From NCBI GenBank assembly GCA_963787835.1, contig CAWBEI010000002.1, positions 128,001-192,000 of the forward strand: DNA of 64,000 bases, written 5' to 3'. The translations under genes were made by a program, and so were the position numbers. The notes under the pieces are model-generated. The model was not told the DNA's origin, made no database searches, and saw nothing but the letters and a program-made list of their open reading frames with translations. Below, one piece after another: positions 1 to 64,000 of this stretch. The first letter of the stretch is position 1, and each line of letters begins with the position of its first letter. The DNA comes from Ignavibacteriota bacterium (lineage in GTDB: Bacteria; Bacteroidota; Ignavibacteria; Palsa-1295).

Positions 1-789
1 GCATTCTCGCATCATTTCTGGAACTTTGAACTTGCTGCCGCCGACTCTCAACTGATGGTCGGCTGTGGTGGCAGATCCTGGCTTGACTCCCAATCCCAGC
101 ATTGGAAGGATATATTTCTTGAAGAGAAACCGCTGTGGCAAGACCAACCGCCGATCATTTTCTATCCCGATGGGTACGATTCTTCGGCTCGATGGCCGCT
201 TATTATTGCTCTTCATGGCGGGAATGGTAATTATGAGAGCTTTGCGGAACATTGGCGAGGCATGTCGAACGATCTGAAAGCAGTGATAGCAATCCCGGCG
301 GGGGTGCTTCGCGAGTCGCAGATCACTAATTCCTGGGGATCCGATATAGGTTTGGTGGAGAAGCCAATTCTGAATTTGGTGTCAGAAATGACTTCAAAGC
401 ATTTAGTTGATCCCTCCAAGGTCTATCTTGCCGGGTTCTCTCAAGGAGCTCAGGCTGCTATGGAATTGGCCGTCTTGAGGCCGAAGATATTTAGAGGAGC
501 AATTGCGATGTCGGGATTTGTCGATCGCTCCATTCCAGACTCGGTACTTCGAATCGCTCACTACTGCAGCGTTCGAATGTATGCCATCACCGGTGAAGAT
601 GAGGGACTGGCCTTTCGTAATCAGATCGATGCGTTTCACACAATCTGCACAAAAGCTGGAATTCCCTTCGAATTGAAGATACTCCCGGATATGGTGCACG
701 AAGTCCCGCTGGATTTTCACAACCAATTCCTGCAGGCGTGGGAGTGGATGAGGCCACCACAACAAGCCAATCGGCAACCCGAGAAATAA
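1..789 (+). CDS. alpha/beta-hydrolase (phospholipase/carboxylesterase-like), probably 5'-truncated by the window edge
   Basis: LHGG and GFSQG nucleophile motifs plus a C-terminal His (MVHE). Frame is open from base 1. Confidence 0.75.
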   Translation, partial: AFSHHFWNFELAAADSQLMVGCGGRSWLDSQSQHWKDIFLEEKPLWQDQPPIIFYPDGYDSSARWPLIIALHGGNGNYESFAEHWRGMSNDLKAVIAIPAGVLRESQITNSWGSDIGLVEKPILNLVSEMTSKHLVDPSKVYLAGFSQGAQAAMELAVLRPKIFRGAIAMSGFVDRSIPDSVLRIAHYCSVRMYAITGEDEGLAFRNQIDAFHTICTKAGIPFELKILPDMVHEVPLDFHNQFLQAWEWMRPPQQANRQPEK

Positions 790-871
790 GCTGAACCCTC
801 TCGACGATAAGAGCGTTTGACGGTACCGCCAGAAAAAACAGGTACTGGCAACATAGATTTTAGGTTACATT

Positions 872-1075
872 ATGGCAAAGCAACAAACATTTGGTGATAA
901 ATTAAAGAAGCAATCCGTCGAACGCGTAGAGTTCGTACCGCAACTCGGAAAAAAGGCAAAATTGAGCCCCGTTCGTTTGATCGGAGTTTCAAAAAGTGCG
1001 ACGGGTTATAAGTTCGAGGATCGTATTGCTCGCATAGCCGAACCAGAGGGCGGCGGTGAGGCAATTATTGTCTAA
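872..1075 (+). CDS. small basic protein resembling DUF4295 / ribosomal protein bL38
   Basis: 67 aa with MAKQQTF start and KSATGYKF motif; next to ribosomal protein genes. Similarity judged by eye. Confidence 0.5.
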   Translation: MAKQQTFGDKLKKQSVERVEFVPQLGKKAKLSPVRLIGVSKSATGYKFEDRIARIAEPEGGGEAIIV

Positions 1076-2005
1076 ATGAGAATAGTATCGCTTCTTCCGA
1101 GTGCGACAGAAATATGTTTTGCACTCGGGTTAGGTGATATGGTTGTTGGTGTCACGCATGAGTGTGATTACCCTTCAGAAGCTCTCACCAAGGCGAAAGT
1201 CACGTCCTCGCCGACTCACAAAGGACTTAGCAGCCGCGAGATCGATAACCTCGTTCGTAGTCAATTAGACGCTTCCGGGTCGATCTATGGCCTCGATGTT
1301 GAGAAATTAGAGGAGCTTAGACCCAACCTCATCCTGACACAACGCCTATGCACAGTATGTGCAGTATCGATCGAACAGGTTCAGGAAGTTGCTGCCAATC
1401 TAAGCTCAAAACCAAAAGTAGTAAACCTTGAGCCGCGAACCATGGGCGAGGTTTTTCTTAGCATTAGAACTGTTGCTCAGTTATGTAATAGAACCATCGA
1501 ATCTGCGCCCATTATTGCAGCACTGGAGGCCCGTTACAGAAATGTGAAGCACCTTGTTCGCGGACTTCGGCTACCGGCCCCGAAAGTCATGGTACTGGAA
1601 TGGATCGATCCTCCTTTTGCGAGCGGGCACTGGATTCCTGAAATTGTATCGAAAGCTGGCGGAGAGAACAGTATCTCCTTCAAAGAAAGGCCTTCTCGCG
1701 AGGTTTCCTGGATGGACGTAATAAAATCCAGGGTCGATTTCCTCATTTTTGCTGCTTGCGGGATGGGGGTGGGATGGCAAAAAAAAGAAATCGAAATTAT
1801 CTTGGCCCAACTTCGGTTGAATGGCCTCACGCGTGAAAGCCTGGGCACTTCAAGCATGTGGATCTGCGATGGATCACAGTATTTTTCGAGGCCGGGACCA
1901 CGCTTAGTCGAAACAACAGAATTACTCGCAACCATCCTGCATCCTGAACTTAGAGTCGAATTTGGCTCAAAATTTCGTGCAGGAGTGGATTACGAACAAG
2001 TTTAG
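1076..2005 (+). CDS. BtuF-like 'cobalamin-binding' protein without signal peptide
   Basis: MRIVSLLPSATEI, VGVTHECDYP and FSRPGPRLV motifs. Confidence 0.8.
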   Translation: MRIVSLLPSATEICFALGLGDMVVGVTHECDYPSEALTKAKVTSSPTHKGLSSREIDNLVRSQLDASGSIYGLDVEKLEELRPNLILTQRLCTVCAVSIEQVQEVAANLSSKPKVVNLEPRTMGEVFLSIRTVAQLCNRTIESAPIIAALEARYRNVKHLVRGLRLPAPKVMVLEWIDPPFASGHWIPEIVSKAGGENSISFKERPSREVSWMDVIKSRVDFLIFAACGMGVGWQKKEIEIILAQLRLNGLTRESLGTSSMWICDGSQYFSRPGPRLVETTELLATILHPELRVEFGSKFRAGVDYEQV

Positions 2006-2008
2006 AAT

Positions 2009-2359
2009 ATGGCTCAACCACGTACTACAACCATGACCGGCGGCCGCAACGGGCAGTCACGCACTGGCGGCAACAGCCGAGATTCTCGGCAAGGGAATAA
2101 CGCAAACGGCTATGGCAACCGCAACCAAAATCAGCGCGAGCAGCAAAAAAGCAAACCAGATCCGCTGAAGCTCCGGGATATCACGTATCTCGATTATCGA
2201 GATATTCGTATCCTCGAGCGCTTCCTGAACGATCGCGGTAAATTGCTGCCAAATCGCATTACGGCTGTGAGCGCCAAGGGCCAGCGTACCCTCGAAACTG
2301 CCGTGAAGCATGCGCGCCATTTAGCGCTATTGCCCTTCGTTGCAGAAGGAATGAAATAA
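2009..2359 (+). CDS. rpsR: 30S ribosomal protein S18 with low-complexity N-terminal extension
   Basis: [31 protein letters not shown] motifs. Confidence 0.93.
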
Positions 2360-2380
2360 TTTTTTAGAGAAAGAAAGATC

Positions 2381-2596
2381 ATGTCACGAATTTGTGAATT
2401 AACGGGTGCAAGAACCCATGCCGGCAACCACGTATCGCACGCGGTTAACCGATCGAAGAAGAGAATCCTTCCCAACCTTCAGACCAAACGTGTATGGGAT
2501 GATTCCGAAGGAAAATTTGTAACGATCCGGGCTACGGCTCGTGCGTTGCGAACGCTCGATAAAAAGGGCCTCCGAGCCATGCGCGCAGCGCAATAG
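2381..2596 (+). CDS. rpmB: 50S ribosomal protein L28
   Basis: MSRICELTG, GNHVSHA, PNLQ, LRTLDKKG motifs. Confidence 0.95.
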   Translation: MSRICELTGARTHAGNHVSHAVNRSKKRILPNLQTKRVWDDSEGKFVTIRATARALRTLDKKGLRAMRAAQ

Positions 2597-2616
2597 TATC
2601 ATCCCCAATATATCTC

Positions 2617-2640
2617 GGCGGCATGATCTATAGCCGCCGT
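2617..2640 (+). terminator. GC-rich hairpin after rpmB
   Basis: cggcggc...gccgccg inverted repeat; no clear U-tract. Confidence 0.4.
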
Positions 2641-2686
2641 AATAGCTGGCGCGGCACATCGTCTCGATACCGCGCCACTACTGTTT

Positions 2687-3721
2687 ATGGCTGTTTCCTC
2701 ACTGAAACCCGTTGAATTATTTTTTCGAAGAGCATTTCTTTGGTGCTTGCAAAGAATAGGTGGTTTCCGTCAGCCTCAAAATAGTAAAATTCCTGCTTCT
2801 CCCTCGATCCTGATCCTTCGTCAGGATCGCCTCGGCGATGTGCTCATGAGCACTTTTTTCCTTTCTGCGTTGCACGAACGCTATCCAAACTCTCGAATGG
2901 CAATCTTGCTCGGAAGGAATAATGAAGAAGTCATTCCATTGCTCCCGTTTCCGATCGAGACTTTTGTTTATCGCAAGAATTTTTTCGCGGATATCAGGTT
3001 GCTTAGGAACATCCGGCAAATCCATTTCGATGTCGCGATCGATATGACGGATAAGGCAAGCGTGACTTCTTCCATTTTACTTGCGAAGATCGGAGCAAAA
3101 ATACGAGTCGGCATCCAGAAAGAGAATAGTGTGGTATATGATATTACCGTCCCCAGACCAAGCCAAATGGACGTTCATATCACGGAACGAGTTGCGGAAT
3201 TGCTACGACCCTTCGGCATTGATCCTGCAACGGTTGATCGGCGGCCCCATCTAAAATTAGAGGTTCAACGACAGAATGGAAGAATAGGACTAAATATCTC
3301 TTCCCGAACGCCTGATCGTTCTGCTCCAACTAAGGCAAGCGCAGAAATTGCCTTGGGCGCTTTGGGATTTGGATTTTCTGAAATTCTGGTGTTATGCGCT
3401 CCGCATGACCGCCAGCGAGGTGAAGAAACTGTCCGCTTAGCGAACGATCCGCACATTCATCTTGCTGAACACATGCCAACATTTGCCCAATTTGCACAGC
3501 AAATAGCGAGTTGCGAGTATCTCATCACCGTCGATACATCAGTTATTCAAATTGCGGCCGCTGCCAATATTCCAATGGTCTTAATGTTTAGGCCAATGAA
3601 TGACGAGCATCCCTGGACTCCCGTGGGGGTGCCATTTGAGCTTTATACGCAGTATCCTTCGCTAACGGAGCTCGAACCACAGCCCGTTCTCAACCTGTTC
3701 AAGAAACTTATCGGGCGTTGA
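2687..3721 (+). CDS. GT9 (LPS heptosyltransferase-like) glycosyltransferase
   Basis: LRQDRLGDVLM and TVDTSVIQIAAA motifs. Confidence 0.85.
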   Translation: MAVSSLKPVELFFRRAFLWCLQRIGGFRQPQNSKIPASPSILILRQDRLGDVLMSTFFLSALHERYPNSRMAILLGRNNEEVIPLLPFPIETFVYRKNFFADIRLLRNIRQIHFDVAIDMTDKASVTSSILLAKIGAKIRVGIQKENSVVYDITVPRPSQMDVHITERVAELLRPFGIDPATVDRRPHLKLEVQRQNGRIGLNISSRTPDRSAPTKASAEIALGALGFGFSEILVLCAPHDRQRGEETVRLANDPHIHLAEHMPTFAQFAQQIASCEYLITVDTSVIQIAAAANIPMVLMFRPMNDEHPWTPVGVPFELYTQYPSLTELEPQPVLNLFKKLIGR

Positions 3722-3751
3722 CACGCTAAAGCCTGTCTTACAAGGAAATTA

Positions 3752-5590
3752 ATGCTCATTCGATTATATAAGAAGCTTCTACCCTTCGCCCGGCCTTATA
3801 CCGGGAAGATCATTGTTGCCTCGATTCTGAATATCCTTAGCAACCTGGTTGGAAGTATCAATCTTTTTGCCATTATACCGATTATTAGCGTCATACTCGG
3901 TGAGTCTAATAAACTGACAGCCTCACCCGCTTTATCACAAACATGGTCTCAGAAAGTGGTAAACACCTTCACAAGTTATTTCATTGGATCGACTGCAGAC
4001 ATTTCTCTTTTTCGAGTTTGTACTTTCATTTTCGTTACCTATCTTTTAAAGAATATCCTTGAATATCTTTACAAGTATATCATGGTGTTGGTCGAGAACG
4101 GAATGGTACGAAGCCTTCGCGATACCGTATTCGAAAAACTTTCGACGTTGTCGCTTGATTATTACTATGATCGCAAATCGGGCCACTTGCTCAGCCGATT
4201 GACAAATGATGTCTCGGTCGTGAATGGCACGTTATCCAGCAGCATCATGACCTATGTGGGACAGCCTGTTTCTATCGCTGTCATTTTGGGTGGTATGTTG
4301 CTGATCAGCCCACGAATGACCTTTGTTTGTTTCGTGATTGCGTTGCTCAGCCTTTGGCTTGTGCGTTTGTTTGGGACGACGATCAAGCGAATGAGTCATA
4401 AGCTCCAAAATCTTTTGGGAGACATTCTTTCCGTCGCTCAGGAAATGATCAGCGGTGTTAAGGTCGTGAAATCGTTCGGAATGGAACGCTACGAAGTTGA
4501 CCGCTTCAAAACCGAAACGAAGAAACACTACGATGGCAGCCGCCGTCTGGCTCGCATTCGTAATCTCACAAGTCCCATCAACGAGACGCTTGCAGTACTC
4601 GGATTCATTGGCATTCTTTGGTTTGGAGGGCACGAAGTACTTGCGCATCAGATGATCGGAGCCGGGCTTATCTTTTTCCTTATTGCCCTCATCTCATTAA
4701 TGCAGCCGATCAAAACATTAAGTGAACTCAATACAAAACTGTATGAGGGCTCTGCTGCAGCCGAAAACCTTTTTTCCATACTTGATGCCGAACCCAGCGT
4801 AAAGCCCGGACTGATCAGTGTGCCTCGCGAGATTTCCGAGCCGATCACCTTTGAGAACGTCTCATTTCACTATCGCTCCACAACGGAAAATGCGATCGAT
4901 GGGATCGAACTCGAAATATATCCGAATGAAGTGCTCGCGCTTGTAGGACCAAGTGGTGCGGGCAAAACCACGCTTGTTGATCTGCTCGTCAGATTTTACG
5001 ATCCAACCCAGGGAAGAATTTTGCTGGGTAAGCAGGACATTCGCGATTTCGATTTTGAAAGTCTTCGCGCACTGTTCGGTATCGTTACTCAGGATACGCT
5101 TCTTTTTCACGATACCATCCTGAACAATATCGCCTACGGCAACCGGGATGCTTCCCAGAAGATGATCTTCGATGCGGCCAAGGCCGCGAACGCTCACGAT
5201 TTTATCTTACAATTGCCCGATGGTTACCAAACTTTAGTGGGCGACCGTGGCGTGAGGCTTTCCGGCGGCCAAAGGCAGCGCATTGCAATTGCCAGAGCAT
5301 TGCTTAAGGATCCTCCCGTTCTGATTTTTGATGAAGCAACAAGCGCACTCGATACTGAAAATGAAATGCTCGTGCAGGAAGCGATCCAGAACTTGCTTCA
5401 TCACCGAACCGCAGTGGTGATCGCGCACCGGCTTTCTACTATTCAGCAAGCTGACCGAATCGTGGTCGTGGACAAAGGCAAGATCGTCGAAATGGGAACT
5501 CATGAGGAACTGCTCATGCAAGAGGATGGGCTCTATCGCCGTCTCTATATGATCCAGTCACCGGTTGGGACTGAAGCGATCACTACGTAG
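3752..5590 (+). CDS. msbA: MsbA-like ABC exporter (TMD + NBD)
   Basis: N-terminal TM domain, Walker A GPSGAGKT, LSGGQRQR signature, DEATSALD; lies in an LPS cluster. Confidence 0.85.
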   Translation: MLIRLYKKLLPFARPYTGKIIVASILNILSNLVGSINLFAIIPIISVILGESNKLTASPALSQTWSQKVVNTFTSYFIGSTADISLFRVCTFIFVTYLLKNILEYLYKYIMVLVENGMVRSLRDTVFEKLSTLSLDYYYDRKSGHLLSRLTNDVSVVNGTLSSSIMTYVGQPVSIAVILGGMLLISPRMTFVCFVIALLSLWLVRLFGTTIKRMSHKLQNLLGDILSVAQEMISGVKVVKSFGMERYEVDRFKTETKKHYDGSRRLARIRNLTSPINETLAVLGFIGILWFGGHEVLAHQMIGAGLIFFLIALISLMQPIKTLSELNTKLYEGSAAAENLFSILDAEPSVKPGLISVPREISEPITFENVSFHYRSTTENAIDGIELEIYPNEVLALVGPSGAGKTTLVDLLVRFYDPTQGRILLGKQDIRDFDFESLRALFGIVTQDTLLFHDTILNNIAYGNRDASQKMIFDAAKAANAHDFILQLPDGYQTLVGDRGVRLSGGQRQRIAIARALLKDPPVLIFDEATSALDTENEMLVQEAIQNLLHHRTAVVIAHRLSTIQQADRIVVVDKGKIVEMGTHEELLMQEDGLYRRLYMIQSPVGTEAITT

Positions 5591-6464
5591 CAATTCTTCT
5601 CTCAATTTCAACCCTCTTCGAGTTCTTCCCTACTCCAAGGTGATTCGCCGCCTGAAAAACCGCAACGTGGTATCCTCTGATCTGGCATTGTCGTGAGTAG
5701 AACCAGTCCTCGGATGCCAACTCGCTAATGCCTTCAGCAATTGGTGGATAACCTGTTTCATGAAAGAACCCTGTGGGAATGATATTAAACTGACCATTGA
5801 AGGTGGCCCGGATCTTGATCTCCTCAGATAATCCGTCAACCATGACATTCACTTTCTTGATTGTTGGATGATTGCGCTCCTCGATCTCATCATCAGTCAT
5901 ATTTATTACTTTGACCTTCTGATCCCGCAACGCATCGAACAAGCCAATGGCTTCTTTCACAAATGGCCGAATTATTTCGAGATCGTCATCAAGCCACACA
6001 ATATAAGCCGGGAATTCCATAGCGAGAATTTTTAACGCTTGCTTTAAAGCAAATGCTTTTTGCCATTGAGGAACATCGTTATGTCTGTTAAGCAACACCT
6101 TCTGGAGCTTGCCCTCCCTATGCATGTGGGTAAGCATTTCGGCAGTTCCATCCGTACTTCCATTGTCGACGACAAGCAGTGGCAGTTCGGGCTCATGTTC
6201 TCTCAACGTTCTGATTGTGTGAGCGGTCATCTCCTTTCTATCAAACGTAAACATCACACCCCAGGTCGAGCTGCCTCCAGCGATGTTCTCGAAATCAGGC
6301 ACATCGTTAACTAAACGGGACTCGATCCGCCGGAATACACCATCTACCTCCTTCTTCAACTCCCTACGATATTTACTCAGCAATTTTTTCGTGCGAATAT
6401 TATAGAGCAGGAAGGCTGCAACATTCACTGCGGCGAGAATGAGAAAAGCGATGGGCTCTGACAT
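5583..6464 (-). CDS. GT2 family glycosyltransferase with N-terminal TM helix
   Basis: VVDNGSTDGT, WLDDD and ED motifs. Confidence 0.8.
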   Translation of the reverse strand: MSEPIAFLILAAVNVAAFLLYNIRTKKLLSKYRRELKKEVDGVFRRIESRLVNDVPDFENIAGGSSTWGVMFTFDRKEMTAHTIRTLREHEPELPLLVVDNGSTDGTAEMLTHMHREGKLQKVLLNRHNDVPQWQKAFALKQALKILAMEFPAYIVWLDDDLEIIRPFVKEAIGLFDALRDQKVKVINMTDDEIEERNHPTIKKVNVMVDGLSEEIKIRATFNGQFNIIPTGFFHETGYPPIAEGISELASEDWFYSRQCQIRGYHVAVFQAANHLGVGKNSKRVEIERRIAT

Positions 6465-6482
6465 ACGTAGTCCTAAAAAAAA

Positions 6483-7730
6483 TTAATGATTTTCAGAATA
6501 GTTTTGATTTTCCACGCTATTCTCCGTTGACTGCGATGGCATTAATTGCGTGGCTACACGTATAACATCTTCGATAGGGATCGTTGAGACAGGCTCACCT
6601 AATGTGGGAATCAAAACTACATGCGGCACCATGTGGGGCGGCCAGCCATGTTCGAACGGATATAAACCAACAACTGGCCGTTGCTCAGCGGAAGCAATAT
6701 GAATCACAGAGGTATCTGGGGAAATCACCACATCTGCACCGCGGACCACTGCTATTAATTCAAATATCGATTGAGTCCTTTGTAGATGAAGATGTGCAAC
6801 AGGGTTTTTCAACAAAAATTCCTCAGCTTGTCTTGTATTGACGGTGGATGTTGTCCAAATAATCGAATAATCTGGATAGCGCTCGATCAACAGTTTGCAG
6901 AGCGTCAGAGAGTTGGAATACCCAAATTCCTTGAAATTAGTTTTTGCTTCCAAATTGACATGAATATAGCCTTTGGTTCCATCATTTTGAAGATACGTAT
7001 CAATTTGAGAGCTGATGTGACCCACGATTACATCCGGCACAATAAGGGATGGTCTCCATTCTGCATCCGTCACGGAAATGGCAAACGTCTCTTCAAAATG
7101 CCTTCGCATAAACTTCATTATTGGATCGCGCCCTTCTCGAAGAGCTGTCGGAATGCAAATGGAGAAGAGTTTTTCATACCGTTCGCGCGGATCCCTTTCA
7201 GCCAAAACCATGCTGGAGAGCGCAGACGGTGCGAACAGCTTTGAAAGGAGCGCCATCTTCGTTTTTTTGTTATAGATCATTGGCAGGACTACGTCCCACT
7301 TCTGCTTTCTCGTCTCACGCGCGGTCATGAGAACGTGTTTCAGAGTCACAGCACTGCAGTCATAACGATAATCCACATCAGGATCAGATGAGATGATCGG
7401 TAAATTCCGAAAGCTTCCAACCACCCCGATCCTAATAGTGGGGTGCTTACTTTTGAGAATCCTCCAGAACGGCGTTGTTAGCACCATATCTCCAATCGCG
7501 TCATTTCGAATGATCAAAATGTTATGAATGGTATGAGGATCGAGTGGGGAAGTAGCTTTTCGCGGAGCGATCAATCGGCCGAGCGTACCTACAAAGAGAA
7601 CTTTACCCATTTTCTCTACCTTCTTTGCCAGGCGACGTCGCAGGGGAGTACCAAGTATATGGTCGTGATGTCTCCTGCGCTTGCGATACGTCTTCCGGAG
7701 CTTACGTTCGCTGTTTTTATCAGTCTTCAT
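6483..7730 (-). CDS. GT9 glycosyltransferase
   Basis: IRNDAIGDMVLTTP and SPDTSVIHIASA motifs. Confidence 0.85.
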   Translation of the reverse strand: MKTDKNSERKLRKTYRKRRRHHDHILGTPLRRRLAKKVEKMGKVLFVGTLGRLIAPRKATSPLDPHTIHNILIIRNDAIGDMVLTTPFWRILKSKHPTIRIGVVGSFRNLPIISSDPDVDYRYDCSAVTLKHVLMTARETRKQKWDVVLPMIYNKKTKMALLSKLFAPSALSSMVLAERDPRERYEKLFSICIPTALREGRDPIMKFMRRHFEETFAISVTDAEWRPSLIVPDVIVGHISSQIDTYLQNDGTKGYIHVNLEAKTNFKEFGYSNSLTLCKLLIERYPDYSIIWTTSTVNTRQAEEFLLKNPVAHLHLQRTQSIFELIAVVRGADVVISPDTSVIHIASAEQRPVVGLYPFEHGWPPHMVPHVVLIPTLGEPVSTIPIEDVIRVATQLMPSQSTENSVENQNYSENH

Positions 7731-8983
7731 TAGGCTTGTTCCGATAAAGTATTTTGCATTCGCTCAATCGGCCGCTCATTACCGTGCTGTCTTCTGTGTT
7801 CGGCCAACAGTTCCAAACACGCTTCGAGCACCGTGCCAACAGGAATGCTCGAAACAGGCTGTTCTCGCTCTGCGATCAACAGACGATTCGGCGTCTTATA
7901 TGGCGGCCATTCATGGCGAACTGGATACAGCGCAACAACAGGACGATTGAATGCTGATGCTATATGCACAATAGAAGTATCCGGTGTAACAACCAAAGCG
8001 GCCCCTTTAACCAGCGCAAGAAGTTCGTGGAGACTGCCGGTCTTGAAATAATGAACGCTTGGAACTCGTTGTTCCTTCAGGAATGCTTCGATCTCCTGTG
8101 CCGCCTGAGGTGAGGATGTCCAAAGGATGGAAACTTCGGGGAATTCTTCGATGAGTTTTCGGGACAATTCGAGCGAAGCATTCATCCCATATTCCTTAAA
8201 AGCCGTCTTCGCTTCAAGATTGATGTGAAAATATTGAGAGGACGTGTCTGATTCAAGCAAATCTTTAATCCGATCATTGACTCGTCGGACTGCATCGGGA
8301 TTGGGATAGAGTGCAGGTTTCCAGTCTTCATGAGCGATCTGCATAGTTAACACTCCCATCAAGTGGACACGCATTTGCTCGATCATTTCAATTTCATTTG
8401 AGCGATAGGGCGATTCTACAACCAAAGAAAACAGTTTACGCCTTTTCTCAACATCCTCGCCAAATGGAACAAGCGTACTCGATATGCTATGCGGGGCAAG
8501 AAACCGTGCAACGACAGCCTGTCTTGTTTGACGATAATACACCATCGGCATCACGAGATCCCATTTTTCCTTCGCAATTTGCTTTTTTGCATTCCACATC
8601 GCTTTCCAATCTCCTTCCGAAGCATCGAATATTCGGTCAACATTGGGGTCATGTTCAAGTAAAGGGAGATTGCGGAAACTGCCTGCCACACCGATGCGAA
8701 TGTGAGGAAATTGCTGCTTCACCGCTCGCCAAACCGGCGTTGTCAAGACCATATCACCGATCGCATCGTTGCGAATAAAAAGCATGCTCTGCACAGAATA
8801 AGGGTCGAGCGGATCAGCAACATGTTTCACGCGAAGCATTTTCCCGAGCAAGCCAGTCCAAAGGAACTTGTTCACTCTTTCGACAACCCTGATAAGTCGC
8901 CTATGGGGCGGGATGCCGAAGAACCTATCCTTGTGCCGACGCCGCTTCGAATAGGTCTTCTCATGCCTTTCTTTCAAAGCCAT
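7730..8983 (-). CDS. GT9 glycosyltransferase (paralog of 6483-7730)
   Basis: IRNDAIGDMVLTTP and TPDTSIVHIASA motifs. Start moved to ATG 8983 (MALKERHEK), which aligns with the paralog's N-terminus and removes overlap with the divergent gene. Confidence 0.82.
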   Translation of the reverse strand: MALKERHEKTYSKRRRHKDRFFGIPPHRRLIRVVERVNKFLWTGLLGKMLRVKHVADPLDPYSVQSMLFIRNDAIGDMVLTTPVWRAVKQQFPHIRIGVAGSFRNLPLLEHDPNVDRIFDASEGDWKAMWNAKKQIAKEKWDLVMPMVYYRQTRQAVVARFLAPHSISSTLVPFGEDVEKRRKLFSLVVESPYRSNEIEMIEQMRVHLMGVLTMQIAHEDWKPALYPNPDAVRRVNDRIKDLLESDTSSQYFHINLEAKTAFKEYGMNASLELSRKLIEEFPEVSILWTSSPQAAQEIEAFLKEQRVPSVHYFKTGSLHELLALVKGAALVVTPDTSIVHIASAFNRPVVALYPVRHEWPPYKTPNRLLIAEREQPVSSIPVGTVLEACLELLAEHRRQHGNERPIERMQNTLSEQA

Positions 8984-9070
8984 ATTGAGTTGCGGGTTGT
9001 CACGATGTGGATTCTGCTTCAAGAATAATTGAACGCCAGTGCGAGTATGGAAGTTTGCTTCCAGGCTATC

Positions 9071-10264
9071 ATGAGCATTTTTTCTCACCTTTCGGAAATC
9101 CGCCATCGTCGCAGAACGGTCTCAACACTGGACTCGCGTATTAGGAAAAGCCTTCGTTCGTTTGAAGCACAGATGAAGCTCTCCCTAATTTCCAAAATCA
9201 GTCATATTTTAAGACCGGTAAAATGTACTTTGCCTCTACCTGTCCAAGATGTGAAGTCTGTACTCATCTTACGATACGACGCCCTTGGAGACGCTATTCT
9301 TTCGACGCCGGTTTGGCGAGCGATAAAAGCGTCCAATCCGAATATTCACGTTGGAGTTGCGGGGAGCAGAAGAAATATTGCGCTTCTCGAGTGGGATAAT
9401 ACCGTAGATTCCACCTATCAATTTTCTCGCGGCTTTACGCCCACGTTAATTCGCGACCTCTGGAAGGCGCGAAAAATAAAGTGGGATATTGTAATAAATT
9501 TATACTTTCACGATAAGACGCGCGGTGCCATCCTCGCCAAAATAGCTGCACCCCATGGGGTCAGCGTAACCAGCGTTCGAGAAAAAAAAGATAAATATTT
9601 AGCACTTTATTCTGCAGTAGGAGAAAGGCCTTCAAATTCCACACCCATGGTCCAGCAAAATTTGATGGTGTTAAAAGAAGTGATTGATCTGCCAAGTAAT
9701 ATTCTCAATGGACATCTCTCCATGCCGGATTTTCCTGAGGCAGCTAATGCATACATGCAAACTTTTGATACCGTGCTGCACAGAACTGGAAAATCGGATT
9801 ATATCATCATTAATACAGACGCCTCGCAAATATATAAAGAATGGGGGATAGAAAATTCCACTGCGCTCGCCCGGTTGGTAATTAGCAAATATCCTCAACG
9901 ACATGTTTTTCTTTCCTGTGCACCCTCTCGCTCAGAACCACTTCGAAAGTATCTTGCGAACGAACAAGATGGAATTTCCTTCCTTGATGCACCGACTATT
10001 ATCCATCTTGCGGTAGCCATCCGACACGCGCGAGCCACCGTCAGCCCTGATACCTCCGTGATCCATTTTTCCTCTGCACAACACGTACCTGTCCTTGGTT
10101 TGTACTTAGAACCGAATGAATTCCTTCCCTATGAAACTCCAAATCGTGTGCTGTTTGCTGCAAAAGGAATGCCCGCATCGGATATTCCCCTCAACGATGT
10201 GTTTGGCGCGCTGGAAGATTTACTTGCAGAAACAGATGAAGAGCACAAGCACTCAGTAATATAA
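9071..10264 (+). CDS. GT9 glycosyltransferase
   Basis: LRYDALGDAILSTP and SPDTSVIHFSSA motifs; start uncertain (9029, 9071 or later). Confidence 0.8.
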   Translation: MSIFSHLSEIRHRRRTVSTLDSRIRKSLRSFEAQMKLSLISKISHILRPVKCTLPLPVQDVKSVLILRYDALGDAILSTPVWRAIKASNPNIHVGVAGSRRNIALLEWDNTVDSTYQFSRGFTPTLIRDLWKARKIKWDIVINLYFHDKTRGAILAKIAAPHGVSVTSVREKKDKYLALYSAVGERPSNSTPMVQQNLMVLKEVIDLPSNILNGHLSMPDFPEAANAYMQTFDTVLHRTGKSDYIIINTDASQIYKEWGIENSTALARLVISKYPQRHVFLSCAPSRSEPLRKYLANEQDGISFLDAPTIIHLAVAIRHARATVSPDTSVIHFSSAQHVPVLGLYLEPNEFLPYETPNRVLFAAKGMPASDIPLNDVFGALEDLLAETDEEHKHSVI

Positions 10265-11857
10265 CGCATAAGAGCGGAACATTCGCTCATGGGAAAAGCT
10301 ATGACGAAGCTTTTGAGTGAGTGTATCCCAATGTGCCATCTCACTCGAAGGTCTGTGATAGAATCGGTCTTCAAAACGAGAGACAATCGCAAACTGCTTC
10401 GACGAATCGGGCATATAATTACTTGTCGCAGCACTATCCCATGTAATCGTTCGTGAATACTTTCCGGAAATCCATCCCAATGTCCATCCGGAAGTATAAT
10501 AGGCAAGTTGGGGTGCGTATGCCTCGTTGGGGAAATCGGGATGAATAATGATAACATCGCTTTTTGCAGGATACGACTGCAATATTCTGGCTATTTGAGA
10601 CGCGCCATTGTCATAGACGGATGCCGATTGGGAAACAAGATGTGTGAGAGCAATACCGAGAAGCAGCGTTGACAATATTACTGCATTTCTGGACTCTTTT
10701 TGGATAAATCTCCAAAAAAGTAAAGCTACGATCATCGTGATAACAATAGTAACGATGCCAGCAATTGGCATTTGTATTTCATCCCATGAGATGCGGTGGG
10801 TTAAAAACATGCGCAATTGTTCACTCGAAGACCATATGAGAGCAACCAATATCAGACAATAAAGAATAGTAACTTTTTTCGAAGATATCCCCCCCACTCT
10901 ATCCCAGATGGCAGCGATCAGAATCGACGCAGGTGCAAGAAGTAGAAAGGCAAAATGTGGCATCCTCGTACCCACTAATTGAAGCACGATCATCAGTAGC
11001 AAAATCCAGATAAATGACGAACGAAACCATGTGCTTGCATTCCAGGCACAAGGTACCATAATAATAAGTGGCATCGAAACGAGCAACTGGTTCAAATAAT
11101 ACCACCAAGCGAGCGATGAAGGCGCGTAGCCACCACCTCGTATCGCGTCAAGTCCGCTATAGACATGGCTCCAATATTCGGGATGTCGCGAAGTCATAAC
11201 CAGGAACCACGGAAACGCAGCAACGAAGGCGGTCGAGAGCGCAAATCCAACAAACAACATTCTCTTCGGCTTGGAAAACGACCATGGCGCAAGGAGTACG
11301 AATGGCAAGATAAAAAGCGCTTCACTAAATTTCGTGAGCAGACCCAATCCGAGAAGAACCCCACTAAGAATTGCGTATATCCATCGATCTTGTTCGATGG
11401 CGATTAGGAGAAGATAGATCGCTGCGAGGCAGAAAAAAAGGAGTAAGCTCTCCATCTGCGCTCGGTGACTGAATTCGAGAAAAAGATCCGCCGCTGAAAG
11501 GGAGACTGCTGCTAGCAACGCGGCATCTTTTGATGCAAACTTGCGGACAATCGCCCAAAGCAAAAGGATGGAACCCGAAGCAGCCATTGCCATGGGCAAA
11601 CGAATTTCAAACGTGGAATCACCGAAAAAATATTTCGAAATGGCAATAAGCCAAACTCCGAGAGGAGGATGTGTACTTGAATATAAATGCCCAACGGCAT
11701 ATTGGGTCTGATCGAGCCATGCGCCGAACTTCAGACACGCATCGGCACGAATGACATACAGCGACTCATCCCACGGTTGAATTTCACCAAGTCCGAGCCG
11801 GATAAACGGCATCAGACATGCTACGATCAGCAACACACCTGGAATACGTCGTTTCAT
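10253..11857 (-). CDS. ArnT/PMT-like (GT39/GT83) polytopic membrane glycosyltransferase
   Basis: WDES.Y, HPPL, RLP and GLLTK motifs; many TM helices. Confidence 0.85.
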   Translation of the reverse strand: MKRRIPGVLLIVACLMPFIRLGLGEIQPWDESLYVIRADACLKFGAWLDQTQYAVGHLYSSTHPPLGVWLIAISKYFFGDSTFEIRLPMAMAASGSILLLWAIVRKFASKDAALLAAVSLSAADLFLEFSHRAQMESLLLFFCLAAIYLLLIAIEQDRWIYAILSGVLLGLGLLTKFSEALFILPFVLLAPWSFSKPKRMLFVGFALSTAFVAAFPWFLVMTSRHPEYWSHVYSGLDAIRGGGYAPSSLAWWYYLNQLLVSMPLIIMVPCAWNASTWFRSSFIWILLLMIVLQLVGTRMPHFAFLLLAPASILIAAIWDRVGGISSKKVTILYCLILVALIWSSSEQLRMFLTHRISWDEIQMPIAGIVTIVITMIVALLFWRFIQKESRNAVILSTLLLGIALTHLVSQSASVYDNGASQIARILQSYPAKSDVIIIHPDFPNEAYAPQLAYYTSGWTLGWISGKYSRTITWDSAATSNYMPDSSKQFAIVSRFEDRFYHRPSSEMAHWDTLTQKLRHSFSHERMFRSYALYY

Positions 11858-12877
11858 TTATTGGATCACAAGCGGCGATGGAGTAAAACAGAGAATAAAG
11901 ATCCCGATCGTAATATAACCGATGATCTTTCTACGAAGATCGAGCGAACTTTCATCCTCACATGGTGGATGACGAAAACGAATCACGAAGGTGATAATAA
12001 GTGCCCACAGCAGCCACGTCTCACCGCCTGGAATAGCCATTGCATGTAACCAACGCGGCGTGTTATCGATATATTGGACGAGCACGGCCGGAATTGAAAT
12101 AACGAAAAGCACGAGAGCCGTAAACTGTCCTAATCGCTTATGAATTATTCGCCCCAGCAGCGTGTAGGTTAAATGCCCGCCGTCGAGCTGGCCGATAGGA
12201 AGTAAATTTAGCGCTGTCACAAACGTGCCAAACCATCCAGCGCACAGCATGGGATAGTGATAAACTTCTGACATCGGCGGCATGTAGCCATTTGGGTTCG
12301 CGAATAACTTTTTCATTCCACTGAAGAAGAGGGTGTTGCCAAACGAGAGCTCCAGCATCCCAGGCTTCATTACTTCATTCGGAAAATCCGGATGGATCTG
12401 CTGAAGGTACTCGATGCCCGGAAGTGTAGCAAAACCGATCGCGAGTATGATGATACAGGCGGTAAATCCAGCGATGGGGCCAGCCACGCCAATATCAAAC
12501 ATGACCTTATTCGACGGCACTTTCGAACGGGTACGAATTACGGCTCCCATCGTTCCAAAGCTTATGGAACCATATTGCGCTCCCGGAAACGGGATATAAA
12601 ACGGCAATGTCGCATCGACCTTATGAATTCTCGCGGCAATGAAATGACCGAACTCATGCGCCGTCAGGAAGAACATAACGAGCGTAGCATACTCCAAGCC
12701 TAAGTGAAGATTCGAAAGATCACCCGGATCTTGAACCCCTCGCCATGCTTCACCTGCCAGCGTCGTCGTGAGATAGGTTACCAGAAAAAGCAGGATGTGG
12801 AGCCACAACCGCTGCTTACCTAGCACACGAGTGAATACACTATCGAGTGGATGTGTGGGATCAGAAATCTCGGACAT
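11858..12877 (-). CDS. site-2 protease (peptidase M50)
   Basis: HEFGH, AGPIAG and NLLPIGQLDGG motifs. Confidence 0.92.
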   Translation of the reverse strand: MSEISDPTHPLDSVFTRVLGKQRLWLHILLFLVTYLTTTLAGEAWRGVQDPGDLSNLHLGLEYATLVMFFLTAHEFGHFIAARIHKVDATLPFYIPFPGAQYGSISFGTMGAVIRTRSKVPSNKVMFDIGVAGPIAGFTACIIILAIGFATLPGIEYLQQIHPDFPNEVMKPGMLELSFGNTLFFSGMKKLFANPNGYMPPMSEVYHYPMLCAGWFGTFVTALNLLPIGQLDGGHLTYTLLGRIIHKRLGQFTALVLFVISIPAVLVQYIDNTPRWLHAMAIPGGETWLLWALIITFVIRFRHPPCEDESSLDLRRKIIGYITIGIFILCFTPSPLVIQ

Positions 12878-13727
12878 CTAATTGTAATTTAAGTTGACTC
12901 ACTTTCGCTCCCGCATCGGTGCCCGCCCATGATGAGCCGTAATAATATTCAAGCTGCAGCCCCATTACGCCAAAATCGGATGCCATTTGTTCGATCCGAA
13001 GTCCGCAAGCGATAGATGGCCACACCGGGCCATCGCCACTGGTAACGAACAATGAAACGGGATAAGATTTGCCAATAGGTCCATACGGACCTCTGCCAGC
13101 ATAAGTCGCAATCTCTGCAAATCGCCAAGTGAAGCTTGCTGGAAATGCGACGCATGGTTCGATCTTAGTAACCTGATGGAAATATCCTCGAACTCCAACC
13201 GTCCATGAAATTCCTTCGTCAAACATATCTCTCAATGGAACTTCTCGCATGAGTTCAACGAACTCCCTGCTATACTTGCTGCTCGACCCGCCGGCAATGC
13301 TGTCAGATCCATCGACAAGGTGGGAGGAAATATGGCTGACCCTGAAACGCCACGTCGCATAGTCAGTGTGCCAATCTTCATGCCAATTGGCAAAAACACC
13401 GAAGAAATAATCGGCCGTCTGCACTGGAAATCGAAATTGTGAAAGTGTTTCCAGTCTGCTCCACACTACACCTTCCAACCCGATCCCTACGCCTTTGACC
13501 TGAATAATATCCATCCCATACCCAAGCTTCAGCCACAGGGACGGATCGAGAATTTCTTTTTCAATAGCAAAATTATTTGGTTCCAAAAAGAGCGCGGACT
13601 GTTGTACCCAAACATGCTTATCGTAAGGCGGTGGTAAAACATAATCCACGTATATTCGCCCACCATCTTGCGCGATGCATACGGAGATAGGAACAAAAAG
13701 AAGAATAGTTGTAATCAGCCACTTCAA
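12861..13727 (-). CDS. exported/outer-membrane protein, DUF1207-like
   Basis: Signal peptide; ADYFFG, HISSHLVDG and YSREF motifs; C-terminal Phe. Confidence 0.55.
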   Translation of the reverse strand: MKWLITTILLFVPISVCIAQDGGRIYVDYVLPPPYDKHVWVQQSALFLEPNNFAIEKEILDPSLWLKLGYGMDIIQVKGVGIGLEGVVWSRLETLSQFRFPVQTADYFFGVFANWHEDWHTDYATWRFRVSHISSHLVDGSDSIAGGSSSKYSREFVELMREVPLRDMFDEGISWTVGVRGYFHQVTKIEPCVAFPASFTWRFAEIATYAGRGPYGPIGKSYPVSLFVTSGDGPVWPSIACGLRIEQMASDFGVMGLQLEYYYGSSWAGTDAGAKVSQLKLQLDVRDF

Positions 13728-14848
13728 TGCTTATACACTCTCCCTTTCCACTTCACATTTTTTTGCATGAGCATGATGGGCATGGAAAAAATGAAGAGCG
13801 CAAGATAGATCTCATAGATCGGGAAAAATTTCAGGAGTGATTGTTTGCCCGTCCGGACCAGTACCGGCAAAATGATGAGCAGATCGGCTGCCCATTTGAT
13901 CCCAATGACTGCGAACGCCGTAGCAATTGGAAGAACAAAAAATGCCAGCACCATCGCAAGGTGTGCAAGCATACCAATAATAAAGATCACATAACCAACG
14001 AATTTCAAGCCCTCACCGCCCTTTACCCAGCGGTGTTTCTGCCGCCACCATGCTCGAAAATCGGGGCATGGCTCGCTCATCACCGTAAGATCGCTGTGAA
14101 TAGGAAAACGAACCTTCCACGGTTTCTTTTTCCAGATCGCCTGAAAAAGTGCGTAATCTTCTGTCACGCTGAATAGAATATTACGATAGCCTCCAACATC
14201 TTCATACGCTGCGCGCCTGAGAGAAATGTTATTTCCAATCACGGAGAGCGGGATATTGATATTGGCGCTGGCAGCAGCCATGCCAAGCAAAAATGACCAA
14301 TCGATCGATTGAATGCCATCGAGAAAATATGTCTGATCGAGCAGCGTAATGCTGGCGACCATGCCGGTGTCATCTGAATAGTATTCCAGATATTCCCGTA
14401 CCCAATTCGGCTGTACATGGGAATCGGCATCGGTGATCATTACGAATTCCCCTTGTGCGGCGTCCATACCTTGCGTTAGGGCATTTACTTTTCCGCGCAT
14501 ATGCAGAACTTCTTCCCCGGTACGAAGTACTTGCAGATTCGGCATCCGTTCCTTCCATGCCTCCAGGATTTCTGGCGTGCGGTCAGTGGATTTATCATCC
14601 ACAATAAGAAGCTGGAGTCTATCTTTCGGGTAGTTCAGAGCATTGAGCGATTTCAGGCATTTCTCGATATTCCTTTCCTCGTCGCGAGCGCACACCAGCA
14701 CGGTGCAAAGCGGTAAAGCAGCCGGGTCAACATCCTGAAGCGATCGTTCTGGCTCTCGGGTTGCACGATACACTCCGATCACGTAAATGACATGCTCGAT
14801 GAAATAAAGAAGAACGACGAGAAGGAAAAAACCGGCCAGCGAATTCAA
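13724..14848 (-). CDS. membrane GT2 glycosyltransferase (QxxRW class)
   Basis: DDKSTD, TDADS, TED and QKHRW motifs; TM helices at both ends. Confidence 0.87.
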   Translation of the reverse strand: MNSLAGFFLLVVLLYFIEHVIYVIGVYRATREPERSLQDVDPAALPLCTVLVCARDEERNIEKCLKSLNALNYPKDRLQLLIVDDKSTDRTPEILEAWKERMPNLQVLRTGEEVLHMRGKVNALTQGMDAAQGEFVMITDADSHVQPNWVREYLEYYSDDTGMVASITLLDQTYFLDGIQSIDWSFLLGMAAASANINIPLSVIGNNISLRRAAYEDVGGYRNILFSVTEDYALFQAIWKKKPWKVRFPIHSDLTVMSEPCPDFRAWWRQKHRWVKGGEGLKFVGYVIFIIGMLAHLAMVLAFFVLPIATAFAVIGIKWAADLLIILPVLVRTGKQSLLKFFPIYEIYLALFIFSMPIMLMQKNVKWKGRVYKH

Positions 14849-14899
14849 TGATAATAAGAAGTTAGAGTTGTCAAAAAAGTATTCACGAAGTAGCGTTCC

Positions 14900-14934
14900 A
14901 CTTCTTCATTCTTAACTCTTAATTCTTAATTTTC
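14900..14934. repeat. degenerate heptamer tandem repeat (TTCTTAA-like)
   Basis: ttcttcattcttaactcttaattcttaattttc. Confidence 0.5.
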
Positions 14935-15621
14935 CTACTGCCATTCCGTTACTTGAGCATGAAAATCCAGAAGTACTTCGTCCGGATTCAGGGTGTGAAG
15001 CTGCATCACGATCTTATCATCGACATGAAGCGCACCGACCCCTTTCGGTGTGCCAGTGTACAGCAGATCTCCAGGTCGTACCGAGCATATCCTCGAGATG
15101 TAGGGAAGCAGCATCTCCGGTGAAAAGATCATCTGATTCGTGGTGACGCGCTGGCGTAAGTCATCATTGACCCATAGCGAAAAGCCGAGTTCCTCGAACG
15201 GTGGCGCGGATTCGAACGGAATAAAATGGCTGACCTGCGCTGCGCCATCGAATCCTTTGGAGATCGTCCAAGGCAAACCTTTGCGCTTTGCCTCATTCTG
15301 CACATCCCGCATGGTAAGATCGAGGCCAATGGCATACCCAGCGATCACATCGGCGGGCGAATAGGCATGAATATTCCTTCCGCCGCCGCGCAAGAGCAGG
15401 ATGAGTTCCCCCTCGTAATGAAGTTCCTTCGTCAAGGGCGGATACTCGATGAGGTTATACGAGCCATGCCGGAGCGCATTCGCCGGTTTTACGAAAATGA
15501 TCGGATCCTGAGGGACCTCCTGCCCAAGTTCCTGGGCATGCTCCACATAATTACGACCGACGCAGAACACGGTTCCCGCCTCGTACTCATCCTCGCTGTA
15601 CCCATCGAATAGCAGCTTCAT
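14935..15621 (-). CDS. fumarylacetoacetate hydrolase family protein
   Basis: CVGRNYVEH, HYEGEL, DLTMRD and TGTPKGVG motifs. Confidence 0.92.
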   Translation of the reverse strand: MKLLFDGYSEDEYEAGTVFCVGRNYVEHAQELGQEVPQDPIIFVKPANALRHGSYNLIEYPPLTKELHYEGELILLLRGGGRNIHAYSPADVIAGYAIGLDLTMRDVQNEAKRKGLPWTISKGFDGAAQVSHFIPFESAPPFEELGFSLWVNDDLRQRVTTNQMIFSPEMLLPYISRICSVRPGDLLYTGTPKGVGALHVDDKIVMQLHTLNPDEVLLDFHAQVTEWQ

Positions 15622-15660
15622 AGTCTATGATATTAAATAGTTACCTCACCAAAATCTCGA

Positions 15661-17025
15661 TCATTGCCGCTCCTGCTCGGCGAGCTTGTCACGGAGCGCG
15701 GCCAGGGAATCCGATAGCGAGTAGCGCGATGCTTTGCTCGTGGCGCGGTAATCCTTGAGGGCGGTCTGCTCAGTTTCGCGTTCGGCCGCCGAGAGCGAAA
15801 GTGTGATGCGTGGCTTTGCATCGGAATCCGATCGGCCTTTACGTTCGAACTCAATAACGCGCAAACCCTCGATGGGCTTGCCTACTTTAAATACATCTTC
15901 TAATCGCATGGGCGCCGGATCGTTCGTGACCTCGCCACGCGGTACAAAACCCTCCGCGCCATGGTCCAGCGCGATCACTAATCCGCCGCGCGTAATTTCC
16001 TTGATCGTCCCGTTGTGATCCGTGCCGCGCCGAAAGGTATTCTCGATCACACGCATCGGGTCTTCAATAAGCTGCTTGCGGCTCACAGTGATCCGTCGGT
16101 CGCGCGAATCAACGGTCAGCACTTTTACCTCGAACTCATCTCCCATAGCAACAGCGTCCGCAGCGCTGCCGATGCGCTGCCATGCAATTTCCGAGATCGG
16201 CAAAAATGCGTGAAGACCGTTCGGGAGTTCGATCTCCGCTCCGAAATTATCGGCGGAAACCACTTTCGCCATATGGATCTGTCCGGGGGCATATTCGGCA
16301 TAAAGCGCAAGTTCAGGATCGGGCGTGAGCTGCCGAATGCCAAGGCGAACTTCTCTGCGCCCTCGGTCGAGTGCTAAAATTTTCGCAGTGACGGTGTCAC
16401 CACGCTTCAGAATTTCATACGGTTGATCCACCTTCTTCCAGGAAAGATCTCGCAGAAGAATAACCGCGTCAATGCCATTGCCAAGATCGACCTTCACGTT
16501 GCTGTGGTCGAAATTCTTTACTTTGACTTCGAGAATATCGCCTACATTCAAATTCTTGATCGCCTCGTGGCCTGCAGCGCGCGCCTCCTCATCGAGCACG
16601 GCACGATGGCTTAGGCTGATCTCGGGATTATCCGATCCCGGCTTCGCCTTGATGTTCGTAATTTTTACGGCAAGCGTCTTACCAAAATAATGCGCAATGT
16701 TACGATTCGGGTCATGATCGATATTATCATTCGGCAGGAATGCCTTGATGGCCGATTGTCCCTCGATAATAGGATCGACGATCTCCATTTCGAGGCCGTT
16801 CTTCTGCCACTTGACCACCCGCGCATTGACCGACTCCCGATGGCGCATTTTCGCTCGCAGCGGTTCCCATTCATCCGTTGGACGGGGTTTGCGTTCTTTG
16901 GCCGGTTCGGAGAGTGCGGGGGCTCCTTCAGCAGTGGCTTCCGGAGGGGTTTCTGCCTCCGTTTCCGGCGAGGCGGCAAGGGATTCTGGCACTATTATTT
17001 CGTGAGTGAGTTCGGGGTTCGTCAT
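15661..17025 (-). CDS. S1 RNA-binding multi-domain protein (ribosomal S1-like, about 4 S1 domains)
   Basis: Repeated S1 motifs (AFLP..., DLSW, AFLPISEIAW, GFVPRGEV) and RITLSL; start at ATG 17025. Confidence 0.8.
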   Translation of the reverse strand: MTNPELTHEIIVPESLAASPETEAETPPEATAEGAPALSEPAKERKPRPTDEWEPLRAKMRHRESVNARVVKWQKNGLEMEIVDPIIEGQSAIKAFLPNDNIDHDPNRNIAHYFGKTLAVKITNIKAKPGSDNPEISLSHRAVLDEEARAAGHEAIKNLNVGDILEVKVKNFDHSNVKVDLGNGIDAVILLRDLSWKKVDQPYEILKRGDTVTAKILALDRGRREVRLGIRQLTPDPELALYAEYAPGQIHMAKVVSADNFGAEIELPNGLHAFLPISEIAWQRIGSAADAVAMGDEFEVKVLTVDSRDRRITVSRKQLIEDPMRVIENTFRRGTDHNGTIKEITRGGLVIALDHGAEGFVPRGEVTNDPAPMRLEDVFKVGKPIEGLRVIEFERKGRSDSDAKPRITLSLSAAERETEQTALKDYRATSKASRYSLSDSLAALRDKLAEQERQ

Positions 17026-17236
17026 ATATATTATTGTACAACGGCGAATAAGGGAATACGGTTGCCCGAAAAGTAACAATCAAGCCCTTTCCGGCAGGGT
17101 TGAAGAAGGGAGCGGATTATTGCTTATTCAGCTTTCTCATCGCTTCAAGCAGGGCTGGTGATTTTACGATTTCTGGCTGATTGAAAAGCCGTTTTTACTG
17201 GGACGGAGCGATTTCATTATTAAAAGCCTAAACGGA

Positions 17237-19330
17237 TCATGCAGGAATATAAATATCGAATCGAGCCCCTTTATGAAGTTCGCTGGTTGCGGTAATAATG
17301 CCATTATGATTCTCCACGATCTTTTTTACGATGGCGAGACCTATGCCTGTGCCGGCATATTCTTCTTTATCGTGAAGTTTTTGGAATACTTCAAAAATGC
17401 GATCGTTGAATTTGGGTTCAAAGCCGATGCCGTTATCGCTAACGGTGATGTGGCAATATTTTTTGTCGGGGGAAAGCTTTTCGTTGTTCAGATGACTACC
17501 CGTTTCGATGGTACTTGTGATAATGATATGCGGCGACACCTGAGGAACCGAAAACTTGAGTGCGTTGCCGATCAGATTTAGCATTAATTGCCGGAACTGA
17601 AACCGAATGACGTTGACCGGGCAAAGATCGATGGCCTCGATGACCGCGTGTTTCTCCTCGATGCTTTCCCTCAATTCTGTCTTTACTTCTTCGATAATGA
17701 TATTCAGATCCGTATTGACGAATATTCTTTCCGCCGTATTGACACGAGAAAATGCAAGAAGATCCTCGATCAGGGTTTGCATCCGTTTCGCGGATTCCTG
17801 TATTCGGCGGAAAAACTCTTTGCCTTTCTCGGATAGGTTCGCATTTTCATTTTCGCTGATCCGGCTTACAAAAGTTTGAATTTTGCGGAGTGGCTCCTGT
17901 AGATCGTGGCTCGATACATAAGTGAATGCGAGAAGCTCTTTATTGGCAATGCTTAATTCCTCGGCTCGTTTTTCCTTTTCGTCATTTTGAAAGGCGAGTT
18001 CTTTGTTGGCAATGATGAGCTCGGCGGCCCTCTTTTCTTTTTCATCGTTTTGGAACGCAAGTTCCTCGTTAGCGATGATCAGTTCAGCCGCGCGTTTTTC
18101 CTTTTCTGCGGCTCGCTTCTCTTTTTCATTGCTTTGAAAAGCAAGCTCCTCGTTGGCAATGATAAGCTCTGCGGCCCGCTTCTCTTTCTCATCGTTTTGA
18201 TAGGCCAGCTCGATGTTCGCAATATTTAGCTCTGCGGCGCGCTTTTCTTTCTCATGGTTTTGAAAGGCAAGTTCGATATTCGCGATATTTAGCTCTGCTG
18301 CACGTTTTTCTTTTACTTGATTTTGGACAGCGAGCTCTTTGTTGGCAACGACCAATTCTTCAGCCCGCTTTTCCTTCTGATCGTTTTGAAAAGCGAGTTC
18401 TTTGTTCGCTATACTTAGTTCCGCAGCTCGCTTTTCTTTCTCTTTATTCTGAAATGCGAGTTCCTTGTTGGCGATCCTCAGCTCCTCGGCGCGTTTCTCC
18501 TTTTCCTCATTTTGGAACGCAAGTTCCTTGTTGGCGACACCTAACTCCGCTGCACGTTTTTCCTTTTCATCGTTTTGATAGGCAAGCTCGATGTTTGCAA
18601 TGTTCAGCTCTGCAGCGCGCTTTTCTTTTTCTTTATTTTGGAAGGCAAGTTCATCGTTGGCAACAACAAGTTCAGCGGCGCGTTTTTCCTTCACCTGATT
18701 TTGATAGGCCAGCTCTTTGTTGGCAATGACCAATTCTTCGGCGCGTTTTTCTTTCTGATCGTTCTGAAATGCAAGCTCTTTATTCGCAATGCTTAACTCG
18801 GCTGCTCGCTTTTCTTTTTCTTTATTTTGAAATGCAAGTTCTTTGTTGGCGATGCCTAACTCGGCAGCGCGTTTCTCTTTTTCTCCATCTTGGTAAGCGA
18901 GTTCTTTATTAGCGATACCTAACTCTGCCGCTCGTTTTTCTTTCTCATCGTTTTGGAATGCAAGCTCCTTGTTAGCGATATTTAGTTCTGCCGCTCGTTT
19001 TGCCTTCTCTTTATTTTGAAACGCAAGTTCCTTGTTCGCGATGATAAGCTCTGCCGCGCGTTTTTCCTTCTCGTCGTTTTGGAAGGCGAGTTCTTTATTG
19101 GCAATGATCAACTTATCCGATTTCTTACTCTTTGACCCATTTTTTTTGCTCGTGGCGACAATTGCAGCATCAGCCACTGCTTCGGCAACCGCCGCTTTGG
19201 CGACATCTGCTTTAGCTACCGCATCTTTGGCAACTATTGCTGTTGCGATCGCTGCTTTGGCTACCGCTGCCGTGGCTGCGGCCGCTGTGGGAAGTCGGTA
19301 CGCGAATTTCGTTAATTTTGCTGTTTTCAT
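17237..19330 (-). CDS. cytoplasmic histidine kinase with 18 tandem 21-aa coiled-coil repeats and no sensor domain
   Basis: H-box SHDLQEPLRK, N-box NLIGNALKF, DNGIGF, GTGIGLAIVKKI; no TM helix. Confidence 0.92.
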   Translation of the reverse strand: MKTAKLTKFAYRLPTAAAATAAVAKAAIATAIVAKDAVAKADVAKAAVAEAVADAAIVATSKKNGSKSKKSDKLIIANKELAFQNDEKEKRAAELIIANKELAFQNKEKAKRAAELNIANKELAFQNDEKEKRAAELGIANKELAYQDGEKEKRAAELGIANKELAFQNKEKEKRAAELSIANKELAFQNDQKEKRAEELVIANKELAYQNQVKEKRAAELVVANDELAFQNKEKEKRAAELNIANIELAYQNDEKEKRAAELGVANKELAFQNEEKEKRAEELRIANKELAFQNKEKEKRAAELSIANKELAFQNDQKEKRAEELVVANKELAVQNQVKEKRAAELNIANIELAFQNHEKEKRAAELNIANIELAYQNDEKEKRAAELIIANEELAFQSNEKEKRAAEKEKRAAELIIANEELAFQNDEKEKRAAELIIANKELAFQNDEKEKRAEELSIANKELLAFTYVSSHDLQEPLRKIQTFVSRISENENANLSEKGKEFFRRIQESAKRMQTLIEDLLAFSRVNTAERIFVNTDLNIIIEEVKTELRESIEEKHAVIEAIDLCPVNVIRFQFRQLMLNLIGNALKFSVPQVSPHIIITSTIETGSHLNNEKLSPDKKYCHITVSDNGIGFEPKFNDRIFEVFQKLHDKEEYAGTGIGLAIVKKIVENHNGIITATSELHKGARFDIYIPA
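17960..19114 (-). repeat. 63-bp coding tandem repeat, 18 copies plus one 21-bp (7-aa) insert
   Basis: Unit ELxIANKELAFQNxEKEKRAA; extra EKEKRAA after unit 16. Confidence 0.95.
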
Positions 19331-19800
19331 AATGGTATATTCTCCAGATCGCCTTTGATAACAAAGTTTTCTGTTGCCGGCTGGGTCAAATTATCTTCCG
19401 TCGCAAGCAGGAGAGCTTGGTAAATTACTTTCTTAAGTTGCGAAAATTCAGCGGGCTTGCGGATGTAATAATTCGCCCCTTTTTTGTACAGCAAGTTCAC
19501 CACGTCTTGTTCGAACGACGTCGAGAAAATGATCACAGGAAGATGTTTCAATTTTTCATCAAGCTTTAATTCCGCTAAGACCTCGAACCCGTTTTTGCGA
19601 GGCATGTTGAGATCGAGGAAAAGCACATGTGGAGGCGGAGGCTCGAGTTTGTCTTCTTCAAGCAATCGCATGAGCTGCTCGCCATCATGCACGGTGGTAA
19701 GTTTTGCCGTGATCGGCAGTTCGTCTAATGCATCTTTGAAAAAGAGGCAATCGTCTTTGTCATCATCGGCCAGAAGTAGGATCACTGGATTCGGCATCAT
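19327..19800 (-). CDS. single-domain response regulator (Rcp1/CheY-like)
   Basis: ADDD, FLDLNMP and KP motifs; ATGA overlap with the kinase start. Confidence 0.93.
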   Translation of the reverse strand: MMPNPVILLLADDDKDDCLFFKDALDELPITAKLTTVHDGEQLMRLLEEDKLEPPPPHVLFLDLNMPRKNGFEVLAELKLDEKLKHLPVIIFSTSFEQDVVNLLYKKGANYYIRKPAEFSQLKKVIYQALLLATEDNLTQPATENFVIKGDLENIPL

Positions 19801-19841
19801 CTTTAGAAAATAAAAAAAAATCGTTATGACTATGAGATCGG

Positions 19842-21125
19842 TCAGCTTTTGTTATAGGGATCAAGTAATTGTGCGAGTGCCGGATTCCTCCGAATTTCCG
19901 GTTGTTCGTTGAGCCATGCCTGGGGGATGGGCGCTAACCCATCGGCGACATCTTTTTCTAATTTACTTCCCGAGGAATTCCTTACATACCGTGCAAACAA
20001 TGTTTTATATTTGTCTTTGACTTCATCTTCCTGTCGGATACGAATCTGCTCTTCGTCTCGGAGTAGTTGCTGCTTCTCTCGTGCTTCGTTTCGTTCTTCC
20101 TGAATGCGTAATCGGTTATCAAGTGCAGCCCATCGCTTTTCTTCTTTTTCCTCTTTGATATGCCGAGCTTCCAGATCGTCAGAGACCAATCCCTTTCGCA
20201 TCACTTCCCCTTCTTCTTTCGTCTCTTTTACCTGTTGTGCAACAAGAATTCTTTCTTCGGATGCTGATTCCACCGTTTCCTTCTGAAGCCGGAGTGACTC
20301 ATTCAACAATTCCCACCGTTCGTCTTCTTTTCTATCTTTCACTTCGCGGGCTTTCAGATCGTCTAAGGCTAATCCGATGCGAAGCACTTCACGTTCATCC
20401 TTAACATCCTTAAATTGTTGAGCGATGAATTGTCGTTCTTCGGAAGCTATTGCCCCCGTTTCCTTCTGAAGCCTGAGCGATTCATTTAGTGAGTCCCATC
20501 GCTTATCTTCTTTTAGATCTTTCACATGTCGAGCTTCCAGATCGTCAGAAACTAATCCTTTTCGAATCACTTCACCTTCCTCTTTGATCTCTTTTACTTG
20601 CTGAGCAACGAGAAGCCGTTCTTCGGTTGCTAATTCCACCGTTTCGTTCTGAAGTCGGAGCGATTCATTCAATAGCTCCCATCGCTTATCTTCTTCTTTC
20701 GCTTTAATTCCTCGCGCCTTCAGGTCCCCAGACGCCACTTCTTGAAGCCTTACGACTTCCTGCTGTTCCTTTTGTTCTTTTGCTTTCTGAGCTTTTAGAT
20801 TGCCGAAGGCAAGGTCTTTTTGATGCGCTGCTTCAATTTCTTCACGCCTTCGTATCCGTGGAGCACGAGCGAGCGTGATGAGGTAGAGCGCGACCGTCGG
20901 TGCCACGACCACAATTGCGGCAGTGACCAGCCCTCGCATGAGGATAGAATCGATCCCGGTGTTATTGAGAAGGTAATTATAGATGAAGAGCGATGACGTT
21001 AGAGTTATACCGATACCTTTCACTAAAAAGGCGGTAGGGAAAAACTTATGGGCGATCGTGAACAAGCTGTGGCGTTTGCCCGGTGTGAGCGTCGGAAGTG
21101 GCCGTTCCTGCCATTTAAGTGACAT
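19842..21125 (-). CDS. membrane-anchored coiled-coil protein with 61-aa repeats
   Basis: Two N-terminal hydrophobic segments, then 3.5 repeats of DLxAR...RW..LNESLRLQ. Confidence 0.7.
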   Translation of the reverse strand: MSLKWQERPLPTLTPGKRHSLFTIAHKFFPTAFLVKGIGITLTSSLFIYNYLLNNTGIDSILMRGLVTAAIVVVAPTVALYLITLARAPRIRRREEIEAAHQKDLAFGNLKAQKAKEQKEQQEVVRLQEVASGDLKARGIKAKEEDKRWELLNESLRLQNETVELATEERLLVAQQVKEIKEEGEVIRKGLVSDDLEARHVKDLKEDKRWDSLNESLRLQKETGAIASEERQFIAQQFKDVKDEREVLRIGLALDDLKAREVKDRKEDERWELLNESLRLQKETVESASEERILVAQQVKETKEEGEVMRKGLVSDDLEARHIKEEKEEKRWAALDNRLRIQEERNEAREKQQLLRDEEQIRIRQEDEVKDKYKTLFARYVRNSSGSKLEKDVADGLAPIPQAWLNEQPEIRRNPALAQLLDPYNKS

Positions 21126-21182
21126 GATTTTTTACTATTATTGTTCGGAATGTGGCGCAAATAATTTTGGGTCTATTCCGAT

Positions 21183-22406
21183 TTATTTTGTAATCTTATT
21201 GGATAGGCCCATTTGTTTATCCCGTTCCCCCAAGCCCGTAATCCATGCAATAATTGTTTGCAGGCTGAGTTCTACATTGCCCACCTGGCAATGATTTTGC
21301 GCCTGTTCTTTTTCGGTGAATAACCGCGCTGTCAGCGAGCGCGCATTTTTAAGTATTTCTATCTGGCCGTAAAACTGTTGCATGGGAACGTAATGGTCTT
21401 TGCTCCCTGCGAAAAGTAAAACATCCTGTTTTACCAGGCGCGAGACGCTGCGGGTTTCAAATGCACCGGTCTTCGTAAAAAATTCGTAGGGGCTTTTTGC
21501 GCCCAAGGTTTGCATTCCCTGTTTAACACCCCACTCAATTGCCAGGCTTTTTTTCATCTTTTGCTGAATAATGGCATTAAGTATAGGAGATGCACCCAAC
21601 TTCATTAAGGTTGAGACAATGGTTTGTGCAGAAGGCTCCATTGTTCTATAAGGGAACTCCCGGAAATCCAAAACTATATCATCACACACTACCCTGCTTA
21701 TTCTTGATTCAAAAGCGGCAGCTCGGATTGCAAGACACCCCCCAAGCGAATACCGCAACAGTGTAACATCTTCCAGATTGAAGTAATCTATAACAGCTTT
21801 GCATGGCTTATGCCATTCATGCGTCATGGGCAAATGGCCTTCTTCCAGTGTTGCTCCCTGCCCCGGACCTTCAAACGTAATTATATCAAAACCATGTTCA
21901 AAAAAATATAGCTGATGCCCAAACAACTCCTCAATATAACTGTCGAAACCTCCGAAGAAAATAATAGTTCCGATGGGCGATTCCGGCGTGAACCGGTATG
22001 CACTCATGGTGATTTTCTCATACGGGATGTTGAAATGCTGCGTATCCTGTATTTGGTAATACTCCTTCATCCACTGTATGTAACGAAGGCGGCTTGCATC
22101 TTTCCTGCCGTCGTCGGGAAACATAAAAAATTCGGCTGAACGCAGATAACATGCAGCATGTAGCAGGCGGTTTTGCACGTATGCTTTTTCGGAAAGAGCC
22201 AAAAATTCACGGGTATAATCGGCATAGTTGTGGATAAGTGGGGTTACTTCCCTCATCTCATCAAGCATCTGTTCCGAACCGTCAGAGAACCGGTTCATTT
22301 GATAATTGAGACTAATATCGGGGTGGATGGTATAATACCCAATATTAAATCCTTCTTTAACTCTAACTACGGTCGTTTTTTTAGGATCTAAAGTTTCCGT
22401 TTTCAT
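21183..22406 (-). CDS. alpha/beta hydrolase (FrsA / dihydroxypseudooxynicotine-hydrolase-like)
   Basis: GGFDSYIEE, FEGPGQG, (R)YSLGG, DHYVP and HCQVGN motifs. Confidence 0.82.
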   Translation of the reverse strand: MKTETLDPKKTTVVRVKEGFNIGYYTIHPDISLNYQMNRFSDGSEQMLDEMREVTPLIHNYADYTREFLALSEKAYVQNRLLHAACYLRSAEFFMFPDDGRKDASRLRYIQWMKEYYQIQDTQHFNIPYEKITMSAYRFTPESPIGTIIFFGGFDSYIEELFGHQLYFFEHGFDIITFEGPGQGATLEEGHLPMTHEWHKPCKAVIDYFNLEDVTLLRYSLGGCLAIRAAAFESRISRVVCDDIVLDFREFPYRTMEPSAQTIVSTLMKLGASPILNAIIQQKMKKSLAIEWGVKQGMQTLGAKSPYEFFTKTGAFETRSVSRLVKQDVLLFAGSKDHYVPMQQFYGQIEILKNARSLTARLFTEKEQAQNHCQVGNVELSLQTIIAWITGLGERDKQMGLSNKITK

Positions 22407-22428
22407 TTTATTTTGTTTTACCTGTGTG

Positions 22429-23097
22429 TTAATAACATACTTCTACCCTGGCCTTAAAAGTTTTTTCGTCGTTCAAATGAGTTACCATGTAATCGGCAAG
22501 GTCGGCGCGCGAAATACTAGATGGGTTGCGTAAATGTTCATTGATGGCTATTCTATATTTTCCGGTTCGCTTATTATTAGTGAGCCGTGGAGCACGAATA
22601 ACGGTCCAATCCAAATCAGATTTGCTAAGCACTTTTTCCATCCGTAACATGTCAGCATAAATATATTTGAATAACCGTTGTAAAATATATTTTACGACAA
22701 ACTTCATTATGAAAGAACTTTTTGGGGGAATGATTACCGCGCCAGCCGTTATACAAACGATACGCTTAATCCCTGCTTTTTCCATGACCGTAACGATGTT
22801 ACTTACTCCTTGTGAATAAACGGTGGTGGGCTTTTTTCTAGGGCTTCCTAAACACGAAATAATAGCATCTTTCCCTTTCACTGCATCTTCAAAAGTAGCT
22901 GGCTGAAGTACATCTCCTTTAATAATTTCCAGATCCTTATTAGTGAGGGGAAAAGCATCGGGATTCCGAACAATAACGGTAACCCGATAACCTGCTTCGA
23001 GTGCTTGCCGTGCAATAAGTTTGCCTGTTCCGCCCGTGGACCCGAATACCATTATGGTTTTCATCGTTGTTTTGTTTAGCGCCGATGTTTCAGTCAT
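22429..23097 (-). CDS. NAD(P)H-binding flavin-reductase-like atypical SDR
   Basis: GSTGGTG, WTVIRAP and ISRADLA motifs. Confidence 0.87.
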   Translation of the reverse strand: MTETSALNKTTMKTIMVFGSTGGTGKLIARQALEAGYRVTVIVRNPDAFPLTNKDLEIIKGDVLQPATFEDAVKGKDAIISCLGSPRKKPTTVYSQGVSNIVTVMEKAGIKRIVCITAGAVIIPPKSSFIMKFVVKYILQRLFKYIYADMLRMEKVLSKSDLDWTVIRAPRLTNNKRTGKYRIAINEHLRNPSSISRADLADYMVTHLNDEKTFKARVEVCY

Positions 23098-23139
23098 CCT
23101 TTTGTGTTAAATTTTAATCTTCACCGCTTGAAGAAAGGA

Positions 23140-23580
23140 TTAGGAATATAGATGGTGAGCTGTACCAGCTTCCGTAAGGGTCAATAAATCAAAGTATTCT
23201 CTAACTTCAACTAACTTACCTTCGTGAACTTCACACATTAGCATAATTGGCAGTTCGAATTTTGTGCCCGGAGCAGGCCTCTGGGATGAAGTCGATGGCC
23301 ACTTATCGGTAACGATTCCCGTATGCACATATTCCCAGCAGAGCTTTGTTCCTTCGGCATTGGTGAAAACGTTTGTTGGCTTAATGCCCAGACCGTCACC
23401 GTGTTTCCTTGCCGCTACTGAACGGTTTGCGAGTTCCAGCATTTTATCAATTCCGATGAATGTTTCTCCGGTTGCCATTATTTTCCACTTGCCATCCGAG
23501 GCAAGAAGTTTTTTCCATCCTTCAATGTCATCGGAAGTAAATGCGGCAGTAAAAGCTTTTGCTAATTCGTCAGTGTTCAT
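23140..23580 (-). CDS. SnoaL/NTF2-like protein
   Basis: 146 aa with GKLVEVREYFD motif. Confidence 0.8.
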   Translation of the reverse strand: MNTDELAKAFTAAFTSDDIEGWKKLLASDGKWKIMATGETFIGIDKMLELANRSVAARKHGDGLGIKPTNVFTNAEGTKLCWEYVHTGIVTDKWPSTSSQRPAPGTKFELPIMLMCEVHEGKLVEVREYFDLLTLTEAGTAHHLYS

Positions 23581-23783
23581 TGGTTTTATAGTCCTTTTTA
23601 TAGGATTAAGTGTAAAAGTAATTGCAAAAGCCCCGCCATAGGGCGGAGCTTATTGCAATGCGATTTTCACCCCCTCGGAATAATCCGAGAAGGAGAAATT
23701 GGAAATGGTCAAATATGAATTCATAGCATTTCCAATTTCCTCGATACGTTGAGTGATTAAAAATAGTAGTCTGCTACGCTAAT

Positions 23784-23996
23784 TTAGCGAGCTGTGACAT
23801 CTTTATTTTCTTTCACGACCTCTTTGTTTTGTGTCCCAACTGGTTGATCTCCACCGACGCTTTTGGGTGCCGAATTGCTGCTTCCTGCCGAGCTGGTTTG
23901 CCCGACTGGAGTGGTGGCTTTCTGCTCCGTGCTGGATGTGGATGTGCTCGGAGTCGATGATGCGCTGGCGATAGGAGTTGATGTTGAATTATTCAT
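23784..23996 (-). CDS. small Ser/Thr-rich disordered protein
   Basis: 70-aa ORF with A-rich upstream context, co-oriented with neighbours. Confidence 0.5.
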   Translation of the reverse strand: MNNSTSTPIASASSTPSTSTSSTEQKATTPVGQTSSAGSSNSAPKSVGGDQPVGTQNKEVVKENKDVTAR

Positions 23997-24110
23997 TGTA
24001 TATTTTTATTGTTTAAAGAGAGCATACAATATTGTGTGCCCTAAAAGTTGTAGTTGAATTGTGGCTAGAACCGTATCCCGCTGCAATATCGAGTGATCCC
24101 ATACGTTTTA

Positions 24111-24179
24111 TCAGATGTGGCAGCTACCCACGACGAACAACGTGGCTAAAACGACTAAAACGATTACAACGATATACAT
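24111..24179 (-). CDS. 22-aa hydrophobic micro-protein MYIVVIVLVVLATLFVVGSCHI
   Basis: Hand-translated and absent from the ORF track. Paralog of 24303-24374 with the same upstream GGTAACTATT. Confidence 0.65.
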   Translation of the reverse strand: MYIVVIVLVVLATLFVVGSCHI

Positions 24180-24302
24180 AATAGTTACCCTTCTTAAATT
24201 AATGTTATTGTGATATTATTGGTATTTCATTTATGGATAAAAACCGAATTCCCGCTGCAATATCGAATCTTCATCGTCTTGCACCGATATGATCCATAAC
24301 CT

Positions 24303-24374
24303 TTAACAGGCGTGGCAGCTACCGACGACGAACAACGTGGCCAAAACGACTATAACGATCCAGAGTATATTCAT
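24303..24374 (-). CDS. 23-aa hydrophobic micro-protein MNILWIVIVVLATLFVVGSCHAC
   Basis: Hand-translated; differences from the paralog in the shared core are synonymous. Confidence 0.65.
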   Translation of the reverse strand: MNILWIVIVVLATLFVVGSCHAC

Positions 24375-24422
24375 AATAGTTACCTTTCTTCGCGTAATGC
24401 TTATATGATTCCGGTATTTTAT

Positions 24423-24932
24423 TTAAGGATAAAACCGGATACCTGCTGCAGCATCAAGCCCTGCTCCCGTTGGCGAAAGCCCGATGATCGGACCAAGCTC
24501 GAAAAATATTTCAATCGGCGATCGTTCTGGAATGATGTTCAATCCGAACATCACGCGGGCTGCGATGCCCATACTATTATCGCTGCTATAAAATTCGCGG
24601 CCACCATAGATACCGTTCCCATCGCCGAAGGCAAGGCAAAGCCCCGGTCCGGCGAACATTTTGACCACACGACTATTGAAGACATCGAAATGCCAAAGAT
24701 AGTCGCCATCGAGGCGAGTCGGACCGAAGTCCGACTCGCCGATGTCGAATGTGAACGCATTGACGGGGTTCGTCCATATTTTAATGGTAGCCCCCAGAGG
24801 ATCGAACACGACCAGGCCGAATCCGAAGGTTCGACCATCGGGCCCCTGAGCACGGCTTTCGCTCGAGCCGAGCATCAGGGTTAATAACCCGACGGCCAAA
24901 ATCTTTGCGCTTATTTTATTGAATGTTCTCAT
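24423..24932 (-). CDS. small outer-membrane beta-barrel (DUF3996-like)
   Basis: Signal peptide SRA-Q, FGFGLVVFDPLG, EIFFELGP and C-terminal GIRFYP. Confidence 0.7.
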   Translation of the reverse strand: MRTFNKISAKILAVGLLTLMLGSSESRAQGPDGRTFGFGLVVFDPLGATIKIWTNPVNAFTFDIGESDFGPTRLDGDYLWHFDVFNSRVVKMFAGPGLCLAFGDGNGIYGGREFYSSDNSMGIAARVMFGLNIIPERSPIEIFFELGPIIGLSPTGAGLDAAAGIRFYP

Positions 24933-24959
24933 GCGATTCCTTGCGTGTTTCAGGTGTGA

Positions 24960-26198
24960 TTATTGACACGCCTGAACGACCATCACCGAAATGCGGCGGT
25001 TCTGCGTGCGTTCTGCTTCGAGGTCCGAAGCCGATACGTCCGTTCGTTCGCGAACGGCTGGACGTGTGTCGCCATAGCCGATCGTGCGGGTGATCTTGTC
25101 CGGACTTACCCCTTGCGCGATCAGCCAGTCATGAATGCGCGTTGCACGACGCTCGGAGAGTTCCTGGTTATGCTCATGAGTCCCTTCCTCGCTTGCATAC
25201 CCTTGAATCTCGACCTTGAGGTTCGGGCATTGATCGACCAAGGCTTTGATGTGGTAGAGATGACCCATATTATTTGGCTCCGCATTGTTGAACTGATCGC
25301 TGTTCACAATAAATAACGTCCCCGGGAAGTTAAATACAGTGTTGATCTTCGGATTCGTCAAATAGACGGTATCAGTCGGGTTCTGAATATACAGCGTATC
25401 GGTGTGATAGATGTTGTTATCCGTGCGGTAGTTATTCGTGTTATAGTTATTTGTTGTGTTTCCCTGGTATGGGGCGGGCGCAACCGGCACATCGGGCGAG
25501 AAGAGAACCACGCTGAACCCGAGACCCATGCTTAGGTATGCATCCTGGCTGTAAGCGGCTGGATTCGAGTAATCGTCAAGCCAATCGGTTCCTGTTAAGT
25601 GTATAAGTCCCTTGCCAACAAAAGCAACCTTGGGAGTAATGTAGTATTCAAAACCTACGCCCAGGACACCGCCAACGACGTTTTTGCTATATGCATTGAT
25701 GGCATTGTTTCTCAACGGGGTCGGAGATCCATCATCCGGTTGGAAGTTGAGTAGCTCTAATCCACCTACGAAATAGGGAACGAACGTTTGCGATGGAAAG
25801 ACGTTGCCTGACAACATAAGATCCCATCCGCCAACGCGAGTTTGGTTTGTTGAGCCGACCGGACCACCATCCGCGCCAGCGTTACCACTGCCTACGCCAG
25901 TTCCGGGGAGTAGATACTCGTTAGCAATGCTTTGTGTGGTGGATTTATAATGCAACACACCGCCATTATAGGCAGCATGAAGCGATAGCCAATCAAGGAT
26001 GTTCCATCGGATGAATGCGTCGCCCTGCAAGGAAAACAGGTCGCCCGTATAATTACCGTAGTATTTATCACCTCCGGCATCGAAGCCGAAGGAAAGACTG
26101 CCAGGGATGACCTGTGCATGAGCCTTGGTGCCCATGAGGCCGAGCACACCGATTACAAGCAGCGCAAAGCTGCGATTCTTTAGATTTAGATTTTTCAC
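24960..26198 (-). CDS. OmpA-family outer membrane protein (beta-barrel + peptidoglycan-binding domain)
   Basis: Signal peptide, TGTDWLDD, HNQELSERRA, GYGDTRP and NRRI motifs. Confidence 0.88.
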   Translation of the reverse strand: MKNLNLKNRSFALLVIGVLGLMGTKAHAQVIPGSLSFGFDAGGDKYYGNYTGDLFSLQGDAFIRWNILDWLSLHAAYNGGVLHYKSTTQSIANEYLLPGTGVGSGNAGADGGPVGSTNQTRVGGWDLMLSGNVFPSQTFVPYFVGGLELLNFQPDDGSPTPLRNNAINAYSKNVVGGVLGVGFEYYITPKVAFVGKGLIHLTGTDWLDDYSNPAAYSQDAYLSMGLGFSVVLFSPDVPVAPAPYQGNTTNNYNTNNYRTDNNIYHTDTLYIQNPTDTVYLTNPKINTVFNFPGTLFIVNSDQFNNAEPNNMGHLYHIKALVDQCPNLKVEIQGYASEEGTHEHNQELSERRATRIHDWLIAQGVSPDKITRTIGYGDTRPAVRERTDVSASDLEAERTQNRRISVMVVQACQ

Positions 26199-26301
26199 GA
26201 TTTTTTACTGTTTATGATAAAATGAGTTGAGTGAGCATTGCGCGTTCGAAGACGCAAGTGAAGAACCGACCCTTAGAGGTCTGGCTACTTACAAATAAGG
26301 C

Positions 26302-26433
26302 TTAGTAGAAGACGAATTGATTAGAGTCTGAATGATCGATCATCCAGATAGTTCCAATCCGTTCTGCTCGAACAGGGTCTTGTGAGTAAGGAACAAACAC
26401 CGTCGGCGATGGGCCTTCAATAGTTGTTCTCAT
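26302..26433 (-). CDS. possible 43-aa leader ORF (MRTTIEGPSPTVF...QFVFY)
   Basis: ATG lies about 12 nt downstream of the -7 box of module P1; no recognisable homology. Confidence 0.3.
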   Translation of the reverse strand: MRTTIEGPSPTVFVPYSQDPVRAERIGTIWMIDHSDSNQFVFY

Positions 26434-26445
26434 AATTCTCTGATA

Positions 26446-26514
26446 CAAAGTTACGGAAAGGGGCGTTGGAATGTGTTACAAAATTTTAGAAATAAGTTAC
26501 ATAATTCACACATT
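26446..26514 (-). promoter_or_regulatory. 69-bp operator/promoter module P1
   Basis: AATGTGTGAATTATGTAACTTATTTCTAAAATTTTGTAAC-N21-TAACTTTG. Confidence 0.85.
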
Positions 26515-26528
26515 CCGGTCGTTAGTTC

Positions 26529-26560
26529 GGCGCATGGGTTTCTCCTATCCCCATACGCCG
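26529..26560 (-). terminator. hairpin downstream of 26588-26791
   Basis: cggcgcatggg...cccatacgccg imperfect stem. Confidence 0.4.
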
Positions 26561-26587
26561 AGGAATAACGATCGTTGGGTGTTATCC

Positions 26588-26791
26588 TTATCGGATATGA
26601 ACCCCCAAGACGACTTTAGCGTGGTGACGACGGCGACGGCGGCGATGATGACGATAATGAGGTGCAACCCTGACGCCTACGCCTACTCGGACTTGGCTTG
26701 CACTTGCGCTCGTAGTCCCAGAAGCGGTGAACTGCACCATTCCGAAGGCTAAAGCACAGAAAACGATCAGCCTGATTGTTAGATGTTTCAT
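26588..26791 (-). CDS. small secreted Arg/His-rich peptide
   Basis: Signal-peptide-like N-terminus, then QVRVGVGVRV...HHRRRRRRHH; directly downstream of P2. Confidence 0.65.
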   Translation of the reverse strand: MKHLTIRLIVFCALAFGMVQFTASGTTSASASQVRVGVGVRVAPHYRHHRRRRRRHHAKVVLGVHIR

Positions 26792-26876
26792 TGTGTAGTT
26801 ATGATTTAGATATATAAAGATAATATTTGTATGTGGAAGAATGTTTTCAATGAATTCCTCTCATATTTCTCTGGTA

Positions 26877-26945
26877 CAAACTTACGGATTGAAGACATAA
26901 AATGTGTTACAAAATTTTAGAAATAAGTTACATAATTCACACATT
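26877..26945 (-). promoter_or_regulatory. 69-bp operator/promoter module P2
   Basis: AATGTGTGAATTATGTAACTTATTTCTAAAATTTTGTAAC-N21-TAAGTTTG. Confidence 0.85.
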
Positions 26946-27010
26946 GAAGACCCCGCCGGTAAGGTGGGACCCCATGCCCCACCTCTTGTGAAATACAATA
27001 CAATAAGTTA

Positions 27011-27730
27011 CTATCGTTTTCCGCCGCCCTTGGGCGCTCCGCCGCCTCTCGAAGCACCACCACCTTTAGGGGCTGCGGCAGGCTTCACGTATCCTCTCCC
27101 ATAATTTAAATTCTTGCTCGCAGCCGGCATGGAAGGAGTGATGGACTTCATTGGCACTTCATGTGCTACACGATGATATGTCGCAGGCGCATGATCGTTC
27201 TGGACCGGCCGCTGCATGAACGTCACGCGGTTACTATTCTCATTGAATGCTCGAGGAACGAGCCGGTGACCTGGCGCAGTGTTCGTGACGATCCGGTTGC
27301 GAACGACAATGTCCGTGTAATTATCGTACCCATGCGATGGATAATTTCTGCGATAATACCCCTCGTTCATCCACGGGCGAGAAATATTGCGGTCGATGAG
27401 CACCATAAACGCACCGCCCAGGTCAATACCTGCATATTGAGGTGGCAAGCCCTCGCTGTAGATCCACTCGCCGTTGGGGCCAGCGTACCAGAACTGACCA
27501 TCCCACACGTCATAATACATATCGTAATCGGGAAGGTAATAATAACGCACGGAACTGGTATTGTCGTACGGTGGCGCCCATGATGGCGGTACATAGTTCT
27601 GAACATCGATGGAGGCGCCGATGCGGATCTGAGCCTCGCTTGAGTTTGTATAGAATGCGAGTGCGAATGTGAGCGCCAGAAAAACGGACGTTCTTCGTAA
27701 CCGTAGGGATAGAATAGAATGTATTTTCAT
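27011..27730 (-). CDS. secreted Tyr/Pro-rich hypothetical protein
   Basis: Signal peptide SEA-Q, PPSWAP and YYYLPDYDMYYD motifs, Gly-rich tail. Confidence 0.72.
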   Translation of the reverse strand: MKIHSILSLRLRRTSVFLALTFALAFYTNSSEAQIRIGASIDVQNYVPPSWAPPYDNTSSVRYYYLPDYDMYYDVWDGQFWYAGPNGEWIYSEGLPPQYAGIDLGGAFMVLIDRNISRPWMNEGYYRRNYPSHGYDNYTDIVVRNRIVTNTAPGHRLVPRAFNENSNRVTFMQRPVQNDHAPATYHRVAHEVPMKSITPSMPAASKNLNYGRGYVKPAAAPKGGGASRGGGAPKGGGKR

Positions 27731-27801
27731 AAGTATTATGTATTGTAACTGTTATAATAGCGTTGGGGATATGATTTTTGATTGATTAACGACGTGTTCT
27801 G

Positions 27802-28044
27802 TCAGAAGAATAACTCTGGAATGTTGTCGTCATAATGCTTATCTACAAAGATTTGTCGTTGGGATTCAGATAGTGCAGCATCATCGGATGATGTCGCTGC
27901 ACTCTTTTCAAATTCTGAATCTGTCGGAGGGTTCAAATTACTTGGAAGGTTTCCAAGAATCTCGGATCTGGAATTCCGATGCTGGACCTCGTGATAACCA
28001 AGAAGCTGCATGAGACTGCGATTTCTTGAAGTACTATTTTTCAT
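27802..28044 (-). CDS. hypothetical protein
   Basis: 80-aa ORF in tight operon spacing. Confidence 0.5.
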   Translation of the reverse strand: MKNSTSRNRSLMQLLGYHEVQHRNSRSEILGNLPSNLNPPTDSEFEKSAATSSDDAALSESQRQIFVDKHYDDNIPELFF

Positions 28045-28060
28045 AATTTTCTATATATTA

Positions 28061-28363
28061 TTAATCAATAGAGAAATCGGTCGCCGAACTGATCCTGGAT
28101 TTTATCTCACTTTTCAGCGATTCAAGCTTTTCCGTGAAGGCATCGCTCAGTTGCCCGATACGATCTTCGATTGTTTCGGCTACATCATCAATAACGCCTT
28201 CCCCTTTGCGGCGAATAACTCTCCGCAACACGCTCCCCTTATAGGGAGAATAAAGCATTCCCGCCGCAGCACCGATGGCCGCACCGGCTAAAAGACCGAG
28301 CAGGAGATTTCCACCGCTGTTCATGGAGTTCGAGTTGTGTCCGCAATGTTTGCATTGTTCCAT
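28061..28363 (-). CDS. YtxH-domain protein
   Basis: LLGLLAGAAIGAAAGMLYSPYKGS.LR motif; N-terminal CKHC. Confidence 0.85.
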   Translation of the reverse strand: MEQCKHCGHNSNSMNSGGNLLLGLLAGAAIGAAAGMLYSPYKGSVLRRVIRRKGEGVIDDVAETIEDRIGQLSDAFTEKLESLKSEIKSRISSATDFSID

Positions 28364-28518
28364 TAGAGCACCCTCCTTCCGCTGATAACTCTCATAATAA
28401 TCGCAATGATCGCGATGACCAGGAGGATGTGGATCAGCGCACCTGCGCCATACACGAGGAACCCGAGTGCCCAGGCAATAATTAGGATTACTGCAACCAA
28501 GTATAATAAACTTCCCAT
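28363..28518 (-). CDS. lmo0937-family (DUF5670) small membrane protein, 51 aa
   Basis: Hand-translated MGSLLYLVAVILIIAWALGFLVYGAGALIHILLVIAIIAIIMRVISGRRVL; TAATG overlap with ytxH; absent from the ORF track. Confidence 0.88.
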   Translation of the reverse strand: MGSLLYLVAVILIIAWALGFLVYGAGALIHILLVIAIIAIIMRVISGRRVL

Positions 28519-28561
28519 AATGATTGTTTTAAATAAGTGAATAAAAATGTATTGAAATGGC

Positions 28562-28975
28562 TCATTCGTAGCCGCTTTTGATGACCGTGAGGATCATTTT
28601 GAACCGCTCGTTGGCTCGAAAAATATTGGATTTGTGCGCAGGCAGAACGATACCCTCGCCCGTTTCAAGTAAATTCGATACGCCATCAATGACGATCTCG
28701 GCCTTGCCATCGATGATCTGAGCGAAGCTATCGAACGGTGAGGTTTTTTCCGTCAGGCCTTCACCCGTATCCAGCGACATGACGCTGATATTGCCCGTAG
28801 ATTTCTTGATAATTGTTTTGCTAAGTACTGCATTCGGCACATACTCGATAATTTCCACTATAATTACTCCTTTCGATTTTTCTAATTCATACGAATTTTT
28901 ACTAATGGCCAGGTCTATCATGGGACTACTGACAACTTTTTTGCTTTCTAATTTTATGGGTTCGCTTTTTTTCAT
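28562..28975 (-). CDS. cupin-domain protein
   Basis: SKTIIKKSTGNIS, EKTSPFD, IIDGKAEI and RFKMILTVIKSGYE motifs. Confidence 0.85.
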   Translation of the reverse strand: MKKSEPIKLESKKVVSSPMIDLAISKNSYELEKSKGVIIVEIIEYVPNAVLSKTIIKKSTGNISVMSLDTGEGLTEKTSPFDSFAQIIDGKAEIVIDGVSNLLETGEGIVLPAHKSNIFRANERFKMILTVIKSGYE

Positions 28976-28993
28976 TTTAATAGGAGCAATGCA

Positions 28994-29596
28994 TTATTTA
29001 ACGAAGAGCAAATTGTAATTCAAAACCAGCACATCGCCAACCTTCATCGTGCCCAAAAGGAAAGATGGTCGCTGGATATTATAATCTGAGAGATAGAGCG
29101 GCAGCGAGCCGGTGCATAAGATCGTGCCATCCTTATTGATGCACGCCGACGTTTTTAGTGTAGTAGGCTGGGTCACACCAGCCATCGTAAGATTACCATG
29201 AAGTAAGATCAGATAATGCTCGCTTCCACTTTTTATGAACATAGCAGAAGTCAGTTCAAAAACGATGTCCTTGAATTTATCCTCTTTTAGAGCTTTATAA
29301 GCACTCTTTTCCATTCCACGGTCTTCACTCATGAGATTGTGTACCGGCAAATTCAAGGAAAATTCCGAAACCGCACGTAGCTCATTATTCTCGCCGAAGC
29401 TAAATTTCGCAGAACCCGTGAACGCATGAGCAGTCATGCCCCAGTTATGCAACGGAGCAGTTCCTTTGATATTGATGACCGAATTGCTATCGACCGTGTA
29501 ATTCGTTTGAGCATTTGTTGCATGAGGAAATGCAAAGCAAATCGTAAAACCGATGAGGAGGATAACTTTAAGTCTTACGATAGTGTCCGTTTTCAT
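28994..29596 (-). CDS. YceI-family lipid/polyisoprenoid-binding protein
   Basis: Signal peptide, GTAPLHNW and GNLTMAGVT motifs. Confidence 0.85.
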   Translation of the reverse strand: MKTDTIVRLKVILLIGFTICFAFPHATNAQTNYTVDSNSVINIKGTAPLHNWGMTAHAFTGSAKFSFGENNELRAVSEFSLNLPVHNLMSEDRGMEKSAYKALKEDKFKDIVFELTSAMFIKSGSEHYLILLHGNLTMAGVTQPTTLKTSACINKDGTILCTGSLPLYLSDYNIQRPSFLLGTMKVGDVLVLNYNLLFVK

Positions 29597-29603
29597 TAGA
29601 TGG

Positions 29604-29672
29604 CAAAAATACGGAGATCATCATCTGAAAGTGTTACAAAATTTTAGAAAAAAGTTACATAATTCACACATT
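29604..29672 (-). promoter_or_regulatory. 69-bp operator/promoter module P3
   Basis: AATGTGTGAATTATGTAACTTTTTTCTAAAATTTTGTAAC-N21-TATTTTTG. Confidence 0.85.
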
Positions 29673-29685
29673 TTTCAAATTACGA

Positions 29686-30459
29686 TCACTTTGGTGACGG
29701 TTCAGGATTCTTCCCATAAATAATGACCTCTGTTTCGACAGGAGTTGTGCGAAACAACTCGTCAGCAGCAAACATCGGAAGCCGGATGCAACCGTGGCTC
29801 CCTGGTATCGAAGGGACGCTGGGTTCGCCGTGTACGGCAAAACCGCCCGTAATGTACATTGGGTCGAACATAATCCCCAGTGGACTTTTTTTCCAGCCCG
29901 TCACTTTGTGATAGATCTTAAATTTCCCGCGCGGCGTCCTGGCATATTCATTACCTTTTCCGGGATAATGGAATCGCTGTCCCGTGCCGGTCGAAACCGG
30001 CAGAACATGTACGACTCGATCGGTCGAATCCACAACGAGCAGGACTTGATCGTCGAGATCGACTTCAAGATGATACGCATGGATAGAATCGTTTGGAACC
30101 GGAATAGATGAGCACATTATTTCCGCGATCGTCGAATCCGTAAGTGTCCCCGTTCGCGATAGGCCGGAAAGCTTCTGAAATGCTACAATTGCCTGACGGT
30201 TTGCATCTTCCTTAGGCGAATAGGTCTTGCCGGCCCAGAAGTGAAGTTCGTAAAGCTGTGCGATAGCATAATCAATCCTCTCGTTTTGCAGAATGTTCGC
30301 AAATTGTCTTGCTACTGTTGACGATGCTGAATCAGCATGCGATGACTGTTGAGCAATCGCAGGATAGCTGCAAAGTACAAAAGAGAGTAAAAGAACATAC
30401 CGCGTAGTTCTCAGCATTAATTCGTGGATATACTGGAAGGAGATTGATGGCAGCATCAT
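29686..30459 (-). CDS. L,D-transpeptidase (YkuD) with peptidoglycan-binding domain
   Basis: AFQKLSGL..TG, VSTG, TPRG, AVHG and SHGCIR motifs. Confidence 0.9.
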   Translation of the reverse strand: MMLPSISFQYIHELMLRTTRYVLLLSFVLCSYPAIAQQSSHADSASSTVARQFANILQNERIDYAIAQLYELHFWAGKTYSPKEDANRQAIVAFQKLSGLSRTGTLTDSTIAEIMCSSIPVPNDSIHAYHLEVDLDDQVLLVVDSTDRVVHVLPVSTGTGQRFHYPGKGNEYARTPRGKFKIYHKVTGWKKSPLGIMFDPMYITGGFAVHGEPSVPSIPGSHGCIRLPMFAADELFRTTPVETEVIIYGKNPEPSPK

Positions 30460-30483
30460 GGATGATGTGCATCATGGTTGATG

Positions 30484-30708
30484 CTATGGCGCGACATTTT
30501 CTGGGACAGGCTGGCGCCGCTGACCACGCGGGCCTACCGACAGATCTTCACTCGCGATATAGATCACCATGGCAGTAACCATAAGGACTAAGAATACCCA
30601 AAAGCGCCAATCATGGTGAATGCGTCTCCATCGAGGCCGATGTGCTTCGATGGTGCTGTCGGTGCTTGGCCTTCCGGACTCGTTGTGATGATGTTTCGAA
30701 TTTTTCAT
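30484..30708 (-). CDS. small single-TM protein
   Basis: HHDWRFW followed by a hydrophobic helix. Confidence 0.6.
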   Translation of the reverse strand: MKNSKHHHNESGRPSTDSTIEAHRPRWRRIHHDWRFWVFLVLMVTAMVIYIASEDLSVGPRGQRRQPVPENVAP

Positions 30709-30727
30709 TGATTGATCCGATGGAGTT

Positions 30728-31327
30728 TTATTGAACGAAAATCAAACTATATGTCAAGGTAAGAGCATCGCCAACCTTCATCGTGCCAAGCATAAATGAT
30801 GGGCGCTCGATACCATAATTCGAAAGTAATATCGGCACCGTACCGCTGCATGAAATAGAGCCATTCGAATTTACCGTCGCTAATACGATCAATGTGACCG
30901 GTTTCGTGACACCCGCAATCATAAGATTACCCAGCGCAGTTATTTTATACTTGCTTCCACCCGATGAAGTGACCGTAGCGGATGTGAGCCTGAATGTAAT
31001 GTTTGGGTTCCTATCTGCTTTGAGCGATTCATAAGCGTTGGAGTTCATTCCGTCGCTTTCGCTCTTGAGGTTATGGACCGGCAAACTGAGAGAAAGCGCG
31101 CTTATCGAGCTCAGTTGCTTGCTCGATGAAAGGCTCATCGTTGCATTGGCCGTGAACGAATTAGCTGTCATGGTCCAATTGTGCAGGGTCGAGGTCCCTG
31201 CGAGCGTCATTGCCGAATTGGAACCTATTTTATAGCTTGTTTGCGCATTCGATACGTTTGAATATACAATGCAAAGTATAAGAATAACGAGAAGGATCAC
31301 CGCCTGTATTAAATTTCGGTCTTTCAT
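30728..31327 (-). CDS. YceI-family protein (paralog of 28994-29596)
   Basis: GTSTLHNW and GNLMIAGVT motifs; shared RPSF.LGTMKVGD tail. Confidence 0.87.
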   Translation of the reverse strand: MKDRNLIQAVILLVILILCIVYSNVSNAQTSYKIGSNSAMTLAGTSTLHNWTMTANSFTANATMSLSSSKQLSSISALSLSLPVHNLKSESDGMNSNAYESLKADRNPNITFRLTSATVTSSGGSKYKITALGNLMIAGVTKPVTLIVLATVNSNGSISCSGTVPILLSNYGIERPSFMLGTMKVGDALTLTYSLIFVQ

Positions 31328-31384
31328 AATTTATTATTAGTTGTAATATTGAAGTGGAGTTTTAATACCTATTGAAATACTATT

Positions 31385-32152
31385 TTAACGTGCGGCATAT
31401 CCGCCATCGATCACTAACTCCGAACCGGTCACGAACTTCGATTCGTCGGAGGCGAGGTAGAGGATCCCGAAGGCAATATCGTCCGGTTCGCCCAAATGAC
31501 CGAGCGGATGCAATGCCACCAATGCCGCGCGGACTTCTTCCGCTTTGCCGTCTGTCTTAGCGAAATTCTCCACCATTGGCGTCCAAATAAATCCCGGATG
31601 CACCGAATTTACCCGAATTTTTTTCTTGGCGTAGGTCAGAGCATCGTTCTTGGTCATGATCATAACAGCTCCTTTTGATGCATGATACGGCGGGACATCT
31701 GCGGCACCCACGAGACCGTAGATCGAGGAAAGATTGATAATGCTGCCACTACCCACCTTCAGCATATATGGGATGGTATGCTTTGTGCAAAAGAACACGC
31801 CTTTGACGTTCACATTCATAACCTTATCCCATTCTTGCTCCGTAAGCTCGTGGGTTGGTTTGTCCACACCGATAATTCCCGCGTTATTCACGAGTACATC
31901 TATTCGTCCCCACTTTGCAGCAATTTCCCCAATTACTTTGGCAACTTGGCTTTCATTCGTGACATCCAAATGCCAAAAGGCCGCTTCACCACCAGCATTA
32001 TGTATGGCATCGACGGTGCCATTTTCTTGGCTAACCGAGACATCGGTAACAGCGACTATTGCGCCTTCCTGTGCCAAAAGAATGGCCGTTGCACGGCCAA
32101 TGCCCAACGCTCCACCGGTTACGATCGCTACTTTATTCTTTACTCTGTTCAT
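31385..32152 (-). CDS. classical SDR oxidoreductase
   Basis: TGGALGIG, NNAG, YHASK and HPG motifs; start at ATG 32152. Confidence 0.92.
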   Translation of the reverse strand: MNRVKNKVAIVTGGALGIGRATAILLAQEGAIVAVTDVSVSQENGTVDAIHNAGGEAAFWHLDVTNESQVAKVIGEIAAKWGRIDVLVNNAGIIGVDKPTHELTEQEWDKVMNVNVKGVFFCTKHTIPYMLKVGSGSIINLSSIYGLVGAADVPPYHASKGAVMIMTKNDALTYAKKKIRVNSVHPGFIWTPMVENFAKTDGKAEEVRAALVALHPLGHLGEPDDIAFGILYLASDESKFVTGSELVIDGGYAAR

Positions 32153-32189
32153 TATATTATTTATAAAAAGTACTTCTATGACTACGCAG

Positions 32190-32258
32190 CAAAAATACGG
32201 TGGCAACCTTCAAAAAACGTTGCAAAATTTTGGAAAAGAGTTACATAATTCACACATT
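32190..32258 (-). promoter_or_regulatory. 69-bp operator/promoter module P4
   Basis: AATGTGTGAATTATGTAACTCTTTTCCAAAATTTTGCAAC-N21-TATTTTTG. Confidence 0.82.
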
Positions 32259-32301
32259 CTCATCTAAAGCCTTGAAATGGGTATGATGCCTTCCTTTTCA
32301 T

Positions 32302-32514
32302 CTACCAATTTGTCCGCCGCCGAACAGATTTTCGGACTTCCTCCTCACCCTGCTCTGAAAAAGTTCTTCGCAGAGCAAATCTCGTCTTCATCTGATGTTC
32401 AAGTAATGAGTGGATATCCTCATTCGAGATCGGATTCTCGTCCTTTTCGTGAGCGGTATTACCATCCTGTGCCGGCGGTTGGTTTTCTTCAGTTTTTGAT
32501 GGTTCGTTGTTCAT
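32302..32514 (-). CDS. small hydrophilic hypothetical protein
   Basis: 70-aa ORF; the only candidate gene between P5 and P4. Confidence 0.5.
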   Translation of the reverse strand: MNNEPSKTEENQPPAQDGNTAHEKDENPISNEDIHSLLEHQMKTRFALRRTFSEQGEEEVRKSVRRRTNW

Positions 32515-32633
32515 TGCGTTCAGGTTGATTGAAGAACACGCGTTATCGTATGTTCAAAAAGATTGAAGATTGCGCTCGCGTGGGTTATTGAAGCAATGTT
32601 AAACCCGTTGAAACAATCACGATTACTACAAAA

Positions 32634-32702
32634 CAAAATTACGGCAATGGCCTTCAAAAGAGGTTACAAAATTTTAGAAAAAAGTTACAAAATTCACACA
32701 TT
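32634..32702 (-). promoter_or_regulatory. 69-bp operator/promoter module P5
   Basis: AATGTGTGAATTTTGTAACTTTTTTCTAAAATTTTGTAAC-N21-TAATTTTG. Confidence 0.85.
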
Positions 32703-32805
32703 TGCTTTTCTGACAGCACTGGCTGTAACGAAGTGGAAATCCTTACTGTTGGAACCATCCTAATCATTAGATAAAAAAATTCTTAATACCTAATCCCAAT
32801 CTTTT

Positions 32806-33903
32806 ATGCTGACGGAAATAGCGGTAGCGGATCCAGTGGCAGACCTCATCGTGTTGCAACCGCAGCAGCGACATTATCTCATTCCTATTGCTATTGCGAG
32901 CGTGGTGGTCATCGGAGTGCTGCTTCATTTTGTCAGCAATATCTTTTTGTCCATTATTACCGCGCTGTTCCTGGCAAATATCTTTATGCCGCTCGTCAGC
33001 GGGCTTCGCACACGGAAGGTGCCGATGATAATCTCAATTTTATTGGTGCTGGCGCTGGTTGGCGGCTTGTTCTTTGGAATTGCAAAAATTATCGGCGTGA
33101 CGGTTGAATCCATCATTCTCGTGATGCCGAAATACGAAGCAAAGTGGGAAAATGTATTATTGCCCCAAATCGCGGGGATCCTTGGGAACATCTCCGATGG
33201 CATGAGGAAGCAAGCGATGGATTTTAATCTGACATCCCTTGTACCATCTAACGAGATGGGTTCAGCGCTTTCTTCCGCCACGAATCTTGTGAGCGGCTTT
33301 GCTATTATTCTTCTAGCGATGCTTTTTATTTTAGCAGCGAATGGCCAGTTTAAGAAAAAGATCGGAATAGCATTTCCGAAATCAGGTTCGTTACAACTCA
33401 CGCAGATCATACAAAACATTGAACGAAGCGTTCGGCGCTATTTAGTTACAACACTGATCCTGAACACTTTAGCCGCAGTCACAATGACCGTTGTTCTGCT
33501 TCTTTTTGGTGTCGATCTTGCGTTCCTGTGGGGCATCCTGACTTTTTTACTGATGTTCATACCCACCTTTGGCGGATTATTTGCTATTGTACTGCCCGTC
33601 TTAGCAGCATTCCTGCAATTCGACACCGTAAGCACTCCGATTCTTCTTGCCATCACGGTGATCGTGACTCAACTTATGATCGGCAGCGTTCTTACTCCGC
33701 GCGTAATGGGTTCGACGCTCAATATTAGTCCCTTGCTTATTATTGTATCGATCATTTTCTGGGGATGGGTATGGGGACTGCTTGGGATGATCCTTGCCGT
33801 GCCGATCACCTCGACCATCGCCATCGTCTTTCAAAACATTCCCGCTCTTACGCCAATCGCGGTGCTGATGAGCACCGATCCGGGAAAAGTCCGTTGGTAT
33901 TAA
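32806..33903 (+). CDS. AI-2E family transporter
   Basis: Multi-TM protein with FIPTFG, PRVMGSTLNISP and WG..GMILAVP motifs. Confidence 0.9.
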   Translation: MLTEIAVADPVADLIVLQPQQRHYLIPIAIASVVVIGVLLHFVSNIFLSIITALFLANIFMPLVSGLRTRKVPMIISILLVLALVGGLFFGIAKIIGVTVESIILVMPKYEAKWENVLLPQIAGILGNISDGMRKQAMDFNLTSLVPSNEMGSALSSATNLVSGFAIILLAMLFILAANGQFKKKIGIAFPKSGSLQLTQIIQNIERSVRRYLVTTLILNTLAAVTMTVVLLLFGVDLAFLWGILTFLLMFIPTFGGLFAIVLPVLAAFLQFDTVSTPILLAITVIVTQLMIGSVLTPRVMGSTLNISPLLIIVSIIFWGWVWGLLGMILAVPITSTIAIVFQNIPALTPIAVLMSTDPGKVRWY

Positions 33904-35549
33904 AAACCAACAACCTTACCGATGGATTTACGGAGTGCTAACCATATGAATTGGAAGAACTCTTCATCTCTCGAATAGATATAGGTGGTTGTTCCTGAGA
34001 TCGCTTTGTTGTTCCCGTTATCGACGTTATTCGTGCGAAGCACAAACGTATTCGCAATAAATGATTGAATGCCTTCGAAAATACCGCTGTGATCTTTGAC
34101 TTTGGTTGTAAGCACATTCATTGAAACATCTTCATAACGCGGTGCGACCGTGGTTATTCCAGTTCCAGCGTGAACATCCATTTGTAATGCTCCGCCTAAA
34201 CATTTTCCTTTCATTATCTCTTTTCGCTCGTTCGTAACGAGATAGGAGTTCAGAGACGTTACATCGAACGGCCCGACGGTTGCATCGATGTGAAGATCGA
34301 ACTGCTTTTGATGTACCGGATACACAACCGTCCCCAATACTTTTCCTTGCCCCATAAAAAATGCACTGACCGCAAAATGCAGGGGCTCGCTATAAAGCGA
34401 ACTTCTAGTATCGGTACAGAATGGATGCTCAATAACTCGGACTTGCGTAAACGTTAACAAGCTTGCGTGGGTACTTCCCGTGACACGTTCCCGGTGATGA
34501 ATCGTCCCCTTGTTGAAAATGATCGAATCGAGCGTGATGGGCGCTTTGATCGAACTAATGACCACATTGGGCAATACTGCATTCGGAGGGTGCGGATTTT
34601 TCGGTTTGCGGAGATCGCCATAGTAGTCCACGAACCATGATTCTGCCTCCAGTGACCGGACATGAAGCCCACCGCCCGCGAGCAGCTTCGTGAAATTGAT
34701 GCCGCGAATATGTAATCCGGTACATTGGAAATCCAGCCTTCCCTGGGCATATTGATGCAGATCGGCAAAGGCTTGTTCGCTATAATTGGGCTTGTACTCG
34801 AAACTATCGATCGTTACAAGCGAATCCGATAAACTACCGTGGATACCTCGAACTTCGATAGAATATGTGCTATCGCCGATAGAATAGCTCCCGGTAGGGA
34901 GTTCAAATCCTGCATTCTTAGAGAACAGTGCCGATTCGCCAGCGTTGCGACTTGGATCGAGAGAAAAATCGGTTAGCCGGATCGTAATGTTTCGATAAGA
35001 TGGCACCATGTCATTTCCGGATGTCTTCGGCAGGAACACACTAATATCACGTAAGACAATACTATCGAACGAGATAACGGGCACATCCGAAAGCGCAAAT
35101 TTCTTCGCTGCAACGAATTTTGGAATGCGTGGTAGCGTGATCCCCGTATCAATATCGGTCATGTATAGCTTTGGTGCGTTCAGCTCCAGGGTGCTCAAGT
35201 TCAAATCTTTTTGCCAGAGCACGTCCCACCAATCGATGCCTTCGAACCTCGCGCTATCGAGCGTGATCCGTTCGAGCACCACGCCATGCTCACCGCTATC
35301 GTAGGCGATGCGGTAAAGAATGAAGGTATTGCACTCCAGCGTGCCATGCTTGTAGAAGATCTTATCTAAGGTAAGTGCAAACCTGCCGTGCGTTGATTTC
35401 AGCACAGCTTGTTCTATTTTTGGAATGACGGCTTTATTAAGTGTACTTTCAAAATAGAAGGTGAGAAAAACCCAAATTGCAAGCAACACCACAACAACGA
35501 TCGAGCCGAACGTGTAGAGGATCGGCTTGAGTAGCGATCGTTTTTTCAT
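33900..35549 (-). CDS. AsmA/DUF748-like membrane-anchored beta-rich protein
   Basis: N-terminal TM, beta-rich body, SFIANTFV and FFQFIW..LRKSI C-terminus. Confidence 0.6.
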   Translation of the reverse strand: MKKRSLLKPILYTFGSIVVVVLLAIWVFLTFYFESTLNKAVIPKIEQAVLKSTHGRFALTLDKIFYKHGTLECNTFILYRIAYDSGEHGVVLERITLDSARFEGIDWWDVLWQKDLNLSTLELNAPKLYMTDIDTGITLPRIPKFVAAKKFALSDVPVISFDSIVLRDISVFLPKTSGNDMVPSYRNITIRLTDFSLDPSRNAGESALFSKNAGFELPTGSYSIGDSTYSIEVRGIHGSLSDSLVTIDSFEYKPNYSEQAFADLHQYAQGRLDFQCTGLHIRGINFTKLLAGGGLHVRSLEAESWFVDYYGDLRKPKNPHPPNAVLPNVVISSIKAPITLDSIIFNKGTIHHRERVTGSTHASLLTFTQVRVIEHPFCTDTRSSLYSEPLHFAVSAFFMGQGKVLGTVVYPVHQKQFDLHIDATVGPFDVTSLNSYLVTNERKEIMKGKCLGGALQMDVHAGTGITTVAPRYEDVSMNVLTTKVKDHSGIFEGIQSFIANTFVLRTNNVDNGNNKAISGTTTYIYSRDEEFFQFIWLALRKSIGKVVGF

Positions 35550-35597
35550 TTTTGTAACGGTAGGATTATTCAGCGAGTGGCTAATTTACCACCAGTA

Positions 35598-35666
35598 CAA
35601 AGATATGAAATTCAACCGAAAGACACGTTACAAAATTTTAGGAAAAAGTTACAAAATTCACACATT
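35598..35666 (-). promoter_or_regulatory. 69-bp operator/promoter module P6 (overlaps the araC stop codon)
   Basis: AATGTGTGAATTTTGTAACTTTTTCCTAAAATTTTGTAAC-N21-TATCTTTG. Confidence 0.85.
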
Positions 35667-36218
35667 CTCAAGTCCACCCATCCTTTTATGCTTGATATTC
35701 TTAAAAAAGGTAGGAGTGAGTCCGGTGATCTTCTTAAATTGATTCGAAAGCGCTGCTACGCTGCTATAATGAAGCCTGTACGATATTTCTGTGAGCGAAA
35801 GCTCGTCGTAAATAAGCAACTCCTTTGCTCGTTCGATCTTATGCTTGATAATGAATTGCTCGATCGTCGTGCCCTCGACTTCTGAAAACATATTGGCAAG
35901 ATAGGTATAGTCGTACTTTAACTTTTCGGTTAGGTGATCGGACCAATTTATTCTCAGTGCTTCGTCGGAATAATGGATGGTTTCGATGATAACCTGCTTG
36001 ATCTTTTCGATCAAAATAGCTTTCTTATCATCCATCAGCTCCAGCCCGGACCGTTTTAAGACACGGGTCAATTCGATGCGTTGCGCCGGAGATATAGGTC
36101 CTGGAATCTCCACTTCTCCAAGATCGACGGTGGTATAAGGAAGGCCGAGGGTTTCTAACTCGGCGATCACCACCATCTTGCACCGGATGCTCACCATGTA
36201 CTTAACGTACAGCTTCAT
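35658..36218 (-). CDS. AraC-family transcriptional regulator with short HMA-like N-domain
   Basis: YDYTYLANMFSEVEG, LSLTEIS..L.YSSVAALSNQFKKITGLTPT motifs. Confidence 0.93.
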   Translation of the reverse strand: MKLYVKYMVSIRCKMVVIAELETLGLPYTTVDLGEVEIPGPISPAQRIELTRVLKRSGLELMDDKKAILIEKIKQVIIETIHYSDEALRINWSDHLTEKLKYDYTYLANMFSEVEGTTIEQFIIKHKIERAKELLIYDELSLTEISYRLHYSSVAALSNQFKKITGLTPTFFKNIKHKRMGGLENV

Positions 36219-36289
36219 TCCGTTATTTAAATTATTATTTTACCCCAAGCCAAATACGAGTGGTTTGGTTCGCAGAAAGGCTGAGATGC

Positions 36290-36730
36290 TTAATTCTGGA
36301 TCATATAGGCGCTCAACCCCTGGCGCAGCCGGTCGGGTATCCGGCGCGGGCGCAGCGAAGTCCGGCCAACCGTCACCAGAACGCAATGGCCGGTAACCAG
36401 CACTTCGCCCAATTTCCCTTTGACCGAATGTTTACGCGTGATCTCGAAGTGAAGTTCGATCGAACTATTCCCGAGATGGGTCGCCCAAATTTCTGTGGTG
36501 AGCAAATCATCCAGAAACGCAGGCGCTTTGAAATCGCAATGAAATTGAGCGCGAACCGGATAGACGTCTAACTCATCGAATGCGCCGGAATAGGGCAGGC
36601 CCATTTCACGATACAGCTCCGTCTCAGCGATCTCAAAAAAGCGGACATAGCTGCCGAAATAAATTATTCCCGCGTGATCGACATCCGACCAGCGAACTCG
36701 CTCCTCGATCGAAAAATGCTTTCCAGCCAT
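36290..36730 (-). CDS. YbgC/FcbC acyl-CoA thioesterase
   Basis: VRWSDVDHAGIIY...YVRFFE motif. Confidence 0.88.
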   Translation of the reverse strand: MAGKHFSIEERVRWSDVDHAGIIYFGSYVRFFEIAETELYREMGLPYSGAFDELDVYPVRAQFHCDFKAPAFLDDLLTTEIWATHLGNSSIELHFEITRKHSVKGKLGEVLVTGHCVLVTVGRTSLRPRRIPDRLRQGLSAYMIQN

Positions 36731-36782
36731 GTATTCTCGGTTGCTTTAAGTAAAAAGGAATCTTCGGCTAACAAAAAGATGG

Positions 36783-36880
36783 GATAAAAAAAACCCCGGG
36801 TGGTGAGAGTTACCCGAGGTCTGATTGAGTTGTGTTGTGTCTTCAAAAAGCCGGAGGTTGTCCCTAGACCCCGGCTAACT
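36783..36880 (-). other. two tandem hairpins each followed by a U-tract (terminators or sRNA 3' end)
   Basis: Minus strand: agccggggtc...ctccggcttttt and cctcgggt...acccggggtttttttt. Confidence 0.5.
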
Positions 36881-37341
36881 CTTATGCTATGAAGCTTATC
36901 TTCTGCTTTCTAACAAACGTTTACGCCCGATACGGATTCGTGTTACACTTTGGGTTGAATTTCTGCGAAAATCTCCTGTTTTTTCTTTTAGAAGTGTTCA
37001 ATAATGGACTCGTTATGGCATATTTGAGCAATTCCCGGGCCAATTCAGCTTGGACAGACTTTTAACGTTTATCGTCAGTGCAATCACCCTGAATTCTACA
37101 ATATCAGACACGCTTATTAACACGCGAACCTGAAAAGTGTTGCATTAAAAGTCATCTCTTTTGCAATATTATTTGAAATTAATATTCCCAGTTGTCTCTT
37201 TTCCAGGACGTGTTGGGAAATCGACAGCCCCCCATTGCTTCGAAGCACACTCTAAAAGAAGTGATTCAGAAAAGAGAGGCTTGCTCGCTCGGAATTCTCT
37301 CACCGATACAGAAGTTGTCGATCCTATTAGAGGATCAAACT

Positions 37342-38736
37342 ATGGAACGAAACGGTCATCCAACAGATACGAACGGGACGATGGAAGCACGCTGGTCTAA
37401 TTCACCGGAATTGCGCGGCGTGGGAATCCCTCTGGCAAAATACAATTTCCCGAAAGACCAGCGCCGGTTAGGCGGCGATTTCACCGTGGAGCAGAATGTC
37501 GGCCAACTGCTTCGATTTTTCCTCTTCGAGCGGAATATCCTTCGAGCGATGGCCGGCTGGGGAATGGGCACACCGGAGTTCGAAGTAAAGGTCGAGTTCG
37601 GGCGGCATATCTATTATCATGCAGAAGCAGGAATGAAGATCCGTACCCGGCTTACGGAACTCCGCATGGCTGAAGAAACAACGGATAAGTTTCAGTCCGA
37701 TGAGATCGCCGAGTTATTCAATGAGTTGATCCTTTCCGAAAGCCCGGCACACTTTGTCGCCGCATTATATGGAGTAGTGCTACCACATTTGAAACGGGCG
37801 TATCAGGAACATTCCGCACACACCGATCAGGTTGCGGACGCCCCAACGGTTCGGATCATCCATCAGATCATGCCGGATTACGATGCGATGATAGCATGGG
37901 GTAAAGGTGCGATCGAAGCATATATTCAAGGCGGATACAACGAGGGCGGTCTGCACAAGTGGCAATATCACATCGAGAAGCTGCTACGCTCTTTTGGGGG
38001 AGTCGGCGGTTCTGCCGAACGTGGTAAACGGCCAGACTCACTTCGTTCTGCGGGCAAGCCGCCGTTCGAGCGCTCCTTCATCGCTACCCGCGATCCGCGC
38101 TTCGATACTTTTGAAGATACCTATGATTATCAGGTTGGCGATGATGGCCGGTTAGGCTACGAATCAGAGTTCGACAAGACTCGCCTGAATCTCGTCCGGT
38201 CACAACGCGATGAAATGGACGCCATCGAAACGTTCGCAAATGTACTCTATGAGATCCGCAATGTGCCATTTGGATTCGATTACGATATTGCCCGTATCAT
38301 CTGGGATGAAACGCGCCACACCGAACTTGGCCACAAAGCGATGGAAGCCCTCGGGTATGATCCTTATGATCTCTTAAATCGCCTCATTGGTATCAAAGTA
38401 CGCACAAAGTTACCGGCTGTGTATTCGCTGGCAGAGATCAATCTGTTCGGCGAGGCCAACATTGTGCAGGAATGCCTCCGCTATGCCCGCGAAGCATACG
38501 AAAAGGGTGACGACCTGACGGGACGCCTCTTCGATTTCGTCAATGCCGACGAGCGTACCCACATCAGCAAAGGCGTTCATTGGCTAAAGCATATCTTCAA
38601 GACCGATTCCGTGCAGGAGATCGAACAAAAAACGAAACAGATTGCCATCGACCGCCTGCTCGAACTCGGCATTATTGATCACGAAGTCGCGTTAACCATT
38701 TCGCACCGGGAACTGGCGAAAATCATTGGGGAATAA
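37342..38736 (+). CDS. ferritin-like (DUF455-type) di-iron protein, two-domain
   Basis: DEMDAIE, WDETRH and ADERTH motifs; start ATG 37342 preceded by GAGGA. Confidence 0.75.
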   Translation: MERNGHPTDTNGTMEARWSNSPELRGVGIPLAKYNFPKDQRRLGGDFTVEQNVGQLLRFFLFERNILRAMAGWGMGTPEFEVKVEFGRHIYYHAEAGMKIRTRLTELRMAEETTDKFQSDEIAELFNELILSESPAHFVAALYGVVLPHLKRAYQEHSAHTDQVADAPTVRIIHQIMPDYDAMIAWGKGAIEAYIQGGYNEGGLHKWQYHIEKLLRSFGGVGGSAERGKRPDSLRSAGKPPFERSFIATRDPRFDTFEDTYDYQVGDDGRLGYESEFDKTRLNLVRSQRDEMDAIETFANVLYEIRNVPFGFDYDIARIIWDETRHTELGHKAMEALGYDPYDLLNRLIGIKVRTKLPAVYSLAEINLFGEANIVQECLRYAREAYEKGDDLTGRLFDFVNADERTHISKGVHWLKHIFKTDSVQEIEQKTKQIAIDRLLELGIIDHEVALTISHRELAKIIGE

Positions 38737-38751
38737 TTGCTAAGGTTTGTC

Positions 38752-39564
38752 TCATTTCAAAATAGCCTCTAATCCTTTGCAGCCATTTTTCACGGCAAGG
38801 TCATACGGTCGATCACCCGCATCATCTTTCACATTCTTGTTCGCTCCATATTCCACAAGTAGGTGTGCTGCTGAAGTATCGCACTGCTTAGCGGCTTGGT
38901 GTAAGAACGTGTCACCATTCTCATAGTGTATAGACGGATTTGGTGTGGCACCAAACTTTAATAATATCTGAATAATTTGGAGATCGTTAGCGCGACGTGT
39001 GTCACCAGTAGTATCATGTTGTTCGATTTCGATATCCTTCTGCTTTAGTGTATTCATTCTGTGACTCTCGGAAAGAGCGAACCAGAGTGGCGTAATGTTA
39101 TGTGGAGCAATAAAATTTGGATTGGCTCCATTGTTAAGAAGGAAGAAAATCATCTGAATATTTCCTAAAAAGATCGACTGTATTAGAGGTGTTATACCAG
39201 ACGAGTCTGGAAGATCCACACTCAGCCCGTGTTCAATTAGATATTTTGCGGCAATAAATCTATTAATCGATACGCAGTGACCAATTAGCGATCCACCGAG
39301 AGTTGGGCAACGTGATTGAATATCAGCGCCGTGATTTAAAAGAATATTAATCATTAAAGTATCATCCTTATCTACTGCCCACTCTAAAGGACTGCTTCCG
39401 AACTGGTCTCGTTCATTTGGATTTGCACCCTCGTTTAGCAATTTTTCAACAAGCTGATAATTTTGCCTGTTTATTGCACGATCAAGAAGCGGCGGCTCTT
39501 GCGAACGCGAACATACAGTACAGACTATGAGCAAGAAAAAACAAATAATAATTTGACGCATCAT
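38752..39564 (-). CDS. exported ankyrin-repeat protein
   Basis: GSSPLEWAV, GITPLIQSI and GDTFLHQAA repeats; signal peptide. Confidence 0.88.
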   Translation of the reverse strand: MMRQIIICFFLLIVCTVCSRSQEPPLLDRAINRQNYQLVEKLLNEGANPNERDQFGSSPLEWAVDKDDTLMINILLNHGADIQSRCPTLGGSLIGHCVSINRFIAAKYLIEHGLSVDLPDSSGITPLIQSIFLGNIQMIFFLLNNGANPNFIAPHNITPLWFALSESHRMNTLKQKDIEIEQHDTTGDTRRANDLQIIQILLKFGATPNPSIHYENGDTFLHQAAKQCDTSAAHLLVEYGANKNVKDDAGDRPYDLAVKNGCKGLEAILK

Positions 39565-39568
39565 TGTA

Positions 39569-40783
39569 TTAAAAATGATACGACCCGCTCACCATGGGGA
39601 TCACCTCGAAGGGCGCATTGAACACATACTGCCCTAATGTTTCCATATTGCTCGCTCCTGCTTTGTAGAGCGAAAAGACCACCGCCGCATCGATCGTGAG
39701 ATCGTTCTGGAAATACCGGACGGAAAAAATGGTTGGAACAATTCCAAAATCCTGAATAAAATAGAGCTCCAGCGCTACCTTCAAGTTCTCGCCCACCCGC
39801 ATATCTCCGGCAAAGCCAAAAAAGGAATTCTTAGGATAATACAAGGCGCCCGATGAATCGATCACGCCGCTTTGATAGGACATCCCCACCAGCAGCGTCA
39901 ATTCGGATTCCCATGTTCCGTAGGTAGCCGCAAGATACGGGAATGCGATGTGCGTTGTGTTCACAACCTTCGAATAAATATCCTGAAATCCAGCGGAAAC
40001 ATTGAGCACATCCGAACCATAGGGAGTGATCTTTATGCCGCCGGTCATCGCCGTCACGGTGGTCGGCAAAAAAGGTGCAAGAACCCCGCCCGCATTCAGG
40101 CTGATCCAATCCGTGACGCCATAATTGGCTTGCAAGCCTGCGACCATATAATCATTCAGGAAGAAATTACCTTCCCCGAAGGAGCGCGCCGTTGGCAAAA
40201 GAAAATCCTGCGAGGATTCGGGATCTTTCGCAACATAATACTTGGAGGTCGCAAAATCCTCGCGCCGGTCATTCTGTCCGGACCAATTATCGACATATTG
40301 CAAGTCCGGGTAGGTAAAGAAGAGATTCCCATAATCAGTTGCGAGGATCACATGCGCGGTATCGTCAAAAATATATCGGTGCCCTTTGAAAATATCGAAA
40401 TCCTTCGTAGCAACGGTGGAAGTATCCGGCATTTTCGGCTTTCGGAGAAAGCGCATCACCTCATTGGTTTGCACATCGGTAATATTTTTTAGCGCAGCAG
40501 ATTTCATATCCCCCTTTTGCACCCAATTATACCGGTAGTCGATCGCATAATTGATGCGGTCGATGGGAATTTCGAGTCGTCCATAGGCGGTTTCGACAAT
40601 AAATCGGTCTGGCAAAGGTCTCGCGAGAACGGTCACATAAAATTCCGAAGAATCGAACATGACGAGCTTCACATAACTATCCGGTGTAAGCTGGTCGGGA
40701 GGCATTTGGGCTATGACCCGATGCGAAAGTAGCAGCAGAATGAATAGTGTGAGCAAAGTCCTCAACAAGCTATTAAATGTCAT
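39569..40783 (-). CDS. exported/outer-membrane hypothetical protein
   Basis: Signal peptide VIA-Q, FLLPTAR motif, beta-rich C-terminal half ending YHF; start uncertain. Confidence 0.65.
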   Translation of the reverse strand: MTFNSLLRTLLTLFILLLLSHRVIAQMPPDQLTPDSYVKLVMFDSSEFYVTVLARPLPDRFIVETAYGRLEIPIDRINYAIDYRYNWVQKGDMKSAALKNITDVQTNEVMRFLRKPKMPDTSTVATKDFDIFKGHRYIFDDTAHVILATDYGNLFFTYPDLQYVDNWSGQNDRREDFATSKYYVAKDPESSQDFLLPTARSFGEGNFFLNDYMVAGLQANYGVTDWISLNAGGVLAPFLPTTVTAMTGGIKITPYGSDVLNVSAGFQDIYSKVVNTTHIAFPYLAATYGTWESELTLLVGMSYQSGVIDSSGALYYPKNSFFGFAGDMRVGENLKVALELYFIQDFGIVPTIFSVRYFQNDLTIDAAVVFSLYKAGASNMETLGQYVFNAPFEVIPMVSGSYHF

Positions 40784-40925
40784 CCTGAGCGGAGCAAAAC
40801 GGAGCGATAGCGTAGTTTTGCTCAGTCGAAGGATCTCCGGACATTCATCACTCAGCTGAGCTGCATGGGATCCTTCGACTCCGTTCGCCCCTCCTTCGTC
40901 GGGCCGAACTCCGCTCAGGATGACA
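40778..40925. repeat. REP-like palindromic element (TGTCATCCTGAGC...GCTCAGGATGACA)
   Basis: Terminal inverted repeats plus inner GTCGAAGGATC/GATCCTTCGAC arms; second copy at 56504. Confidence 0.85.
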
Positions 40926-40944
40926 ATCATTAAATTTACTACTC

Positions 40945-41508
40945 TCACTTCTTTATCCTTCCCGGATTCATTTCCACAAATTGCTTCCAGTTCTTGGAAG
41001 AAGCTTTCGCGGCTGTGGACGAACTGCCGTTCCGAAATCGCGCCGCGTGCGTGATCGCAACCGCGAGCGCATCATACGCGTCCGGTAGTTTCTTATCCGC
41101 AGGTTTTAATCCTAATAATGAACGAACCATGAATTCCACTTGCTCCTTCGAGGCATTTCCGTTCCCAACGACGGCCCGTTTTATTTCGCGTGGCGCATAT
41201 TCTGCGGGCGGAACATCCTTGAGCATGCTCGCCAGCATCGCTACGCCGCGCGCATGACCTAACTTCAGCGTCGATTGCACATTCTTGTGATAGAATGCCG
41301 ATTCGATCGCAACCGCATCGGGGTTTGCGCGCTCGATCACCGCCGTGAGCCTTGTAAAAATAACACGCAGCCGAACGGCCAGAGTTGCAATCCGTTTGGA
41401 TTCGATGGTGCCATATTCCACCAGCTCGAAGCTGTTCCCGTTGCTGCTCGATTGGATCACCCCGTATCCGGTAACCAACGTGCCTGGGTCGATGCCGAGT
41501 ATCTTCAT
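40945..41508 (-). CDS. ruvC: Holliday junction resolvase RuvC
   Basis: ILGIDPG, AIES, G.ARG, ASKEQV and DAYDALAVA motifs. Confidence 0.96.
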   Translation of the reverse strand: MKILGIDPGTLVTGYGVIQSSSNGNSFELVEYGTIESKRIATLAVRLRVIFTRLTAVIERANPDAVAIESAFYHKNVQSTLKLGHARGVAMLASMLKDVPPAEYAPREIKRAVVGNGNASKEQVEFMVRSLLGLKPADKKLPDAYDALAVAITHAARFRNGSSSTAAKASSKNWKQFVEMNPGRIKK

Positions 41509-42362
41509 TGTGGTAACCTCAGCCGGTTCTTCACCCAAACATTCAGTGCGATCCGTATTTTTTGGAAATTCGAAAATCTGATACGCTCGGCAAAAACATT
41601 AAATCTTGATTTCTCGATCTTGGTCAAAAGCCGGAAATAGATCGCGTCCATGATCTGCGCAGCAACCATGGATCGCCGTTCATCCGGTAGAAGCAACGAG
41701 TGCGCTTTTGAATAAAATTCTCGCGCCCGCTCTGCCTCGAATTTCATCACGGCTATGAACCGCTCATCATATAGCGAGGATATAATACTTTGCTCGTCGT
41801 ATCCGAATTTGTGGAGATCTTCGAGCGGTAAATATATTCTATTATTTGCCGCATCCTGTTTTACATCACGCAGGATGTTCGTAAGCTGAAGTGCGTAGCC
41901 AAGCTGGACAGCATATTCCCGGGTTTCTTCGTGCTTGAACCCAAATACTTGAATGGAGATCAACCCGACTACGCTTGCAACCGCATAACAATACTCTAGA
42001 AGTTCCTCGAAGGTTTCGTATCGCGTTTGATGGAGATCCATCTCCACGCCATCAGTGAGTGTCAGAAGATACTCTTTCGGAATCTCATATTCATGAATAA
42101 TATCTCTTAAAGAAATCATCACGGGATGTGTTGGCTTGCCGTTGTAACACGCTTCTATCTCCATGCGCCATGTTCGGATGCGCTCTTGCTTTTCTTCGAC
42201 AGATGCGTTATCTTCATCCACGAGGTCATCCGTGTATCGGCAGAAATCATAGATACGGAGCATGGCTTCGCGCTTCCGTTTTGGCAGAAGCATGAAGGAA
42301 AAGAAAAAATTACTGCGACGTGAGCCAGAGTGAGCAGATGCCATTGGCATGTGCAACAGCAA
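41505..42362 (-). CDS. hpnD: presqualene diphosphate synthase HpnD
   Basis: SNFFFSF, FCRYTDD, YCYAVASVVG and LQLTNILRDV motifs. Confidence 0.82.
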   Translation of the reverse strand: MLLHMPMASAHSGSRRSNFFFSFMLLPKRKREAMLRIYDFCRYTDDLVDEDNASVEEKQERIRTWRMEIEACYNGKPTHPVMISLRDIIHEYEIPKEYLLTLTDGVEMDLHQTRYETFEELLEYCYAVASVVGLISIQVFGFKHEETREYAVQLGYALQLTNILRDVKQDAANNRIYLPLEDLHKFGYDEQSIISSLYDERFIAVMKFEAERAREFYSKAHSLLLPDERRSMVAAQIMDAIYFRLLTKIEKSRFNVFAERIRFSNFQKIRIALNVWVKNRLRLPQ

Positions 42363-42371
42363 CTTTGAACG

Positions 42372-43241
42372 CTAAACTCCGCTACGGTTAGTGAATGCGG
42401 ATAGAAGCATCTTCAATTTTTCAAGCATAGATAGCGTGGGCCGCTCCTCAATGGTATTCCCATTTATTGCTCGAATCTTCCCGATCATCATTCTTGCACC
42501 TGTTAGAACGGCACGAAGCTCCATTCGAAGGCGTCCGCTCACGCTTGCAGGAAGTGCAGCACCATTCGCGAGCAGTTGTTCGATTCTATCGCATTCGAAG
42601 AGGATCAATCTGTCCGTCATCGAAGAATTCAATACTTCATCGGCGGTTTCGATGCCGAATGACTGGAAATCTTCTCGTGGGAAATAGCAGCGATTCTGGG
42701 TAAGATCGTCTTTAGCATCCTGAAGAAAATTGATAAGTTGCAATGCGGTGCAAATATCGTTCGACCACCCTATTCGTTCCTGATCCCGATAGCCAAACAG
42801 CGCCAGCACTAACTGCCCCACGGGTTCGGCGGAACGCATGGTGTACCAGTGCAGATCATCATACGTATCGAAACGAACGTTGCCACGGGCATCGAATTCG
42901 AATGCATCGACCAGCATATCGAATGGCTGAATCGCAAGACTAAATTTTTGAACAGTATCCTGTAATGCGAGAAAGATGGAATCGCTGGGCTGCTCGTTCT
43001 TATAGATGGAATGAAGCATTGTGCGCCAATCTGCAAGCAAAACAAGCCGTTCTTCGCTCGAACGATGTGGGAGATCGGCAAAATCATCCGCGGTGCGCAT
43101 GAAGGCATAGAGCGCGTAGAAATACTTGCGAAGTTTGCCTGGAATCAGCACGGAGCCAACGGGAAAATTCTCGTAATGGCCAGTGGCAATTTGCCGGCAA
43201 TGTTCGTAGGCTTCGTTGGGGGATGGGTTTGTCACGCCCAA
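42372..43241 (-). CDS. hpnC: squalene synthase HpnC
   Basis: HYENFPVGS, RSAEPVG and CTALQLINFLQD motifs. Confidence 0.88.
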   Translation of the reverse strand: MGVTNPSPNEAYEHCRQIATGHYENFPVGSVLIPGKLRKYFYALYAFMRTADDFADLPHRSSEERLVLLADWRTMLHSIYKNEQPSDSIFLALQDTVQKFSLAIQPFDMLVDAFEFDARGNVRFDTYDDLHWYTMRSAEPVGQLVLALFGYRDQERIGWSNDICTALQLINFLQDAKDDLTQNRCYFPREDFQSFGIETADEVLNSSMTDRLILFECDRIEQLLANGAALPASVSGRLRMELRAVLTGARMMIGKIRAINGNTIEERPTLSMLEKLKMLLSAFTNRSGV

Positions 43242-43243
43242 TC

Positions 43244-43645
43244 CTACTTCAATAATGCGACAAAACCAGCTTGCTCAAAATGTTTATCGCCGGTGAGCGC
43301 TTCTTTAATACCCTGATCGCGCATGACGATAAAGGATGTGCAGTCTGTAAGTGACCATTCTTTATCAGAATGTCGATGATAATAATGGAGAGCATGGTCG
43401 AAAAGATCTCGACTGGCTTCGAGTACTTCACAGTGAGGTAGTGATCTTAAATAAAGGAAATAGTCGCGTGCTTGATCGCGTACTTCTGAACCGGCTAAAG
43501 CATCCGCTACTTCCATCAGTACCCAGTCGGTTGTGACGAGACTGGCCCGCATGGTTTTTGAAAACTCAATCACACGATCGTGATGTTGATCCTCCTGATT
43601 GATCCGAGCAATGAAATAATAAGCATCAGCAAAAAATACTCTCAT
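43244..43645 (-). CDS. vapC: PIN-domain VapC toxin
   Basis: FADAYY, E, SLTDCTSF and TGDKHFEQAGF motifs. Confidence 0.9.
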   Translation of the reverse strand: MRVFFADAYYFIARINQEDQHHDRVIEFSKTMRASLVTTDWVLMEVADALAGSEVRDQARDYFLYLRSLPHCEVLEASRDLFDHALHYYHRHSDKEWSLTDCTSFIVMRDQGIKEALTGDKHFEQAGFVALLK

Positions 43646-43863
43646 TTTTTCGGATGCCCGTGGACGTAATGATCGATATTCGCCGCTAAGTCTGGCGGAA
43701 GATCAGTAGCAATGCCATCCCATTTCTTTAGCATTTCGTACAGCGTAGGGATTTCTTCCTCTTCAGGTATCACGCGCACGGTCATCCCATCCGGCCAGTC
43801 CACGTCAGGCGGCATGACAACGTGGCCTTTTTCGATTTTCGCTGTTATTGGTTGGTATGTCAT
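43642..43863 (-). CDS. putative antitoxin
   Basis: 73 aa, ATGA overlap with vapC, DLPPDLAANIDHY motif. Confidence 0.75.
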   Translation of the reverse strand: MTYQPITAKIEKGHVVMPPDVDWPDGMTVRVIPEEEEIPTLYEMLKKWDGIATDLPPDLAANIDHYVHGHPKK

Positions 43864-43984
43864 AATATCACCATGTTTACAATAACGCAGGTTCAGAGTA
43901 GGAAATTCATTCCGTAAAGTTCAACCCCATGCAAGAAATGCCTCGGAGCCGAACGGCATTCATTTACGTTTAGGCGCTTGATAT

Positions 43985-45007
43985 ATGGAAGCTCGCCGAA
44001 ACGCCGCCTCAAGTCGTCAATCCGCTTGGATTCACCGGTTCGCTATTTTCACAGCAGTGTGCTGTTTTGCGCTGCTATTTATTGGTGGGCTTGTGACAAG
44101 CCATCAGGCCGGGCTATCCGTCCCCGACTGGCCGACGAGTTATGGCTGGAACATGTTCACCTTCCCGATGAAAGATTGGACGGGCAACATTTTTTACGAG
44201 CACACGCATCGGCTGTTCGCATCGTTCGTCGGCTTTCTTATTCTTGCTCTCGCGATCGTTCTGCAAATCTATGAGCCGCGCAAGTGGGTGAAGCGACTTG
44301 GGTGGTTCGCATTGGGTTGTGTGGTGATGCAAGGCGTTTTGGGTGGAATCACCGTGCTAACCTATCTTCCTCCTGCGGTTTCGAGCGCACATGCGGGGCT
44401 CGGGCAAGCGGTGTTTTGCTTAACCATCGGCATTGCAATGGTTACCGGTAAACGATGGGACAAACAAGGAACTAAGTGGAGTGAGCGGACGAAAGTTGGT
44501 GTTAGGATGCTTTCATTGATTACTGTATGCTGTATTTTCACTCAACTTATGATCGGTGCAGTGATGCGGCATACCTTTTCCGGCCTTGCTATCCCATCGT
44601 TCCCATTTGCACCGAATGGCAGTTTAATTCCCGATTTCACGTCCTTCGGCGTGGCGATCAATTTTACTCACCGCGTTGGTGCATTTGTGGTTACGATCAT
44701 GATGTTCCTTACAGCGCGCGCTATCTTTCGGTGGTATCCACGGGAAAGATCGCTGGTATTTCCCATGATGTTTGCCATGCTCCTGCTTGGCATTCAGATC
44801 ATGCTTGGCGCCATCACAATATGGAGCCAGAAAGCTGTTACGCCGACCACACTTCACGTCTCCTGTGGCGCGGCTATTCTGGGAACGATGGTTTATATTA
44901 TGGTAAAAAGCCGGCACATGTTGGCGGCTAAGGCAGAGAACGTGACCTATGCCAGCGAAGGGAGACATACTTTAAGCGAGAAAATAGCTTCGGCATCGGT
45001 AAAATAA
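43985..45007 (+). CDS. ctaA: heme A synthase (COX15/CtaA)
   Basis: AGLSVPDWP, EHTHR, QGVLGG and THR motifs. Confidence 0.9.
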   Translation: MEARRNAASSRQSAWIHRFAIFTAVCCFALLFIGGLVTSHQAGLSVPDWPTSYGWNMFTFPMKDWTGNIFYEHTHRLFASFVGFLILALAIVLQIYEPRKWVKRLGWFALGCVVMQGVLGGITVLTYLPPAVSSAHAGLGQAVFCLTIGIAMVTGKRWDKQGTKWSERTKVGVRMLSLITVCCIFTQLMIGAVMRHTFSGLAIPSFPFAPNGSLIPDFTSFGVAINFTHRVGAFVVTIMMFLTARAIFRWYPRERSLVFPMMFAMLLLGIQIMLGAITIWSQKAVTPTTLHVSCGAAILGTMVYIMVKSRHMLAAKAENVTYASEGRHTLSEKIASASVK

Positions 45008-45913
45008 ATGGAGAATACTGCAAAGCTTGATTCCCCGGCAGCCCCACCATCCTTCGATTGGCGGCAGCTTCTGCGGGATTTCTACGATCTTTCGAAACCT
45101 GGCATTGGATTTTATTCCCTGCTAACAACAGCCACCTCGTTCTGGCTTGCCTCCACGGAATTTAATCTCGTCCTTTTCATTCACACGATGATCGCAACCG
45201 GGCTTGTAACCTGTGGCGGCGGCGCGTTGAATCAAGTGATCGAGATCGAGGCAGATTCTCAGATGCGGCGTACCGAGAAGCGTCCGCTTCCATCTGGCAG
45301 AGTGTCACCTACTGCCGGCCTTGCGTTCGGGGTACTTGCATCTCTGGCTGGGGCGGTTTATATGCTAACCTTTGTTGGAAGTTTGGCAAGTATTCTTGCC
45401 ATTCTGACACTTCTTGGATATTTATTCGTCTATACTCCGCTGAAGAAACGGACGCATCTTTCCACGCTTGTGGGTGCGTTCCCGGGAGCAGTTCCCATCC
45501 TGATCGGCTGGGCGGCCGCGCGCGGGTCGCTGAATGTAGAGGCATGGTCGTTGTTTGCAATATTGTTCCTGTGGCAGATCCCCCATTTCCTCGCCATTGC
45601 GTGGATGTACCGTAAGGATTACGCCCGCGCAGGGTTCCCGATGCTCACCGTTATCGATCCGGAAGGCTCCCGTGTCGCCTTTCAAGCCCTGAGTTACACG
45701 CTTGTCCTTATTCCTGTCAGTTTATTACCGTCGCTTCTGAAATTGACAGGGCCGATCTATTTCGGCGGAGCATTGCTATTGGGAGTCGGCTTTACCATCG
45801 CCGCAATTCGCATCGTGAGTGCGCGCACGAATACCACTGCGAAACAACTGCTCTTTGCCTCGATCATTTATTTGCCGGTTCTGCTCGCACTGATGGCGAT
45901 CGATAAGCAATGA
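45008..45913 (+). CDS. ctaB: protoheme IX farnesyltransferase
   Basis: D..MRRT..RPLPSG, YTPLK and WQIPHF motifs. Confidence 0.95.
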   Translation: MENTAKLDSPAAPPSFDWRQLLRDFYDLSKPGIGFYSLLTTATSFWLASTEFNLVLFIHTMIATGLVTCGGGALNQVIEIEADSQMRRTEKRPLPSGRVSPTAGLAFGVLASLAGAVYMLTFVGSLASILAILTLLGYLFVYTPLKKRTHLSTLVGAFPGAVPILIGWAAARGSLNVEAWSLFAILFLWQIPHFLAIAWMYRKDYARAGFPMLTVIDPEGSRVAFQALSYTLVLIPVSLLPSLLKLTGPIYFGGALLLGVGFTIAAIRIVSARTNTTAKQLLFASIIYLPVLLALMAIDKQ

Positions 45914-45973
45914 CAGCGTTCGGGATGTGAACTAAATGATCTACCGCTGCTTTTATAGCATGGGAGAACGAAT

Positions 45974-46525
45974 ATGCTGGAAACCATAGAAAAACGGGCA
46001 ACGATCCAGGACTACGAGCGTCTCGAAGAAGGTGCGCCCTATCAACTGATTGGCGGAGAATTAATTATGACCCCGAGTCCCAGCTTTTTTCATCAGAGAA
46101 TTCAATACCGACTTGCAAATGCACTCGGTACCTTCGTTGAGAAGAATAGACTCGGTATTCTTGTCGGTGCACCGCTCGACGTCTATTTAAGCGATGAAGA
46201 TGTCTATCAACCCGATCTCATCTTTATTCGCGCAGACCGGGCACACAATCTCCAAAAAGATAAGCTCCATATTATCCCCGATCTTGTCATTGAAGTGCTT
46301 TCATCTTCCACGGCTTATTATGACTTTACACGCAAGAAGGAAATGTATTGCACGCACGGTGTATCGGAATATTGGATCGTTGATCCTGAAGCCGAAACAA
46401 TCGAAATGATGGTCAAGCGCGGTGAGATTTACCAAACGGAACAATTGCTGCACAAAACCGGTACATTGGAATCCTCGATGTTTCCTGCCTTTAGCATGAA
46501 AATACAGGACGTTTTTGAATTCTAA
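45974..46525 (+). CDS. Uma2-family endonuclease
   Basis: ELIMTPSP, QPDL, PDLVIEVLS and EYWIVDP motifs. Confidence 0.9.
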   Translation: MLETIEKRATIQDYERLEEGAPYQLIGGELIMTPSPSFFHQRIQYRLANALGTFVEKNRLGILVGAPLDVYLSDEDVYQPDLIFIRADRAHNLQKDKLHIIPDLVIEVLSSSTAYYDFTRKKEMYCTHGVSEYWIVDPEAETIEMMVKRGEIYQTEQLLHKTGTLESSMFPAFSMKIQDVFEF

Positions 46526-46605
46526 AGAACAATGAATGTGTCTTTTCTTTCACGAACTGGTACCACATTCTCCATGTTTACTTTATTTAAGGGTTTAAAA
46601 GCAGG

Positions 46606-47013
46606 ATGAAACGCAAACATATTATCGCTCTCGTCGTCGCGGTCGCATTTATCGGTATTGCGGCATTTGCGTTGATCGATAATAAGGTCGATTACTCGGA
46701 TTTTGAAAAGGCTGCATCGAGCGGGCGGCGCACCCAGGTATCCGGAACCTATGATAAAGATAAAGGCGCTCAGTATGACGCAAATTCCAACACGTTCTCC
46801 TTTTTCATGAAAGATCGTGCCGGGCACGAAATGCCGGTTAAATATGCAGGCATGAAGCCGAACAACTTCGAGATCGCGCCTAGCGTCGTCTGTGTTGGAA
46901 AAGTCGAAAGCGGTGTATTCGAAGCCACGGATATTCAGACCAAATGTCCATCGCGGTACGAGGGTTCTGGCAAGATGAATACAAATGTAACAAGTCAGTC
47001 CGGCCAATCATGA
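46606..47013 (+). CDS. ccmE: heme chaperone CcmE, CxxxY variant
   Basis: N-terminal TM, KP.NF and KCPSRY motifs. Confidence 0.85.
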   Translation: MKRKHIIALVVAVAFIGIAAFALIDNKVDYSDFEKAASSGRRTQVSGTYDKDKGAQYDANSNTFSFFMKDRAGHEMPVKYAGMKPNNFEIAPSVVCVGKVESGVFEATDIQTKCPSRYEGSGKMNTNVTSQSGQS

Positions 47014-47029
47014 GGTCAACTCGACCGAT

Positions 47030-47070
47030 GAGATTGCTTCGTCGTCCCTCTCGGGCTCCTCGCAATGACG
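47030..47070. repeat. half REP-like element (GATTGCTTCG...CCTCGCAATGACG)
   Basis: Matches the right arm of the 61633-61741 element; followed by TCTTAAT heptamers. Confidence 0.75.
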
Positions 47071-47098
47071 GTCTTAATTCTTAATTTTTAATTCTCAA

Positions 47099-49726
47099 TT
47101 GCTCGGTAATATCGCACTCGCCTTTACGCTTACCGCCTCCGTTATGGGGATGGTATTATACACGCTTGCTGCTCGCGGGAGAACCGAACTTACCATAGCA
47201 GCGCGTTTCGCAACACGGCTTGCGATCCTTGGCATGTTTGTTGCCTGTGGAACCCTCCTCTATTATATTTTCAATTACCATTTCGAGTTCAATTACGTCT
47301 ATGAACATGTGTCTCGCAAACTGAGTAAGTTCCTGCTCTTCTCGACATTCTACGCAAGCCAGGAAGGAAGCTTTATGCTGTGGGGCTTGTGGACATCCGT
47401 CATCGCCGCATTCCTTATCGGTTACGCTCGCCGCCAGCGATATGAAGCGCATGTCATGGCGATCTTTCTCTCGGTGCTCGTTTTTATCTCGATCATGCTG
47501 CTTGCCAAAAGCCCGTTCGAGACGATTTATGCTGCAAATCCGGGTCAGGCGCCGAAAGGATTTATACCGATGGATGGCAAAGGCCTAAATCCATCGCTGG
47601 AAAATCTTTGGATCGTCATTCATCCTCCGATGTTGTTTCTAGGGTTTTCCTTGCTTGCTGTTCCATTCGCATTTGCTCTGGCTGGGCTTATCAAACGTGA
47701 TTATCAGGGTTGGGTCGTAACATCGATGCCCTGGACGCTTGGAGCGGCGATGGTCTTAGGATTTGGTGTGATGCTCGGCGGATTCTGGGCGTATGAAACG
47801 CTTGGCTGGGGCGGATTCTGGGGATGGGATCCCGTCGAGAACGCAAGCTTGCTTCCCTGGCTGATCACAGTAGCGGCCGCACATTCGATGCTCACACAAA
47901 AGCGAACCGGCGGCCTCATTAGAACGAACATTGCGCTCACACTTCTTGCGTATGCGCTCGTGTTATATGGCTCATTCCTGACCCGCTCCGGCGTACTTGG
48001 CGATGCCAGCGTACACTCGTTCGCCGATCCCGGCAATCTTGCATTTACATTGCTGGTTGGTGCATTAGCAGTCTTTATTCTTGTCCCTTTCGGAATTTTC
48101 TTCTGGCGATGGCGCGAAATGTCGGGCTTTGCTCAGGATTATAAGATCCTCTCTCGCGAAACCGGACTTTCCATTGCATCTGCGCTATTGGGCGCGAGCG
48201 CTCTCGTTGTTTTTATTGGCACGAGCGCTCCGTTGCTGAAGAAAAAAGTCGAGACCGATTTCTATAACAATCTCCACATTCCGCTCATCACCGTTTTACT
48301 ACTTGTAAACGGACTTTCCTTGCTGCTGAAGTGGCGTCAATCGAGCTGGAACGAAGTTGTGAAAAAATCGATCACGGCATTGATTGCCTCTGCGGTATTT
48401 ACCATTGGCGTGGTATTCATGGGTGTTCACGACCCAAAATATGTTGCCGTTTGTGCGGCAGCATTCTTTGCGCTATTTGTTAATCTTGAAATCGGCTGGA
48501 AGATCCTTCGGGGTCATTGGCGCTTTTCCTTCGAGCGTTCTGCTCCCACCCGGCACGATTATGTTCGGCGGCTTTCCACTGCGCTTGGCATTACCCTGCT
48601 TCTTGGGCTGATCGCTCTGCTTGTCAGCACTGCTGGCGATTACAATCTCTTTGGAGTAGCCATTGCTCAATATTGGCCATATTTAGCGATCCTCTTTGCG
48701 GCGCTTCTGACTGCATTTGTTCTCGCAGGTTATCCAAAATTTATTTTCGACACGAAATTTCTTGGGGCCTATGTTGCACATGTCGGGCTGGCCGTTTTCG
48801 TGATCGGCGTCATTGCGGCAAATGGTTATACCAAACGGGATTTTATCACTCTGCCGATCCACAAACCGGTTCCGGCGTTCAATGGCAAATACACACTGAC
48901 ATTCCGTGGCACCGAGGAAGCTCCAAACGAGCACAGCTACTTCATTATCAATATCGCCGATAAAAACGGTTATGCCGGAACCGCAAGACCATTGTGGTTC
49001 ATGACGGACTTTAACCAGCATCAGTCACCCATTGCTAATCCCGGAATTGTGAAGTACGCGTCCCGCGATCTCTACTTTACCGTCATGGCGAACGAACTGG
49101 AAGGCGGAGTTCCCAAGGACACGCTTGGCAAGCTTCAGGAAGCGACCGTCCTCGATGGCAAGCTCAAGATAAAATTTATCAACTTCGATTTTCCACAGTC
49201 CGAGCGAACGAAGATGCTGTCACAGCAGCCCTTTCACGTCAAAGGGACTGTCGTTGCCAGCACGGAAGCAAAACCCGCAGGCGACACGCTCATTTTGGGC
49301 GTGACACGCAATCCTGTTACTGACGAAGCGCAGGAAGACGACGTACTCGTTCCGGGCACCAGCTTTCATGTTCAGTTGGGGCAGTTAATGCCGGACATGC
49401 AGAATCCTGCGAATTCCAAAGTCGTATTACGATATTTCGACGATCAGCACCTGCCTCCTGCGCCGACGGAAGTTGTAACCGTCGAAGCATTTGTAAAGCC
49501 TTATATCAATCTGGTATGGGGCGGGATTCTCACGCTGGTGCTTGGCTTTGGGTTCTCAGTGATGCGCCGTCGCCGTGAGGCACTCGTCGCGATCGACCGT
49601 GCAGAGCGCGTGTACGAAAAACTTCTGGCAAGCGACCATTCCAGAATGATCCCGGATGCGCCCGCTCTGGCCAGAAAAACCGACGCTCCGTTGTTAACGA
49701 AAAAGAAATACGACAAAAGGGCGTAA
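47099..49726 (+). CDS. ccmF: cytochrome c heme lyase CcmF
   Basis: QEGS, HPP, WGGFWGWDPVEN, TRSG and SVHSF motifs. Confidence 0.93.
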   Translation: MLGNIALAFTLTASVMGMVLYTLAARGRTELTIAARFATRLAILGMFVACGTLLYYIFNYHFEFNYVYEHVSRKLSKFLLFSTFYASQEGSFMLWGLWTSVIAAFLIGYARRQRYEAHVMAIFLSVLVFISIMLLAKSPFETIYAANPGQAPKGFIPMDGKGLNPSLENLWIVIHPPMLFLGFSLLAVPFAFALAGLIKRDYQGWVVTSMPWTLGAAMVLGFGVMLGGFWAYETLGWGGFWGWDPVENASLLPWLITVAAAHSMLTQKRTGGLIRTNIALTLLAYALVLYGSFLTRSGVLGDASVHSFADPGNLAFTLLVGALAVFILVPFGIFFWRWREMSGFAQDYKILSRETGLSIASALLGASALVVFIGTSAPLLKKKVETDFYNNLHIPLITVLLLVNGLSLLLKWRQSSWNEVVKKSITALIASAVFTIGVVFMGVHDPKYVAVCAAAFFALFVNLEIGWKILRGHWRFSFERSAPTRHDYVRRLSTALGITLLLGLIALLVSTAGDYNLFGVAIAQYWPYLAILFAALLTAFVLAGYPKFIFDTKFLGAYVAHVGLAVFVIGVIAANGYTKRDFITLPIHKPVPAFNGKYTLTFRGTEEAPNEHSYFIINIADKNGYAGTARPLWFMTDFNQHQSPIANPGIVKYASRDLYFTVMANELEGGVPKDTLGKLQEATVLDGKLKIKFINFDFPQSERTKMLSQQPFHVKGTVVASTEAKPAGDTLILGVTRNPVTDEAQEDDVLVPGTSFHVQLGQLMPDMQNPANSKVVLRYFDDQHLPPAPTEVVTVEAFVKPYINLVWGGILTLVLGFGFSVMRRRREALVAIDRAERVYEKLLASDHSRMIPDAPALARKTDAPLLTKKKYDKRA

Positions 49727-49748
49727 AACCCGTTTGCAAAGTGTTGGA

Positions 49749-49783
49749 AGCCGGATTCGTCGAAAGATGGAGCCGGTTTTTTT
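49749..49783 (+). terminator. rho-independent terminator
   Basis: gccgg...gaaa...ccgg followed by a T-tract. Confidence 0.6.
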
Positions 49784-49838
49784 GTGCCCAATCATTAGTC
49801 ACATTTTTTTCGCAAACGGAGGTTTGCGCTACACATAG

Positions 49839-51590
49839 ATGAGCATCGTACGCGACGTTTTTAGCCTTCCACGCCGCCTCAGTTATGCCGACCTTGTCGT
49901 CTTTGGCATCTTTGGTGGCCTGATGTATTGGCTTGTGCTTGTTTCGCGTGAATGGTCGCAAGCCATCCAGCCGCACACGGTTATTCATTCCGAGTTCACC
50001 TACCTTCCGCTCTATACACTGTATTCACTTTCCCGTGGCTTAGGCGCGTACATTATTTCTCTCCTATTTACGATCGCCTATGGCTACGTGATGGCGCATT
50101 CGAAGCGTGCAGAGAAAGCGATGCTTTCGCTTCTCGACATTTTGCAGAGCGTCCCGATCGTCGCGTTCCTCCCGGAACTCGTGACCGTATTCGTGCTTCT
50201 TTTTCCGAACTCCTACGTCGGTCTCGAGATCGCTTCGGTCATCACGATCTTCACCGGACAGGTCTGGAATATGACCTTTGCCTTTTACCATTCGATCAAG
50301 GCCATCCCGCAGGATTTGAAAGATGCCACGGAAAGTTATCACCTCACGAAACGCGAAACGCTGCGGCGTCTTGAATTGCCCGCAAGCGCCATTCCACTGA
50401 TCTGGAATTCGATGATGTCCATGGCAGGTGGGTGGTTCTTTCTCTCGTTGAGTGAAGCATTTACCGTCGGAGGCAAGGATTTCCGGCTGCCGGGTATCGG
50501 AAGCTACATGGCCCAGGCCGTGGAGCAAGGCAACATTCCGAGTATGATCGGTGCAATGATCGCGATGGGACTGATGATCATTTTCCTGGACCGAGTGCTC
50601 TGGAGACCGCTCGTGATCTGGAGCAGAAAATTCAGGGTCGAGGAACTTTCAAGTGAACCGGAAGGAAAATCTTTTGTACTCTCCATCATTCAGAGATCGG
50701 AAATGATTCAGTCCATGAACCGATGGTTCGAACGCCGGCGTCGCGACAAGGCCGGTGCCACCGACGCTTCGTACCTCGCAACGAAAGAAGCCCTCAGCCA
50801 TGACGCGTTCGATCAAAAGGTCGAGACCGACACTCCGTTCCGAAAAGCGGTCGGGGTCGCGCTGGCCGTCATCGTGTTAGGACTGCTCGCCTATGGTGTG
50901 TTCCGGTTGTATTTGATTTTTACTCAAGAGGTGACGGCCGCGGAATGGCTGGACATTCTCAGCGATTCCTTCCTCACACTTCTTCGGGTAATGGCTGCGC
51001 TCGCCATTGGCGCTGCGTGGGCTGTGCCTGCGGGCATTATGATCGGCATGAATGCAAAATGGTCCCACCGATTACAACCGGTGGTGCAATTCATGTCGTC
51101 GTTTCCTGCACCGCTGGTATTTCCGATCTTCATTCTGATATTTCGAGAATGGGGCATTTCGATCGAGTATGGTTCCATCGTACTCATGCTGCTCGGCACA
51201 CAATGGTATCTGCTCTTCAATGTCATTGGAGGTGCGAGCGCGATCCCAACCGACTTGCAGGAAATGTCAGCCAGTTACCGTATTACGAAGAAGTCGCTCT
51301 GGAAAAAACTACTATTACCGGCGGTTTTTCCCTCAGTGGTTACCGGGGCGATCACCGCAGCTGGCGGCGCGTGGAATGCGAGCATCGTGGCCGAGTTCGT
51401 TGAGTACCACCATAACACCTATGCGGCACACGGTATCGGAGCCTTGCTTCAGAAAGCATTTGAAGACGGGCATTATGCACTGCTTGGCGCAGGTATCTTT
51501 GCGCTCTGCCTCATGGTCATTTGCCTCAATAAATTTGTCTGGCGCAAACTCTTCGCGATCGCGCAGGATAGGTTTGCGTTGAACGTATAG
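49839..51590 (+). CDS. NitT/TauT-type ABC permease (duplicated BPD_transp domains)
   Basis: DILQSVP, WNSMMSMAGGWFF and AGGAWNASIVAE motifs. Confidence 0.88.
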   Translation: MSIVRDVFSLPRRLSYADLVVFGIFGGLMYWLVLVSREWSQAIQPHTVIHSEFTYLPLYTLYSLSRGLGAYIISLLFTIAYGYVMAHSKRAEKAMLSLLDILQSVPIVAFLPELVTVFVLLFPNSYVGLEIASVITIFTGQVWNMTFAFYHSIKAIPQDLKDATESYHLTKRETLRRLELPASAIPLIWNSMMSMAGGWFFLSLSEAFTVGGKDFRLPGIGSYMAQAVEQGNIPSMIGAMIAMGLMIIFLDRVLWRPLVIWSRKFRVEELSSEPEGKSFVLSIIQRSEMIQSMNRWFERRRRDKAGATDASYLATKEALSHDAFDQKVETDTPFRKAVGVALAVIVLGLLAYGVFRLYLIFTQEVTAAEWLDILSDSFLTLLRVMAALAIGAAWAVPAGIMIGMNAKWSHRLQPVVQFMSSFPAPLVFPIFILIFREWGISIEYGSIVLMLLGTQWYLLFNVIGGASAIPTDLQEMSASYRITKKSLWKKLLLPAVFPSVVTGAITAAGGAWNASIVAEFVEYHHNTYAAHGIGALLQKAFEDGHYALLGAGIFALCLMVICLNKFVWRKLFAIAQDRFALNV

Positions 51591-51591
51591 C

Positions 51592-52587
51592 TTATTTTTC
51601 CCGCTCGATAACATAATGAGCGAAATTCAGAAGCGCTTCTCGCGCTTCTGATTCTGGAAAGACCATCAGCGCTTCGCAGCCTCTGTTCACATGTTCTTCC
51701 GCTTTTGCGCGAGCATAGGCAATGCTTCCGTTCGACGAAACGAAATCCATTACTTCCTGATAGGATTCTTTTGCCGCTTTACCATTTTTTACCAGTCCAA
51801 TGATCCGCTTCCTTTGACTTTTATCGACCTTCGAGAGCGCATGAATGATCGGGAGTGTTAACTTTTTCTCTTTTAGGTCTGCTTCCGCAGGTTTGCCGGT
51901 CTTGCCATTCAAAGACTCAAATCCGAAGAGATCGTCGCGAATTTGAAAGGCGATACCAACCCCTTCGCCATAATTTTGCAAAGCATCGCGAAATACCTTC
52001 CCCTGCCCTTCTGATTTATCGGGATAGATACTGGCGGCGCCAAGTTCGCAACAGGTACTGATCAGTGAAGCCGTCTTATCTGCTATGATCCGGAAATAGG
52101 CTGCTTCATCAATATTAAGCTGACGTGCTTTTTGCAATTGGTACAGTTCCCCTTCCGACATTCTTCGAACAGCGTTCGAGGTGATCTCCAAAAAATGATA
52201 CTCATTGGTCTTCACGGTTCGGAGCAAACCCTGCGCGAGAAGATAGTCGCCCATCAGAACGCCTACCTTATTCTTCCACAGCGCTTTTATGCTCGCAAGC
52301 CCACGGCGTAGTTCGGAATCATCGACCACATCATCGTGAATGAGCGTCGCCGTGTGAAGCAACTCGACAAGCGTGGCAGCGCGATACGTCGCATCGTTCA
52401 CTTCACCGCAGGCTTTCGCTGAAAGCAGCACCAGCATCGGGCGAAGTTGTTTGCCCTTTGTGCGAATGAGGTATTTCGCCACGAGATTTACGAGCGGGAC
52501 GTCCGAGATCATCGCGCGGCGGAATTCGGCATTGAATTCCTTCATTTCGCGCTCGACTGGGCGAACGATGTCGTTGAGTTGGGACAT
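51592..52587 (-). CDS. polyprenyl diphosphate synthase
   Basis: GKQLRP, HDDVVD, KTA and FQIRDD motifs; start ATG 52587. Confidence 0.92.
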   Translation of the reverse strand: MSQLNDIVRPVEREMKEFNAEFRRAMISDVPLVNLVAKYLIRTKGKQLRPMLVLLSAKACGEVNDATYRAATLVELLHTATLIHDDVVDDSELRRGLASIKALWKNKVGVLMGDYLLAQGLLRTVKTNEYHFLEITSNAVRRMSEGELYQLQKARQLNIDEAAYFRIIADKTASLISTCCELGAASIYPDKSEGQGKVFRDALQNYGEGVGIAFQIRDDLFGFESLNGKTGKPAEADLKEKKLTLPIIHALSKVDKSQRKRIIGLVKNGKAAKESYQEVMDFVSSNGSIAYARAKAEEHVNRGCEALMVFPESEAREALLNFAHYVIEREK

Positions 52588-52597
52588 GAATTTCGGT

Positions 52598-53377
52598 TTA
52601 TGACATAGCAGCAGCTTCGGCCTTGCGCCGCTGGCGAGCGGCGAGGGCTGTTCCGGCGATGGAAATTTCGAAAAGTGCCCAGAGCGGGCCAAACAAGATA
52701 AGCTGCAAAATTGGATTCCCGCCCGGCGATAACACGGCTGCAATGGCAAGCAAGATGACAATAGCATGACGGCGATAATGCCGCATGAACGTTGGAGTAA
52801 GAATTCCCAAACGCCCGAGAAAATAGGCGACTAACGGCAGTTCAAATACGATTCCGGAAAGCAATATGATCTCGAGAAATACGGAGAGATACTTATCGAT
52901 CTGGATCATGTTCTGAACATTGCCGATCACAAATCCCATTGAAAAGCTGAGCACCATCGGCAGCATCACCCAATACGCAAACGCAAGCCCACACAAAAAA
53001 CTGAAAACGGTAAAGAATGCGATCTGGCTTACATACTTTCTCTCTTTCTCTTTCAATCCCGGAGAAACGAATTTCCAGATCTGTATGAGCGTGTATGGGA
53101 ACGAAACAATCACGCCGCCCCATAACACGATCGACATCCACACCGATAGCTGACCATAGACTTCCGTGTTCAGGAGCTTCATCGGTGGTTTGGTCTGCAT
53201 CGTGGGCAGCAGGATCACGTAATCCATGATCTGATCGAAGAAGATCGCGCACAGCCCCATCCCGACGCCGATCCCGATCACCGCGCGTACCACGACCCAG
53301 CGCAGTTCTTCGAGATGCTCCCACACGGACATCTCCTGATCGTTGCTCGGTTGTGTGTTGCTATCGTTTTCGGCCAT
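52598..53377 (-). CDS. tatC: twin-arginine translocase TatC
   Basis: HLEELR, WKFVSPGL..E, FELP and RRHAIV motifs. Confidence 0.95.
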   Translation of the reverse strand: MAENDSNTQPSNDQEMSVWEHLEELRWVVVRAVIGIGVGMGLCAIFFDQIMDYVILLPTMQTKPPMKLLNTEVYGQLSVWMSIVLWGGVIVSFPYTLIQIWKFVSPGLKEKERKYVSQIAFFTVFSFLCGLAFAYWVMLPMVLSFSMGFVIGNVQNMIQIDKYLSVFLEIILLSGIVFELPLVAYFLGRLGILTPTFMRHYRRHAIVILLAIAAVLSPGGNPILQLILFGPLWALFEISIAGTALAARQRRKAEAAAMS

Positions 53378-53472
53378 TGTCCGCGATAAACGCACAAGTA
53401 TGCGATTTCGTCACCATTTTTATGCCTAAAGTGAAAGGGCCATAGGCCCGGCCAGTTTGTAGAATGAATGCA

Positions 53473-53528
53473 ACAAAAAAAGATAGCTCCGTTAGAAGCG
53501 ACCTAAGGCCGCTCCTAACGGAGCTATT
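53473..53528 (-). terminator. long hairpin terminator downstream of the T9SS pair
   Basis: atagctccgttag...ctaacggagctat with an adjacent A-tract on the plus strand. Confidence 0.7.
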
Positions 53529-53631
53529 TGGATTCTAAAAATACGAGGTTCTACAAACGGGCCACGGCTACGCCGTTTATCATGCCTCCGCAACTAATCG
53601 ATTTCGCTTCGAATGATCCTTATAAGAGATA

Positions 53632-54285
53632 TTATCTCGCGACAATGATTCTCCTCCAAATTGCGAATTGCTCTCCACTATCGGACTCGCCAGTAATTCG
53701 GACGAAATAAGTGCCTGTGGCAATGCTCGAGGCATCCCATTGCCAGGTCGTCGTATTCGACGAAGCGATCTCTTTGCCGAGCAGATCATAAATTCCGATC
53801 TCTGCCGTACGAACGCCGTTGGACAGGATATTGACATTATCCGTCGCAGGATTCGGACTAATAGTAAACGAGACATTGCTCGGAAGAGCGTTCGAAACAC
53901 CCGATGCTGCGACGGTACCTACTAATTGGAATGTTTTATTGCATTCGTCGCAGTACAATGTTCCCGTAAATGTTCCAGAGGAGTTTGCGCCGGGTGTGAA
54001 AGTAATTGTAAACGTTGTCGTTCCACTCCAAGAAAAAGTGGACTGCCCATGATCGAAAGTAAATACATCCGATCCGGTGGTAATGCTAAGGGTTCCAGCA
54101 TCGCCCCCGGTTCCATCAAGTACGGTCCACGTTAGGCTCTGCGAGCCTCCCGGCACGGCTGTAAATGAAGTCGGTCCAGAATACCCCACTGGGCAGGCTG
54201 TCGCTGTGCGGCTAAAAATGGATACTGAGCACAGTAGCATGAAAAATGCCGCCACTCTTAAAAACGAAGTGCGATACGTTTTCAT
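53632..54285 (-). CDS. small T9SS-secreted protein (type A CTD)
   Basis: Signal peptide, ISPNPA, IYDLLGK and GTYFVRI motifs. Confidence 0.88.
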   Translation of the reverse strand: MKTYRTSFLRVAAFFMLLCSVSIFSRTATACPVGYSGPTSFTAVPGGSQSLTWTVLDGTGGDAGTLSITTGSDVFTFDHGQSTFSWSGTTTFTITFTPGANSSGTFTGTLYCDECNKTFQLVGTVAASGVSNALPSNVSFTISPNPATDNVNILSNGVRTAEIGIYDLLGKEIASSNTTTWQWDASSIATGTYFVRITGESDSGEQFAIWRRIIVAR

Positions 54286-54352
54286 ATTTATTTTTGTAAC
54301 AAAAAGTGAATAAAACCACTAAATTCGCTCTGTATGGTTTTTATGAGAGGCA

Positions 54353-54997
54353 TTATCTCGCAATAATGATTCTCCTCCAAATTGCGAATTGCTCTCCACT
54401 ATCGGACTCGCCTACAATTCGGACGAAATAAGTGCCCGTTGCAATGCTTGAGGCATCCCATGTCCAGGTGGTCGTATTCGACGAAGCGACCTCTTTGCCG
54501 AGCAGGTCGTAAATTCCGATCTCTGCAGTACGAACGCCGCTTGATATGATGTTGATATTATCCGTCGCAGGATTCGGACTAATAGTAAACGAGACGTTGC
54601 TTGGAAGAGCGTTCGCGACTCCCGCTGCTGCTACAGTGCCTACTAATTCGTATGTATGGCCGCAACCGCAGGTTATTGATCCACTATATGTTCCGGAGGC
54701 GTTTGCGCCTGGTGTGAAGGTAACCGTAAAAGTAGTCGAATCATCATAACTGAGCGGCATTTGGCTAAGGGTAAATACATCCGATCCGGCGGTTATCTTT
54801 ACCCACATTAAATCCGTTCCTGCGAAAGAGTACGCTGTCCAGGTCTGGCTATGCGAGCCTCCGGGTGCGGCAGTAAATGATGTCGGTCCGCTAATCCCAT
54901 CTGGGCAAGCTATTGCGTTCCGGCTAACAATACATGTCAAGCACAACAGCATCAAAAAAACCGACACACTCAAAAATGAAGTACGGTAAGTGTTCAT
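54353..54997 (-). CDS. small T9SS-secreted protein (tandem paralog)
   Basis: Same architecture with a near-identical CTD. Confidence 0.88.
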   Translation of the reverse strand: MNTYRTSFLSVSVFLMLLCLTCIVSRNAIACPDGISGPTSFTAAPGGSHSQTWTAYSFAGTDLMWVKITAGSDVFTLSQMPLSYDDSTTFTVTFTPGANASGTYSGSITCGCGHTYELVGTVAAAGVANALPSNVSFTISPNPATDNINIISSGVRTAEIGIYDLLGKEVASSNTTTWTWDASSIATGTYFVRIVGESDSGEQFAIWRRIIIAR

Positions 54998-55211
54998 GTT
55001 TTTTCGTAAAAAAGTGAATAAATATACCTAAAACACTTTAAGCAAACGCATCCCTTAGTACAAAGTTGCAGCTTTTTAGGGTAAATCGGAGTGCATACCG
55101 GACTGCTCTCGATCCTGTGAGGATTAGGAGATGAAGATGTCAGACATGGCGAGATCGGATCACAACTATACGGCTGACCGCCCGGCTTTAGGCCTGAACT
55201 AAGCAGCATGA

Positions 55212-56498
55212 TTAGGCATAAAGCGGGAACCGGCTCGTAAGCCGTTTCACTTCTTCCCGAACCCCGGCAATCAATGTCGCATCCGTAGGATTTGAAACTA
55301 CTCGGTCTATCATTTCTGCGATCACATCCATTTCGGCCTCTTTCATTCCGCGCGTAGTAACGGCCGAAGTGCCAATCCGAATACCGCTTGTGACAAGCGC
55401 TGGTTTATCGTCATACGGAACGGCATTTTTGTTTACTGTGATGGCGGCTTTGTCCAATGCTTCCTCAGCAGATTTGCCGGTAATATTCTTCCCACGCAGA
55501 TCGGCAAGCATCAAGTGATTGTCCGTGCCTCCTGAAATAATATAAAATCCCCGCTTCACGAGTTCCGATGCGAGACGTTTCGCATTACGAATGACCTGTG
55601 CGCCATATTCGGTAAAACTATCTTCGAGCGCTTCACCAAACGCCACGGCCTTTGCGGCAATAACGTGCATCAGCGGACCGCCCTGTATCCCTGGCATCAC
55701 GGTGGAATCAATAATTTCGGAAACCATCTTCGTGCGTCCTGATTTTGGCGCAACTGATCCCCAGGTGTTCTCGAAATCTTTCCCGAGCAGAATCAGTCCC
55801 CCGCGCGGGCCGCGAAGCGTTTTATGGGTCGTCGATGCGACAACATGGCAATACAGAAGCGGGCTGGTGAGATGGCCTTTAGCAATCAGGCCGGCAGGAT
55901 GTGCCATATCACAAAAGAGAAATGCGCCGACAGAATCGGCGATCTCACGGAAACGCTTGAAATCCATGTCGCGCGAGTAAGCGCTTGCTCCGACCGTGAT
56001 CATTTTCGGCTTGACTTCATGCGCTTTTCGTTCGACGTCCTCATAATCGATGTATCCGGTTTCTTTCGAGACGCCATAGGCATGGAATTCATACAGTTGG
56101 CCAGAAAAATTCGCTGGATGACCGTGCGTGAGATGTCCACCGTGGGAAAGATTCATTCCCAATACACGATCTCCCGGTTTTAGGAAGGTAAAATAGACCG
56201 CCATGTTTGCCTGGGAACCGGAATGGGGCTGAACGTTCGCATATTCTGCGCCAAAAAGTTTTTTCACACGATCTCGCGCCAGGTTTTCTACAACATCCGC
56301 GAACTCGCACCCGCCATAATACCGCTTGCCGGGATATCCCTCTGCATATTTATTGGTAAGCACGCTTCCCTGCGCCTGCATCACGGCAGCGGAAGTGAAA
56401 TTCTCGCTCGCGATGAGTTCCAGTCCGTGCTGCTGTCGTTCGAGTTCCTGTTCGATGGTGTGGAATACTTCGTTATCGTACATTGGATTCAAGTTCAT
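55212..56498 (-). CDS. glyA: serine hydroxymethyltransferase
   Basis: LIASEN, YAEGYP, GGHLTHG and [12 protein letters not shown] motifs. Confidence 0.98.
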
Positions 56499-56503
56499 TA
56501 GAA

Positions 56504-56633
56504 TGTCATTCTGAGCGGAGCAAACCGTAGCGACAGCGAAGGTTTGCGAACTCGAAGAATCTCTTGAACTGCCAGAGATCCTTCGACTCCGTTCGCCCCT
56601 CCTTCTTCGGGACGAACTACGCTCAGGATGACA
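56504..56633. repeat. REP-like palindromic element (same family as 40778-40925)
   Basis: TGTCATTCTGAGC...GCTCAGGATGACA. Confidence 0.85.
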
Positions 56634-56660
56634 TGCATCCTGAAACAGATTCTTGCTGTT

Positions 56661-57098
56661 TTAATGATCGCCGCTCATCATTTTTTGAATTCTTGCGATA
56701 TGTCTTCCTCCTTCGAATGAAGTCGATAGCCAAATCTCTACGATGTTGAGTGCTATTTCCTGCGAGATCATACGTTCCCCCAAAGAGAGCACATTTGCAT
56801 CGTTATGGCGGCGTGAAGCGCTCGCCGTTTCGTCATTCCAACAAAGCGCGCACCGCACGCCATGCACTTTATTCGCTACCATCGCCTCGCCGTTCCCGGA
56901 ACCTCCCAACACGATGCCTCGCTCGCATTCGCCATTAGCAACGGATTCGGCGGCTGGGCGTATGAAGTCAGGATAGTCCACCGGAGCCGTGCTGGACGTG
57001 CCAAAATCCTTCACGGTATGACCGGCTGCGATCAGCCACGATTTGATGGCCTCCTTGTAGGTAAAACCAGCATGGTCGCTGGCGATGGCAATGGTCAT
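56661..57098 (-). CDS. rpiB: ribose-5-phosphate isomerase B
   Basis: SDHAG, DYPD, GGSGNG, HNDANVL and FEGGRH motifs. Confidence 0.95.
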   Translation of the reverse strand: MTIAIASDHAGFTYKEAIKSWLIAAGHTVKDFGTSSTAPVDYPDFIRPAAESVANGECERGIVLGGSGNGEAMVANKVHGVRCALCWNDETASASRRHNDANVLSLGERMISQEIALNIVEIWLSTSFEGGRHIARIQKMMSGDH

Positions 57099-57103
57099 GG
57101 GGA

Positions 57104-57210
57104 AATTATGAATGATAATTTATGAATGATGAAATTAGGATTGAAAAAAATGGCAGTTGTGATATTATGATGTGTTCGAAGTCACCATTCATCATTTATA
57201 ATTCATCATT
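57104..57210. repeat. inverted pair of degenerate ATGA-rich heptamer arrays
   Basis: aattatgaatgataatttatgaatgatga ... cattcatcatttataattcatcatt. Confidence 0.5.
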
Positions 57211-58468
57211 GTCTCCTGGTTGGTGTGAACCATTGCTCGGAAAAGCTCACATCAGCCCCTAAACGCACGAAGGTCTCGTTCGGTGCGGAGCCGCTTATCT
57301 GCGGCGTACGCTGGCCAATGACCAGCGAAAGATTCAACAATGTTTCCAAGCTCACCGGTATCCCCACTCCGCCAGAAACAGAATATTCCCGAACACCGCC
57401 AGAACCTACCGGGTTGACAGGAAGCGTGCCATAAGAAAAACCTAATCGAAGTGCCCATCGGTCAAGACCAGAATTGCTGCCAAATTCGCTGCCTAAATTC
57501 GGCAGACGTTCAATGCCAACTGAGAACCGATTGCTCGAACGCATCAGCGTGTCACCGGAGATCGCTGTTGGCGAGTAGAGATATGCCGTGGAAAAATCCT
57601 GTGCGAAATAGTCAACCTCAGCACGATATCTTCTGCCGACATGAAACGAGATACCGGCGGATAGCGAAGCCGGATAACGCCCGACCCCGTTCACATCAAT
57701 GTTCGTATCGAGCGATGAGGAAATCGGTGTGATGATCGTTTGCTGCGTGGATTTAAGATTAGTTGCAAAGCTATAGCTTGCTCCGAAGGATATTCCGTCG
57801 AGCGCATCGGCAATAGAATCTCCGATGAGCTGCAAACCGAACGTTGGCCGAACTCCATAAAAAAGATAGTCCCGTTCGAATTGGCCGGTGGCTGACTCCG
57901 TATCGGTATAACTTACTTGGTCGATGTGCCGGATATCGCCGGTCACGAGATCCAGCCGAGCGCCGAGTGCGACTGCTGGGATAGGCCGAGCCGCAAAACC
58001 GGCAAACACAAGATTGGTACCACCGCGAATGATATAATTCTTGGTGCTGGACGAATCGCTCTCGTTAATATCATCGCTGGCGTTGGTCAAAGGAACATAG
58101 CCGAGCGAGATCGCACCATGATACTTGTTCAATACCGGCGCGGCGAAAGAGGCCCCGCTGAATTGTATGTTTTGCTGACGATCCGTATTACCAGACAGTG
58201 TGGCATTACTCATATCGTAATGGACTGAAGCCTGAAACCGCGTTCGGGCGATCCACGTCCAGTCGGCGGGGTTAAGATCGTTCACTAACCTGCTTGCCTC
58301 CATGGCTATGCCGGTTCCGCCCAGCGCTTCGAGTGTTTCACTTCCGGAATGCACCGGAAGCCCAAAGCCGATCAAATCATACGGCGACCCCTGAGCGAAG
58401 CCCGTATTAGAAAATGCAAGCAAAAAAAGTACAAATAAGGCCCAGCGCGCCCTTCGGTGTTGGTGCAT
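57206..58468 (-). CDS. FadL/PorV-like outer membrane beta-barrel
   Basis: Signal peptide, SPY..IGFG, ALGG.G, NPA and EQWF motifs. Confidence 0.7.
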   Translation of the reverse strand: MHQHRRARWALFVLFLLAFSNTGFAQGSPYDLIGFGLPVHSGSETLEALGGTGIAMEASRLVNDLNPADWTWIARTRFQASVHYDMSNATLSGNTDRQQNIQFSGASFAAPVLNKYHGAISLGYVPLTNASDDINESDSSSTKNYIIRGGTNLVFAGFAARPIPAVALGARLDLVTGDIRHIDQVSYTDTESATGQFERDYLFYGVRPTFGLQLIGDSIADALDGISFGASYSFATNLKSTQQTIITPISSSLDTNIDVNGVGRYPASLSAGISFHVGRRYRAEVDYFAQDFSTAYLYSPTAISGDTLMRSSNRFSVGIERLPNLGSEFGSNSGLDRWALRLGFSYGTLPVNPVGSGGVREYSVSGGVGIPVSLETLLNLSLVIGQRTPQISGSAPNETFVRLGADVSFSEQWFTPTRRQ

Positions 58469-59739
58469 TACTTCAGTTTAGAATATGAAAGAATGAAGTA
58501 CGGACGCTTTGTCACATCAGCACAGTTCGGGCCATAAAAAGTCCAGCGGTTTACGGTGTTGTCTTCGACTCCTATCGTTTCCGGAGCGGGTGCATCGAAA
58601 CTTCGCGAAGAGTATCCGGACCGCAATTCAAATCCCAAATTTGGGATGGAATCCCGAAGCCATTCCTGCACCATGCCTCGGACCTGGAAGCGGTACGTGA
58701 TATTCGGATTTGTCGGTGAGATAGTATCCAAGGAGCCATTGCCGTCATAATGATCGGCAGAGTCCACGCTGCCAACGAGTACAATATCCGGGCCGATCGT
58801 ATCTCCTTCAATATTGGAATGGCTGGAATTTGCCGGGTCCAGCGTGAGTACCAGCGTGGCATTATTGATCGTCGTAAAGGCATTGAGCTGGGCATCCGTG
58901 GTATCTTTCGAATTTGCAAGATTCAGCGTAATACGTTCTCGCTTGCCAGAGCCGCCTCGAAGCGTAAATTCCCCGGCTGGCGGCGTGCTCATCTCATGGA
59001 CATAAAACAGATCCACCGAGGGAGCGCGGAAGACCGAATCGCCATTATTTAAATAATACTCGATCTGCGGTACGGAGTTTACATCACCATAACTATGGAT
59101 CGTGCCAAAACCACGGGCATTGGTCATCTTCTGCATTGGGGCGATCACATAATTGATGAACGGTGACGTAAGATTTGGAATAGCACTGGAAGAGATGGGA
59201 ATCTCGAGTCCGCGATCGGTGGAGTCCGGAAACGAGGTGTCAATCGAGCCTATCGGAACTGTGGATGCGATCGTGCTCCAGGGTAATGTAGTTACGGAAT
59301 CATAATCGAAGCTGCTATAAAGGCTATAGACCACAAAGCTCACCTGGCTTTTCAAGCCACTTGTCGTATCGCCGTAAGACATATTTCCATCTTTAAGTAT
59401 CAATCTAATACCAGTTATCATGGAGAGGGAATCCGGACTTAGAGGCGGAAATTGCAACAGCCCCCAGGACTCGAAATTATCCGTTCCGCCATACGGATTC
59501 TGTACTTTCCCGATGATCATCAGCGTGGTGGAATCGGTAAGCGCGTAGTTTATCTGGTTGGCCGTGACGAATGGGCGGAGGGTATCGGCGAATTGGATAA
59601 AGGCGGCGTCGTTTCGGATGCTCGTCTGGGTTGCAATCGTATCCGAATAATACGGTGCTCCGAGGTTTGAGATCTTATCCACGCAACCCGAGAGTGCAAG
59701 GCTGGCAGCAGTAAGAAGAAGGATGGTGTATTTCAGCAA
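58468..59739 (-). CDS. lipoprotein (DUF4270-like)
   Basis: Lipobox LSGC, TINNATLVL motif; adjacent to glgA. Confidence 0.6.
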   Translation of the reverse strand: MLKYTILLLTAASLALSGCVDKISNLGAPYYSDTIATQTSIRNDAAFIQFADTLRPFVTANQINYALTDSTTLMIIGKVQNPYGGTDNFESWGLLQFPPLSPDSLSMITGIRLILKDGNMSYGDTTSGLKSQVSFVVYSLYSSFDYDSVTTLPWSTIASTVPIGSIDTSFPDSTDRGLEIPISSSAIPNLTSPFINYVIAPMQKMTNARGFGTIHSYGDVNSVPQIEYYLNNGDSVFRAPSVDLFYVHEMSTPPAGEFTLRGGSGKRERITLNLANSKDTTDAQLNAFTTINNATLVLTLDPANSSHSNIEGDTIGPDIVLVGSVDSADHYDGNGSLDTISPTNPNITYRFQVRGMVQEWLRDSIPNLGFELRSGYSSRSFDAPAPETIGVEDNTVNRWTFYGPNCADVTKRPYFILSYSKLK

Positions 59740-59823
59740 GGCGTGATATTCTGGATGGCACTGAGGAAATGCCGATCGATACTTATGAACGGTTATCTGG
59801 AGAAAACGCGACTATCATGACCA

Positions 59824-61410
59824 CTACTCAAAGGATGAGAGAGCGCTGGTCGTTCCCGCAGGCTGCTTCGGAGCCACTTTTTGTACTTTAAGCACCTTCT
59901 CATAGACTTGAGCATATTCGACCGCTGACCGATCCCAGGAGAAATCCTTTTTCATGCCATTGATCTGAAGCTGCCGCCAGAGCGGCTGATCGTTATGATA
60001 GATCTTCAGCGCATGTTCGATGGCTTTCCAGAACGCATGCGCATCGTATTTCTCGAAGGTAAATCCGGTTGGCCGCGTGCGCGGTCGGTCGGCTGCACCA
60101 TCGAGATCGATCACGGTATCCGCCAAACCACCGGTCTTGCGAACAACAGGGACCGTCCCATAGTGCATGGAATACATCTGGTTCAGGCCGCAGGGTTCAT
60201 AGGCACTCGGCATAAGAAAAATATCGCACCCGGCCTCGATCTTATGCGCAAAACTATCGTGGAATCCAAAATAGATACCAATGTGGTCAGGATGCTTCTT
60301 TTGCAATTTCGTCAGAATATCGACGTATTTCTTATCGCCCTCGCCGAGCACGACAAGTTGAGCATCCGCCTCGACGATCTTTTCGATGATCTCGACCAAT
60401 AAGCCGAATCCCTTTTGGTCGATAAGGCGTGCGATCATGCCGAGCACCGGGCGGCCCTCCTTATACGGAATATTCATATCGAAGCAAAGGTCTTGCTTGC
60501 AGGCTTCTTTCGCTGAAAAATCGCCTTCTACAAAATCTTCGGTGGCATAGGGCCGCACGATATTCACATCGTTGGCCGGATCCCAGACGAGCAGATCGAT
60601 CCCATTTAAAATTCCATGCAGATCGCGTTTGCGTTTAGCGAGTAGCTGGTCGAGGCCGCAGCCAAATTCCGGCGTGCGAATCTCTTCCGCATACGTCTGG
60701 CTGACGGTAGTAATCGCATCGGCATACGCAATGCCGGATTTGAGATAAGAGACCTGGCCATAGAATTCCAATCCATCGGGCGTGAAAAATTCCTGCGGGA
60801 GTTCGAGCTTTGGAAATGTCGATGCAGGAAAATTCCCTTGATACTCCAGATTGTGAACCGTGAACACCACTTTCGTATCCTTGAAGAATGGATCGTCTTT
60901 GAATCGTCCTTTCAGGAGTGCAGGCACGAGGCCGCCCTGCCAGTCATTACAATGAATGATGTCCGGCTTCCATTGCAGCAAGCGGCATAACTCGAACGCG
61001 GCAAGCCCATAGAGCAAGAAGCGTTCGTCGTTATCGGGATAATCGGTATGGGTAACGGGATCGACGTAAAGCCCCAGACGCTGGAAGTATTCTTCGTTCT
61101 CCAGAAAATACAGTTGAATGCGCGTTTTGTTCGTCAGGATCGCGGAAGATTTTAAATTGGTAACAAGGGTTTTGCCAGCGATCTCGAACTCCACGCCCTG
61201 CAACCGGTTGATAAGATGGATCTTCTGCTTTTTCTCGCCGATGAATCCGTACTTCGGCATCATGACGCGCACATCATGACCAAGCTCGCGAAGAGCCTGC
61301 GGCAGCGCGGCGCTGACATCCGCCAGCCCGCCTGTTTTCGCGAACGGATACACTTCCGTCGAAAGAAAAAGAACGTTCCGAGGGGTAAATTGTGGCCGTG
61401 GTGAGGTCAT
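59824..61410 (-). CDS. glgA: glycogen synthase
   Basis: KTGGLADV, HCNDWQ, QKG, EPCGL and TGGLADT motifs. Confidence 0.96.
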   Translation of the reverse strand: MTSPRPQFTPRNVLFLSTEVYPFAKTGGLADVSAALPQALRELGHDVRVMMPKYGFIGEKKQKIHLINRLQGVEFEIAGKTLVTNLKSSAILTNKTRIQLYFLENEEYFQRLGLYVDPVTHTDYPDNDERFLLYGLAAFELCRLLQWKPDIIHCNDWQGGLVPALLKGRFKDDPFFKDTKVVFTVHNLEYQGNFPASTFPKLELPQEFFTPDGLEFYGQVSYLKSGIAYADAITTVSQTYAEEIRTPEFGCGLDQLLAKRKRDLHGILNGIDLLVWDPANDVNIVRPYATEDFVEGDFSAKEACKQDLCFDMNIPYKEGRPVLGMIARLIDQKGFGLLVEIIEKIVEADAQLVVLGEGDKKYVDILTKLQKKHPDHIGIYFGFHDSFAHKIEAGCDIFLMPSAYEPCGLNQMYSMHYGTVPVVRKTGGLADTVIDLDGAADRPRTRPTGFTFEKYDAHAFWKAIEHALKIYHNDQPLWRQLQINGMKKDFSWDRSAVEYAQVYEKVLKVQKVAPKQPAGTTSALSSFE

Positions 61411-61561
61411 TTTTTAGAACGTGGAGAGGTGTGGCGACTGGTCCTTAAACAGAGCTTCCGTCACCCGCAAAACATGAATTTCAATACGCGACGCTAAAAA
61501 TGTAGTATTTTAGATTGTTGAGTTATGTGTCCGAAGTCCTGTGACGTGACACAAACATCTA

Positions 61562-61569
61562 CAAAAATA
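61562..61569 (-). promoter_or_regulatory. candidate TAnnTTTG -7 box upstream of glgA
   Basis: Minus strand ccgTATTTTTGt; lacks the island operator. Confidence 0.5.
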
Positions 61570-61632
61570 CGGAATTTTCGAGGGGAATGTGTGGAATGGG
61601 GAAATACCTTACTTTACCATTGTTCTTGACAT

Positions 61633-61741
61633 CGTCATTGCGAGGAGCATTTGGCGATCGAAGAGAGCCAAATGCGACGAAGCAATCCCTCTCCATTGAA
61701 TAGATTGCTTCGTCGTCCCTCCGGGACTCCTCGCAATGACA
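61633..61741. repeat. REP-like element, second family (CGTCATTGCGAGG...CCTCGCAATGAC)
   Basis: Terminal inverted repeats plus inner GAAGCAATC/GATTGCTTC arms. Confidence 0.85.
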
Positions 61742-61750
61742 GGGTAAACG

Positions 61751-62206
61751 TTATTGCTCCAACGCCCAGACCCGCGCAACCTGCTCCTTGTTCCACGCGC
61801 TTTGGGCATCGCCGGAAGAAATGGGCGTAGCGAACCAGGCATCGAGGATCTCCTTCATTACCGGTACCGGAGTAGCGCGAAGACTTAGCGCAAGCACATT
61901 CGCGTGATTGAAAATGCGGGCGCCCCGAGCAGTTTCGGCGTCTCCGGCAAGAGCGCAGCGAACGCCAGCGATCTTATTTGCCGCGATAGCGACACCCGTT
62001 CCAGTCCAGCAGCAGACGATCCCTTCCACTGCGCTGCCATCGGCCACGGCACGCGCCACATCTGCTGCGACGAGCGGCCAATCGCGGTTCGCCTCTCCGA
62101 TCGTCAGTGGACCAAATGCTACAAGCGTGTGCCCGCGATTCTCAAGCTCGGATTTGAGCGCTTGCGTTAGTTCTGTTGCCGTGTCGCTGCCGATGGATAT
62201 TTTCAT
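61751..62206 (-). CDS. RpiB/LacA/LacB-family sugar-phosphate isomerase (divergent)
   Basis: CCWTGTG, AANK and NHANVL motifs. Confidence 0.85.
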   Translation of the reverse strand: MKISIGSDTATELTQALKSELENRGHTLVAFGPLTIGEANRDWPLVAADVARAVADGSAVEGIVCCWTGTGVAIAANKIAGVRCALAGDAETARGARIFNHANVLALSLRATPVPVMKEILDAWFATPISSGDAQSAWNKEQVARVWALEQ

Positions 62207-62333
62207 GTTTTCTGAAAGTGTGTAAACCGGGTTTTAACCCGGTTCAGAATGATCGATCATGCTTTTTCAATTCGCTGGAATAGGCGCATATTATGTGCCA
62301 GTTTTGCATGGCGGAACTCAATAAAAACATTGA

Positions 62334-62558
62334 TTACACTTTTTTAAATGCATTGTCGATGAGAAGGATGCCGGGATGAACTCCTAACGCATCGGCAAGT
62401 TGACATAAATTTGAAAGAGTAAGATTCATCTCTCCCCTTTCCACCGCGCCGATATATGTTCTTTTGAAACCAGATTTTAATGCGAAACCCTCCTGAGAAA
62501 AGCCCTTAGCCTCTCTCAAAAATCGTATATTTCTACCCACTATTTTCTGCATATCCAT
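62334..62558 (-). CDS. XRE-family HTH regulator
   Basis: LREAKGFSQE, YIGAVERGE.N motifs; start ATG 62558. Confidence 0.88.
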   Translation of the reverse strand: MDMQKIVGRNIRFLREAKGFSQEGFALKSGFKRTYIGAVERGEMNLTLSNLCQLADALGVHPGILLIDNAFKKV

Positions 62559-62688
62559 GCTGTAAAAGGATGGAATATGAAGGGGCGGTAAAATTACGCC
62601 ATTCAAGCATGGCGACAAAAAATGTCGTATATTTGTATTGACTTTTGAGATTCAATACTTCAAACATTCTATATCTGGTAGGGTTTTT

Positions 62689-63693
62689 ATGAAACGAATC
62701 ATTTTCCCCGTTCTGCTTCTCAGCATGGTTTTCGTGGCTTCGATAGCGCGAGCGCAAGCTCCGACTTACTATGGAGCATTGCTTTATAGCATGCACGCTG
62801 ATACTTCTGAGCCTCCGCTATACACGGGCCAACCAACGGCTGTAACAACGGCGTACCTCTGGCTCGATGAGGCGATGAGGTTTTATAACGAATCTACAAT
62901 TGAACATTTTATAAATGCACTTTCGTGGGATGATACCCCCCAGACGATAGCAAGCAATTTTTATCAGATCCAACATGATAACCCTCTCTCGTTCTATGTA
63001 TGGTCTGGAGATCGGATGAGACCAAACCCCTATAAGGCTGAACCAAGCATGGCTCGTGAATTTTTCGAAAATTTCGTTTCCACGAGCGCAGGAGACACGG
63101 CCCGAACGAGTTGGCTTCTGTCAGCAGATATTATCGCGGATATTACTGTTTCAGACACATTGTGCAGATTCGATCCCACTGCAATGAGTGTGAAAGACTG
63201 GGTTTTGGTAAATTCGACCGTACTCGACACCATAAAAGGTAAAAAAATTCCAGAGTGTTCTGGTTATTTCAGAACGGGAAAGAAGATCGAATTGCCCCTA
63301 AGCACCCCCACATCAGCCTTGCCAGTCTATGCTGTCGCTGCAAACGTTGGCACATGCCTTCAATTCCAATATTCACCGGAAGGGCATCGAAGTCTTGACG
63401 AAGATATGCTTAATAATTCCCTAAAGGATTCATTGGGAGGATGGTGGATCAAACCAGGTAAAGAGTATATTGTTTTTCTCTCTTTCGTGGGAATCGGAGC
63501 GGACACTTCTTCAGCATATTTTACCACTTGTCCGTGTAATGGTATTACCGGCCATAGTGGGGGAATGTATTTGGTTAAGAGTGGGGTCGTACAGGATCCG
63601 TATGATGATTTTGGGTTAGGTGGAACTGGTTTGACTGTAGCCGCTTGGAAATCCCGGTTGCGAGCGCGAATTAACGCAATTATTACTCCTTGA
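62689..63693 (+). CDS. secreted hypothetical protein
   Basis: MKRIIF signal peptide ending ARA-Q; TATATTTG box upstream at about 62628-62635. Confidence 0.7.
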   Translation: MKRIIFPVLLLSMVFVASIARAQAPTYYGALLYSMHADTSEPPLYTGQPTAVTTAYLWLDEAMRFYNESTIEHFINALSWDDTPQTIASNFYQIQHDNPLSFYVWSGDRMRPNPYKAEPSMAREFFENFVSTSAGDTARTSWLLSADIIADITVSDTLCRFDPTAMSVKDWVLVNSTVLDTIKGKKIPECSGYFRTGKKIELPLSTPTSALPVYAVAANVGTCLQFQYSPEGHRSLDEDMLNNSLKDSLGGWWIKPGKEYIVFLSFVGIGADTSSAYFTTCPCNGITGHSGGMYLVKSGVVQDPYDDFGLGGTGLTVAAWKSRLRARINAIITP

Positions 63694-63728
63694 AATTATC
63701 CATTAAATATTAGAAGTGGAGTGATTTA

Positions 63729-64000
63729 ATGAAACGCATTATCGCATTAGTTCCATTAGTGTTACTTTTGATTTCGAATGAAACATCTGCACAGGTGAGA
63801 TGCACCACCCCGTGCTGGGAGCAAAGCTTCCCTTATCTCTTTTGTGATCCCAGATCAGGTATTCAATCAGTAGGTTGCTCTACTAACCCGAATGACGATC
63901 CGCAGGGAATTCCTACAAAAGCGTACATACCCGGCTGTGTATCGATCTATTACGAATTTAACTTGGATACGCTTTGGCAACCTTCTGATCCGATTCCGGT
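63729..64000 (+). CDS. secreted Cys-rich protein, 3'-truncated by the window edge
   Basis: MKRIIALVPLVLLLISNETSA-QVRC...; frame open to the end. Confidence 0.6.
   Translation, partial: MKRIIALVPLVLLLISNETSAQVRCTTPCWEQSFPYLFCDPRSGIQSVGCSTNPNDDPQGIPTKAYIPGCVSIYYEFNLDTLWQPSDPIP

Follow-up and report, generated by a model that had tools for sequence, protein, structure and literature searches.

A soluble histidine kinase of an Ignavibacteriota bacterium with an 18-unit coiled-coil rod in the S-helix slot that may itself act as the input

A 64,000-nucleotide stretch of an Ignavibacteriota genome (GenBank assembly GCA_963787835.1, contig CAWBEI010000002.1, positions 128,001 to 192,000; hereafter the window) encodes a soluble histidine kinase in which a long rod of 21-residue units leads directly into the catalytic part. 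The kinase and the receiver encoded next to it are by themselves ordinary. What is new, as judged from sequence, is a unit in the S-helix slot in which two hydrophobic core residues appear to have been swapped for invariant Gln and Lys. Our tentative preference is for a reading in which the rod would be a marginally stable polar zipper and itself the input for physical stress.

Domain architecture of the kinase

The reading frame of the kinase (Table 1) is open, and its ATG overlaps the stop of the receiver gene upstream. Pfam identified HisKA (PF00512, 46.9 bits, cut-off 26.9) and HATPase_c (PF02518, 72.6 bits, cut-off 26.4). His475 is invariant in 60 of 60 aligned kinase homologs, and the same 60-sequence alignment has invariant N589, D632-G636, F646/F649 and G660-G664, which correspond to the N, G1, F and G2 boxes. 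These features identify the 697-residue protein as an intact class I histidine kinase (HisKA plus HATPase_c). An earlier note on this DNA had described it as free of PAS and GAF domains, and the Pfam scan agrees, returning nothing beyond the two catalytic domains save one PH_SLA1 match; neither HAMP (PF00672) nor a PAS-GAF-PHY photosensory module was found by Pfam. The PH_SLA1 match was rejected as spurious because no stretch passes alone and a helix is predicted. Precomputed tables give the 21-residue repeat the same spurious label.

The Ala-rich N-terminus varies in copy number and is missing from three of six in-genus orthologs, so it is not a conserved sensor; a single window in it is borderline hydrophobic (Kyte-Doolittle 1.77) and includes a Lys. 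The only PDB sequence match to the kinase at 1e-25 is the kinase domain of RpBphP2 (8f71, E 5e-37), and a bacteriophytochrome is also the top Foldseek match, all Foldseek matches shown being kinase structures. The likeness to bacteriophytochromes consists in the type of kinase core and the Rcp1/RcpA-like single-domain receiver, whereas the place of their PAS-GAF-PHY module is here occupied by the rod.

Table 1. Features of the kinase locus and its surroundings (positions in the window)
Feature	Position	Strand	Evidence
Gene for the soluble 697-aa histidine kinase (short N-terminal part, rod of 18 units, DHp and ATPase domain)	17237..19330	-	ORF, Pfam, AF2 model
N-terminal 72 residues, Ala-rich 5-residue units	19115..19330	-	
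Rod (residues 73-457), 18 units of 21 residues, three heptads each	17960..19114	-	
Units 4-9, first copy of six-unit block	18548..18925	-	
Units 10-15, second copy of six-unit block	18170..18547	-	
7-residue insert (one extra heptad) in or after unit 16	18086..18106	-	
Partial 19th unit, residues 458-466, S-helix position right before DHp	17933..17959	-	
HisKA (DHp), residues 469-531, phospho-acceptor His475 (codon 17906-17908)	17738..17926	-	Pfam, alignment
HATPase_c, residues 578-696, N, G1, F and G2 boxes present	17243..17599	-	Pfam, alignment
Single-domain receiver, Rcp1/RcpA-like, stop overlapping kinase start	19327..19800	-	
Upstream gene, unassigned family, hydrophobic N-terminal segment and 61-residue repeats	19842..21125	-	
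Small AraC-type regulator of the adjoining island	35658..36218	-	

Integrity and evolution of the array

The rod consists of 18 full units and continues in phase through a partial nineteenth into the H-box with His475; the description of 18 units running into the H-box therefore holds, with the partial unit at the junction. As had also been noted, the 7-residue insert is the sole spacing irregularity and keeps the heptad register. Five of the seven copies within the genus include it, as does G020, the closest relative from outside the genus; the in-genus genomes G003 and G005 lack it. The recurrence of units 5-7 as units 11-13 is real, but it forms part of a bigger duplication in which units 4-9 resemble units 10-15, with a lag-6 unit identity of 0.865 (p=0.004 when compared with the highest identity over lags 1-9 in each of 10,000 shuffles).

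At the DNA level the units are 62-87% identical in pairs. The longest exact repeat in the array measures 23 nt, which is chance level (shuffled mean 22.6), and codon pairs for the same residue are identical in 43.9% of cases versus 41.0+-0.8% in 1,000 shuffles. Because both values lie near those of the shuffles, the array is old and saturated, neither collapsed nor selected for codon diversity. Selection for codon diversification was a candidate that the shuffle test ruled out. The earlier argument from diversified codons to selection on the protein thus stands in part: protein-level selection is strong, but the synonymous sites are near saturation and not actively diversified.

Six of the 14 other genomes of the genus have the array; five of these orthologs count 18 units, the sixth counts 19, and the unit-specific variants follow an identical order. 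In G006, likewise of this genus, the ATPase part of the kinase is frameshifted, which may be a sequencing error. The G020 protein has 16 units and a PAS domain before them. In all seven ortholog pairs the rod, measured over units 4-15, is more similar than the kinase core (99/90, 98/90, 96/92, 96/86, 94/86, 89/82 and 91/79% identity, the G006 comparison covering 60 core residues only), and in the one pair with unsaturated synonymous sites dN/dS is 0.027 for the rod versus 0.060 for the core. By these comparisons the rod is conserved at the protein and not the DNA level, and more strongly than the catalytic core.

Misassembly is frequent in tandem arrays, and N gaps interrupt the array at some related loci (L011 and L039); the earlier note had also allowed for a repeat count that is an artefact. 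Such an origin of the array or its copy number, or one as selfish DNA, is already refuted and retains next to no probability: the units have diverged too far at the DNA level, with no exact repeat above the length given, the same 18 units recur in one order in five independently assembled genomes, with 19 in a further one, and conservation acts on the protein.

With the source genome (G000) included, six of seven genus copies have 18 units and position-specific variants are kept, so the suggestion that rod length is tunable was not borne out here as a fast knob. Among 101 aligned kinase cores, the closest relative is P0006 (support 0.97), whose array is the same but for one missing six-unit block. 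The outgroup P0007, a G020-type protein, carries the two blocks, which makes a loss in P0006 the likelier course. Rod length does change, but slowly and blockwise.

Four soil-metagenome DNA runs of one study carry part of the stretch, and no RNA run is listed. Short contigs (X1) tile positions 17972-18899, mostly at 99% identity or more and none spanning the array; as they may share the source of the window, they are not counted as support.

Anatomy of the 21-residue unit

An AF2 monomer model built on the 60-sequence alignment (mean pLDDT 71, pTM 0.37) has a helix from residue 78 to 494 with two low-confidence breaks. At a helix rise of 0.1485 nm per residue, the rod is predicted to form a continuous helix of about 57 nm.

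Across the family, we collected 1,470 units at 12 or more of 21 consensus matches, a choice that inflates all values and cannot produce a positional pattern. Spacings of up to 70 residues between them are heptad multiples in 1,298 of 1,303 cases, and a second count gave 1,578 of 1,586 short spacings, as the earlier note had expected in predicting indels in multiples of seven. The three heptads of the unit have E, E, E at g, L, L, K at a, A, Q, R at d and N, N, A at e. These positions, which make up one face of the helix, are 79-99% conserved per unit and 93-100% in the per-protein consensus of 150 cluster representatives, in which b and f reach 51-87%. Since only two of the six a/d positions carry large hydrophobes, the zipper is presumably weak, held together by Glu-Asn, Glu-Lys and Glu-Arg contacts. 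A two-stranded core would not include positions b and c, and these too hold hydrophobic residues (I/V, I, F). The conservation at c (I 89%, F 91%) would allow for a broader contact surface or for a binding partner.

S-helices, as described by Anantharaman, Balaji and Aravind (2006; PMC1592074), have ERT at c-d-e and Glu at g, and they stand directly before DHp, GGDEF, cyclase or PP2C-type domains or between PAS domains. The rod occupies the same slot, immediately ahead of the catalytic signalling domain or with PAS domains on either side, and its last full unit begins 38 residues N-terminal of the His in 103 of 118 homologs. Further common features are the conservation of g/a/d/e over b/c/f, an Arg at d and the Glu at g that follows it. 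In contrast, c-d-e of the unit read K (78%), R (96%) and A (95%) over the 1,470 units, so that of the ERT signature the Arg alone is kept, and Gln and Lys stand at two core positions that are hydrophobic in the S-helix. Where the S-helix is a single element of about 40 residues (about five heptads) with a hydrophobic a/d zipper, the rod is a three-heptad unit repeated up to about 25 times, often without a sensor upstream; the present one comprises 55 heptads with L, A, L, Q, K and R at a/d.

The last unit was compared with the S-helix of 25 kin kinases that lack the unit just before His and mostly have a canonical S-helix, a small set in which many members carry rods further upstream. Matches were found at R-20, L-16, A-13, N-12, K-11, E-10 and L-9 relative to the His, and nine of the 21 residues are common to both, all within the last 12. 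The unit thus reads as the last three heptads of an S-helix in which the core Leu and Val have become Gln and Lys and Thr has become Ala. With no ERT, a polar core and a repeated structure, the rod does not qualify as an S-helix, yet it appears to work in the S-helix slot. The repeat profile returned no PDB sequence at E<=10, and the ESM Atlas matches of the rod are unnamed clusters, mostly from Bacteroidota. A search of open-access full text, figures and supplements excluded, found no description of the repeat, although one may exist.

Distribution and architectures of the repeat

A three-unit profile matched 1,869 of 1.84 billion cluster representatives (50% identity clusters) at E<=0.001 and 613 at 1e-30. 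A scan of GTDB confirmed at least 593 of 611 candidates, and the 80 loci among the matches listed are mostly from Bacteroidota, with single records from Anaerolineaceae, Clostridiales, Georgfuchsia, Lentisphaeria, Saccharibacteria, Cloacimonadales and Elusimicrobia at 84-94% identity. Prevalence is patchy. In the window's phylum 12 of 300 further genomes have the repeat, and in Flavobacterium (the genus of locus L046) 83 of 251 do. The class of L032 yielded it in 2 of 249 further genomes (one genome unscored), and the family of L043 in none of a further 250. The source genome encodes one repeat-bearing protein by regular expression, and the phylum-wide scan matches there at the kinase locus alone.

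Pfam architectures were determined for 146 of the best 150 of the 1,869 representatives. HATPase_c is present in 111, HisKA in 102, PAS_9 in 65, REC in 32 and CHASE3 in 12, followed by GGDEF and HD (7 each), SpoIIE (2), cyclase (1) and EAL (1); HAMP was found in 1 of 79 representatives of one scanned subset, and at one locus (L086) an MCP domain lies C-terminal of the rod. No more than 100 residues precede the first unit in 77 of the 141 representatives among the best 150 that start with Met. Of the 120 closest homologs (a ranking that favours long arrays), 118 have a located His; 55 of these are rod-only kinases, most with 9-13 units, and 63 have extra sequence besides the rod. A domain-sized insertion separates units in 32 of the 120. 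Rod-only proteins with other outputs comprise GGDEF proteins (P0361 from Glaciimonas sp. PCH181, whose C-terminus looks cut, P0381, and P0244 from Planococcus), HD-GYP proteins (P0429 and L043) and a SpoIIE protein (P0189). In other phyla the rod-only GGDEF and HD-GYP proteins are sporadic.

On a tree of 101 kinase cores, which omits 20 of 121 because the junction differs, the start is not Met or the core is short, 52 rod-only and 49 rod-plus-extra proteins alternate 15 times, compared with 34 times under shuffled labels. The labels are thus clustered with many switches, and extra domains appear to have been gained or lost at least 15 times while the rod persisted.

These architectures bear on whether the rod is merely a passive spacer or clamp, one that would dimerise, fix the phase of DHp and set basal activity while control resides elsewhere (island transcription, DHp itself, or PAS where present), with the rod-only proteins as derivatives that lost PAS. 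Strict heptad-multiple spacing is what a phase-keeping linker needs, copy number across the family ranges from about 3 to 25 units, and rods are frequently placed between sensor and output, as S-helices are reported to be (PMC1592074). Because about half of the family has its rod C-terminal to, or between, PAS, REC or CHASE3 domains, and because the sister lineage G020 at the same locus has PAS ahead of its array, the rod can serve as a linker. A spacer function nevertheless leaves unexplained why conservation is higher in the rod than in the catalytic core, why charged or polar core residues are invariant, why 18 units stand with nothing upstream to space, and why rod-only fusion to unrelated enzymes is repeated; we regard it as unlikely. 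The recurrence of rod-only fronts on several unrelated output enzymes fits the rod as input. The earlier proposal that the rod is itself the input is thereby strengthened by these rod-only fronts and weakened by the frequent position of the rod as a linker behind or between PAS domains.

Genomic neighbourhood and candidate partners

The receiver, whose best matches include RcpA, Rcp1 and RcpB, adjoins the kinase in seven of seven relatives and is its likely cognate partner. The order of upstream repeat gene, receiver and kinase is likewise found in 7/7 relatives. An OmpA gene lies upstream in six of the seven, and a YtxH/cupin/YceI island is also present in five (the G020 contig ends first). 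Within the window, this island has six copies of a 33-bp motif, the pattern having been built from those copies, and no copy directly precedes the kinase operon. The island also has an AraC-type regulator gene, and genes of its family flank 28 of the 80 repeat loci among the matches listed.

One alternative is that the rod is a docking or bundling surface, along which a partner (e.g. a single-domain receiver, or the membrane-anchored repeat protein encoded upstream) or adjacent rods would bind and so switch the kinase. The hydrophobic b and c positions outside the two-stranded core, with c 89-91% conserved, would suit such a surface, as would the unit-specific surface residues kept in position across orthologs. 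Furthermore, one to five tandem single-domain receivers often precede rod-only kinases of this subfamily, the 61-residue-repeat gene stands before the kinase in all seven relatives, and an interaction between REC and S-helix is reported for RsbK (PMC4574943). On the other hand, no partner family is present at all loci: among the 80 loci listed, such stand-alone receivers occur at 25, AraC genes at the 28 mentioned and the upstream repeat gene at none. Receiver number does not track unit number either (Spearman 0.08, p=0.47), and the rod-only GGDEF and HD-GYP proteins of other phyla are sporadic. Since the source genome has one repeat-bearing protein only, it contains no network of proteins sharing the repeat, which also counts against docking, and we consider docking an unlikely explanation. 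The 61-residue-repeat protein was rejected as a general rod partner, being absent from the 80 listed loci and encoded also in the absence of the kinase. The ESM Atlas gave no usable match for it.

The rod as input

In the reading that we prefer, the rod as input, the 18-unit array would be an amplified S-helix derivative, and two rods would pair in parallel as a long two-stranded coiled coil whose core is mostly polar. Its zipping or register would shift cooperatively with temperature or cytoplasmic salt and water activity, altering how DHp packs and thereby how far the co-encoded receiver is phosphorylated, and the system might act in the adjoining stress island. We infer the dimer, its marginal stability, the signal and its direction and the stress-island role. 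A point against the rod as input is the conserved hydrophobic residue at c, as sensing by simple two-stranded melting would not require one.

TlpA offers a works-like model for such an input, since it is described as a long homodimeric coiled coil that undergoes a cooperative transition and is the only sensing element (bioRxiv 10.1101/694448); it has an N-terminal DNA-binding output, and the kinase rod is likened to it by analogy. A review cites EnvZ as a precedent for sensing by a helix or coiled coil (PMC8534201), and a poly-HAMP array is reported to contribute to osmosensing in fungi (Coles et al., 2026; PMC13446029). The poly-HAMP kinases (M. xanthus AskA and fungal group III) are likewise soluble with a long repeated helical module in front, but theirs are concatenated four-helix bundles, whereas the rod has no HAMP and each chain of it is predicted to be one uninterrupted helix.

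A recognisable sensor is missing from many kinases, and at least 1,869 protein clusters put one near-invariant repeat without a Pfam family in that place. If the rod is a sensor, it would represent a new modular way of sensing a cytoplasmic physical variable and a compact, length-scalable part for engineered switches; the natural rod-only diguanylate cyclases permit a direct test by c-di-GMP read-out. If it is a linker only, the family would still provide an unusually clean natural series on coiled-coil length and phase versus kinase output.

Methylation and cold associations

Glu accounts for 75 of the 385 rod residues, which raises the question of a methyl-accepting coiled coil whose Glu/Gln residues would be modified by CheR/CheB-type enzymes as a graded input. 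RsbK/RsbM and MAC1 proteins likewise have a Glu-rich helix upstream of DHp, and RsbM is reported to methylate the RsbK S-helix (PMC4574943). CheR lies within 4 kb at 9 of the 80 loci among the matches listed, it occurs in 67 of 83 repeat-positive versus 48 of 168 repeat-negative Flavobacterium genomes, and the source genome has one CheR match. Unlike the methylatable helices of those systems, however, the unit here lacks a methylation consensus and its locus lacks CheR and CheB. The chemoreceptor consensus has no site in the rod and none in the 1,470 units, and its relaxed form matches 14 of them. Furthermore, the invariant Glu sits at g, beside the core, 16 of the 83 repeat-positive Flavobacterium genomes have no CheR match, and CheR-linked loci such as L062 and L095 have a separate Gln/Glu-rich helix after the rod. 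In the source genome CheR (C2:1864167) is neither fused nor adjacent to the kinase (C2:145-147 kb), lying about 1.7 Mb away. Methylation of the rod is therefore improbable.

Genes with the ice-binding-like domain PF11999 lie within 4 kb at 9 of the 80 repeat loci among the matches listed, and among Flavobacterium genomes PF11999 is present in 48 of the 83 with the repeat and in 17 of the 168 without it (odds ratio 12); p-values for this and the CheR association overstate, because of partial island linkage among related genomes. The PF11999 gene and the repeat gene are often on one island, a few kb apart. The source genome has no PF11999 match at 97.9% completeness, control genomes having given no match either. 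The cold link of the repeat is suggestive only, as the PF11999 association is confounded by island linkage, kinship and an equal co-occurrence of CheR. It is possible, though we hold it doubtful, that the unit represents an undescribed portable physical-sensor module, an S-helix-derived polar-core coiled coil that would read cooling or freeze-concentration directly. In at least three phyla, repeat fusion would have grafted it onto kinases, diguanylate cyclases, c-di-GMP phosphodiesterases and phosphatases, and it would feed the cold/general-stress island of Bacteroidota.

Among the named cultured hosts of the repeat are Rufibacter glacialis, Flavobacterium glaciei, F. rhamnosiphilum, F. degerlachei, Hymenobacter roseosalivarius, Glaciimonas sp. 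PCH181 and Clostridium estertheticum. Apart from the last two, they are presumably of cold origin, going by their names, in a host list that has no background control. The only plasmid match among 72,556 is a rod-only kinase of C. estertheticum. This species is termed psychrophilic (PMC13438422, PMC8996182), and a close Glaciimonas strain is reported to be Antarctic (PMC10618363).

Rod-bearing proteins in other genomes

Rod-only kinases of the subfamily to which the window kinase belongs are often preceded by three to five tandem paralogous single-domain receivers, an order that recurs. Flavobacterium encodes short proteins (P0393, P0354 and those of repeat loci L074 and L079) in which the rod, an array of 21-residue units with a predicted coiled-coil fold, is combined with a DHp-like stub and the ATPase domain is absent. 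Some of these are annotated as diguanylate cyclase, yet have no GGDEF match; Big_5/ice-binding genes adjoin the rod-stub proteins in L074 and L079. The PF24081 (PH_SLA1) label, found on most repeat-bearing proteins (Pfam column, P0002-P0121) and on ESM Atlas clusters, looks like a systematic false positive. As repeat arrays in other assemblies include masked or gapped stretches (L011:1516-3102, L039:3333-4000), unit counts from short-read MAGs can be floors.

Genomic surroundings of the rod kinase

The gene directly upstream of the kinase operon encodes a protein with a hydrophobic N-terminal segment followed by helical repeats of 61 residues (DNA period, 183 bp), which had no match in Pfam or the Atlas. 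Its 79 homologs, where named, belong to Candidatus Kapabacteria/Bacteroidota; the gene is present in 14 of 24 genomes within the family and in 0 of 16 outside it. The adjacent three-gene stretch is likely a recent insertion, because the trio is missing from the corresponding place in five relatives and the relative G006 has only a SnoaL match there.

Coordinates of features in the window and at repeat loci of other genomes
Feature	Position	Strand	Remark
61-residue-repeat protein gene	19842-21125	-	427 aa
SnoaL, NAD-binding and alpha/beta-hydrolase genes	21183-23580	-	between island and kinase operon
33-bp intergenic motif	26475-35659		six copies, around AraC island
Receiver arrays with rod-only kinases	L051:840-3155, L055:1895-3695, L030:1389-3384, L067:1941-3459, L087:762-2259		
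Rod with DHp-like stub	L074:3842-4615, L079:3779-4726		

A genome-wide search (<=4 mismatches) recovered no copies of the 33-bp motif beyond those near the AraC island, the adjoining stress island, and relatives likewise carry this motif. A pair of intergenic 116-nt copies (24099-24409; 78% identity, spacing 195 bp) contains short internal repeats.
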